From IMG/VR virus record IMGVR_UViG_3300048575_000161, positions 1 to 44,752 of that record: a stretch of 44,752 bases of DNA; one strand, given 5' to 3'. Shown in pieces: positions 1 through 44,752 of this stretch (within the stretch, counting starts at the first letter, position 1; every line of letters begins with the position of its first letter). Both the position numbers and the translations under genes were made by a program. A model generated the notes under the pieces. It did no database searches. It saw nothing but the letters and a program-made list of their open reading frames with translations, and was not told where the DNA came from. Source of the DNA: a virus. Its lineage: Duplodnaviria > Caudoviricetes.

Positions 1-127
1 CCCGCCGGGATGGGTGTTATTCTTCCCAAATCAGGCCATGCACTTGCAGCGTGGCCGCGGTGACATCAGGCGTGGTGTTGTCCATGTAGCGCACCAGCAA
101 CCGTTGGCCGCGTTTGCACATGATCGG
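1..127. repeat. Terminal overlap, left copy (identical to 44626-44752); circular assembly signature
   Basis: Bases 1-127 (cccgccgggatggg...tgatcgg) match 44626-44752 exactly; 127 is a common assembler k-mer size and the repeat lies across the 3' end of a gene. Confidence 0.95.
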
Positions 128-973
128 AGGCAGGTCGGTTAGATCCAGTGTAGCCGCGGTGCCTGTGGCGGCGCCTACCTGACTCCACACTTTGATTTCC
201 GTGGCGCCCGCGCCGGCACCATCCACCAGCCAGACTTCCACGTCGGGGGCGCCCGTCGTGAAGGTGGCGACGGCTTTCACATAATTGAGCTGAGCGCGCC
301 AATACGAAGCGCCTGAAGTGGCGGGATGGGCGCGTCGATTCAGCAGGTTTTTGGTCGCCAGTTGTTCCGTGATGGTGTACTCGGGGCCGATGTCGGCCGC
401 GATGTAATCCACGTCGGCCGTGTTGTAGGTGACGGCCAGCCCTTCGGGGCTATAGATGCTTTTGCCATCCAGGTTGTAGGTCGCGCTCTTGCCGGTGGTA
501 CCGCTGGTTTCGGCCAATGTGGACAGCACATTGTCAGTTGATTGGCTGGGCAGCAGATCGACCAGCACACAGCGCCAGTTCGTGCTGGCATTGATCACGT
601 CGGCCACTTCGCCGAAGGTGTCTTCCTCCGCGGCGGGGGTAGACAGATCAATCGTGCCGTCGGTGGAGATTCCGGTGTCGGCCGTGGTGCCGTCGGTGGT
701 AAAGGCCAGATCGCCGCCGGCGGAGACTGCGACGGTGGGGCCGCTGGCGCCGGGCAAAGCCGTGCCGATGTAGACCAAACGAAACGCAATCGCCTTATCG
801 GTGGCGATGTAACGCGTGGCGGAAATGCCCAGCTCGCGATTGAGCTGAATGGTTGACAGATCGGCGGCCTTGGCCTGGCTGGACGCCAGCAGGCAAATGA
901 GCGAAATAAGCGCGGCCACCACAAGCCAAAGCTGAGGGAGGCGCGGAGCGTGGGAAATTCGGTTCATCGTCAT
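17..973 (-). CDS. Putative virion-associated protein downstream of the major capsid gene, with an N-terminal signal peptide
   Basis: 318-aa Thr/Ala/Gly-rich ORF; hydrophobic LWLVVAALISLICLLA followed by AKA-AD; GAAGGA RBS; directly follows the capsid gene. Confidence 0.7.
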   Translation of the reverse strand: MTMNRISHAPRLPQLWLVVAALISLICLLASSQAKAADLSTIQLNRELGISATRYIATDKAIAFRLVYIGTALPGASGPTVAVSAGGDLAFTTDGTTADTGISTDGTIDLSTPAAEEDTFGEVADVINASTNWRCVLVDLLPSQSTDNVLSTLAETSGTTGKSATYNLDGKSIYSPEGLAVTYNTADVDYIAADIGPEYTITEQLATKNLLNRRAHPATSGASYWRAQLNYVKAVATFTTGAPDVEVWLVDGAGAGATEIKVWSQVGAATGTAATLDLTDLPPIMCKRGQRLLVRYMDNTTPDVTAATLQVHGLIWEE

Positions 974-1017
974 GTCCTTCCGGATTCATTGCAGGAGGGT
1001 GAAGGTGAGAGGAATGC

Positions 1018-1052
1018 GGGCTGGGCAGCGGGTTGGATTAACTGCCCAGCCC
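1018..1052. other. Intergenic hairpin between the capsid gene and the next gene
   Basis: GGGCTGGGCAG...CTGCCCAGCCC 11-bp inverted repeat without a clear U-tract; possible mRNA stabiliser or attenuator. Confidence 0.45.
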
Positions 1053-1086
1053 TATCGCCGGGGGAAACGGGGGGAAATCCCGGCGA

Positions 1087-2280
1087 TTAACTGGTGATGT
1101 TCTTGATCAGCGCATGGGCGCCCGGGATGTTCACTTCGAGCGAATGCACGCCGGTGAGCTGATGCCGCCGGGTATGATCGCCGTCTTTTTCAGGACCGGT
1201 CACGTTGCGGTTCACTTTATCGCCCAAGCTACGCATGATGTGGTGCTTCACGAATTTGCGATCCACGATCATGAGCTGATCCGTGATGCCTTCGGTTTCG
1301 AATTGATCATCACGCAGGACATTGCACTGCCAACCCGGGCCGATGAATTGCGTGATGTCCAAGCCAAATTTCTTGCTCTGCACCACCTGCATCTGGTTGT
1401 ACTGCAACGCCCACATGCTCATGATTTGCAGCACGTAGCGGCTGGATAAGCCGAACTTGACGCCGCTGTTCCCTTCGCGGATCGTCTCCACCATGAACTT
1501 GCAAAATTCCTGGTAGGTGAACGCGCCGCCGGCATCGAATACGTTGTTGCCATAGGTTTCGATGAAGTCGCGCATCCCGCCGCAGATGAAACGCGCATGC
1601 GTGGTGGCGCCGCTCGTGCCGATGGCGGCCATGTCGCGGAAGCCGAACAAAAACTGGCGTTCCATTTTCTTCTTGTATTCATTCACCGCATCCAGCGAAT
1701 CCTGATCCCCCTGGCTGGGGCCGTACATCAAGATCGCTTCGGCGCGGTCGGTGCCGCCGAAAACATGCTCGAACTGCTGGAACCAGTTGTAATCCATCTG
1801 GCTCTTGATCCCGGTGGGCTCCAGCCGCGGGGCACCTTCCTCGCGCGCCGTACCCAGCAGTACCAGCTTGGCGCCGGCGGCCAACGCACGCGGGGCACCG
1901 CCGCCGAACTGGCCGCGAGTACCTACCGTAATGCCGGTTGAGTTCGTTTTGCCGAGCACCAGCAATTGTTCGCCGGTATCAACGTCCTGCAGGATCTGGC
2001 TTTCAGTGATGTGCGTGTTGCTGGCCACGGTCAGCGCGGTGGCGTCGGCTTCCAACGCGGCAGTCAGTTCGACGATGCGGGGGAATTCGCCCTTGTACTG
2101 GAATTCCATCTTGTTCGCGCGACCATCGCTGACTTCAGTCGTATTTTCCAGCAGCGTGAAAAACGGCGTGCCCTCGGGGTACACCTGCACGATGTTGCTA
2201 TTGACCATCCGTTGCTGACGATCCGGTTCAGTGCCCGAACCATAAACGCCATGCACGGGGGCCGTGATTTCATTAGGCAT
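1087..2280 (-). CDS. Major capsid protein, SU10/DUF5309-like (HK97 fold)
   Basis: 397 aa; motifs TPFFTLL, GTAREEGA..YNWFQQFEHVF, MERQFLFG, GGMRDFI resemble DUF5309/SU10 capsids; follows a scaffold-like gene. Confidence 0.8.
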   Translation of the reverse strand: MPNEITAPVHGVYGSGTEPDRQQRMVNSNIVQVYPEGTPFFTLLENTTEVSDGRANKMEFQYKGEFPRIVELTAALEADATALTVASNTHITESQILQDVDTGEQLLVLGKTNSTGITVGTRGQFGGGAPRALAAGAKLVLLGTAREEGAPRLEPTGIKSQMDYNWFQQFEHVFGGTDRAEAILMYGPSQGDQDSLDAVNEYKKKMERQFLFGFRDMAAIGTSGATTHARFICGGMRDFIETYGNNVFDAGGAFTYQEFCKFMVETIREGNSGVKFGLSSRYVLQIMSMWALQYNQMQVVQSKKFGLDITQFIGPGWQCNVLRDDQFETEGITDQLMIVDRKFVKHHIMRSLGDKVNRNVTGPEKDGDHTRRHQLTGVHSLEVNIPGAHALIKNITS

Positions 2281-2324
2281 GATTGATTAACTCCTGGGGC
2301 CGCAAGGCCCCCGTTCAAAGTCGG

Positions 2325-3476
2325 TTAAAGGTCGTCAATCCCGCCGCGTTGCGGCTGATGCACCACGTTGCCGCTTGGTTGCAGCATGAACGGATTGCCA
2401 CGGCCGGCGGGCAATCCAGCGCCGCCGGCAGCAGGAGCCGCACTATGCGGAGCCGGGGGCCGGGAGACAGCCTTGCGGGGCGGAGTGTTCGCCGGCGTGC
2501 CGGGCACAGGAGCCGGAACCGTCGGCGTAGCGGGATTGAGTTGGGGTTTCTTGGCGGCAGCAGCCGGAGCTGCGGCGCCGGCAAGCGCCATTTTCAGGGC
2601 CGCCTGCAGCATGATTTCACGATTGGGAGCGACGCCTTGCGCTTCGGCCAGGCTCCGCGTCTCGCGGGCCACGGCCGCCGCATCCAGGCCTTCCGCAGGC
2701 ACACCCATGGTGTCGGACAACTCCACCAGCGCTTTGCCTACCTCGCGTTCGAAGTACTGAGGGGCTACGGTCTCGGACAGCGCCGCCATCACAGGGGCCA
2801 GTCGCTCTTCCACCAGCCGGGCCGCGATCCGCTCGGCCGCCTGATTGGCGCGCCGCTCGATCAGGCCCAGCATCGATTCGGTGAAGCCTTTGCCGTCGTT
2901 GTCCATCAGGGTGTCATAGACGTGCTTATCAAACCGCGCGCAGGCCGCGCGCATTTCGGGCGTCGGCTCGTCGCCGGCGGATTCCGTCGTGGGCGTCTCT
3001 TTCGGCGTGGCCGTGGCCGTGGCTGGAACGGGTTCCTGCTGGCCCTGCTTCAGCTTGGAAAGCTCCTGGCTCTTGCGCGTGAATTCGCCCTGCAGCGCCT
3101 TGTAATCACGCTCAATCTTGGCCAGTCGGCCTTCAACGCTATCATCGGGCGCATCGCCCGCCGGGTCATCGTCCGCATTGCCGTCATCCTCTGCGGCAGC
3201 TTCATCATCCGGCGCTTCCTCGCCCGCGCTGGCCGCTGGGGGCTCGCTGGCTTGGACTGGCGCCGTTTGTGGGGGCTGCTCGCGTCCGCGCGTCGTCGGC
3301 TGCTGAGTCCCCAGCCCGTCAAGCTCCAGGTCCCCGAGGGGGTTGTCTGGCGTGATGGGCTGAATGGGCTGAATGGGTTGTTCAGTGCCGAAGATGCTGG
3401 ATAAAACATCTGGTTGGCTCGGGGCCGTTACCGCGTCCGCGGGGGCCGTTGCCGGGGATTCAATCGGATCAGGCAT
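2325..3476 (-). CDS. Putative capsid scaffolding protein
   Basis: Acidic, Pro/Ala-rich, with coiled coil ERDYKALQGEFTRKSQELSKLK typical of scaffolds; immediately upstream of the capsid gene; start 3476 preferred (GGGAG RBS), track start 3512. Confidence 0.7.
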   Translation of the reverse strand: MPDPIESPATAPADAVTAPSQPDVLSSIFGTEQPIQPIQPITPDNPLGDLELDGLGTQQPTTRGREQPPQTAPVQASEPPAASAGEEAPDDEAAAEDDGNADDDPAGDAPDDSVEGRLAKIERDYKALQGEFTRKSQELSKLKQGQQEPVPATATATPKETPTTESAGDEPTPEMRAACARFDKHVYDTLMDNDGKGFTESMLGLIERRANQAAERIAARLVEERLAPVMAALSETVAPQYFEREVGKALVELSDTMGVPAEGLDAAAVARETRSLAEAQGVAPNREIMLQAALKMALAGAAAPAAAAKKPQLNPATPTVPAPVPGTPANTPPRKAVSRPPAPHSAAPAAGGAGLPAGRGNPFMLQPSGNVVHQPQRGGIDDL

Positions 3477-3520
3477 ATGCGTCTCACGCTCCCAGTGATT
3501 TGCCTGCATCATGGAAGCAA

Positions 3521-3640
3521 GGTGCGCATGGATCGCCTAAAAACAGCTATGTGCCTAAAAAAACAGTGCATCTTTCGCACGCATCGCAGCACTTGCACAC
3601 TGCGCACCAGGGCCATAGCGTGGAATAAGATTATAGTGTG
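3521..3640. promoter_or_regulatory. Divergent control region between the structural operon and the HTH gene
   Basis: TATAAT on the minus strand at 3630-3635 overlaps TATAGT on the plus strand at 3632-3637; direct repeats GCCTAAAAA(AA)CAG at 3535-3546 and 3553-3566; inverted pair GGTGCGCA (3521-3528) / TGCGCACC (3601-3608). Confidence 0.45.
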
Positions 3641-3654
3641 AAAGGAACACGCCC

Positions 3655-3957
3655 ATGCCACCCCTCTCGCTCGCGCTCCCCGTCGTCACCACGCCGCCGC
3701 CGCCCGACACTTCCTCTTTTTCCGGCCAGTTGCTCAACGTCACCCAGGTGGCCCGCCGGATCGGCGTCAGTCGTTCGCTGGTCTACAACATGATTCGCCA
3801 GGGGCGTCTGATCGCCTTTCGCATTTCTCCGCGCTCCGTGCGCATTCCCGAAAGCGAAATCCAGCGCCTGTTGAATGACGCCGCCGTGGTACAACACCGG
3901 CTCATGGCCGCCAAGTGGAACACGGCCCCGGCGACTCAAGCACAAAGTGCAACTTAA
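3655..3957 (+). CDS. Excisionase-family (HTH_17/MerR-like) DNA-binding protein
   Basis: LLNVTQVARRIGVSRSLVYNMIRQGRLIAFRISPRSVRIPESEI is a typical Xis-like winged HTH; AAAGGA RBS. Confidence 0.85.
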   Translation: MPPLSLALPVVTTPPPPDTSSFSGQLLNVTQVARRIGVSRSLVYNMIRQGRLIAFRISPRSVRIPESEIQRLLNDAAVVQHRLMAAKWNTAPATQAQSAT

Positions 3958-4021
3958 TGCCTTGCGTTCAGTCGGTCATTTTGACGCTTTCACCCTTTCA
4001 CCCAAAGGGTGAATTCAATAG

Positions 4022-4063
4022 AAACGCCCCGGTGCCATGAAGGCAGACCGGGGCGTTTATTTA
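4022..4063. terminator. Probable bidirectional intrinsic terminator
   Basis: AAACGCCCCGGT...ACCGGGGCGTTT 12-bp stem with A/T-rich flanks, between convergent genes. Confidence 0.75.
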
Positions 4064-4092
4064 TAGCCGTGGCCACTCTTGAAGTATCGATT

Positions 4093-4359
4093 CTAGTCCT
4101 TCTTTTGCGAAAACAATTCGAAGGGAATTGAACAGTTCAATGGAAACGAGCCAAGTTCCAAGCCCATGGCGCGCAGCCGGGCGCGAAGTGCATCACGTTG
4201 CTCTAGGCGCTTAATAGCGCATTCCAGCTCTTTCATTTTTTCGAGCAATTCATGAATGGTTGGCGCTGGCGCTGGTGTTGGCGCAGATGCCGAACTGTAG
4301 GTAAAAAGCTCTATATTCCAAGGAAATTCATGTTCTTTGCATCCGCTATTTGCTCCCAT
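4093..4359 (-). CDS. Hypothetical protein
   Basis: 88-aa lower-GC ORF starting 2 nt after the DUF1643 stop. Confidence 0.55.
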   Translation of the reverse strand: MGANSGCKEHEFPWNIELFTYSSASAPTPAPAPTIHELLEKMKELECAIKRLEQRDALRARLRAMGLELGSFPLNCSIPFELFSQKKD

Positions 4360-4361
4360 GA

Positions 4362-4886
4362 CTAGACCTTTCCCTCGTTCCGTGCCGCAATTGCTTTATA
4401 GCTGAATTCGATAAGTGGCTGATCATCTCGTACATAGAGCGGATGTTTGGGGTGCCCATGCTTCGTAATCTGAAAACACCAAAGTTTTTTTTCACGCATC
4501 GCGGACATTTGATGAACGTCATCAACTACACTGGGGAACGGGACATTAGCCCCCCACGCGGCAATCACGAGGTCGCATCTGCATAATGCCTCAGCAATTG
4601 GATTTCCGCTTAGAGGGCCAACCGCCTCGCCAAATGTGAGCTTTGAAAGCTCTTGTGGATCTGTTGCTCGATAGGAAAACAAATTCACAACTTCAAGGCT
4701 GCCGCATCCTTCGCGCCGCGCAAATTTGATGCACTTTTTTATGGTTGGATCGTCCTTGATTGCATCGGCTGTTGACGGATTCAGCATGATAAGCAAGCAC
4801 TTTTTTCCGTCTCCCCATTTTCTGGTGAGCAAGAACCGATACTTGCCGCACGCAGAAATATTAGCTGTTGATTCTATGATTTCCAT
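4362..4886 (-). CDS. DUF1643 family protein
   Basis: Motifs CGKYRFLLTRKW, IMLNPSTADA..DDPTI, VVNLFSYRATDP, IAAWG, TKHGHPKHPLY. Confidence 0.9.
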   Translation of the reverse strand: MEIIESTANISACGKYRFLLTRKWGDGKKCLLIMLNPSTADAIKDDPTIKKCIKFARREGCGSLEVVNLFSYRATDPQELSKLTFGEAVGPLSGNPIAEALCRCDLVIAAWGANVPFPSVVDDVHQMSAMREKKLWCFQITKHGHPKHPLYVRDDQPLIEFSYKAIAARNEGKV

Positions 4887-6655
4887 CGTCCGTCCGTCCC
4901 TTTCTGCAAATTAACGATGTTCCGAACAAGGTAATGCGCCGCGCGCGTGATGTAGCGCAGGCAGTCGAGGCAGTCATCCATCATGTCCACGGTGGTTTCC
5001 GGCTGTGCCATCAGTGGATCGCCGCCGGCGCGCTGATCGTAGCGGGCCGCGTCCATCTCGTCATAGAGCGGCTCACTGCCGGGGGCCAAGTACAGCGCGC
5101 TGTTTTTGGTAAACGATTCCACATGTTCGCGCTCATACCCCTCCGACTGCCAATAGGTGGCCTCTGGCCGCTCGATGGCCAGCGTGGCGTGCAGCATGCC
5201 GGCAATCACGTCCAGGCCCGCCTGGCGGCTGCCTGCGCCCTTGTTCACCGCTTCCAGCGTGGCCATGGGCTGGCGCCCGTCGGGCGTGCTCAGTGCGCGA
5301 TAGATGTCTTCCACGCGCCCGCGCTGGTCGGGCAGGCCTCCCATGGCGTCGATCACATCAAACGTGTACGTCTCCGCGATGTCCCCCTCGCCCCACTGGC
5401 CCGACAAATTCATGATCGCGCGGCCGTTCTCGGGAGCATACCAGCCCGTCTTTTTGTAGACGCGGTAAACGGTCCAGTCGAAATCCTCATCAATTGCCAC
5501 CCACACGCAGGCGCAAAAGTTCGTGGTGCCATGGTCGATGGCCCGCGCAAGCTGCACCGGCCGAATAACCGGGTTGCCCTGCGCGTCGTTGTACCCTTCC
5601 ACGCGCAAGCCCCACTCACCTTTACCCAGCTGCACCACGCTGGCCGCGCCGCGCATCATGTGCGCCTGCCGATCAAGCATTCTGAATACCGGTTGGCCGC
5701 CGCGGCTGGTATAGTCGATCTCCTGCTCCTGCCGCCACTGGTAAAGGCTCATGCCCTGCATGGCCTGCCGTTTCCAATCGATAGAGCGGCGCGCAGGGTC
5801 GGCCGTGTAGTGGATACGGGCACAATCGACCTGATTACGCCCATTGCGCCACATGGTGAGCCCTTGGCTGGTATGGCCCGTTTCACGCGCGCCGGGGGTT
5901 CCGTCCTGCCGATCCTCAATAATCTTCTGGAAGAAGCTGGCCTGTGCCGTCGTGATCATGATGCCCTGCGTGCGGTTGTCGGAGGTGCCCTTAATGGCGG
6001 TAAAGTTGCGCTCGAAATCGCTCTGAAAGGCGGCCTCATCCGCCAGCCAGGCAGAGGGTACCTGCCCACGGAACGCATCGCCGCCGCGCTGGGGCAACGC
6101 CTGAATGATACTCATGTTGGGCAACACAATCCGTTCGGTGTGGAGCACCGTGCGCGACAGCGCCATGGCGCGCGCGTACCAGTTCGGCATCAGCTCGTGC
6201 AGCGTCTTCAGACGATCCACGAGGATTTTTGCGTCGTCTTCGTTTTTGCTCAGCATGGGGCAAGCACCATGCGGCTTCTGCAGGCCGATCCAATACAAGC
6301 GGCAAACGCTCCACCAACTCATCATGAGCTGCCGACTTTTATCAATCGCCAGCAAGGGGCGCCTCCAGGTGCCGTCTGGTTGACGCTCGTCGGCCCAGTC
6401 GGAAAGCACCTGGTAGCACGTAAGTGGCGCAAACGGCTTCACGCGCAGCCGCACGCCCTTCTCGTCGCGGGTCCACGCCAGCAGCGCCAGCCAAACCCAA
6501 AAGCGGCGATGCGCCAGTGTGATCAGCGCGGCCGCCAGATTGTCGTTTCGTTCGGCCTGGGCGTAAAGCGCAACCAGCGCGCGCATACGCACAACCGCGG
6601 CGTCATCATCGTAAATGGCATCATGGGGCTCCAGCAACGCTTGCAGTTCGTTCAT
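4874..6655 (-). CDS. terL: Terminase large subunit
   Basis: Walker A-like KSRQLMMSW, Walker B WLADEAAF, coupling motif ITTA, QEQEIDY, nuclease AIDHG and DDCLDCLRY; follows TerS. Confidence 0.85.
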   Translation of the reverse strand: MNELQALLEPHDAIYDDDAAVVRMRALVALYAQAERNDNLAAALITLAHRRFWVWLALLAWTRDEKGVRLRVKPFAPLTCYQVLSDWADERQPDGTWRRPLLAIDKSRQLMMSWWSVCRLYWIGLQKPHGACPMLSKNEDDAKILVDRLKTLHELMPNWYARAMALSRTVLHTERIVLPNMSIIQALPQRGGDAFRGQVPSAWLADEAAFQSDFERNFTAIKGTSDNRTQGIMITTAQASFFQKIIEDRQDGTPGARETGHTSQGLTMWRNGRNQVDCARIHYTADPARRSIDWKRQAMQGMSLYQWRQEQEIDYTSRGGQPVFRMLDRQAHMMRGAASVVQLGKGEWGLRVEGYNDAQGNPVIRPVQLARAIDHGTTNFCACVWVAIDEDFDWTVYRVYKKTGWYAPENGRAIMNLSGQWGEGDIAETYTFDVIDAMGGLPDQRGRVEDIYRALSTPDGRQPMATLEAVNKGAGSRQAGLDVIAGMLHATLAIERPEATYWQSEGYEREHVESFTKNSALYLAPGSEPLYDEMDAARYDQRAGGDPLMAQPETTVDMMDDCLDCLRYITRAAHYLVRNIVNLQKGTDGRWKS

Positions 6656-7464
6656 GGTTGTGTCGTATTCCCCGGCGTGGCCGCATCATCCGCGCGTGGC
6701 ACGCTCGCCGCTGCCAACATGCCCGCGTTGGCCGCGGCAATCAGTTGTTCGTCACTCATTTTTTCGGCCTGATCCAGATCCACCTTGCGTTCAATCGTGA
6801 TTCTGGTCTGGTCGATGAACATGCCCAAGTGTCTCGCGAGTGAATCAAGCGCGCCCTTCTTGTCGTGCATCACGATGCGCGTTTTGACGCTGATTACCGG
6901 GGAGCTTTTGTCATCCTCGCCGATCTGCTTGCGCTCGATCTGCACGCTCTTGATCGCCGCGCGCGCTCGGGCGCTGATCTGATCGCCAGGCAAAAGGCGC
7001 ATGCCGGTGCCATCCCACTGTGCCACTTCCCCCAAGTCGCTGAAGGCCAGCTTGGCCAGCTCGTCAACCACGCGGTCGGCCGTCACCTTGGTGCGTGTCT
7101 CGCGCTCGGCCATCGCCTGCCGAATCGCCACCGCGACGCCCGGATGCTGCATCAACCGGTTGGCCGCCGAGACGGCGCTCTGGCCGGTCGCGGCATAACC
7201 GGCGCGCGCGTAGGCCGCCACCGGATCGAGATCAATCAGGTATTCGCGCACGAACAGGCGTTGCCTGGGATTCATGCCGGCCATCAAATCATCAGGGTTT
7301 GTTGATGATTGTTGCGGCGGAGTGGAGGACGTTTTTGACCCCTCGCTTGCTGCGACCGTTGCGCTTGCTGCGACCGTTGCAGTGTGCTCTTGGGGCTCCC
7401 TGCGATCCTTGGTTTTCCCTGCTTTTACAGGCATTTTGTTGTCTTTTGCATCTGGTGTGCTCAT
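6652..7464 (-). CDS. terS: Terminase small subunit
   Basis: NPRQRLFVREYLIDL..AYARAGY, TADRVVDELAKLAFSD, HDKKGALDSLARHLGMF. Confidence 0.92.
   Translation of the reverse strand: MSTPDAKDNKMPVKAGKTKDRREPQEHTATVAASATVAASEGSKTSSTPPQQSSTNPDDLMAGMNPRQRLFVREYLIDLDPVAAYARAGYAATGQSAVSAANRLMQHPGVAVAIRQAMAERETRTKVTADRVVDELAKLAFSDLGEVAQWDGTGMRLLPGDQISARARAAIKSVQIERKQIGEDDKSSPVISVKTRIVMHDKKGALDSLARHLGMFIDQTRITIERKVDLDQAEKMSDEQLIAAANAGMLAAASVPRADDAATPGNTTQP
7344..7379. repeat. 18-bp in-frame tandem duplication in the terS N-terminal extension
   Basis: CGCTTGCTGCGACCGTTG twice, encoding ATVAAS-ATVAAS. Confidence 0.85.
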
Positions 7465-7501
7465 TGCTTATCCCTGACTACTTCCCCAGCATCAACATTC
7501 C

Positions 7502-7783
7502 TCAACATTTTTCGTGGCATTCCGCGTCATTTAACAGCGGAACAATTTGCATCATATCGCCGGAACCATCAGGGTCAGCCACCCATCTTTTGAAACTCTC
7601 GAGCGAATCCTCTTCTTTATCCAGCGCCCATTGCATCACGCGGGCCAGCGTCGCGCCGCTCGTATCGCGGCCATTCTCGAAGCGGTGTAGCGTGGGCGGC
7701 GTGAGCCCGATCTGTCGGGCGCCCTCGCGAACAGTGATACCATGCACCAGCCTCCAGCAGTGAACCAAATCAGCGAGCCGCAT
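7502..7783 (-). CDS. XRE-family HTH protein
   Basis: GITVREGARQIGLTPPTLHRFENG helix-turn-helix. Confidence 0.75.
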   Translation of the reverse strand: MRLADLVHCWRLVHGITVREGARQIGLTPPTLHRFENGRDTSGATLARVMQWALDKEEDSLESFKRWVADPDGSGDMMQIVPLLNDAECHEKC

Positions 7784-8961
7784 TATGCCGCCTCCTTCAC
7801 TTCAGGAAATTCATTCCACTCGCGGCCGGCCAGCAGACGGCCGGCTCGCTTTTTTCCAACGCGGATCATTTGAGTTCCAGGAGCGTCTTTCCATGAATAG
7901 GGGCGAATGAGTTTTCCGTTCTGCTTGAGCAATCCGGTTGGTGTGGAATCGATAATAAACGGATTGGTGAAATCCGAGGCGACAACTGGTCGCCACTCTC
8001 CCCATTGCTTGAAGAAAAACTGAACATTAGCAGCCTGGCACTGATCAAGTAACGACAGCGTCCAGTCCGGATGCATCGGGCGCGCGCGCCTTCCCGATTC
8101 TCCCCCAGCAATCACCCAATGAATTAGCGATCTGTCTTGATCAGTGCCGCCCATCCAGCCCTGCAAGGCATCAAACGAAATATCGGGCTGACTGCGATCA
8201 GGGTTATTGGACTTCTGTAGCACAATGCGGCGTAGGTTGATCGGCCCCAACAGTGGTTCGCAGCTCAAAAACCGCACTACGGCCGGGATGCGAAGCAAGT
8301 GAGGAATTCGCCGATTGGCCTGCTCCTGATTCTCAACGCTGGTGCCGAGCCACACATTGCGCGGCGGGATGCCTAGCACAAACCAGTCCGCCAACCAGTT
8401 GCGCAGCGCCAGTAGATGATGCTTGATATTTATTTCCCAGTCGGCATGTCCCTCGATCCACTGCAGCACGCCCTCAATGCGTTTCCCCCATAGCTCGGGC
8501 CGCTTGGTCAACAGCAGCCAATCCAGATGAGGCGTCGCCATGATCAGCGCCAGCAGGTCGGCCAGCCATTCAATCGGCACTGCGTCATCAAGCCAGTCGG
8601 CCAGGCTGGCGCAAAACACGCGCTGCCGCACCCGTCTGCTCTCCGTCTCCGAGAGCGAGAGGCAATCATGGTTGGTGCAATTTTTGTAGGCATATCCATC
8701 CCAGCCACGCGCTTCACGTCCCTTGCAAACGGCGCACTCCATGAATCTTGGAGAGACACGCTCCCACAACAACGGCTTGCGCCAGTTGGCCTTGCTGGTT
8801 CGCACCCTCGGGCTCTGTGGTCCCCAGCCGCATTTTTTCCAGCGGTTCGCCATCTGATCTTCAGCGTAGCAATTCAGGCATCCTTCAGAGACCTTGGTGC
8901 ACCCGATCCATGGGTTAAAGGTGCGGTCACACCATTCTATTTTTGTAATTGCGCCCATCAA
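7783..8961 (-). CDS. DUF5131 (phage Gp37/Gp68) family protein
   Basis: TKIEWCDRTFNPWIGCTKVSEGCLNCYA, VFCASLADW, LLLTKRPE, RFLSCEPLLG, WVIAGGESG, FFFKQWG. Confidence 0.92.
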   Translation of the reverse strand: MMGAITKIEWCDRTFNPWIGCTKVSEGCLNCYAEDQMANRWKKCGWGPQSPRVRTSKANWRKPLLWERVSPRFMECAVCKGREARGWDGYAYKNCTNHDCLSLSETESRRVRQRVFCASLADWLDDAVPIEWLADLLALIMATPHLDWLLLTKRPELWGKRIEGVLQWIEGHADWEINIKHHLLALRNWLADWFVLGIPPRNVWLGTSVENQEQANRRIPHLLRIPAVVRFLSCEPLLGPINLRRIVLQKSNNPDRSQPDISFDALQGWMGGTDQDRSLIHWVIAGGESGRRARPMHPDWTLSLLDQCQAANVQFFFKQWGEWRPVVASDFTNPFIIDSTPTGLLKQNGKLIRPYSWKDAPGTQMIRVGKKRAGRLLAGREWNEFPEVKEAA

Positions 8962-9173
8962 CCATTGCCTTCCATTTCGGGTATTTCCCGTTTCTGGGCA
9001 TAAAGAGTTTGGTAGGCCTCGGCCGCGGAGTGCCCCATCCCGACCAGGCAGCCGATCATGTAGCTGGTTTGGCAGGGCTCAAATCCATCAGACGCACAGG
9101 CCTCGCGCAGCTCGTTTAATTCAAAGCGCAAATGCTTGTGCCAAGCGGCTGCGCCTTCGATTTCAATCACCAT
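8958..9173 (-). CDS. Hypothetical protein
   Basis: 71-aa ORF tightly packed between neighbours. Confidence 0.6.
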   Translation of the reverse strand: MVIEIEGAAAWHKHLRFELNELREACASDGFEPCQTSYMIGCLVGMGHSAAEAYQTLYAQKREIPEMEGNG

Positions 9174-9176
9174 AAT

Positions 9177-10250
9177 TCAGCATGCCTCCTTGTTGAATAG
9201 CGGGCAGTCGCCCAGGATGCGTTCTCGCGCCATCGCCGCATACTTGGGGTTCAGCTCAAATCCTAAAAAATTACGGTCATTGCGCAAGCAGACAACACCC
9301 GTGGTGCCAGATCCGGCAAAGGGATCAAGCACCAGCCCGCCGGGCGGGCAACCGGCAAGTATGCAGGGCTCTATCAACGCCGTGGGGAACGTGGCAAAGT
9401 GGGCCTCGCGAAACGCCTCTGTGGCCACGGTCCACACGCTGCGCTTGTTGCGCGTCTCGGTGACGCAGCGTACGGCCGCCGAGAAAGATTCGTTTTGGCG
9501 TGGTTTTTTTGGTTTTGTTGCATGCGCAACGTCGCGATCCACGTGCATGCGCGAGTTCTTGCCGGGCGTTTTGCCCTTCTCTCTGCCGGCTCGGTGGAAT
9601 GACCCATGGCCACCCGGCCCGGTATCCCAGTTATCAGGCATTTTTCGCGCTTTGGGGTTCACGCCACTCCCTCGGCCGTGCGCGGTGCCGCTGACCGGCT
9701 CCTGCATGGCGTCAAAATCCCAATAATAACGGCGGCTCTTGGCGAGGATAAAAAGATACTCATGCGACTTGGTGCAGCGGTCCCGAGCAGGCTCCGGCGT
9801 GGGGTTCGATTTGAACCATACGATATCCTGGCGTAGCCACCAGCCGTCATCCTGCAACGCAAACGCCAGCCGCCACGGCATGCCCAGCAGGTCTTTAGGC
9901 TTCAGGCCCAGCGTGCGCCTGTCTCGCCCGGAACGGTGCGGGGCGGAACCGCCATGCTGCAAATTCAGTCTTTCGTCGCTTCCCCGCCCGTTACCTGGAT
10001 TGGTGCAATAGGCATCGCCCATGTTGACCCAGCACGTGCCGTGTTTTTTGAGCACGCGGCGCAGTTCGCGAAACAGACTCACCATCAGATCGAGATATTC
10101 CCACAGCGTGGGCTCCAGCCCCATCTGCCCCACCACGTTATAATCCCTCAGCCCCCAATAAGGCGGGCTGGTCACAATGCAATCGACCGACTCGGGCGGC
10201 AACGCGCGCGTTAGCTCCAGGGCATCGCCGATGCGAATTTCAAAACCCAT
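9177..10250 (-). CDS. DNA amino-methyltransferase (N4-C/N6-A, beta class)
   Basis: Catalytic TSPPY near the N-terminus, HFATFP, SAM-binding DPFAGSGT near the C-terminus; start 10250 preferred over track 10292. Confidence 0.93.
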   Translation of the reverse strand: MGFEIRIGDALELTRALPPESVDCIVTSPPYWGLRDYNVVGQMGLEPTLWEYLDLMVSLFRELRRVLKKHGTCWVNMGDAYCTNPGNGRGSDERLNLQHGGSAPHRSGRDRRTLGLKPKDLLGMPWRLAFALQDDGWWLRQDIVWFKSNPTPEPARDRCTKSHEYLFILAKSRRYYWDFDAMQEPVSGTAHGRGSGVNPKARKMPDNWDTGPGGHGSFHRAGREKGKTPGKNSRMHVDRDVAHATKPKKPRQNESFSAAVRCVTETRNKRSVWTVATEAFREAHFATFPTALIEPCILAGCPPGGLVLDPFAGSGTTGVVCLRNDRNFLGFELNPKYAAMARERILGDCPLFNKEAC

Positions 10251-10671
10251 AGCGGTCCATCCGATCCCGGGCGTTCTGTAGCTCCTGTTCATCGACCGAC
10301 CAAAGCCCCTGCGCCCCGCGCCACGGAATCGGAGTTTTGAAGGGCTTCACATTCTCAAGCACCCAACAGCAAGGCCCCATGATGAACGGCCGCTGGTCGG
10401 GATACCGCTTGATCGCCGCTCCCTCCTGCAACACGTCCACCAGGTCACAGGTGGCCAGCGCGGCCTTCAGCGGCAGCTTTTCGAGTGGTCCCAGGAACCG
10501 TTCAAAGAACTGTCGATCTTCATAAGCCAAGGCCCTAATCCACTTTCCAGACAACCCGGCATGAATCAGCAGCGGGCCGCGGTAGCTCGTAAACCAGGTG
10601 CGGTTTTCAATGCGCTTCGGCCCGTGCGTGATGGCGCTGGCATGCGGCTGGCAAACGGTTAAACCCTTCAT
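10240..10671 (-). CDS. ASCH domain protein
   Basis: LTVCQPHASAITHGPKRIENRTW..YRGPLLIHAG...RGAQGLW. Confidence 0.9.
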   Translation of the reverse strand: MKGLTVCQPHASAITHGPKRIENRTWFTSYRGPLLIHAGLSGKWIRALAYEDRQFFERFLGPLEKLPLKAALATCDLVDVLQEGAAIKRYPDQRPFIMGPCCWVLENVKPFKTPIPWRGAQGLWSVDEQELQNARDRMDRYGF

Positions 10672-12206
10672 CCTTCTTGTGCCTCGTGTTCATTGAAATC
10701 TTGTAGCGCAAACGCCGATGCGTACCAGGGGCCATCATCATCGGCCACGTACACCGGCACGGGCCGCCCGGCCCCCGCGAGATCGCCCACCAGTTCAGAG
10801 ATCGTCCGCCCGAAATTGTTGATGATAACACACGCCGAGAACCACGTTTGCATCCGCAGCCAAACCCCGTTCGGCCCAATTCCCTCACAGCGCGAACCGT
10901 CCAAATTAGCCTCAATGGCCTCGCCAAAGTCGGCGATCAACTGATCGCGGATACGAGGCCAGGCGCCGGCCACATTTTTGCGCTCGTCAGCATTCGGCTT
11001 GCGCGCTTCAACAACGCCGCTGCGCGTCGGTTTTTCATCGGCTCGATCTTGCGGCGGCGCCGGCCCGGCAAATCCACGCTTGCGCGTCACGGCCTCTTTT
11101 CGTCCCCGCAAAAGCTCGTCGTGTTTGGACGCCAGGCAGCCATGCAGCGCCCGCGCCGGATCGTCCACCTGCGACGGGTTGGCTTTGCACCAGTCGGCCA
11201 CCTGCAAAAGTTCCTGTTCGACGTTGATCAGTGGCCATGTTTTCTGCATACGCTGACGCCGCGCCGGCGTAATCGCCGCCAGCGCCGCATCAACGCGCGC
11301 CTCCCAGGCCTCGGCCACTTCATCGCCGGCCGCGTTGACGGCCACGATTCGCGCCGATGCTGGCTTGGAATTATCTTTCCCCCCGCCCGGCCCCGCCGTG
11401 TCCGCTTCGGCGGAATCCGCTGAGTTGTCCGCGCCAGCGGCCAGGTGGTCGGGGTGGTTGCGTGGTGGTTCCCCTTGACCGCCGAACGCCCCGGAACCCG
11501 TCGTGGCTGGCGCCGGGCGTTGCTGTGGTGGTGGTACGTGGTCCCGCAGGGCCGGACCGCCGCACGCGTTCGCGCCCGCGGCATCGGCCGCCTGGCGGGA
11601 CTGTCCCCCTTCGGGGGAACCAGAAGGGGGGGATAATAGGGGGGGAGAGATAGGGGGATTGGGGGAAAGAGAGGGGGAGAAAGAAGGGGGGGGAGGGGTC
11701 TCGCACGGCGTACCGACTTGCGAGCACGCCGTCACGCAGTTGGTGTACGCCGTATCCGGATAACGTGACGCCGTGCGCACTGCACTGTTTTTGTGCAAAT
11801 CGCCTGTTTCGGCCTCCGGCGGTGCGGCATTGACCGGCGACCGGCGGCTCGCGCCCGGGATCATGACCCCTTTCATGTCGATGATGCCCCCCTGCGTCTT
11901 GGCGGCGCGGCGGGCACCCACGGCGATATGCTGGGGCCATTCGCTCACTACCAATCGGTACTCGGCACACCGCACCAGCCACGAGCTGGCCACCAGGGCA
12001 TCAACCAGCCGCGCCGCATCATCCGGCGGCCAGCCGATCCACATGGCGACATCCTCATCGCGATAACGGCCGATGTCCCCGCGCGGCGTGTGCTTGTTCG
12101 CGAATAACCAGATTGATTCGAGCAGCCCGGCCGCGCCCCATTGGGGCAGGGCCAGGCTGTCGGCCAACATTCTGAATTCCGCGGTTGATTCTGTGCCTGG
12201 CTTCAT
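10668..12206 (-). CDS. Putative phage replication initiator (N-terminal winged HTH, central helical domain, C-terminal DnaA_N-like domain)
   Basis: N-terminal LA..L...AAGLLESIW...RLVDALV...W pattern of phage initiators; Pro/Ser linker; WPLINVEQEL..W.KANP domain; C-terminus resembles DnaA domain I. Confidence 0.65.
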   Translation of the reverse strand: MKPGTESTAEFRMLADSLALPQWGAAGLLESIWLFANKHTPRGDIGRYRDEDVAMWIGWPPDDAARLVDALVASSWLVRCAEYRLVVSEWPQHIAVGARRAAKTQGGIIDMKGVMIPGASRRSPVNAAPPEAETGDLHKNSAVRTASRYPDTAYTNCVTACSQVGTPCETPPPPSFSPSLSPNPPISPPLLSPPSGSPEGGQSRQAADAAGANACGGPALRDHVPPPQQRPAPATTGSGAFGGQGEPPRNHPDHLAAGADNSADSAEADTAGPGGGKDNSKPASARIVAVNAAGDEVAEAWEARVDAALAAITPARRQRMQKTWPLINVEQELLQVADWCKANPSQVDDPARALHGCLASKHDELLRGRKEAVTRKRGFAGPAPPQDRADEKPTRSGVVEARKPNADERKNVAGAWPRIRDQLIADFGEAIEANLDGSRCEGIGPNGVWLRMQTWFSACVIINNFGRTISELVGDLAGAGRPVPVYVADDDGPWYASAFALQDFNEHEAQEG

Positions 12207-12236
12207 GCCTCAGCCCCTTGCGTCTCGTGTTGTGCC

Positions 12237-13025
12237 TTATGACTGATACTCGCCGCAAACAACCTGGCTGCCCGTCGGCAGTTTTTCGGCCAGCAGCACG
12301 GCAATGGATCGCCGCGCGTCACGCAAGGCCCGCGACAGCCCGCGCGGCGTCAACGTCAACACCAGCGACGGCCTGCCGTCGTCCTTTTCGACATTGATCT
12401 CCAGCACGCATTGCAGCTTCTGCTTGCGCTCGTCGCATTGAAAAAACGGACCTTCGAATTCCCACTGGTTTTTCACGTCCGTGTTATTCGTGCCGCTCGA
12501 AATGCGCAGCTTCGACGATGAGCTGCCCGACACATTGCCCAGCGGGCTGACCTCCAGCATGTCCTGCCCGCTGCTCGACACATTGAGCTGCGAAATGGCC
12601 AGCAACAATTCAAGCGACAGGCAGCCATCCAGGTCACCCATCAGTAGCGAGAAGGCGGTTTTCACGTCCACGCCTTTTGCCAACTGCAGCAGCGCATTCA
12701 GTTCCGGGCTGATCTCTAGCGCGGTCTTGATGACATGCAGGGATTCATTAGGCTCCTGATATCGCGGCACAGCCACGATTTGCGTGGCACCGACAAAGAC
12801 CTGCGGAACTTCAGGCTGTTCGAGTTCTTTGGCTCGGACCAAAAAGTAATTGATTAAATCATCCAGCGTTTCAAGCCGGCGGGATCGCCGCGAAACATCT
12901 GTCCGTTTCAGCGTTTCGAGTTTACCGCCGCCGGTCACGATGAGGCGTTCCAGCTCGGTTTCCAGCAAGATGACCGGCCGGCGTCGGTCATCCAGGTATT
13001 GCAAGGCGTCTTGCGTGAGGCTCAT
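12237..13025 (-). CDS. Hypothetical early protein
   Basis: 262 aa; ATGA-coupled to the upstream gene; LETLDDLINY..VFV pattern as in common prophage two-gene pairs. Confidence 0.7.
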   Translation of the reverse strand: MSLTQDALQYLDDRRRPVILLETELERLIVTGGGKLETLKRTDVSRRSRRLETLDDLINYFLVRAKELEQPEVPQVFVGATQIVAVPRYQEPNESLHVIKTALEISPELNALLQLAKGVDVKTAFSLLMGDLDGCLSLELLLAISQLNVSSSGQDMLEVSPLGNVSGSSSSKLRISSGTNNTDVKNQWEFEGPFFQCDERKQKLQCVLEINVEKDDGRPSLVLTLTPRGLSRALRDARRSIAVLLAEKLPTGSQVVCGEYQS

Positions 13026-13390
13026 TGTGCGTGCTGCTCCTGTTCGTTATTCACATCGAAAATATTAAGTTGTCCCGGCGCGTCGTCCGGGCTGGCGTTC
13101 GGGCTGATCAGCACTTGGCCGTCTTTCACGATGCCGCGTGTAACTGCTCCCTTGGCGCCTGGGGACGTTTTCCCCACGCTCCAGCTCAGTTCGGGCAGGA
13201 ATAACACCTGGCCACTCTTGACGTTGCCCTGCGGCTTGCCGGGCTTCAGCGTAATCTTGAGCGTCACGGTGCGCGCCGCATCGCAGTAAGGGCGATTCGC
13301 CACGTCCGCGCTGATCAGTTCCAGTTCCTTGTTGACCTCGGTCAGCACTTCACCGTGCTCGATGGCCTCCAGGATGATCGGAATCAACAT
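13022..13390 (-). CDS. Hypothetical early protein
   Basis: Start at 13390 with AAAGGAG RBS; conserved-looking AARTVTLKITLKP and GQLNIF motifs. Confidence 0.7.
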   Translation of the reverse strand: MLIPIILEAIEHGEVLTEVNKELELISADVANRPYCDAARTVTLKITLKPGKPQGNVKSGQVLFLPELSWSVGKTSPGAKGAVTRGIVKDGQVLISPNASPDDAPGQLNIFDVNNEQEQHAQ

Positions 13391-13545
13391 CAACCGTTCT
13401 CCTTTTGTTGAAATGGGCGGCACGTGGCCGCCCGGCGGCAAAGCTGCCGCAAAACTCGACGCCACCAGGGCGCCCGCCGGCGATAGGTCACCGCGTGCAG
13501 GCCGCCGAACGAGTGGTGGCGGGTGTCGAAATCGGCCAGATTCAT
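13390..13545 (-). CDS. Small hypothetical protein
   Basis: MNLADFDTRHH...; start and stop overlaps on both sides. Confidence 0.45.
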   Translation of the reverse strand: MNLADFDTRHHSFGGLHAVTYRRRAPWWRRVLRQLCRRAATCRPFQQKENG

Positions 13546-13808
13546 GCGCGTGCTCCGATCTCGGGAAACATCTCCATTTGCAGCATCCCGGGCTGCATGA
13601 CCGGCTTCGCCTTTCGCCCGGCGCGGGGCGTCGGTGTCGGCGCGTCCTGCTCGATCGCGCAGTGCGAGGCACAGACGATGACCCGTCCGCGCCGAATATC
13701 GCGCCGCCTGGCCGTGCGCACCGCCGCCGGCAGCGGGGCCGTGCAATGGCCATAAGGGGTATCAGCCGACCACGCGGCATATCGGCAGGTGTCGCAGCTC
13801 GTCGTCAT
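13542..13808 (-). CDS. Small Cys-containing hypothetical protein
   Basis: MTTSCDTCRY...GHC...C..H; ATGA coupling, GGAGG upstream. Confidence 0.55.
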   Translation of the reverse strand: MTTSCDTCRYAAWSADTPYGHCTAPLPAAVRTARRRDIRRGRVIVCASHCAIEQDAPTPTPRAGRKAKPVMQPGMLQMEMFPEIGARA

Positions 13809-14047
13809 TCCTGCCCTCCAGAAGGCGCTACGGCCGTCATGGCGGCCTTCAGGCGCCGGGCACGGTGCGCATGCGGCCTGGGCGCTGTTTTGCGGCCTGC
13901 GGCCTTGCCGCGCTGATTCCCATGCCATCCCTTGCGCGTGGCAACCCGCCGTTCCACCGGCACCGGCCGGCAGGCGGCCTTGAAGCGCTGCCAGAAAATT
14001 TCGCGGGGTATTTTCGGGGCATCCTGATCGGATGATGTAAACGTCAT
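13805..14047 (-). CDS. Hypothetical protein
   Basis: ATGA overlap with the methyltransferase stop; GGAGG RBS. Confidence 0.5.
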   Translation of the reverse strand: MTFTSSDQDAPKIPREIFWQRFKAACRPVPVERRVATRKGWHGNQRGKAAGRKTAPRPHAHRARRLKAAMTAVAPSGGQE

Positions 14048-15273
14048 GCTGCCGCCTCCAATGCCATTTGGGGAAGATTCGCCCTTACCAGCGCTTCGGC
14101 CAGCGGTGGGCACACGCTGTTGCCGATCATCCTGACCGCGTCGCTCTTGTTGCTGGGCAGCCAGTAGTCGGCGGGGAACCCCTGCGCCAACGCCAGCTCG
14201 CGTGGCGAGAGCATGCGCAGGCCGATGTCCACAATCTGGTAATCAAGTCCCGCCACCGTCACCAGCCCCAGCCGGTCGCGAGTGGTAATCGTACGCAGTG
14301 GATCTTGTGCGCGCTGGCCCACGCCCTGCTTGTAATAGCTGATCAGGAACGCCCTAACCTCGGCGATGTGCTGCCCGCCGCCGGTAATCGTTGGCAACGG
14401 CTCGCGCAAATCCGCGCCGATATTGGTTCCGTAAAACTTGGTTAAGTGAGCTGCCACCAGGCTGTAATGGTGGATCGGCACGATGAACGGCTCGGCCGTC
14501 TCGATCACATATCGCCGCAGCCCCGCCGCGATCCGCCGCAGCGTGTTGTCGGCCAGCGGCCGCTGGCGCTCGAAAATGCTGGGGCAAGGAATGGTCCAAT
14601 CAATGCACTCGGCCGCCGTGCGCCACGGTTGCAACGCCGAACTAAACAGATCGGTCTGCACCGCCGGGCGCGCATGCGTCGGCTCCGGCCACACAATGGG
14701 GGCACCGTCGCAGCGCGCCACCACAAACAGCCGTTTGCGCGTGGTGGGAGCTCCATAATCCGCCGCCACCAGCTCGCGATGCTCTACCTGGTAACCCAGA
14801 TTACGCAACCTGGTGCGCCAGCTCTTAAACGTCACGCCCTTGCGCTCCTGATCGGGCCGTCCATCCGCCCCCAGTGGTCCCCACGTTACAAATTCCTCTA
14901 CATTTTCGAGCATGATTACATCGGGCCGCACATCCTTGGACCACCGGATCGCTTGCCACGCCAGCCCGCGAATGCCCTTTTCAACCGGGCGCCCCCCCTT
15001 GGCCTTGCTGAAGTGTTTGCAGTCCGGGCTCAGCCACAGCAACCCCACGCGCCGCCCGCGGCAGACCTCGCGCGGGGAGACATCATAAACGCTCTCACAC
15101 AGGTGCAGCGTGCCGGGATGATTGCGCGCATGCATGGCCAACGCCGTGGCATCATGGTTGACGGCCACATCAGGCGACCGCCCCAGCGCCAGCTCGATCC
15201 CCGTGCTGGCGCCGCCCCCACCCGCAAACAGATCGATGATCATGGGTTGTTGTTCCGCCACCATGCTCCCCAT
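14044..15273 (-). CDS. DNA (cytosine-5) methyltransferase
   Basis: DLFAGGGG, catalytic SPDCKHFS, ENVEEF, YGAPTTRKRLF, RMLSPRELALAQGFP, IGNSV. Confidence 0.95.
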   Translation of the reverse strand: MGSMVAEQQPMIIDLFAGGGGASTGIELALGRSPDVAVNHDATALAMHARNHPGTLHLCESVYDVSPREVCRGRRVGLLWLSPDCKHFSKAKGGRPVEKGIRGLAWQAIRWSKDVRPDVIMLENVEEFVTWGPLGADGRPDQERKGVTFKSWRTRLRNLGYQVEHRELVAADYGAPTTRKRLFVVARCDGAPIVWPEPTHARPAVQTDLFSSALQPWRTAAECIDWTIPCPSIFERQRPLADNTLRRIAAGLRRYVIETAEPFIVPIHHYSLVAAHLTKFYGTNIGADLREPLPTITGGGQHIAEVRAFLISYYKQGVGQRAQDPLRTITTRDRLGLVTVAGLDYQIVDIGLRMLSPRELALAQGFPADYWLPSNKSDAVRMIGNSVCPPLAEALVRANLPQMALEAAA

Positions 15274-15275
15274 CC

Positions 15276-15548
15276 CTATGCCCCCACTCCCCGCGAATCG
15301 CCCAGCAGCTCGCGATGGCGCCGGTTGTATTCGCGCTTGATCTCATCGTTGCATTTCAGCATCACGCAAATGATTCGCCGGCCACGGTTCAGCCGGTTTT
15401 GAATTCGTTCGGCAACCGCCGGGGCATAGGCGCGCTGTTCCCGCGCATTGGCTTCGATCAGCGCCGCGTGCATCGCCGAAAGCCGTTCCAGCCGCGCCGA
15501 GATCGTGGCCACGCGGCCACCGGCAAAATGAATCACAGCCGTGCTCAT
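15276..15548 (-). CDS. Hypothetical protein
   Basis: MSTAVIHFAGG...; GAAGGA RBS; start shortened from track 15704. Confidence 0.55.
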   Translation of the reverse strand: MSTAVIHFAGGRVATISARLERLSAMHAALIEANAREQRAYAPAVAERIQNRLNRGRRIICVMLKCNDEIKREYNRRHRELLGDSRGVGA

Positions 15549-15742
15549 GGTTTTCAGATCCTTCAAAAGGGGCCGGCGACAGCAACGGGGGGATGTATCG
15601 TAATAGGCCGCCGCCGGCCAGGCGCCCAGCTCATACGAGCAAGGGCACACACTGTTGCCGGGGTTGAATGCTGTACTGATATGGATAGTGCTCAACACGG
15701 GCATCCAATTCCCCCGGCTCGCCCTGCCTGTACAGGCCCGGG

Positions 15743-15976
15743 CTAAACTTCATTCCGCTGCGCATCCGGTTCGGGCGCGTCCAGGCAGAAAAACGCGTCG
15801 GCAATCACTTCCCGCAGCAGCCTCTCGTCGGTTTCGCCTTCGGCGCGCAACACGCTGAGCGCCAACCGTCCCACTTCGTCGGGCGTCAACTCCCCCAGCA
15901 GCAGCGCCGCCGCCCGCGGCGGTGTCTCGGCCGCCGCCAGGTCAACCATTTTCGAAATCAAAACGCGCCTATCCAT
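15743..15976 (-). CDS. Hypothetical protein
   Basis: MDRRVLISKMV...; GGAGG RBS. Confidence 0.6.
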   Translation of the reverse strand: MDRRVLISKMVDLAAAETPPRAAALLLGELTPDEVGRLALSVLRAEGETDERLLREVIADAFFCLDAPEPDAQRNEV

Positions 15977-16187
15977 GCGCCGCCTCCTGCTGCTCGTCCG
16001 CCTCATCCGCCTGCACCGCCCGGCCGCCGTGGATCGCCGCATGATGCTCGGCCGACGCTTTGGCATAGAACCGCGTCGCGCGATTCTTCGGCACCCACTC
16101 AGCGCAGCGTTGCCCGCGATGGCAGCGCAGCTTGACCCACAGAAACAGTCCGCCCGTGGGCGCCTCGACCAGCCATTTGTAATCCAT
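15969..16187 (-). CDS. Hypothetical protein
   Basis: 72 aa; AAGGTG RBS; overlaps the next start. Confidence 0.6.
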   Translation of the reverse strand: MDYKWLVEAPTGGLFLWVKLRCHRGQRCAEWVPKNRATRFYAKASAEHHAAIHGGRAVQADEADEQQEAAHG

Positions 16188-16320
16188 GGTTCACCTTGCT
16201 CCCGGTGCTTTGCCGCGCACCCGGTCCGGGGCGCTCCTGCCTGTCGTCAGGCGCTTTTACCGCCTGCCGCATCGCCTGCTTGAGTTCCTGCGCCAACCAA
16301 CCCGGCATCGTTCGTTTCAT
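16099..16320 (-). CDS. Possible small hypothetical protein
   Basis: AGGAG RBS before ATG 16320, but overlaps the downstream gene by 89 nt. Confidence 0.35.
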   Translation of the reverse strand: MKRTMPGWLAQELKQAMRQAVKAPDDRQERPGPGARQSTGSKVNHGLQMAGRGAHGRTVSVGQAALPSRATLR

Positions 16321-16611
16321 CCCCGTTCTCCTGACTGCCTCGTTCAAGATCGCCCGGAGGGTCGGGACTCCGGGCGTTTGCCGCCTCCCTCACGCATGAC
16401 GCGGGAGAAGCGTCTCTTTCGTGCGCGGGATTACCCCGCGTGGTGCGTATTCGCGGCGGACAATTCAGATTTCCCCCGACCTGGCCAAGTTACCGGCGTC
16501 ATCCGCTTCCGCCGGACTCAATCCCATTACGCTGTACGCACCTTTTCTTTGTGTGGGAATTTCGTGGCGCGGGCCTGATGCAATGGACCTTCTCCCTCGG
16601 TAACGATCCGC

Positions 16612-16684
16612 CGGGATAAGGGAGTCGAACCCCTTCCCCTGCATCAGGGCCATGACCTCATGGCGCCCGTTTCCGGGCTTCCCG
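16612..16684 (-). ncRNA. tRNA-like cloverleaf element without a normal anticodon loop
   Basis: Minus strand: CGGGA closing stem, CCCG-GAAA-CGGG, CCATG-AGGT-CATGG, CCCTG-ATG-CAGGG, T-arm AGGGG-TTCGACT-CCCTT, TCCCG. Confidence 0.55.
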
Positions 16685-16893
16685 CGCCGCGCGGTTACTC
16701 TCCACCGACAAAGCCACGCCTTTGTAATTTTGGGTTGCGCACCCCGCTGAGCCCATCGCGCTGGGCTCTCATCTCTCCGGCGTTCGAGTTTCCGACTTAA
16801 TCGCGCGGGGGTGCCGCCAAGTCACATTCAGCGGCAAATTAGGTTATCGGGCGCATGTCTGGGCAACGAGCGCACCGCCCCCGCGCAAACCTC

Positions 16894-17106
16894 CTACACT
16901 TCCTCGCAGGCAATGGCGGCGTTCGCCGTCATCGTGGCTTCGCGAATTTTCCGAATCGCCGCGGTCTTGTCCGCGCAGTCCGGCACGTTGTCGTCGATCA
17001 CAAGCGCGAACCGCTCGGCAGCCTCGCGAATGCGCTGATAACGCTCAGCCTGATCGCCCTTCGGCGCGTGGTAGGTGAACCAGTTCTTAATGACGCTGGG
17101 AAGCAT
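16894..17106 (-). CDS. Acb2/Tad1-like helical-hairpin protein (candidate anti-defence nucleotide sponge)
   Basis: NWFTYHAPKGDQAERYQRIREAA..FA..I...VP...DKTAAIRKIREATMTANAAIA matches the widespread FTYHAP family; GAAGGA RBS before ATG 17106 (alternative start 17124). Confidence 0.65.
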   Translation of the reverse strand: MLPSVIKNWFTYHAPKGDQAERYQRIREAAERFALVIDDNVPDCADKTAAIRKIREATMTANAAIACEEV

Positions 17107-17443
17107 GGGAAAGAGGTCCTTCATAGATGTATTCCACCGGCACGCCATGGTGCAGGGCCTGCTGAACAAGCTGGATTTCAGTCACTTCCAAAGTATCCAA
17201 CGTAGGGGTTCCATCATTGTCCCGAACATCGAAAGTTTTGCCCTCTTGGCGGAGATACAGGACGCTGATTCGATTAATCGCGTAAATCTGGCCACGCTCG
17301 AAGCCGATCTCATGAGCCAATGTGAAATCACGCTTGTACCAGGCGGAACTCCGCACGCAGTCGATGAAGAATTGCTTGAACCAGTTGATCAGCCGCATCG
17401 CGATCTTAATCCTTTGCGTTTTTGGTGCCTTGGTGTGAGGCAC
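17087..17443 (-). CDS. Hypothetical protein
   Basis: 118-aa ORF in operon orientation, lower GC. Confidence 0.5.
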   Translation of the reverse strand: MPHTKAPKTQRIKIAMRLINWFKQFFIDCVRSSAWYKRDFTLAHEIGFERGQIYAINRISVLYLRQEGKTFDVRDNDGTPTLDTLEVTEIQLVQQALHHGVPVEYIYEGPLSHASQRH

Positions 17444-17449
17444 GGAAAT

Positions 17450-17665
17450 CTACAGCGCCGGGTATTGCGCGCCGCGCTGCATTACCCGCCGGCACTCGCG
17501 GCAATAGCCATGGCTGCCCTGGCGCTGCTCGGCCGGTGTGGCCAGCCGCTTCCAGCGATACCCCCGCCGCATCACATGCCCGCAGATCGAACAGATGCGT
17601 ACCATGCGCTCGTTGCCCCCTGGCTTAAGCCCCGCCGTCAATCGCCGCGCCAGTTCACTCATCAT
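17450..17665 (-). CDS. Small zinc-finger-like protein
   Basis: CSIC...SHGYCREC; AAGGAGG RBS. Confidence 0.65.
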   Translation of the reverse strand: MMSELARRLTAGLKPGGNERMVRICSICGHVMRRGYRWKRLATPAEQRQGSHGYCRECRRVMQRGAQYPAL

Positions 17666-17667
17666 GC

Positions 17668-17934
17668 TTACGCCTCCTTGAATTTTTCGGGCACTTCCCT
17701 GGGGTACGTCGGCCACCGCAGCAGGGAATCGCGATCCAGAAAAGCAATCTCGCGGCCATAGTCCACGCGGGGTTCGTCGTCACCCTGCCGCTTGCCCAGC
17801 CACAAGGCGCGCACCCAGCCGCGCCGCGTCCAAAACACTTCAATCGCCGCCGTGGGGTACAACTCGCGCCCCTGCAGGAAATACCCGTCCGCCGTGCGCG
17901 TATAGGGCTCGGGGCCGGGCGTCTTCGGCTTCAT
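17668..17934 (-). CDS. Hypothetical protein
   Basis: 88 aa, ATGA-coupled. Confidence 0.65.
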   Translation of the reverse strand: MKPKTPGPEPYTRTADGYFLQGRELYPTAAIEVFWTRRGWVRALWLGKRQGDDEPRVDYGREIAFLDRDSLLRWPTYPREVPEKFKEA

Positions 17935-18338
17935 GCGTTGGCCCCGTCTTCAGGTTCGGCCAGCAGCTTCAGCATGCCGGCGAACAGACAGGCCAATTCC
18001 TCCTCCATTTTCGAGGCCGCCAGATTATTGCGCGCGAAATCATTCAGCCCGTCGATGCTCTCGGTGCAATGTGCCTGCTGCCGCGAGCTGAACGATGCCA
18101 GACTCAAATCGGCAATCACTGCATCGCGCGCCCCGCGCGGCAGGCCGAGAAAGGCGTCGATCATGTCGTCAAACCGCTTATTCAGCTCGTGGCGCATGTC
18201 GATGCGCCGCCGCGCGGCCAGTGACAGCGCGCCGTCGACGGGCTTGGCCGTCCGCGCGTGAAATTCCTGCTGCCGCCGCTGGTTGGCCTCCTGCTGCGCC
18301 TCGATCTTGCGCTTCAGCATTTCTGTAATCTCACTCAC
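17931..18338 (-). CDS. Hypothetical protein
   Basis: 135 aa; GTG start overlapping the upstream stop; AAGGAG RBS. Confidence 0.65.
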   Translation of the reverse strand: MSEITEMLKRKIEAQQEANQRRQQEFHARTAKPVDGALSLAARRRIDMRHELNKRFDDMIDAFLGLPRGARDAVIADLSLASFSSRQQAHCTESIDGLNDFARNNLAASKMEEELACLFAGMLKLLAEPEDGANA

Positions 18339-19063
18339 GCGCGTGCTCCTTCCTGCATGCCCCTTTGTTTTTTGTGCGCATCCCTGAGTAGTCGATCATG
18401 CTTCGACGCGAGACAGCCAAATAGCGCACGCGTTATATCATCCACCTGATCGCGATTGGCCTTGATCCATGCCGCCGCCCGTTGAAGCTCATCATCCACG
18501 TTCAACAGCGGCCACTGTTTGCGCATCTTTTGGCGCCGTTCGGGAATGATCCCAGCCAACGCGACAGCAATGAGCGCATTCCAGTTCTCCTGCGGGTTCG
18601 GTTCCACTTCGGGTTTCAGGGCTAAACGTAAGGCGCGCAACTCGTCCCCAATTCGTTCCAGCGCGCACACAATGCCGTCCATCGTTTGGGCTTGTTCAAC
18701 CGGCGCCGATGCCTCCGCAGACGCCCCCTCACTGCGCAGATCGGCCTTGGCTTTTTCCAGCAGCTCCCGCCCGATCCGCTCATTTTCAATTCTGGCGGCG
18801 AGCTGCTCAGGCGATTCCTCCCGCGCCACACAGGCCTTCACCCTTCCGCATTTCAGGCAAGCGAAAGCGTCGCTTGCCGCCAGAAGCAACATCGTCGTCC
18901 CGCACTCGCATTTGGGCTGTTCAGGCAAAGCTTCGGGTTTGAAATCGGACATCAACCCGTGACAGATCGGGCACGCATATGGGTCGTCGTACGCATCGCG
19001 TTCGTCATCCTCGACCTCCCCGGCGACGGTTGCCCCACATGTGCATTGCATCATTTTGGCCAT
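18335..19063 (-). CDS. Double zinc-ribbon protein with a C-terminal copy of a replication-initiator domain
   Basis: CTCG..CPICHG and CECG..CLKCG; C-terminal 67 aa align at 42/67 identity with the ORF at 10668-12206; AAGGAG RBS. Confidence 0.75.
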   Translation of the reverse strand: MAKMMQCTCGATVAGEVEDDERDAYDDPYACPICHGLMSDFKPEALPEQPKCECGTTMLLLAASDAFACLKCGRVKACVAREESPEQLAARIENERIGRELLEKAKADLRSEGASAEASAPVEQAQTMDGIVCALERIGDELRALRLALKPEVEPNPQENWNALIAVALAGIIPERRQKMRKQWPLLNVDDELQRAAAWIKANRDQVDDITRALFGCLASKHDRLLRDAHKKQRGMQEGARA

Positions 19064-19093
19064 CTGGCTACTCCTTCATTCCACGCACTGCGT

Positions 19094-19342
19094 TTAAGCG
19101 GCAACCCCTGGAGCTGTTTCAGTGATGACAATTTCTGAGTCGGCAAGGATGTCTTCAAGGCGGCACCCGATGGCAGTTGCAATTTCACGAGCAGTAACAG
19201 GCTTGAAGTTGCCCCCCGCTGCGGCGCGTGCAATTTGCTTTGTCATCCAAGAAGGACATTTACCGGCCCGGCGCGAAACATCGATCATGCGTAGTTTCTT
19301 CTTAAACATGGCCTTTTCGATTTTTTGCAGGCTCAGTTTCAT
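19094..19342 (-). CDS. Cro-like HTH protein
   Basis: IDVSRRAGKCPSWM...TAREIATAIGCRLEDIL; divergent from the repressor; AAGGAGG RBS. Confidence 0.75.
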   Translation of the reverse strand: MKLSLQKIEKAMFKKKLRMIDVSRRAGKCPSWMTKQIARAAAGGNFKPVTAREIATAIGCRLEDILADSEIVITETAPGVAA

Positions 19343-19368
19343 GAGACCCCTCCTTGTCGATGAAGGGG

Positions 19369-19396
19369 AGTATACCCTTTTAGAGGGTATCGTCAA
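19369..19396 (-). promoter_or_regulatory. Leftward (lytic) sigma70-type promoter with overlapping operator
   Basis: Minus strand TTGACG (19391-19396) -N16- TATACT (19369-19374); palindrome ATACCCT-N5-AGGGTAT at 19372-19390 fills the spacer. Confidence 0.7.
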
Positions 19397-19442
19397 GCGT
19401 ATATTTTATCTTTTTTCCTGTTATTTGATTGATCGCCAAGCC

Positions 19443-19464
19443 CGATACGCTGTATAAGGTATCG
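19443..19464. promoter_or_regulatory. Second candidate operator upstream of the repressor
   Basis: CGATAC-N10-GTATCG shares ATAC/GTAT half-sites with the first palindrome; spacing differs by 1 nt. Confidence 0.45.
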
Positions 19465-19485
19465 CAGGAAAGGGGGTGAAACACA

Positions 19486-19803
19486 TTGTTTACCGCTCTC
19501 CCCGTACTGATGAGGGAGGGACGGCAACGGCGTGGATGGACTCAACGGCAAGCAGCGAAAATATTGGGCGTCTCTCAGAAGACGATTTCAACGCTGGAAA
19601 ATACAGGGGAAGCTGGTCAGGTTTTGCTGAAAAAATGCGCTGAACAATACGGGCTTGACATGGCTGATATCCTTGCGACGAAAATTAAAAATAGTCGTGA
19701 TGGGTTTTCAGAAACCGAACAAGCCTTGATTCAGGCCGCGCGAGCAAAAGACCTGCGAAAATCCCTGAAATTGCTAGAGAAAATCATCTACGAACCGAAA
19801 TAG
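19486..19803 (+). CDS. XRE-family phage repressor (cI-like, no S24 peptidase domain)
   Basis: GRQRRGWTQRQAAKILGVSQKTISTLEN HTH; divergent from cro; TTG start with GGGGGTG RBS. Confidence 0.8.
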   Translation: MFTALPVLMREGRQRRGWTQRQAAKILGVSQKTISTLENTGEAGQVLLKKCAEQYGLDMADILATKIKNSRDGFSETEQALIQAARAKDLRKSLKLLEKIIYEPK

Positions 19804-19837
19804 CCGAACCCCTCTGCCGGGGCTCGAATTCGCAACG

Positions 19838-19867
19838 TTGACCTTTTACCGCTCGATGCAGTAATAT
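19838..19867 (+). promoter_or_regulatory. Candidate promoter in front of the tRNA half
   Basis: TTGACC (19838-19843) -N18- TAATAT (19862-19867), then GC-rich CCCGCGC, 12 nt before the tRNA 5' end. Confidence 0.55.
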
Positions 19868-19879
19868 CCCGCGCTGAGT

Positions 19880-19921
19880 GCCGGGATGGCGGAACTGGCA
19901 GACGCAAGGGACTTAAAATCC
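19880..19921 (+). other. Putative attP core: 5' half of tRNA-Leu(UAA)
   Basis: GCCGGGA-TG-GCGGAACTGGCAGACGC-A-AGGGA-CTTAAAA-TCC gives the acceptor 5' strand, D arm and anticodon loop (TAA at 19914-19916); no variable arm, T arm or 3' acceptor follows; adjacent to the integrase. Confidence 0.85.
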
Positions 19922-20047
19922 ATTCTGGCAACCCGCTTTTCTGAAAGTTCTTTTTCCTAGCTCAAGTTGTTTGAATAATTAGCCGAATATTGAAAATGAT
20001 GGACTTGTGATGGCGCGCGGAAACTATCCGCGCGAAGGAAGAGCTGT

Positions 20048-20929
20048 ATGCTTTGCACGATGGAATTATGGCTGGCTTGGCTTGAGAATGCCCACAGGGC
20101 GCAAGGGACTGCTGTTTGGTATCGTAACAAGGTCACTGCATTTATTGAGTTTGTAGCGTGCCATCCCGAAGGGATCACGCCGCGCACCGTGGATTTATTT
20201 CTCCGAACCGGTTTGGTCTGCGGAAATGAAGGACGTGCCGGTTATTGGCGGGCAATTCGCGCCTTTGTAAACTGGGCGTCCGATACGCGACGGGGATATT
20301 TGCCGGCCAACCTTCTGGGTGACTATGACCCGCATTTGCCGCGTTCAAAACGGATCATCGCTCCCCTGAAGGAAGATGTGCTGGCAATCATTAAAAAAAT
20401 GCCTCGGGGAACAATGGCCGAGCGTCGTGACCGTTGTTTTATTCATTTTTTGTATTACACGGGAGCCCGCGCCGGAGAGGCGCTTGCCGTGCGAATAGAC
20501 GATATTGATCTGCACAGAAAGTATGCTCGCATTTATCAGGAAAAGAACCATGAACACCGCATTGCGCCTTTGGTGGACGCTCTTCTTCCTGAGCTTTTTT
20601 CATGGATGGGACACTGCAAAGGAAGGTGGTTGTTTCCGTCATGCATGCGCCGCAAGGTGAATCCGAATTGTCACTTGAGTCTTTCAGGAATTGAAGATCG
20701 TTGGACTATTTTCAAGAAATCAATAGGGATAGAGAACCAGAAATTCAACTTGCACTTATTGCGACACGCCTTTGGAACGCACGCACGCGAGGCCGGTCTT
20801 GATCTGATAGACATCAAGGATTTGATGGGGCACGCTACACTTGCCGCCACACAAATCTATGCCGTCGCAAGTCCTGAACATCTCAGGAAAAACGCTAACA
20901 AGATATGGCCTGAACCAATTCCGGCTTGA
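20048..20929 (+). CDS. int: Tyrosine integrase/recombinase (compact, Xer-like)
   Basis: Catalytic residues in YTGAR, EKNH, HLLRH, MGH, TQIY; 293 aa with no obvious arm-binding domain. Confidence 0.93.
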   Translation: MLCTMELWLAWLENAHRAQGTAVWYRNKVTAFIEFVACHPEGITPRTVDLFLRTGLVCGNEGRAGYWRAIRAFVNWASDTRRGYLPANLLGDYDPHLPRSKRIIAPLKEDVLAIIKKMPRGTMAERRDRCFIHFLYYTGARAGEALAVRIDDIDLHRKYARIYQEKNHEHRIAPLVDALLPELFSWMGHCKGRWLFPSCMRRKVNPNCHLSLSGIEDRWTIFKKSIGIENQKFNLHLLRHAFGTHAREAGLDLIDIKDLMGHATLAATQIYAVASPEHLRKNANKIWPEPIPA

Positions 20930-20998
20930 AAAATAATAAAGCTGTGGTTTGCGGGTGACGATAAATTAAAAGAGGGAAATTCCCTTGGAGGGCACCAG

Positions 20999-21613
20999 AT
21001 GAGTCGTGTAGTGCTGTTTATACTGGCTATCTTATCAGGATTTAACATTCAAGCCGCCACAACAGAGGCCATACCTTTGCCTTTGCCAGAGAAGGGGATT
21101 GTAATCAACGACGCCGATATTCGAGCACTTTCCCCTATTCCAGCGGATAACAACGCGCTCGTGACAATTCCTGAGTCGCTTTTACAGCCACAGTCAAAGC
21201 CTCGCTCCGTCGGCTTGGGACGCACTGGTATCTCGCGCGAGGAATTGTTTGCGGCCATGGATCGCGAATTTGGACCTCCCAAACCAATCCGAAGAACCAC
21301 CAATTCGCTTCAGGCCACGAGCAACATAAGCGTAAAAATAGATGCCATTTATGACGACGGTAAACCAGAGAAGATAATCGCACCAAAACGCTTTGATTTC
21401 TCGAGCCTTTGCTACTTTTTTTTCTCTGCCCGCGCCCCCGAAAAGGCGATTTCTGGGGGCATTCATATGGCGATTAAATTCTGCGTCTTTGTCCTGATCT
21501 CAATGATTCTGCTTTCTCCGTTTTGGGCTGCATTCATCGTACTGAAAAAAGCTCGCGCAAAGCGGTCTAATCCTCCAGCCCCAACCCCCGCCGCTGGCGC
21601 TCCAGCGCCTTGA
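20999..21613 (+). CDS. Exported membrane-anchored protein, candidate superinfection-exclusion factor
   Basis: Signal-like MSRVVLFILAILSGFNIQA-A; C-terminal TM FCVFVLISMILLSPFWAAFIVL followed by KKARAKR; residues 38-94 copy residues 8-64 of the 2612-aa protein; GGAGG RBS. Confidence 0.75.
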   Translation: MSRVVLFILAILSGFNIQAATTEAIPLPLPEKGIVINDADIRALSPIPADNNALVTIPESLLQPQSKPRSVGLGRTGISREELFAAMDREFGPPKPIRRTTNSLQATSNISVKIDAIYDDGKPEKIIAPKRFDFSSLCYFFFSARAPEKAISGGIHMAIKFCVFVLISMILLSPFWAAFIVLKKARAKRSNPPAPTPAAGAPAP

Positions 21614-24600
21614 GTTCCTTCACCGGCACACGCTTCGGATCGATCTGCCGCGCCCGCTCAAGCGCACTTCCCGCCGTGCCCGTGCGGCTCCATAGACTGT
21701 ACGGCTCATAGCGAGCGCGAGCGAGCGCAACCGCATTGGCGCGGCTCCAGCCGGCCGCATCCAGGATCGGCACGATTTCATGGTCCGGTACGCCCTGCCT
21801 GCGCGCGGCGCGCACTGTGTCATAGGTTTCACGCCACAGCTTCATCCGACGCCCTTCCTGGTACAGATAATCGTCCAGCACGCTTTGCGGGCTGATGGGG
21901 CTCATGCTGGTCAGGGGATTGGTGAACTGTGTGGTGACATCGTGACTGGCCCGTATGAAATTACGCATTTTGAATTGCAGCGCCTGCCGGTAATCAATGT
22001 TCGTCACACGCGCGCCGGTGAGTTCGGCCGTGATCTCTACAGCGGGATCAAGCTTCTGGCCGTAAGGCGTCGTTTGCCCACGCAGGGCGGGGATAATCTT
22101 GCGAAAAATGCGCTCTACTGTGCCGGGCAGCAAGGCCATGCCCACATATTTCCCGATGGATGCGGCTTGGCGGGTCGGGCTGTCTTCTGGATTGTAAACC
22201 CGTTGACCTGTTTGGGTTTTGTTGCTGCGCACGTCCATGAGTCGCGAGAAGAAAAGCTGTTCGCTAACCCATGGGTCTAGTATTTCCTTGGCGGCATTTT
22301 TCACATGAGATGCATCAAACGTCCAGGCTGCCATCATCAATTCGGAGAACGAATCAGTGAAAGTGTTGTAAGGGTTGTAGCTGCTCAGATCGAACGCGCT
22401 GGCGCGGCCATCTTTCAGATTTCGGCTCAGCATGATCATGGTGCTGCTGCGGCTCCAGTCGGGCAGGAAGCGACGGAAATCTTTATCGTCATCAGGCGAG
22501 AGGCCCAGCATCAGGCGACTGGCAAGAGCCAGAACCGCCCCCGAGCCCAGGGCCAGCGACAATCCGGCCAGGCGTTCAGCGCCAGCAAGCCGCTGGGCCT
22601 TGTTGTCACTGCGCAGATCCAGCGCGGCATAACGGGCTGAATGCCAAAGAGTGCGTAATGCCTCATAATTGAAGGCGACGAACGGCCCAAAAAAAGGCTG
22701 CCGGCGGGCCTGCTGAAAGAACTTCGACACTCTTGAATAAGTGGGGTAAGTGTTGAGAACGCGCGTGACGGCCTCGCGCTCTACCTGCTCTGTTGTCCAA
22801 TCGGGATGTACGCGCCGCTGGCGCGCCGCTTCGTTTTCAAAGCCCACGATTTTCCCCAGGCTGTCACTGGCTTCATACAAGGCAATAGGGGCATTCAACG
22901 CAGGACGCCACACGCGTAGAAATTTCCTGATCCGAGTCTTCGCCGGAGCGTATTGTTGATTGAGGCGCAAGCCTGCATCGCTCATTACATTGCGGAGTTC
23001 TTCAGCAATAGCGGAATTGTGCAGCAACCCCAGTTCTACATAGTGATAGAGGCGTTCGCGCTGCTCGGAAGAGCGCATTCGCCCCCAATCGGTCAGCACG
23101 GCACGCAGCCCAGCGCCATAACGCGACAAGTTGAAATGGCCGCTGAGCGCGTGAAAGAAGGGTTGACCCAGTAGGTTGCGGGATTGCGTCATCACGCTGC
23201 CCACTGTCTTCATGGTTTTAGCAAAAGCGTTCACAGCCATTAATCCGGTCCAAAACCAGTGATCGACTTCTTTGCTTTTGTCCAGCGCCTCAAATGCTTC
23301 CACAATTTCAGGCGCCGTGAACAGGCCATTGAGCGGGGCAAGCACTTGACTACCTTCGGCGGCGATCTTGGCATTGAACCCAATTGGCGCATCGCCAGGT
23401 TCAAAAAGATAGACGCCCATGCCGGCATTACGTACTTTGCGCAGAAACGTTTCATTGGCCAGCAGCATTGATTGCTTGGTTATCGTTTTGGCGGCATTAA
23501 CCTCGGCGTCTTCGTACTCGCCCATGACAGCCCGGATTTCGGGGGCGACATTCGTGCGCCGCATGAAGATACTGAGGTCTTTTTGCCCGATCTTGAGCGC
23601 GGGCGGGGGACTTGAACGTTGATCAGGCTTTAGCGCGCGTTCGAACAGGAAGTTGAGCAGATGGCTTTCGGCCTGCTGCCAGGTAATTTCTTCTTCCGCT
23701 TTTGCAATCTCCCGACGAATTGCATCCTCACTAGCATAATCAAACATGTCGCGCGCCGGCATGATGGCAGGCTCGCCGCCGGCCTGCGCCGCTCCGGATT
23801 CCTGTTCCTTGCGCCATGCCTCTTCAGCGGCATCCAGACGGCCAAACGCCCTGTTTCGAATCATGTTATCGCGCGTCCATGCGATAGCAGAATCGTAGGC
23901 CTGCCTCGGGATGACTTTAAGCCACTTTTCACCCTCATCGCTGATCCGATAACTCCGGTGCACGTAGGAGCCCAGCCGCTTTTCAAGGGTTGCCTTGAGC
24001 GGACCATCGACCATCCCGGAATCGAGCAACTGTACGCTCAATTCGTCGATTCTGGCGCGCAGCGCTATCACGGGGGCCTGGAGTCGTAACGGCAGCTTGG
24101 CAATATGCCGGCCGCCATGCAGCGCACGATTCAGTGTATTCCGCACATCCGCAGGCATGTTGAATTTGCTTTTATATTCAACATTGATGGCGCGGTCTAA
24201 ATCAGCTTCCAAGTGTTTTAAGCGGGTCTGTTCCGCTCCGATGGACGCCTGCCGAAGCTCATTCAGCTCGAACACCTCTTGGGGCAAATCGCCGCGCGCC
24301 CTGAATTTTGATTTGGCCCAATCGATAAGACCGCGTTCGCGAATAGCCGCGGCCTTTTCCCGCAGATTTTTTGGTTTTAGTGTCTCTTGTTCATTGTCGC
24401 TGGCTTCGCGCCGGTCCGCCATGAAGCGCAAATCCTCGCCGGTCGGGATCGCCTCGCCTTCGCCGGTTTTCTCGGAGGCATTGACCCCCAGCATGGTTTG
24501 CAGGATACTATGAACTGGAAGCCCGCCCGGGGGGGATTGTTCAGCCTTCGGGCTAGCACCTGCCTGTGACGGAATCCCGGACGGGCTTTCGACCTCCATC

Positions 24601-27600
24601 AATTCATGATCATAGAATAGCCGCCCGCCGGTATCCTCGCGCACCACGAGGCCGACATGGTAGTCGGTGCCGCCGACCTTGAGTGGCGCCGCAAAAACGT
24701 GCCGGTCCAGCCACGGCCCGCTTGTCCTGTGGTCGGTAGTGATCAACACTGCGCGTTTCAGCAGCTCGCCGATGCCGGCGATGGCCTGAATTTTGACCGG
24801 CCCGGAACCATGGGCCAGCGCGCTGCGCACGCCGCTGGGGCGCACTTCGATCTTCCAGCCGGTTTCCTGATTGGTCACACTGCGCGGCAATTGCTTGGCC
24901 GCCCAAGTGCGCGCCTTGGCACGCAGCTCTTTCATGTTGAGCGGTTCATCAAAAGCGTCGATCTCGTGGCCGCTAATGATCACTGGAAGCGTGACATCGT
25001 AGCGTCCTTTTATTTCGCGCAATCGTTCTTCAGAGGGCATGAAGCGCAGGAAATCAGGCTGCGCCACCTTGGCTGTCGGCTGAGGGCGGGCAGACCGGGC
25101 CGCCGGTTTTTCCGGCGCCATCTCTCCCGTGAACATGTCCGGAACCCCCGGCGGGGCCTCGGCCGGACCTACGCGGTCCAGCACGCTTTGCGGCGTTCCC
25201 GCCATGTCCAGCGTCGAACGGAACAGCTCGCCTTGCTGTGGGGGCTCCCTGCGCGGTTCTGTGGCCTGTTTTTCCTCGGGCAGCAAGCGCAACCCCAGCT
25301 CATCGGCCCAGCCCTGCAATACTTGGCTGCGTTCCAGCGGCAGCATGCCCCCCTGGTTGTTGAGCGCCGACTCGGCCAGTGCGGCGTAACCCTTCAGCCG
25401 TTCGCGCAGCTTGGCGGGGCTGGTAAGCACCGGCAGCAGAATGCGCGCCGCAGTGCGATCATCCGCGGCGAGCGGCGTCACCCAGTCATTAGTCGCCTCG
25501 AAATCCTCCAGGTTGGTGGTGCCGGTCCGCCGAGCAGCTTCGGCAAGCTGGTAGACGATGCCCGCCAGGTCATAAGCGGGATCAAGGCCCTGTTCCAGCA
25601 GCCTCTTGACCTGTACCAATGGCGTCAGGCTCGCCGACAGGCTGCGTTGCAGCGCCGGCCACTGCTGAATCAGGTTCAGCGCTTCGCGCTCGTTGGGTCC
25701 TTCGAATACTTTGGCCATTAGCGCCTGCTCGACCAGCCGCCGCCCTGCTTCGGTCAGCCGGTCGCCATCCGCTGTGTGGCGCACATATTTGCCGGAATTC
25801 TGGTTTGTGATCGCCCCGGCCGAACGCAAGGCGTCAATGAACCGATCCACCTTGTCGGCATCATTCAGCACATCCGCAATTGTCTGGTCCCCGTCCAGGT
25901 TGATGCCCTGCAGGAGCACCCGCTCGTCAAGATTGCGCGCCAGGTTGATCGCTTCGCTGATCTCATCATATTCCAGCGTCCCCTTGCGGTTGGATTCACG
26001 CGCGAACAGCTCCCATTCCTGCGGCGTCAAATCCATTTCGCGCACCAGCATCATCGGCGTATCGGATTTGACCGCCTCGGGCGTCAGGCCGAATTCTCCG
26101 GCCCGCTCGGCCAGGTGGGTGCGATACTGCTGATATTGCTGCGGGTGCAGCTCAAGCGCGCGCTGAATCATCATCGTGCGCCCGTTGCCCCCCAGCGCGA
26201 TCCACTGCGAGCGCCGCTCAGGGTTGCGCACCACCATCGGCGGGCCGCCGGCCGGGCCGACCTCGTTGCTGACCATGTTGTAGGGATTGAGCCGCGCCGC
26301 GCCGCTGATGACCTTGACCTGTTCCTCTTTGTCGCGTGCGTAGTCACGCGGCTGCACCTGCTGGGGATATTCGGGGCGTGGTGCAAAACTTTGCGCATTA
26401 TGGCTGGCCACCACGGCATTGACGGGGACCAAGCGATAATGGACGTTGAAGCGCTGCTCGATGCCGGGGTGATAATAAACCCAGGGGCGGCCGACGGTGG
26501 ATTCGCGCTCGCCCCTGGTTGTCGTCGCCGTATCGCCCCCGATACGCCGCCGATCAGCCGTGCGCCGCTGGCCTTCGGCGACCAGTTTGGCCAGCAACGC
26601 GCGCGTTTTCAGCAGTCCCGCTTCATTCATCTGCTTTTCAACGTCGCGTGGATTCAGGCGGTCGCGCAGCGCCCTGTCGATCCGGTCAATCAAATCCATC
26701 ACGCGCCACGCCAGCCGGTTGAAGACGGTCGGGTTCGCGTCACGCACCGCCCGCCAGAACTTCGGGTTCGCAATGTTTTGCGCCAACTGGTCGGCCAGCA
26801 CTTCTTCGCGCAATACGTGCTCTGGCTGGTTGGCGGCGATGGGGTGACGCTGGCGGTAATCGCGCACCCACCGTGCTACATCCATCGACTGGCCCAGCGC
26901 TTCCCAATACTGGTTCAACTCCGCGCTGCCCTGCAAATCGCCCACCAGCGCATGCCCGGCTTCATGCGCCACCACACGCAACACGGGGTGCTCGGTGGCG
27001 GTATTCCAGTAGATAAAATCAGGGTTGCTATTGGCATAGACGCCGGCCACGGCCGGGGCATACTCGCCGCCGCGGATCGGCACCAGCGTGCGCCCGAACA
27101 CTTTACGCGCAACCAGCTCCGCCAGTCGCGTGCGGGTCGATTTGAGCACCAGCGGGCGTTCATCCAGCGTAAACGGTGGCGTCGTCGTCGTTTCGCCTGT
27201 GGTACGCGGGCGACCGGCCGCGCTCCCTTCACTTAGCTCGCGTTGCGCCGCGACTTCGCCAGTCTGTTGGCCCGCGAGGGCGTTATTGAGCCAGTCTACC
27301 GCCTCTTGGCGCGTGGAGCGCTCGGCGGGGCTATAGGGGCGGCGATAGGCCATCGTCGGCGCTGTTTCGGCCGCTTGAACGGATTCGATCGGGGCCGCCG
27401 TGGGCAGAGCCGGGGTTTGTTTCGACGGGGTGACCTCCGGCTCTGCATCAGGCGCAGGAGCGGCAGCTACTTCTTGCCGCCCCCCTTGGGTTTGCAACGT
27501 GCCATTGTTTGGGGCTCCTTTCTGCGGGATGACATCGGCCGCCGGTGCCGCCGGTATTTCCGGCGCGGCCTGCATTTCCTGTTTAGCCAACCCATAAATC

Positions 27601-29405
27601 TTCTCTTCGAGCTTGATGACTTTGTTGCCCAATTCTTCGAGATCATAAAGTTGCGGCTGAAGTTCGGCAGGGATGGTCAGCGCAAGCGCCTGTGCCCGTT
27701 CCGTGGCACCGGGAATCTCATTTAATGAGTCCCTGACTTGCTGCTGATAGGCAGCGGCGCCATTGGGACCGCCGAATAGGGTTTCGGCCAAGTTGCGCCA
27801 CTGGGCACGGCGCTGAGCCAGCACGCTGCGCAGATTCTTAATCTTATTGGAGACATCGCGCTCGCTTGATTTTGCCGTTGGGGTTGGCTCGGTAATTTCC
27901 GAATAGTCACTCTCAGGAGAATTCACAACAGTTTCGCGAGAGATCGCCATCGCGGGGGATGGCGCCTGCTCCGAGCGTTGCGCGGACAATACTTCCGTAG
28001 GGGAAACAGCAGCCTGCCGCGCCATCTGAAGTTTTGTTTGCTTAAGTTCATCCGACCCGGCCATGGTCTCGGCCAATTTCCGTTCGGCGGCCGTCATTTT
28101 CATTTTCCCGGCACTCTCGCCGGCCATGGCGCCGCCGGCCAGACCACCAGCAAGGAAGGCCAGTGTTCCAGCCTCAGCCACCCGCTGGGGCATTCGGTCC
28201 ATGCCGTGGGGGTCTCCGGCGGCCGTGTTGAATAGCCCGCCTGCCAGTTCCTGGCCTATTTCAGCCGGCATTTCAGCAATTCCGCCACGTCCGAACCGGG
28301 ACGCGACGCGTCGCGTTAATCCTGCATCCGCACCACCAGCAAGTTTGGCCCCTTCCCCCATGATGCCCTCGAATGGCGCCAGTTCCATCGCGGCGGCCGT
28401 GCCGCCACGCAATGCCAGCATCAGGCCGGCACGTTTTTTTGCCTCCCCTTCCGCAACGCCCTGATCAATCAGGGTGGAAACCAGTTGTTCATAATCCCCA
28501 CCGCCCTCCTGAATCGCTGTCGGCGCCGCGAAACCGATTACCTCGGCCGCCTTGCCCGCGCTTTGCAGCGCGCGCGACAGTCCCATGGACAATGCCATCT
28601 GTGGGATTTGTTCGCCCAGACTAGATTGTGCCCAACGCAAGGCATTGGTCAACCGGTCGCCGTCCGCCAACTGTTTTGCCTCCGATCCAAAGGGGCTAAC
28701 CACGCTTTCATCTCGTGCCGCCAGATCGCTGGATTGAATTTCGCGTCCCGAACGGGCAATCGAACGACCGGCCAACTCCATTGGGTTATCCGGGTAAGGG
28801 GCCAGCTCAGTGCGTGCATAACGGGGAATGCTGAAATCGAACTCGGGCAACGAGGCATCAGTCAGCACGATTTCGCCACGCTGTGCCGCATCGGCCGCGC
28901 GCAGTCGTTGGGCCGCATTAATGGTCTGAGTGGCCTGCTCGGCCTGCAATCGTTCACGCGCCGGCGCGCGCATGACATTCTCAATTAATCCGGCCGTGGC
29001 GTAGGGCAACGCCTGCAGGGCCCCACCGGCACTCTCCACAATCTGGCCGAGGCCGCGCATGGCTCCGCGCGGAATGTCGGTCCACGCGCTGCGGCTGGGG
29101 CTGGGAACTTCGGATGGGCGCACCGGCGCCTCGATCACAGGAGGTGGGGGCGCATTCACGGATGCGGGCGGCAGCAGGATGTTGGGATCGACGGCCCGGT
29201 CAACACGATTTTCGGGAGAGCCGAATTCCTGATCTAAAGCCGCAAATAATTCCTCGCGCGTGATGCCGGTGCGCCCTAGATCTTTTTGCCGGGGCTTTGG
29301 CTGAGGCCGTAAGAGTGACTCAGGGATCGTCACAAGTGCATTGTTATCCGCCGGGATCGGGGGCAAAGCCAAGATATCGGCGTCAGAAAGTCGAATGCCG
29401 GGCAT
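21567..29405 (-). CDS. Large polyvalent protein / probable internal virion (ejection) protein
   Basis: 2612 aa, last gene of the virion operon; zincin-like HEAGH..EEVLAD, DdrB-ParB-like QPRDY..GPPMV..GGNGRTM, LPD3-like VTNQETGWKI..FYDHEL. Confidence 0.8.
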   Translation of the reverse strand: MPGIRLSDADILALPPIPADNNALVTIPESLLRPQPKPRQKDLGRTGITREELFAALDQEFGSPENRVDRAVDPNILLPPASVNAPPPPVIEAPVRPSEVPSPSRSAWTDIPRGAMRGLGQIVESAGGALQALPYATAGLIENVMRAPARERLQAEQATQTINAAQRLRAADAAQRGEIVLTDASLPEFDFSIPRYARTELAPYPDNPMELAGRSIARSGREIQSSDLAARDESVVSPFGSEAKQLADGDRLTNALRWAQSSLGEQIPQMALSMGLSRALQSAGKAAEVIGFAAPTAIQEGGGDYEQLVSTLIDQGVAEGEAKKRAGLMLALRGGTAAAMELAPFEGIMGEGAKLAGGADAGLTRRVASRFGRGGIAEMPAEIGQELAGGLFNTAAGDPHGMDRMPQRVAEAGTLAFLAGGLAGGAMAGESAGKMKMTAAERKLAETMAGSDELKQTKLQMARQAAVSPTEVLSAQRSEQAPSPAMAISRETVVNSPESDYSEITEPTPTAKSSERDVSNKIKNLRSVLAQRRAQWRNLAETLFGGPNGAAAYQQQVRDSLNEIPGATERAQALALTIPAELQPQLYDLEELGNKVIKLEEKIYGLAKQEMQAAPEIPAAPAADVIPQKGAPNNGTLQTQGGRQEVAAAPAPDAEPEVTPSKQTPALPTAAPIESVQAAETAPTMAYRRPYSPAERSTRQEAVDWLNNALAGQQTGEVAAQRELSEGSAAGRPRTTGETTTTPPFTLDERPLVLKSTRTRLAELVARKVFGRTLVPIRGGEYAPAVAGVYANSNPDFIYWNTATEHPVLRVVAHEAGHALVGDLQGSAELNQYWEALGQSMDVARWVRDYRQRHPIAANQPEHVLREEVLADQLAQNIANPKFWRAVRDANPTVFNRLAWRVMDLIDRIDRALRDRLNPRDVEKQMNEAGLLKTRALLAKLVAEGQRRTADRRRIGGDTATTTRGERESTVGRPWVYYHPGIEQRFNVHYRLVPVNAVVASHNAQSFAPRPEYPQQVQPRDYARDKEEQVKVISGAARLNPYNMVSNEVGPAGGPPMVVRNPERRSQWIALGGNGRTMMIQRALELHPQQYQQYRTHLAERAGEFGLTPEAVKSDTPMMLVREMDLTPQEWELFARESNRKGTLEYDEISEAINLARNLDERVLLQGINLDGDQTIADVLNDADKVDRFIDALRSAGAITNQNSGKYVRHTADGDRLTEAGRRLVEQALMAKVFEGPNEREALNLIQQWPALQRSLSASLTPLVQVKRLLEQGLDPAYDLAGIVYQLAEAARRTGTTNLEDFEATNDWVTPLAADDRTAARILLPVLTSPAKLRERLKGYAALAESALNNQGGMLPLERSQVLQGWADELGLRLLPEEKQATEPRREPPQQGELFRSTLDMAGTPQSVLDRVGPAEAPPGVPDMFTGEMAPEKPAARSARPQPTAKVAQPDFLRFMPSEERLREIKGRYDVTLPVIISGHEIDAFDEPLNMKELRAKARTWAAKQLPRSVTNQETGWKIEVRPSGVRSALAHGSGPVKIQAIAGIGELLKRAVLITTDHRTSGPWLDRHVFAAPLKVGGTDYHVGLVVREDTGGRLFYDHELMEVESPSGIPSQAGASPKAEQSPPGGLPVHSILQTMLGVNASEKTGEGEAIPTGEDLRFMADRREASDNEQETLKPKNLREKAAAIRERGLIDWAKSKFRARGDLPQEVFELNELRQASIGAEQTRLKHLEADLDRAINVEYKSKFNMPADVRNTLNRALHGGRHIAKLPLRLQAPVIALRARIDELSVQLLDSGMVDGPLKATLEKRLGSYVHRSYRISDEGEKWLKVIPRQAYDSAIAWTRDNMIRNRAFGRLDAAEEAWRKEQESGAAQAGGEPAIMPARDMFDYASEDAIRREIAKAEEEITWQQAESHLLNFLFERALKPDQRSSPPPALKIGQKDLSIFMRRTNVAPEIRAVMGEYEDAEVNAAKTITKQSMLLANETFLRKVRNAGMGVYLFEPGDAPIGFNAKIAAEGSQVLAPLNGLFTAPEIVEAFEALDKSKEVDHWFWTGLMAVNAFAKTMKTVGSVMTQSRNLLGQPFFHALSGHFNLSRYGAGLRAVLTDWGRMRSSEQRERLYHYVELGLLHNSAIAEELRNVMSDAGLRLNQQYAPAKTRIRKFLRVWRPALNAPIALYEASDSLGKIVGFENEAARQRRVHPDWTTEQVEREAVTRVLNTYPTYSRVSKFFQQARRQPFFGPFVAFNYEALRTLWHSARYAALDLRSDNKAQRLAGAERLAGLSLALGSGAVLALASRLMLGLSPDDDKDFRRFLPDWSRSSTMIMLSRNLKDGRASAFDLSSYNPYNTFTDSFSELMMAAWTFDASHVKNAAKEILDPWVSEQLFFSRLMDVRSNKTQTGQRVYNPEDSPTRQAASIGKYVGMALLPGTVERIFRKIIPALRGQTTPYGQKLDPAVEITAELTGARVTNIDYRQALQFKMRNFIRASHDVTTQFTNPLTSMSPISPQSVLDDYLYQEGRRMKLWRETYDTVRAARRQGVPDHEIVPILDAAGWSRANAVALARARYEPYSLWSRTGTAGSALERARQIDPKRVPVKELKALERQRRGLGLED

Positions 29406-29416
29406 GCTGCTATGTC

Positions 29417-30592
29417 CTAACGTTCGGGGATGCCCAGCCCTTTACGCACCATGCGCTCTACGGTCTGACTGGGGGTATCGGGGTAGCGCCGCAACGCTTC
29501 TTCAAGGATGGCCTGTTCGTCGTCCCATAGCGCGGCAGGAGGCTGATAGGCGTCGCGGCGCAATTCATTGGCATTGCGCGCCGTGTCTATCGCTTCCAGC
29601 GCTTGGGCATATTCCGGACTACGTTTCCACTTGGATACGCGTTGCCGATAATCAGGACTGTCCAAGGTTCCGTCGGATGCCAGCGCCTCTTTGTCCATGC
29701 GCTCCTGTTGACTGGCCATCCAAGCCTTTTTCTCGCGCGCCAGACTGTTCGACGCAGTGACCGACGTATCGAATTGGCGTTGTCCCTCGCGTTTGCGAGC
29801 CTGCAAATCTCGCTTATTGCCTTTGGCCGCCTGTTCGATCATTTTTTCCTGCAACGCGCGATGTTTGGCTTCATCCACCCAGCGAATGGCCTGTTCAGCA
29901 TCGTCGGGCGTCGGCAGAGGTTCAATCGGCATGCCAGTCTGCTCACGCTTTTGCGCCTCGATCAGCGCCTTGCGCGCCACGTCTTCGCGCTGGCGCAAAT
30001 TGGCCGCCCCCTGCAGCATCTGTTGCGCGCGACCCGCCTGCTGATTCAGCATCTCACCCAGTCTATTCAACTCTCGTTCCTGCCGGTTCGAAAGCTGCCC
30101 AGCGCCTGCAAGAAAATCATAGCGGGCTTTTGCTTTGCTCAAAGGGCTGAAGGGATCATCGGGATTAGCCAGCCGTTGCAGGCGCTTTTCGGTGGCGCGA
30201 TCCAATTCATTGGCGAGGCGTTCACTTTGCGCCTGTCGAAACTGATCCCGGGCCTGTGCCGTATCGGCCTGCAGCCGCTGTCCTACCAGCGCACGTTCTG
30301 TTTGATCAGCCTCCGCCGACCGCCTTGCATGTGAAACATCCCATGCCACGGGATCGAACACTTTGGGAGCACTTGCCGCCTCAACCAATTGCAGGCTGTC
30401 GGTGTTGCCGCCCAGGAACGCTTCGGCGTTGTTGCCCGGGTAGGTGTCGAGAGCACGCGCCCATGGCTCATTCGGATCGGCAGGCATCGGTAGAGGGCCG
30501 TCATAAATGGAGCTGCCAGCGACGGGAGCAACAAATTGCTGTCCCGGAATTACAGGGGCGCGCAGTTGAGCGATGGTTGAACCGAACGGCAT
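29417..30592 (-). CDS. Putative internal virion/ejection protein
   Basis: 391 aa, Ala/Gln/Arg-rich and helical; position before the giant gene; GGAGGTG RBS. Confidence 0.6.
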   Translation of the reverse strand: MPFGSTIAQLRAPVIPGQQFVAPVAGSSIYDGPLPMPADPNEPWARALDTYPGNNAEAFLGGNTDSLQLVEAASAPKVFDPVAWDVSHARRSAEADQTERALVGQRLQADTAQARDQFRQAQSERLANELDRATEKRLQRLANPDDPFSPLSKAKARYDFLAGAGQLSNRQERELNRLGEMLNQQAGRAQQMLQGAANLRQREDVARKALIEAQKREQTGMPIEPLPTPDDAEQAIRWVDEAKHRALQEKMIEQAAKGNKRDLQARKREGQRQFDTSVTASNSLAREKKAWMASQQERMDKEALASDGTLDSPDYRQRVSKWKRSPEYAQALEAIDTARNANELRRDAYQPPAALWDDEQAILEEALRRYPDTPSQTVERMVRKGLGIPER

Positions 30593-30622
30593 TCTTCACC
30601 TCCAAAAGACTCGATGTAGGGG

Positions 30623-31177
30623 CTAATAACGAAAGTTCCGATACCTATAGCGAGCCAAAAGCGATGTATTGGGAAGTTGTGTTTCAAGGGGTGTCTGCGC
30701 CCGCTGCGCCGCCAGCGCGGCCTGTTGCGCCTGCTTTTGCAGGTTAAGCTGCTGCTGCTGAATCGATTGATTACTGCGGAGCTGCTCAACATTCATCAGC
30801 AGATTGGCCTTATTCGTCGCCTGCTCGGCATTTGCCTGGCGCCCCTGAAGCTGCGCGTCAAGCAGTGCCGACGCACTGCGCGCCGCCGCGCCGCCGGCCG
30901 CCTGGTTGGCCAGGAAGCTGTACATCGGGCTGGTGGCGCCGCCCAGCCGCGCCGCCGTTTGCGCATTGGCGGTGTTGGCGGCCGTCTCATTTTGCCCGCG
31001 CAGTTTGGTGGCCCAGCGCAGCCAGTCATTGTCGCTGTAAAGCTGGCCGGGCACGCTCTGCACGGCGCTGTTGAGCGCCGCACTTTCCGCGCTGGTGTCG
31101 GTGTTTTGCTTGCGGAGCTTGGAAGCGTCATAAAAGATGTTGGACGCCCCGCGCATTTGAACGGCTGCCATGATCAC
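30623..31177 (-). CDS. Putative small ejection protein
   Basis: 184 aa, Ala/Gln/Asn-rich; first of three genes of increasing size. Confidence 0.55.
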   Translation of the reverse strand: MIMAAVQMRGASNIFYDASKLRKQNTDTSAESAALNSAVQSVPGQLYSDNDWLRWATKLRGQNETAANTANAQTAARLGGATSPMYSFLANQAAGGAAARSASALLDAQLQGRQANAEQATNKANLLMNVEQLRSNQSIQQQQLNLQKQAQQAALAAQRAQTPLETQLPNTSLLARYRYRNFRY

Positions 31178-31674
31178 TTTCCTTTCAGGTGGTACTCATA
31201 CAAGACCATTGCATTATTCAGTAGATCGTCGGGCACAACCCACCCGGCCGCAATCTCATACTGCGCCATGGCGCGAAGAATTTTTGCGGACAACTCGCGG
31301 CTGTCGTCCAGCAAGTGTCGTTTGGCATCAAACAGCACAATGGGCGTAGTGATCGCAATACCTGCACGACGCGCAACGAATACCGCTTCGTCGTTTGGGT
31401 CGTTTCGCAGTCCGCCGGGAATGCTCCCCTGGGTATCACTCGCCGGCGCGTATTCGGCAAACAGCGCCGCCAGCGTGCGCTGGCCATCGAGCACGATGTC
31501 GTGGCTTAAATCCATCAGCGCCGCGCGCGCGGAATAAAGCTCGTGCACAAAGATGGCATGCCCCACGGCATCGCTGCCGAGGCTGCCCAGCCAGGGGCCG
31601 TCCTGGCCCTTGCCGAGCTGCTTCATGTTCCACCAGTTGCGATTGACGACCGCCGGCAGGCCTTGAATGCTCAT
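31174..31674 (-). CDS. Putative lysozyme-like cell-wall hydrolase (NNPGNI-type family)
   Basis: NRNWWNMK..W.G...F..ARA..L...TLAALFAEYAP..ND...VARRAG...AMAQYE is a divergent version of the NNPGNI...WAP..END...HE pattern. Confidence 0.6.
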   Translation of the reverse strand: MSIQGLPAVVNRNWWNMKQLGKGQDGPWLGSLGSDAVGHAIFVHELYSARAALMDLSHDIVLDGQRTLAALFAEYAPASDTQGSIPGGLRNDPNDEAVFVARRAGIAITTPIVLFDAKRHLLDDSRELSAKILRAMAQYEIAAGWVVPDDLLNNAMVLYEYHLKGK

Positions 31675-31687
31675 CGCCTCACTCCTT

Positions 31688-32203
31688 CTATGAAATCACT
31701 CCCACGATCCCTTTCAGGATGGTGGGCCAATAGGGTTTCAGGGCCGTGTAAATCGCCCCCAGCGAACCGCTGCAACACAGCGCGCCCGTGGCCGTCGCCA
31801 TGGCGTAGTAGCGCCACATGTTCCGGGGCTGATTCCAGCGGAAACATTCACGGCAGGTGCGCCCGAACGAGCCGGGGATCAGACCACCATAGGTCACGGC
31901 CAGGAAGAAAATCAGCCCCACATAGCAGTGCAGCACACGGCGCGCGCTGGTCATGCCCTTGGATCGGCGCACGATACCAGCCCACAGCAGCAGGTCGGCC
32001 ATCAGCTTGTCCGCGCCGTCACCGCCGATCTCATATTCCACATCGTGCCAATGGCAATCCTGGTTGAAGTCCAGCTTGGGAATGATCGCCATGAGCCATC
32101 CCAGCTTGGCCGGTCCGCAATATTGTTTTGCGGGATCATAAGTGGAATCGTCCACGAGATAATCCGGGGGCGGGTTGGGGACAAGCGACACCATGGCGAT
32201 CAA
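31688..32203 (-). CDS. Phospholipase A2-like (CxxHDxxY) membrane protein
   Basis: YCGP...FNQDCHWHDVEY..GG...K..AD, followed by hydrophobic segments. Confidence 0.55.
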   Translation of the reverse strand: MIAMVSLVPNPPPDYLVDDSTYDPAKQYCGPAKLGWLMAIIPKLDFNQDCHWHDVEYEIGGDGADKLMADLLLWAGIVRRSKGMTSARRVLHCYVGLIFFLAVTYGGLIPGSFGRTCRECFRWNQPRNMWRYYAMATATGALCCSGSLGAIYTALKPYWPTILKGIVGVIS

Positions 32204-32249
32204 TCCATTTCAGCTTCATCAGGCTCCCAACAGCAGCGGGGAGAGGTAT

Positions 32250-32699
32250 TTAGCCGCATGCAGCACAGCCGGCCAATAAGGCCAGGTCACGATGACGGTC
32301 AGGACCGCCGCGAAAAGAACTGAGCGCGGTGCTTGTGGCGGAGTCCGCCGCCTCGGCCGTGACATTCCCCGAATTGAGTGCATCCAAAATGAGCTGGATC
32401 TGTGCGGCCTGCGCGGGCGTGATCTTGCCGCTGGCCTCAAGGCCGGCCAGGGCCAGCTTGCCGAGCGCGGCCAGATCGACATTGGTGCCGGTGACCGAAT
32501 CAATGGCGCTGTTGATCAGCACGGCTTGGTCGGGCGTGATTTTTCCCTGGCTCTGGGCGATGGCGACGCCGACCTTGGCGACCGGCTTGAGCTTTGCCAG
32601 AGTCTCGGCATTGCCTGCGCTGAGGGAGGCGCAGCCAACCGGAAGAAGAGCCGTCGCGGCCAAGAGCAGCAGCGCGGAAAACGTGAGCAGCTTACGCAT
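32250..32699 (-). CDS. Putative lipoprotein in the lysis cassette
   Basis: MRKLLTFSALLLLAATALLPVG-C; internal repeat GKITPDQA / GKITPAQA; AAGGAG RBS. Confidence 0.65.
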   Translation of the reverse strand: MRKLLTFSALLLLAATALLPVGCASLSAGNAETLAKLKPVAKVGVAIAQSQGKITPDQAVLINSAIDSVTGTNVDLAALGKLALAGLEASGKITPAQAAQIQLILDALNSGNVTAEAADSATSTALSSFRGGPDRHRDLALLAGCAACG

Positions 32700-32744
32700 G
32701 GGGTTTCTCCTTGGATCGGTGAAACGATCCGGTTTCAAAGGGGT

Positions 32745-32963
32745 TTAGGGGTTTCGCTTGGCGTCATTCCACTTGTCCAGGCGGCTGAGAATCATTTGCG
32801 TGTTGGTCTTGATTTCAGCCTGCGAGATTTCGAGCGCGCGCACTCGATTCTCGGTTTCGGTCTGGCGGGCATCCTGCCGGTTCCAGACCCACACGCTGAG
32901 GCCCAGCAGGGCGGTCACGAGTGCGTTTGTGATCCAAGGGGGTAGTTTTTGCTGCGGGGGCAT
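32745..32963 (-). CDS. Holin-like single-TM coiled-coil protein
   Basis: TM WITNALVTALLGLSVWVW followed by a short coiled coil; first gene after the tail fibre. Confidence 0.55.
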   Translation of the reverse strand: MPPQQKLPPWITNALVTALLGLSVWVWNRQDARQTETENRVRALEISQAEIKTNTQMILSRLDKWNDAKRNP

Positions 32964-33009
32964 GGGGCAAAGCCTTAAGGTGTGATAACAGGCCGCGGAA
33001 GCTGGCGCG

Positions 33010-35295
33010 CTAATAGGTCAGGATTTTGAATTGCTGTGTCATCAGGTAGAGGGCGCGGATTTCTGACGCCGGCAAGGCGCGGTTCCAGATCATGATTTCA
33101 TCGATATTCCCGCTGAAATTTGAACCGCCGGTGTAATTGCAACCGGTCCAAAAGCTACTGCTGGAATCGGTCAGGGTGTAAGCGCTGATGGCCGAAACAG
33201 ATCCCGTTCCAACTGCTACGCCATCAACGTAGGCCGTCACATTTCCGGAACGGATGATCGACCATGTGACAAGATGCCAGTTGCCGTCGCTGATGGTGGT
33301 TGATCCGATGGCGCCGACATTCAGCGCGGTACCGCCGTTGTACCAGAGTTGCAGCGCGGGCTTGCCGGCCGTGAAATAGGCCAGATAGCCTTCATGCGCC
33401 GCGGCGCCTTTTGAGATGATCACCATGCTTGTCGTGCTGGTAGTTCGTACCCACGCTGACAGCGTGAAATTGGTCGTGCCGACGTTGAACTTATTACCCC
33501 ATTCAGATGCGCCGGTGCCGAAGCCGCCGCATTGGCCGATGGATTGACGGCCATTGGCGTCCGTGATCATGCCGCCCAGCGTGGCGTAATCCACTACGGG
33601 GCCTGTGCCGGTCACATAATCCTTGAGAGGGTCCGTTTCATAGGGGATGAAGGCGAGCATTGAAACATTGGAGACGGCCGATTGCACGCCACCCAATCCC
33701 GTGCCGCCGTTGGCCATGGGCAGCGTCCCAGACACACAACTACCCAATGGCAGATAATCATAGGCGATATCGGCACTCGTCCCCTTGCTTACCAGCGGCA
33801 GGCCGATGGTTGAACTGGGAACAAGCTGGCCCCACACACTCGATCCACGCGTGACGATGGCGCCGCGACTCACGCCGATCATATCCAGCACGGCGCTGGC
33901 CGACAGATCGGTCGGAGCGGCGGCGGAAACGTTGCCGTTGCCCTTCACGGTTTTGGCCGTCATGTTGGCCAGCTTCGCATTGGTCACTGCGCTGTTGGCA
34001 ATTGTACCCGCGACGCTGCCGGGGCCGGTCGCCGTCACGTCGCCGGTCAAGGCCGTGATGGCATTGGCATAAGATGGAGTGACCCAGCTACCGTTACCTG
34101 CCGTGTCCGAGGCGGTCCAAATTTTCCCCGCGCCCGGCGAGCCGCCGTTAATGCGCCAAGTTGAACTCGTGGCGGCCAAGCCGGAATTTTCAATGGCAAA
34201 GCGCTGCTGTGGTGTGCCGCTGCCGGTTGATCCTTTAAAAATCAATGCGGGGCTTTGATAGGCCACGGCATGCAGGGCCGCCGTTCCGGTGGTGGTGGCA
34301 ACATAGGCTCCAATTCCTGCATTGGAAGTCACTTGCAGCCCCGGAGCATCCCACGAATAGGCGGTAATGCCGGGACCACCCACGCCCGAGGTTTCGACAT
34401 ACAGGCCTGAAGTATTGACCGGGGGCCGAATCTGCTGTTGTTCAGCAAAGATATTCGTCTGATCAATGAAGGCAATCCGGCCGTAATCGATCAGGGACAA
34501 ATAGCCATCCGCGGCGGCGCTGGCCTGCGTGATCCCGAGTATCAGGTCGCCGCTCAGCGCACTGCCGCCTGTAAGCGGGGCATTGGTTGTGATGATGCGG
34601 GTAAGGGGAACATAACGGGTATCGGCCGACGCCGTGGTGATACCGCCGCCGGTCGGCAAGGTCTGCCAGGTCTTGTCGCCGCGCCAATACTGCGCCGTTG
34701 TCCCGGCCGTGATAGCCGGCTCTTTGCCATTGAAAATCGACCAGTCGCCTTTGCTGAGCGCGCCCGACGTGGTGGCGCTGGCGGTGGTAATGCTGATTGC
34801 GCCGGTCAGTGCATTGAACACCAGCGGCGAAATAGCGCTGAGAGCCGCGCGCACGCGGGCATCACTGAAATAAAGATTGCTCCCCTCGGGGAGATCGCTC
34901 GTGCTGCGCGTGCCCAGCCAAGTGAGCGCGCGCGCATCGTTGTGATACTGCGGATGATCATCGGCGCCAAGGTTGGCCAGGTCGCTGTGACTGATGCTGC
35001 CGGGCGCGGGCGTGGGCGCCGCGGGGGGATAGGCCGCGCCGTTGATTGTGGTCACGCCATCAATGGTCTTGACCGTGGCCGTGGTGGCCGACAGCGACAG
35101 CGTGGTCGTGTGGCTGCTGCGGGTGTCGCCCTCAATGGTCAGCGTGTTGCCCTGGTCATTCCAGTGCACCCGGGCGATGTCTTTGGTCTGCCAGCCGTCG
35201 GGAGCGCGCGCAATGAGCGGGAAATCCGCGCCATGCGCACAGCCGCCAAGGATAAGCATCCAGCAGGCAAAGAAGATGGAAGCGTGGTGTGTCAT
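33010..35295 (-). CDS. Tail fibre/receptor-binding protein with C-terminal LamG (concanavalin-like) domain
   Basis: Fibre motifs DDHPQY, LPEGSNLYF, GTTAQYWRGDKTW, LTGDVTA..VTNAKLANM; LamG motifs FTLSAWV, DGNWHLV, YVDG, FSGNIDEIMIWNRAL; start 35295 (ATGA overlap). Confidence 0.8.
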   Translation of the reverse strand: MTHHASIFFACWMLILGGCAHGADFPLIARAPDGWQTKDIARVHWNDQGNTLTIEGDTRSSHTTTLSLSATTATVKTIDGVTTINGAAYPPAAPTPAPGSISHSDLANLGADDHPQYHNDARALTWLGTRSTSDLPEGSNLYFSDARVRAALSAISPLVFNALTGAISITTASATTSGALSKGDWSIFNGKEPAITAGTTAQYWRGDKTWQTLPTGGGITTASADTRYVPLTRIITTNAPLTGGSALSGDLILGITQASAAADGYLSLIDYGRIAFIDQTNIFAEQQQIRPPVNTSGLYVETSGVGGPGITAYSWDAPGLQVTSNAGIGAYVATTTGTAALHAVAYQSPALIFKGSTGSGTPQQRFAIENSGLAATSSTWRINGGSPGAGKIWTASDTAGNGSWVTPSYANAITALTGDVTATGPGSVAGTIANSAVTNAKLANMTAKTVKGNGNVSAAAPTDLSASAVLDMIGVSRGAIVTRGSSVWGQLVPSSTIGLPLVSKGTSADIAYDYLPLGSCVSGTLPMANGGTGLGGVQSAVSNVSMLAFIPYETDPLKDYVTGTGPVVDYATLGGMITDANGRQSIGQCGGFGTGASEWGNKFNVGTTNFTLSAWVRTTSTTSMVIISKGAAAHEGYLAYFTAGKPALQLWYNGGTALNVGAIGSTTISDGNWHLVTWSIIRSGNVTAYVDGVAVGTGSVSAISAYTLTDSSSSFWTGCNYTGGSNFSGNIDEIMIWNRALPASEIRALYLMTQQFKILTY

Positions 35296-35825
35296 GCTGT
35301 CACCGCCAATCCGATTAAGTTGGTCCAAACGTCGATGGTGCCGTCCGCGTTCGGCGTGCGGCTGGCAAAGTGCCCCACACGCACACGTCCGCCACTGGTG
35401 GCCGCCGGCTGTACTTTGCCGGGCGCTTCGCTAAGCCAGACCGCATCGCCCTGCGTGGGCGATGTCAGTGGATCAGCGAGGCGCAGTGCATAATTGCCAA
35501 GACTGCCCAGCTTGACCGGCATGCCAGGGGTGCCGGTTTCCATGGCGTACCAGAGCGGCAGAATCAGCGTGGCCCCGGCCTGCGCGAGCGCCAGCACGCC
35601 GGCGCTGTCGCGCCCCACCAGGTCGCCCGGGGCCAGCACGTCGCTGCCGTCATGCCAGGCGACCGTGATGCCCGGTTGAATGGCGCCAATCGCGGAGCTC
35701 AATTTGTCCAGCTTGGCGCTGATCCGGTTGATCTCGTTCACAATGAGATCGACCTCGTGATTCAGCTCTTGCTTGCCGAAATCATGCACGCGGGGCGCCA
35801 GGGCTTGAGGCGTAATCTGCAACAT
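35292..35825 (-). CDS. Putative virion structural protein
   Basis: 177 aa; N-terminal coiled coil and a beta-rich GDAVWLS..G.V domain; between tail genes. Confidence 0.6.
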   Translation of the reverse strand: MLQITPQALAPRVHDFGKQELNHEVDLIVNEINRISAKLDKLSSAIGAIQPGITVAWHDGSDVLAPGDLVGRDSAGVLALAQAGATLILPLWYAMETGTPGMPVKLGSLGNYALRLADPLTSPTQGDAVWLSEAPGKVQPAATSGGRVRVGHFASRTPNADGTIDVWTNLIGLAVTA

Positions 35826-38800
35826 CAGCGGCCGCCCTCCCCGTCATGCGTGCGCTCAGTGACGCGCAGTTTGGTGAGCTGCACGCCTCCCAGTTGGCTG
35901 TTGATCCATGTGAGACGATAAGCGAGGGCGCGCGAGGCCAGCGGCGTGAGACGCAAGAGGCCCGTGCCTGCCTCCAAGCGCGTCAGCGGCCAGCCGGCGA
36001 GCGCGCCGCTCGTGCCCGGGCGCAGGGAGTCGGCCGCCGCCGTGCGTTGCTGCCACCAGACCCAGCCGGGACTGGTCACAGCGTCGCCCGTGACGCTAAA
36101 AAGCGGATCGCGCAGGCTTTCGGCCGCCCAGCCCCAAGCCGTCATCGGCCGCCGCGCGGTCACGTCGGGCCATTCGATCGAAGCGGGCAGCGCGCCAAGT
36201 ACCAGCATATCGCCGGCTTGCGGTGCCCGGGCGGGCCACTCGTCCAGAATCACATGATCAGCCGTGTGGCTGGTAATGCGCGCCAGCGCGAGTTCGCCCG
36301 TGGGGCCGATGATGGCGGCCATCAGGCCGGTCATCATCCCGGCGCCGGCGGCGTCCAGCGGTAGCCGTGCCGGTGTGACCGCCAGTGTGCGCGTGTTGCC
36401 GTCGGCGCCCGTGATCCGGCGCCAGAACTCAGTAGACGATGAACCCCAGGCGAGCAGCGCCGCTTCCAGCGCCAAACCCACATGCAGCGTTTCGTCCATG
36501 ATCCAAACCCCGCCGCCATTGATACCGGGGGGCGCGCAGCCGGTCGCGGCCTGCGCCGCCACGGGCCAGGCGCAGTCGCGCGCGGGAAACAGGGCGCCGC
36601 TTTCCAAATCGACCAGCACGCCATTACCGAAGTTGCCCGGCGCCGCCGAAGTCGAGCCCGGCAACCCCACGCAGTCGCGCCCGGGTGTAAAGGTGAACGG
36701 TTCGGAATCGGGCAATGGATCGGGCACGTCGCCCGCCGACTCGGTGCGCCCATTGGCCAGGCGCAGCGTGATTTCATTATTGCCGTCGAAAGCTGCCGCG
36801 ATACCCGCCGCGTCGTCGGCATTAAAGTAAAACTCGTCGATGGGGTAGAACGTCGCGCCCGCTTCAACCGCGGGGTCGGGCAATGTGAATTCAACGCGCG
36901 TCCACGTATTGGCGGCCAGCTCGGGCAGGCTGCCGATCAGGACATCATAGCCATAGGTTTCGGTGTAGTACTTTGCATGCAGACTGAAGAGGTCCGCCGG
37001 CAGCGCCGCCGCGCCGTCGGTCTCGTAATAGACCTGGAACACCAACGTGTCGCCCGGGCGCACCAGTTGCGACGCATTCTGGCCATCCTCCAACAGATCG
37101 GCATGATATTCGGGGTGACAGACGAAGCGCGCCACCGTGGCGGGGCCGATCAGGGCATCGTCTACGATCATTGCGCTTTTGAAACTCACGCGGTGGCAGC
37201 CCACGCCCCAGAATCCGCGCGGGAAATAGACGCCTTCATAGACATAGCCAACGCCGCCGCGGGTGCCATCGCTGGCAACATAATCAGCGCTGCCGGACTC
37301 GATGAAGGTTTCGGTGGCGCATTGCGCGCCGTCTTTGGTGCGTTCGCACGCGATTTCACTGCCGCTATACCCCATGCCGGGCTGCCAAACGAGCGCGGGA
37401 AGCTGGAACGCGCCCGCCAGCGCGTCGGCCTGCGAGGCAAATAGCCAGTCCCCCATGGCCCCCTGATCAAACGCCAGCATCGGCGAATAGTCATAATTGG
37501 GCGCATGCACCATGCCGCTGCCCAGCAGTGCCCACGGCGCGGGGAAGAGGCCCGAATCGGCCGCGATCAGGTAGTTGTTCCAGGGCACCGCGGATGATGA
37601 GGGCTGATAGAAATCGTAACCGCCCCCTTCGGCCTGGCTGCTCCAGCCCAGCCCGGCCAGGTTGGTGACGCTCGGCTCGATCAGGGTTACGTCGCCGGTT
37701 GCCGTCGGCCAACAGAGGAAGTAATAGCTTCGGCCCCACAGCCGCACTTCGGCCGCCCATGCCTGACGCAGTGCATGATTATCAGTCAGCAGTCCCCGGC
37801 CCGACAGCCAGCCGGCCAAGCGGGCGCCGGCGGGGTGTCGCTGCGCGGAACCCTGCGCGCCCTGCCATAGCTCGCCACGCGGCCCCAGCCAGATCGCGCT
37901 GCCATCGGACCGACTAACCCATGAACGTCGCGCCACGCAGCCGATACCGGGCAAATGCAGCGGCGAGCTATAAGCGGCGCCGCTGTCGCCGGGAAGGTCC
38001 GCCAGCGCGCCCAGGTTCTGCCGCATGATAAACGTGTTGTTTTCGCCGCAGATCCACAGGAATTCTCCGCATTTTCCGATGCTCACGATGCGGTCATCGG
38101 TCGGCATCAGCTCGAGGCGGTTGAGCGGGCTACTGGTTTCGGCGTCAACACCGCGCTCGCTGGTCGCGTTGCTCCACACAATGGCGCGCTCATCGGCCAG
38201 AATCGTCGCCCGGCTCGTGCCGCTGGTGCCCTGGTAAGGGGTGTCCCATTCCTCATTGGTGCCATCGTAGTCGGTGCCGATCCAGAGCGCATCGGCCACG
38301 CCGTCGCTATTGGTATCGAGCAAGGCATGGATGTGATAGACGGCCGTGTCGCCTTCGCGCAGCAACTCGCGCCCCACCATCCATTGCCCCAGCGTCGCCG
38401 GGCTCGTGCCGCCGGGGGTAATCACATGGCTGGCATTGGCAAATGTCCACGTGCTGATGAGGCCCGGGCGGGCGCCGGCGACCAGCAGCGACCCATCGGT
38501 GGCCAGCGCGCCGCCGTGCGTCATGGGCGTGTTGTAGAAGGGCGCCCGTGGATTGTCGCTCGCCAGCAGCAGATTACGCGTGATCTCATCGCCCAGCACG
38601 TAGGCCAGCGCGCCGCCGGTGGTGTCCAGGCTGCTGATCGGGATACCTGACCCGGGCGTGGCGCGGCACCAGGCGAGGCCGCCCGTGCGGGGGTCGGTGC
38701 CCCATTCGGCATTGGAGACATAGAGTTGCACCGCGTCCACGCCGTCGGGTGGCACATTCACGGCCCCCGCCGCGCCGCCGGTCACCGCGCCCGAGAGATC

Positions 38801-40225
38801 GAGCCGCACCGCGGCGCCCGCGCACACCATGGCCGGGCTGGCCGGGCTCTGCGCGCTTTCGCGTCCGGTGGAGCTATCGAGCCAGGCAAAGGCAAAGCGA
38901 TATTCGGGGCTGCCGCTGAGCAGTTCCGACGTGGTGGCGCCCGTGGCGCTGATCGTGTCGATGTAGAAATCCAGCCCGGCCGAGGGCATGAAGCGCGCCG
39001 ACAGCGTGCCGATCATGGTCAGGCCGATGCTGGCGACGTTAAACTCCCAGGCGCTCCAGGGCCAGTCGCAATAGGCCCAATAGGTCGAGCCCAGGCGCGA
39101 TGTGAATTTAAGTTCATGACGCGTACCACTGAGGCCCGTGCCACTGGCCAGCACGAGCGAAAACAGGCCACTGCCGATCTTTTCACGCGTGAGCCCACCC
39201 ACGCGCAGATTGAGCCGAATGCGTTTGGCGCCGGCGGGAATCGTCAGCGTGGTGTCGAGATAAGCCAGGTCGCCTTTTACGTCGCGTTGGGCATTGGGCA
39301 GATGCACGGCCACATAGGCCGATCCTTCGGCCGGGGCCGGGTCGGCCGTCTGGCGCGTGACGACCACGCCGGAGCGCGCGGAAACCCATTCCACAGGGTC
39401 GGCATCGGTGGAGCCAAGATCCAGCAGATCGTCGCCGTCGGCACTCGGGCGCGGCGCCCAGGGGGGCGTCGGCAAACCTGCATCGCGCACCGTGCCCCCA
39501 TGGGCCACCTTAAGCACGTCAAAGGCGGCGGAGATCGCCAGGCGGGCGCCCACGGCGGAGACGGCCGGATAATCGCTTGTGCCGCCCCGGGCCAGCCGCG
39601 CGACGACCTGCGGGCGCGCGCAACCCATTTGCAGCGTCCAGCCGTCGCCGTTCACAAGTCCGGACAAACTGGTCCAGCGGATTTGGATGCCGCTGCTGAG
39701 CGTCTGCCAGCTCGTACTGGCCGCCGCCAGCCCTGCCGTCCAGCTCGAGCCATTATCAAGGCTATAACGCCAGGCCGTGGCGCCGGTCATTTCCACGCGC
39801 CACACGCCTGTGATGCTGGCATTATTCATCAGCCCCTTGGCCTGCAACACGTCGGGGGAGGCATCAACGGGCATCGGTCGGCCGCAGAGCTGCGCCGCCG
39901 GGGCACCCGAACCATGCAAGGCCAGCGTAGCCGCGCGCGCCGTGCTGCCGGATCGGTCGATCAGTGCCAACGCATGCCCCGCCGGTTGGCGCACCATCGC
40001 CGGGCTGAAGGCCACGACATCATAAAAATCACCGCCGGCGCCGTGCAGCGTGACGATGGATAGGGGTTCGCTGGTGCGTTGCCAGCCGGGCCAGGCGCGC
40101 AAGGCGCCGGTAGCGTCCACCATGGCGCGGTCGCCGTCGGCCCACAGCTCGCCCGCCAGCGCGGCCATTTGCTCAGCCGCGGCGAGACCACCCATACCCA
40201 AAGAACGTTCGGCGCGCGGGCTCAT
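35825..40225 (-). CDS. Putative tail nozzle/stabilisation protein with inserted domains
   Basis: About 1466 aa from ATG 40225 (GGAGG RBS, ATGA overlap); YRFAFAW..TGRES..SP, IVWS..P, IGCVARRS motifs seen in podovirus tail proteins. Confidence 0.6.
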   Translation of the reverse strand: MSPRAERSLGMGGLAAAEQMAALAGELWADGDRAMVDATGALRAWPGWQRTSEPLSIVTLHGAGGDFYDVVAFSPAMVRQPAGHALALIDRSGSTARAATLALHGSGAPAAQLCGRPMPVDASPDVLQAKGLMNNASITGVWRVEMTGATAWRYSLDNGSSWTAGLAAASTSWQTLSSGIQIRWTSLSGLVNGDGWTLQMGCARPQVVARLARGGTSDYPAVSAVGARLAISAAFDVLKVAHGGTVRDAGLPTPPWAPRPSADGDDLLDLGSTDADPVEWVSARSGVVVTRQTADPAPAEGSAYVAVHLPNAQRDVKGDLAYLDTTLTIPAGAKRIRLNLRVGGLTREKIGSGLFSLVLASGTGLSGTRHELKFTSRLGSTYWAYCDWPWSAWEFNVASIGLTMIGTLSARFMPSAGLDFYIDTISATGATTSELLSGSPEYRFAFAWLDSSTGRESAQSPASPAMVCAGAAVRLDLSGAVTGGAAGAVNVPPDGVDAVQLYVSNAEWGTDPRTGGLAWCRATPGSGIPISSLDTTGGALAYVLGDEITRNLLLASDNPRAPFYNTPMTHGGALATDGSLLVAGARPGLISTWTFANASHVITPGGTSPATLGQWMVGRELLREGDTAVYHIHALLDTNSDGVADALWIGTDYDGTNEEWDTPYQGTSGTSRATILADERAIVWSNATSERGVDAETSSPLNRLELMPTDDRIVSIGKCGEFLWICGENNTFIMRQNLGALADLPGDSGAAYSSPLHLPGIGCVARRSWVSRSDGSAIWLGPRGELWQGAQGSAQRHPAGARLAGWLSGRGLLTDNHALRQAWAAEVRLWGRSYYFLCWPTATGDVTLIEPSVTNLAGLGWSSQAEGGGYDFYQPSSSAVPWNNYLIAADSGLFPAPWALLGSGMVHAPNYDYSPMLAFDQGAMGDWLFASQADALAGAFQLPALVWQPGMGYSGSEIACERTKDGAQCATETFIESGSADYVASDGTRGGVGYVYEGVYFPRGFWGVGCHRVSFKSAMIVDDALIGPATVARFVCHPEYHADLLEDGQNASQLVRPGDTLVFQVYYETDGAAALPADLFSLHAKYYTETYGYDVLIGSLPELAANTWTRVEFTLPDPAVEAGATFYPIDEFYFNADDAAGIAAAFDGNNEITLRLANGRTESAGDVPDPLPDSEPFTFTPGRDCVGLPGSTSAAPGNFGNGVLVDLESGALFPARDCAWPVAAQAATGCAPPGINGGGVWIMDETLHVGLALEAALLAWGSSSTEFWRRITGADGNTRTLAVTPARLPLDAAGAGMMTGLMAAIIGPTGELALARITSHTADHVILDEWPARAPQAGDMLVLGALPASIEWPDVTARRPMTAWGWAAESLRDPLFSVTGDAVTSPGWVWWQQRTAAADSLRPGTSGALAGWPLTRLEAGTGLLRLTPLASRALAYRLTWINSQLGGVQLTKLRVTERTHDGEGGR

Positions 40226-40539
40226 GGACGCCCTCCACGAACCAGTTTCGCGGCTGTCGAGTCGGCCATGATCTGCCCCAGCTCGAAGCCCCAGCCCGGC
40301 TTCAAGGCCTGTTCCCAAACGCGGATTTCGCCCACGATCTCGTAATAACGGCGGCGGCCGGCTTCATTTTCAATCGGCAGGTTGCATTGTTCGCGGCGCA
40401 GCTCCATCAGGCGCGCTTCAATCAGCGCCGTTCTCAGGCCGCCCGACCGGCCACGTACCGCATGATCAGGATCGGTCTCCTGCCAATGCTCATGCCAGGC
40501 CTGTTCGATTTCCGATTTGCTCCAGTCGATCAGCGTCAT
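40222..40539 (-). CDS. Hypothetical protein downstream of the portal
   Basis: 105 aa, coupled to both neighbours by ATGA overlaps. Confidence 0.65.
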   Translation of the reverse strand: MTLIDWSKSEIEQAWHEHWQETDPDHAVRGRSGGLRTALIEARLMELRREQCNLPIENEAGRRRYYEIVGEIRVWEQALKPGWGFELGQIMADSTAAKLVRGGRP

Positions 40540-42998
40540 GCCATGCCCCCCATCTGCGCATCGCCCGGCATGCTGGTGGCCTGAGCCTCCATCCCGCGCG
40601 CCTGATTCTCAGGGTCGGCCACGGGGCCGCCTCCCGGCGCCTGGCCCTGCATTTGCGCCTGGGCCATGGCTTGCATTTGGGCTTGCTGCAGCGCCTGCAT
40701 TTGCGCCTGCGCCAACTCCATCGTGCGCTGCATGTGCCATTCCAGGACCTTGATCCATCCGCCGATCAGCCGCGTGTCTTCGCCCTGCTCGGCCAACTGC
40801 TGTTCCAGCATCATCAGCATTTGGCGCTGGGCTTCGTGCGCCGGCAGGTGCACGCCCAGCATGTCTTCATCTTCGCGCGGTTCCGGCCGGTCGCCGGCGC
40901 GAATCGCTTCAAGCTCCCGCTCGGGGCTGGTCGGCAGCGTTTCGTCATCGAAATACGGAGCCGGGTTGAAGCCCACCGTGCGGATGGCCTGCTTTAGCAT
41001 TGGTACACGCTTGAGTTGGGGCAAATCGCGGTGTTGATCGGCAATGCTCATTAACAGATTGGTGGCCAATTCACGCCGCACTGCCGCCTGGCCCGCATGG
41101 CGCACAATGAATTGATCGGCCAGCCCTTGCGGGTTGAGACCATTTTCCCCGGCGGCGTCAGGCAGCAGCGTGTCGGCATCCAGGCCGGCCATACCGCACA
41201 CGCGCCGCGCCAGCGCCGCGAGGCGCGTTCGGTCGAGGAACCAATCCATGTCTTCGAGCGCCCAGCGCACGCTGGGCACGACCAAGGACTCAGCCGCCGC
41301 ACGCGAAATATCGGCCAATCGCCGTTCGCCGGCGGCAATCTGTTGCTGCACTTCGCCGTAGGTGCCGGTGGAAGTGATCGCCTGGGCGCCTTTGCTGGCC
41401 TGGCTTACCATCGTGCGCGTGGTGTACGTGTCCACCAGGCTGCTCAGCAGTTGCGGCAGGTGCTCGTCGTAGGGCTTGAGCTGAAATTCCGAGGCATCCT
41501 TTGCGCTGATCGCGCCGCCCCTGACCGTGTTGACGGAGCCGGGTTGAAAAAGAACTTTGCCCTTCTGGATGTCGTCGCCGAAGGCGCTGGCCAGCACATT
41601 CACCGGGGGATTGGCGTTGTTGTCCAAAATCTCGGCGATGTCATTTAACGTCTTGTCCGCGGCGTCCCCCACATCGCCCGCCACCTGATCGGCCGAAAGG
41701 CCGTAAAAGCGGTTGCCGTCGGGAATGTAGACGGCGCTCAAGAGTTCGGTGCGGGGATGAGCATAGCGGCAGGGGGTGATTTCAATCACCGTCGGCAGCC
41801 CGCCCGTGCTGCCGACCGGGCGCGCGACCGTGATATACCAGGTCAGCCGATCCGCCATGCGCGCGGCCGCTTCGTCTTCAACAGGGCCGTTCTCGCCCTC
41901 AAACTTGATACCCCACCAGGCCAGTCCTTCGAGCGAGATCACGCCCATGCGCAGCAAACTGCCCATTGGAAATTGCCCCTGCAGTTCATGCAGTTCATAA
42001 GGCGCGGTTGCTTCCACGACACCGGCCGCGCGCTTGTCGGGAGTGAGCAGGCCGGCCGCCGCTGCCGCTTCCGTCGCCTTGTAATCCGCCAATTTTGTCG
42101 CCTGTTCACGGCGCAGCCGTTCGAGGTTGGCAAATCGTCCGCGTTCGATTGGTACGGCGACGGCCGCCTGATTATCCCCATCGAGCGACCAGGTAGTGTC
42201 AAGCACGCGCTCCTGGCGTTCGATCTCGGCCAGGTTTTGACGGCTGACCCAAATGACGGTCAATTGATCCTCCGCGCGCCGCCGGTTGGGATGGCTCACG
42301 TAGACGTTGAGCAGCGGCCAGGGGGTAATCATCACGCCTTCGCGTGCGATCACTTCCTTGCGCGCCTGCCATTCGTCTTTCAGGGGCACCAGTTCGGTTT
42401 CAACACCCCAGCACTGGCGCAGCACGGTGGTGCCGTAACGCGGCAAATCACGCAGCGCCGCTTCCATGGCGCCGCTCCACTGCGCGCGATCAAGTTGATA
42501 ATCGATCAGCTTTTCAGTCATGTCGCCGAGGGCTGAATTCTCGGTCTTGGCTCCCGTCGGATCGAGGCTGTACGGCTTATCCCCGCGCCCCACCACGGCA
42601 TCGACTAATTGCGGCACCGCGCCAGTCACGGCATCGGTGAACAGCCCCATCGTGAGCCCCATCTTGAGATGTGCATTGGGCGCATTCTGATCAATCTCGC
42701 CCCCATCGGTCAGCCTGGGCATTTCCGCACAGCGGTATTTCTCCGTCTCACGCGCGTAACGGCCGTCAATGCCTATCGCGTTGCGCTCGGTCTGCATCGC
42801 CTGGGCCGCTTTTTGCACCAGCTCCGCCACCACGCTTTCAAACTGATCAAGCTCCGCTCCGCGCCGCTCGCGCAGCGCATCGGCGTACTCGCCGGCCGTG
42901 GCGCGCTCTGTTGCGGGTTCCGGGCTGGTTTCGGGCAGCTCGGGGTCCGGCTCGCCGGGAATGTGCTCTGGTTCGAAATCGCCAAGAATACGGGTCAT
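40536..42998 (-). CDS. Portal protein (podovirus type)
   Basis: 820 aa; EKLIDYQL..W...ALRD..YGT.V, FYGLS..V.D..D..LN...DN..NP; Gln-rich C-terminal coiled coil. Confidence 0.75.
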   Translation of the reverse strand: MTRILGDFEPEHIPGEPDPELPETSPEPATERATAGEYADALRERRGAELDQFESVVAELVQKAAQAMQTERNAIGIDGRYARETEKYRCAEMPRLTDGGEIDQNAPNAHLKMGLTMGLFTDAVTGAVPQLVDAVVGRGDKPYSLDPTGAKTENSALGDMTEKLIDYQLDRAQWSGAMEAALRDLPRYGTTVLRQCWGVETELVPLKDEWQARKEVIAREGVMITPWPLLNVYVSHPNRRRAEDQLTVIWVSRQNLAEIERQERVLDTTWSLDGDNQAAVAVPIERGRFANLERLRREQATKLADYKATEAAAAAGLLTPDKRAAGVVEATAPYELHELQGQFPMGSLLRMGVISLEGLAWWGIKFEGENGPVEDEAAARMADRLTWYITVARPVGSTGGLPTVIEITPCRYAHPRTELLSAVYIPDGNRFYGLSADQVAGDVGDAADKTLNDIAEILDNNANPPVNVLASAFGDDIQKGKVLFQPGSVNTVRGGAISAKDASEFQLKPYDEHLPQLLSSLVDTYTTRTMVSQASKGAQAITSTGTYGEVQQQIAAGERRLADISRAAAESLVVPSVRWALEDMDWFLDRTRLAALARRVCGMAGLDADTLLPDAAGENGLNPQGLADQFIVRHAGQAAVRRELATNLLMSIADQHRDLPQLKRVPMLKQAIRTVGFNPAPYFDDETLPTSPERELEAIRAGDRPEPREDEDMLGVHLPAHEAQRQMLMMLEQQLAEQGEDTRLIGGWIKVLEWHMQRTMELAQAQMQALQQAQMQAMAQAQMQGQAPGGGPVADPENQARGMEAQATSMPGDAQMGGMA

Positions 42999-43002
42999 GA
43001 GG

Positions 43003-43944
43003 TTAGCCTCTTAGCCTGCGCGCGAGCGCCGGGCGCCCACTGAATTGCACCGGGCGCGCCAGATCGGGCAGCGGGCCGCTATCAGCATCAATGCGCACGC
43101 GCGCCAGCTCAGCTTGCCAGTACACCATGCGCGCCTCTTCGGCTTTCGGGCCGTCATCCATGCCCGCCAGCTTCGCCAGCGCATATTCAACCGGCGCCGA
43201 GGCGATCAGGCCGGGCCGCGTTCGCTCCAGCGGCGACACCTGCGCGCTGATCCAACCCGCGCCGGCCGCGGTGAGCCCGCTCCAGGGAGCCGTAAGTTTT
43301 GCGCTATTGCTGGAATTCCAGGAATCAAGCGTGGCCCACACGCGCGGGATGGTGGCGCCGGACTCGATAATGCCGATCTCATCACCCGGCACGATCATGC
43401 CGCCGGCCAGTGGCGTCGCAAATTCCAGCGTGTCACTGCCATAAGTGGCGGATACCGTGATAGTGCTGGCCGTCTGCGTGCGGTCCAGCGTCCCGGGATC
43501 GGGGATGTAATGCACAATCAGCCCCGCTGCATGGGCGGATGGTGGCGGCGGCCAGATTTCCAGCATGCCGGGCTGATCACTGTAGGACCAATAACGCGGC
43601 ATGGTGCCGGTGGCGGTGAAATCCTCGGGGCGGCCGAACTGGTCGCGCAACCAGCCCGGCGGCCGGTTTTTAAGCGCCATCGCGGGGCCGGCGGGCGTGC
43701 GCCACATCACGCCCGGGTCCACGATCAGGTGGTCCAGCAGATCAGCCGGAGCGCTCACACGCACCGTCCCCGCCGTGGTGGCGATGGTGGCCACGGAGCG
43801 CGACAGCCAGGCCGCCCGCTGCAGGATGCGGTAGGCTTCCGCCAACCACTGCCTGAGCAGCCCGGCATCGAGATAAGCGGCGCCCAGGCTGGCATCGCCC
43901 TGGTGCCGTGCGGCGGTTTCACGCTCCAGTTGCCACAGGTTCAT
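43003..43944 (-). CDS. Putative head-tail adaptor protein
   Basis: LRQWLAEA, PADLL, GTMPRYW, LEIWPPP, HYIPDP pattern of phage adaptor proteins. Confidence 0.65.
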   Translation of the reverse strand: MNLWQLERETAARHQGDASLGAAYLDAGLLRQWLAEAYRILQRAAWLSRSVATIATTAGTVRVSAPADLLDHLIVDPGVMWRTPAGPAMALKNRPPGWLRDQFGRPEDFTATGTMPRYWSYSDQPGMLEIWPPPPSAHAAGLIVHYIPDPGTLDRTQTASTITVSATYGSDTLEFATPLAGGMIVPGDEIGIIESGATIPRVWATLDSWNSSNSAKLTAPWSGLTAAGAGWISAQVSPLERTRPGLIASAPVEYALAKLAGMDDGPKAEEARMVYWQAELARVRIDADSGPLPDLARPVQFSGRPALARRLRG

Positions 43945-44549
43945 TATGCACCCCGCTTGCCAGCGCGGGCGGCACGCTTCGCCTTGAATTCCTCATCCAT
44001 CTGCTGCATTTTGGCCTGGCGCTCGCGGTCGAATGCGCGCAGTTCTTCATACTCGGCCCATTCGATGATCAGGCCGTTGCGGTAGTAGGTGGTCTGCCGA
44101 ATCATCGCCGCCAGTTCTTCGGGTTTGACGGGATAGTCCGCGCGCTTCGTCTCCTGCGCTTGCATGCAATCCAGCATCCGCACACCGGGGTCGCCCAGAA
44201 CCGGCACGGCGTGCCAGGTGACACCCGGGACCAGCACGGTGGTGTTAAGCAGATCATCATGCCGCCGACCAGAGGGCCGCAGCGTCATCATTCGCGGCGC
44301 GCCTTTGAGCAGCGCAAACTTGAGCCCGGCGGGGGCATTGTTATCGGAAGAAGTGGTGTTGGGCGGGGTTGCGGACGCGCTGGGCGTGATGGGCGTGGAC
44401 TGCAATAGATCATTCAGGCGGGCTTCGGCCGCGCGCTGCACGGTCACACGCGAATCGTTTTCAATGATGGCGTTGATTTCATCCAGTTCTGTCATCGTCT
44501 GGAGTTTCTCAATCAGTTGCTCGGCGGTCAGAGGGGATTGGTCGGCCAT
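43944..44549 (-). CDS. Hypothetical protein
   Basis: Start at ATG 44549 (MADQSPL) with GGAG RBS; the track start 44654 runs through a terminator and is unlikely. Confidence 0.7.
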   Translation of the reverse strand: MADQSPLTAEQLIEKLQTMTELDEINAIIENDSRVTVQRAAEARLNDLLQSTPITPSASATPPNTTSSDNNAPAGLKFALLKGAPRMMTLRPSGRRHDDLLNTTVLVPGVTWHAVPVLGDPGVRMLDCMQAQETKRADYPVKPEELAAMIRQTTYYRNGLIIEWAEYEELRAFDRERQAKMQQMDEEFKAKRAARAGKRGA

Positions 44550-44596
44550 TGGTTTTTTGCTCCGTAAATTCAAAGTGGATCGCGTGAATCGCTCAG

Positions 44597-44630
44597 AAAA
44601 AAGCGGGCGCCGGATTTGAACGGCGCCCGC
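44597..44630 (-). terminator. Intrinsic terminator after the scaffold-capsid-318aa transcript
   Basis: Minus strand GCGGGCGCCG-TTCAAATC-CGGCGCCCGC-TTTTTT, 11 nt after the stop of the 318-aa gene across the circular junction. Confidence 0.85.
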
Positions 44631-44752
44631 CGGGATGGGTGTTATTCTTCCCAAATCAGGCCATGCACTTGCAGCGTGGCCGCGGTGACATCAGGCGTGG
44701 TGTTGTCCATGTAGCGCACCAGCAACCGTTGGCCGCGTTTGCACATGATCGG
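44626..44752. repeat. Terminal overlap, right copy (identical to 1-127)
   Basis: Exact 127-nt match to the window start. Confidence 0.95.

Follow-up and report, generated by a model that had tools for sequence, protein, structure and literature searches.

Among described systems, the closest to the locus analysed here is SieA of phage P22, which blocks DNA injection by acting on the ejection proteins and is saturable (PMC10883804). The P22 proteins gp16 and gp20 function only if they come from the same phage (PMC10883804). How entry-exclusion proteins recognize the ejection machinery is unsettled even for SieA (PMC10883804). The giant ejected proteins of phages N4 and DEV are stated to lack cysteine (PMC11445570), and the polyvalent giant of phi24B belongs to the virion, with ejection proposed as its fate (10.64898/2026.04.10.717836). 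In the N4 model, the tunnel protein comes first and is followed by the N-terminal domain of the giant (PMC13434306); in phage DEV, it is the C-terminal domain of the giant that binds the tunnel protein (PMC11445570).

The window, that is, the whole stretch of 44,752 nucleotides that was analysed, encodes a large polyvalent protein of 2612 aa on the minus strand (21567..29405). This giant contains a ddrB-like ParB domain (aa 984-1123, 26037..26456; PF18763, E 9.8e-11) and an LPD3 domain (aa 1490-1598, 24612..24938; PF18798, E 1.9e-20), both characteristic of large polyvalent proteins and both above cut-off in one chain, and it matches the virion structural protein family phrog_22602 (E 9e-37). 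Its gene closes the series of virion genes, with portal, adaptor, capsid and terminase matches on the same strand. Directly upstream lies the gene for a 391-aa protein (29417..30592, minus strand), whose location suggests a periplasm-spanning ejection protein, and then one for a 184-aa protein (30623..31177, minus strand), by position probably a small ejection protein. Cysteine is absent from all three, which are likely ejected proteins of the podovirus type. The 391-aa protein, for which no homologue was found in database searches, is predicted by AlphaFold2 to end in a helical hairpin (aa 353-386, 29435..29536; pLDDT ~87). Compared with the C-termini of other upstream proteins, it shows no significant similarity (best score 36). 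The head of the giant (residues 3-64) has no relative above shuffle level among 222 other giant N-termini. A P22 gp16-type N-terminal module was rejected: a six-sequence profile of it gave the giant head only E 3.9, and the small protein described below was not among the 30 matches listed.

Convergent with the giant ORF, and sharing 47 bases with it at the 3' ends, is an ORF for a 204-aa protein on the plus strand (20999..21613), with GGAGG upstream of its ATG. It lies downstream of an HTH repressor-like gene heading the plus-strand island (19486..19803; PF01381) and a tyrosine integrase gene (20048..20929; PF00589, E 2.7e-29; phrog_1), all three on the same strand and antisense to the late genes. 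The island has 46-54% GC, compared with 61% for the genome. Integrase matches reach only 25-28% identity and indicate no host. Promoter and terminator scans are at shuffle level (5 vs 3.0 and 3 vs 3.6, respectively). The 204-aa protein, which has two cysteines, is predicted to be exported and anchored by a single inner-membrane helix. Residues 1-19 (20999..21055) resemble a signal peptide without a lipobox cysteine, with a hydropathy peak of 1.83 at residues 4-22. A stronger hydrophobic stretch at residues ~151-181, with the predicted transmembrane helix at ~157-181 (21467..21541; hydropathy up to 2.49), is followed by the basic tail KKARAKR. The single-sequence AlphaFold2 model (mean pLDDT 57) places helices at residues 3-14, with low confidence, and 151-190 (pLDDT 72-87), leaving the middle mostly disordered except for a short helix at 80-91. 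The predicted topology would fit the one proposed in an earlier note on this DNA, and the ORF map and PF00589 match agree with its placing of the gene after the integrase and convergent on the giant.

No family in Pfam, PHROGs, NCBIfam or PADLOC matches the 204-aa protein, and the PADLOC 2023 defence profiles returned 0 families for all three proteins searched (3/3). Relatives of the 204-aa protein were found neither in viral contigs nor in a search of 5.8 billion clusters or in phage records, and the ESM Atlas yielded no usable match. Among 1.84 billion representatives, only the 204-aa protein itself and its own giant carry the segment that they share. A third match, P0115, covers only residues 126-181 at 24% identity and was taken as a hydrophobic-repeat match.

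Residues 38-94 of the small protein (21110-21280) align without gaps to residues 8-64 of the giant with 46/57 identities (81%), 24 of the 46 specified by different codons, exactly as the earlier note had counted. Its limits hold for this core; the likeness begins earlier, with G-I at small residue 33 and giant residue 3, so nearly the entire head of the giant is copied (21095..21280, plus strand; template 29214..29399, minus strand). BLASTP of the small protein against the giant gives an E value of 1e-27, and the alignment score of copy and template is 247, against 72 for the best of 300 shuffles. Differences fall on the three codon positions as 10/6/30, and nucleotide identity is 73%. The Nei-Gojobori estimates are dN 0.14 and dS 1.82, a ratio of 0.077 (Fisher p 8e-12), which, coming from two copies alone, does not distinguish the branch under selection. 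Judged from these values, the segment is conserved at the protein level, as the earlier note had proposed for the peptide rather than the DNA. Copy and template are ~8 kb apart and on different strands; the copy lies beyond the other end of the giant gene, in the low-GC island. It is in frame, limited to the giant's head and placed between the signal-like peptide and the membrane helix. The genome contains another internal paralogous segment. Neither residues 20-37 nor 95-152 of the small protein harbour additional foreign motifs (no match above shuffles with the 222 giant N-termini), and a PxPADxN stretch common to this protein and the 391-aa N-terminus scores 29, within the range of other chance matches.

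We consider it probable that the 204-aa protein is a periplasmic decoy, which competes for the C-terminal end of the 391-aa protein and causes type-specific superinfection exclusion, an interpretation that draws in part on analogy with other phages. The head of the giant would serve for docking, binding the upstream ejection protein at its C-terminus during assembly of the entry channel; here, the predicted partner is the C-terminal hairpin of the 391-aa protein. The decoy, probably made by the lysogen and anchored in the inner membrane with its copy facing the periplasm, would take the docking site on the channel protein of an incoming virion. The giant would then not be recruited, DNA would not follow, and phages of the same type would be blocked.

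The comparison comes from related-giant loci, gathered with an alignment of the giant C-terminus, since a single-sequence search with it retrieved none. Dozens of these phages carry shorter copies, in the form of exported four-cysteine proteins which end in the N-terminal motif of their own giant; the motif spans 7-12 C-terminal residues and no membrane anchor is seen. In 30 pairs, the mean score of tail against own giant is 40.9, versus 21.5 +/- 1.5 when permuted, with 0/100,000 permutations as high. The tail motif is of the same type as that of the own giant in 28/30 proteins, the types having been assigned by eye after the data were seen and the loci being related; one tail (L212 = L050) is mismatched. 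Eight loci with scaffolds 91-97% identical display six tail types, each fitting its own giant. In these phages, tail motif and giant motif change together. A cultured example is phage LKA5 of the laboratory strain PAO1, with an unannotated four-cysteine gene whose product ends in KKPWEEY and a giant that begins with two copies of KPWEEF. At a further locus (L166), a protein of unrelated scaffold, its gene likewise downstream of the giant gene and convergent on it, matches its own giant (0/5000 shuffles). In a screen covering 77/101 loci, the cognate giant ranked first for 7/180 candidate ORFs (1.9 expected), and the only convincing cases besides the window are L166, L017 and L091. Counting the four-cysteine proteins and L166, at least two further scaffolds show this arrangement. 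Most related loci have no detectable copy of the giant head, and nothing of comparable length is seen elsewhere among 132 closed giants (best score 61 vs 244 here). By these comparisons, the copy in the window is distinguished by its length, its predicted membrane tether and a scaffold unrelated to the four-cysteine proteins.

The same loci point to the partner. When upstream proteins are compared by their final 38 residues, the nearest neighbour has the same motif type in 19/19 cases, against 0/19 for the body and ~2 expected, with types again assigned by eye and loci related; the matrix correlation between motif and upstream C-terminus is weak (rho 0.11, 193/5000 permutations). The two, close in DNA, could travel as one cassette. 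By analogy, the likely partner, for which the earlier note named the ejection machinery of an incoming sibling, can be narrowed to the C-terminus of the 391-aa protein. The same result also bears on an exclusion acting through the host, in which the shared peptide would bind a host envelope protein needed by the incoming giant and the small protein would occupy that site. Such occlusion of a host factor is among the mechanisms put forward for SieA (PMC10883804) and accounts equally well for the copy, its conservation and its location in the envelope. We nevertheless regard it as unlikely, because in other phages the motif switches among many types together with the C-terminus of a phage protein, and also switches among near-identical scaffolds; a target fixed in the host would not select for such switching.

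In 8/30 tails, a motif of another type is retained ahead of the cognate one, which suits defence better than self-help, for which such foreign motifs would be useless. A role that helps the phage itself, during the lytic cycle or once the prophage is induced, such as capturing or guiding the ejection proteins of released progeny, would agree with a copy that matches the phage's own protein, with the upregulation of sieA on induction (PMC10883804) and with a promoter scan of the window at chance level. However, the gene sits behind the repressor and integrase and antisense to late genes, the lack of a detectable copy in most related phages implies that it is not required for assembly, and a periplasmic peptide would presumably miss ejection proteins assembling in the cytoplasm, making this role slightly less likely again. 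Least probable is that the segment is a passenger, brought into a moron by recent recombination with the giant gene of a sister phage: such a capture would also yield a low dN/dS, retained from the segment's time as a giant head, since a two-copy ratio cannot place selection on a branch, and would sit well with the absence of relatives among the 1.84 billion representatives, the second internal duplication and the non-significant A/T shift at synonymous sites of the copy (14 vs 7, p 0.19), but not with the in-frame insertion of just the giant's head between signal-like peptide and helix, the recurrence on other scaffolds, or a codon use more island-like (+11.0 bits, from a small training set) than that of the template (+0.1) or any of 44 giant windows (maximum +7.5).

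The interpretation given in the earlier note is supported in part: the decoy idea gains strong comparative support from matching, co-changing motif pairs in other phages. Since no homologue of either the 204-aa or the 391-aa protein was found, the evidence from motif pairs, C-termini and L166 applies by analogy, and the expected co-variation across phages holds in four-cysteine scaffolds (28/30 by eye among related loci; 0/100,000 permutations), not in the protein's own family. A broader view, to which we give even credence, is that a swappable lock-and-key, comprising the N-terminal peptide of the giant and the C-terminal domain of the upstream ejection protein, builds the entry channel of temperate podoviruses with giant ejected proteins. 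Prophages would defend themselves by grafting the key onto exported scaffolds of unrelated kinds, in some cases retaining older keys in tandem that record other types, and the 204-aa gene would encode a private key, copied almost completely and tethered to the membrane. If the decoy is real, its own sequence spells out the target that it copies, and its specificity is predictable from that sequence. It would also indicate which contact passes giant ejected proteins along the entry channel, and would account for the fast diversification of ejection-gene ends. The literature searched contains no description of such a self-copy decoy.

Several known systems share part of this design. As the earlier note stated, P22 sieA adjoins ejection genes; in the P22 layout it stands where the 204-aa gene does here, immediately after the last ejection gene and converging with it, both genes encoding small proteins, that of P22 a membrane protein and the 204-aa one predicted to be. 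By contrast, the two proteins have no sequence likeness (score 28, 329/500 shuffles as high), nor does the 204-aa protein have any match in PHROGs, Pfam or NCBIfam. SieA has three hydrophobic stretches instead of a predicted single anchor and signal-like peptide, and contains no copy of gp16, gp20 or gp7. It excludes phages with diverged ejection proteins (PMC10883804), whereas a self-copy would predict type specificity. The giant of the window resembles large polyvalent proteins (PMC5512222) and phi24B gp47 (10.64898/2026.04.10.717836) in its ddrB-ParB and LPD3 domains and in coming last among the virion genes; the consulted portions of these sources describe neither an N-terminal docking peptide nor an exported copy. 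The four-cysteine proteins, VF_A0006-like according to NCBIfam NF041602 matches below the curated cut-off and without a function found in print, share the theme of prophage-encoded exported proteins ending in the N-terminal motif of their own giant. They differ from the 204-aa protein in scaffold, in their short C-terminal motif and in having no visible anchor; the two show no likeness, and the NF041602 domain has no match in the 204-aa protein. Finally, the prophage FimU mimics of F10-like Pseudomonas phages are, like the proposed decoy, a defence by envelope mimicry, diversified by phage-versus-phage competition (PMC12952977). What those mimics copy is a pilus subunit of the host, and they block adsorption (PMC12952977), whereas the 204-aa protein copies a virion protein of its own phage and is predicted to act after adsorption.

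The 204-residue protein encoded on the plus strand (20999–21613) carries a copy of the N-terminus of the phage's own 2612-residue giant protein (21567–29405, minus strand). The earlier note had claimed a gapless match between residues 38–94 of the small protein and residues 8–64 of the giant, with the peptide recoded, and both points held on recounting: 46 of the 57 residues are identical, and 24 of these 46 use synonymous codons, with differences distributed 10/6/30 over the three codon positions. The likeness already starts at giant residue 3. The alignment score is 247, against a shuffle maximum of 72, and comparison of the two copies gives a dN of 0.14 and a dS of 1.82. Searches of viral contigs, phage records and protein cluster and representative sets with the 204-residue protein matched only itself and the giant, and the copied segment has no relative above shuffle level among 222 other giant N-termini. 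Since the protein has a signal-like start and, after a mostly disordered middle (low-confidence model), a hydrophobic helix and then a basic tail, the copy is predicted to face the periplasm, held by an inner-membrane anchor. A terminator-like site on the late strand (20973–20985, minus; the count of such sites is at chance level) lies just beyond the small gene, and antisense late transcripts might run through the gene.

Nearly all genes of the window lie on the minus strand, and the small gene belongs to a plus-strand, low-GC island together with an HTH repressor and a tyrosine integrase. The late block contains matches to the SU10-type capsid and adaptor, a weak portal match and a terminase, and terminates with the genes for a 184-residue protein (30623–31177, minus), a 391-residue protein (29417–30592, minus) and the giant. 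The latter contains ddrB-ParB and LPD3 domains, and its PHROG match is annotated as a virion structural protein. All three proteins are devoid of cysteines, versus four in the portal, three in the capsid and 16 in a 1497-residue protein. For N4 and DEV, the ejected giants are described as cysteine-free (PMC11445570), and the polyvalent giant of phi24B is reported to be abundant in virions, with ejection proposed (10.64898/2026.04.10.717836). We infer that the three are ejection genes. The window ends (1–127 and 44626–44752) are identical 127-base repeats; the genome is probably circular, the repeat being left by assembly overlap. A DUF5131 gene, an N6/N4 methyltransferase and a C5 methyltransferase are found at 7783–10292 and 14044–15273. 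A second internal paralogous pair consists of a 242-residue ORF (18335–19063, minus) and a 512-residue replication-initiator-like protein (10668–12206, minus), which have a C-terminal segment in common (18396–18584/11119–11307; 67% DNA identity, BLASTP E 7e-26); the former could be a truncated regulator or a mimic of the replication protein.

We consider it rather likely that the copy blocks entry of an incoming phage: displayed by the lysogen in the periplasm, it would occupy the docking site of the incoming channel protein, whereupon the giant would not be recruited and DNA entry would be stopped. Occlusion of a host factor by the copy is unlikely, and a self-serving role in lytic growth less likely still. 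Least probable is a passenger fragment out of a sister phage. On this reading, the copy scores as more island-like in its codon use (+11.0 bits) than the template (+0.1), but the direction test on synonymous changes is not significant (14 versus 7, p 0.19).

For the proposed blocking of docking, the likely partner of the giant's head motif is the C-terminal end of the protein encoded directly upstream, the 391-residue protein in the window. Among 25 loci, we counted the 19 whose motif type (class of giant N-terminal motif) is found in two or more of them. When the upstream proteins are compared over their last 38 residues, the nearest neighbour shares the motif type in 19/19 loci, versus 0/19 when their bodies are compared (about 2 expected). 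The matrix correlation between motif and upstream C-terminus is weak (rho 0.11, 193/5000 permutations), and physical linkage could contribute to the match. The C-terminal end of the 391-residue protein is a predicted helical hairpin (residues 353–386) that resembles, by eye only, the helical class of other upstream C-termini; it has no significant sequence likeness to them, and a database search with the whole protein matched only itself. P22 gp16 and gp20 are reported to function only as a same-phage pair, the gp20 C-terminus being essential (PMC10883804). In the model described for N4, the tunnel protein comes first, followed by the N-terminal domain of the giant (PMC13434306), whereas for DEV binding is attributed to the giant's C-terminal domain instead (PMC11445570). 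At locus L009 of another phage, the upstream protein (4431–6068) and the giant (6077–12511) both open with a P22 gp16-like N-terminal module.

Co-variation between copy and giant, which the earlier note proposed to look for, is seen in a permutation test on loci of other phages encoding exported four-cysteine proteins; for the window's own lineage, the searches above gave no relatives. The family alignment fetched 48 viral loci, of which 16 were left out (9 for which the fetched DNA contained no giant, 2 lacking a giant head or tail that could be used, 5 with a small-gene fragment only); after adding L132 and removing three duplicates, 30 pairs were tested. C-terminal tails score on average 40.9 against their own giant heads, versus 21.5 ± 1.5 for permuted pairs (0/100,000 permutations as high). 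The own giant ranks top in 16/30 pairs, and in most of the other pairs a giant sharing its motif type scores higher. When motif types are set by hand, the final motif of the tail is that of the own giant in 28/30 pairs, the exceptions being a pattern miss (L205) and a true mismatch (L212); in eight of the 30 tails an other-type motif precedes the cognate one. Given the kinship among the 30 loci, cleaner evidence comes from eight with near-identical scaffolds (151 residues, 91–97% identical), which carry six tail types, each fitting its own giant. The cultured phage LKA5 has an unannotated four-cysteine gene (L238, about 5950–6300) whose tail repeats the opening motif of giant LKA5_059.1, and nine further Pseudomonas phage records match the family. 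The mismatched tail of L212 (L050, 12924–13637), IDRFLDAK, is similar to the head of the giant at L101, where IDDFL occurs twice, and is possibly a decoy against another type. At L132, two exported proteins (1482–2021 and 14139–14501) flank the giant and both terminate in its LFDDL motif. Loci L233–L237 contain short tail-less fragments of the four-cysteine gene, some of them paired.

A search with giant residues 1700–2612 found 113 proteins, 34 of which were aligned with the query; this alignment fetched at least 186 loci (at least 80 viral, 26 genome and at least 80 metagenome). Among the matches listed, none of 132 closed giants has a long copy in a neighbouring gene (best score 61, versus 244 in the window). 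Scanning 101 non-redundant loci among the matches listed for short motifs yielded 180 candidate ORFs in 77 loci, and in these the own giant ranked first 7 times, versus 1.9 expected. The convincing cases are the window, L166, L017 and L091; those of L053, L025 and L112 look like chance. Thus, the self-copy trait is patchy among related loci. L017 and L091 encode members of the four-cysteine family, whose likeness to NF041602 is sub-threshold. L166 has an unrelated scaffold in a downstream convergent position, as for the window gene, and matches its own giant (0/5000 shuffles); its sister locus, L013, is without the gene.

Among known systems, P22 SieA, a superinfection exclusion protein, shares its gene position with the 204-residue gene, and the two would work alike, in entry exclusion. 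The 204-residue protein is not a SieA member, since there is no homology and SieA is without a copy of its ejection proteins. The FimU mimics are described as copies of a host protein that block adsorption (PMC12952977), whereas the 204-residue protein copies the phage's own giant. One account of polyvalent domains mentions only that they might prevent superinfection (PMC5512222), and our literature search, outside subscription journals and supplements, found no description of exclusion by an ejection peptide copied from the phage's own protein. Entry exclusion is a known kind of system, to which the 204-residue gene would belong by its proposed mechanism; new in the window are the copy of ~60 residues, its predicted membrane-anchored scaffold and a giant head without known relative.
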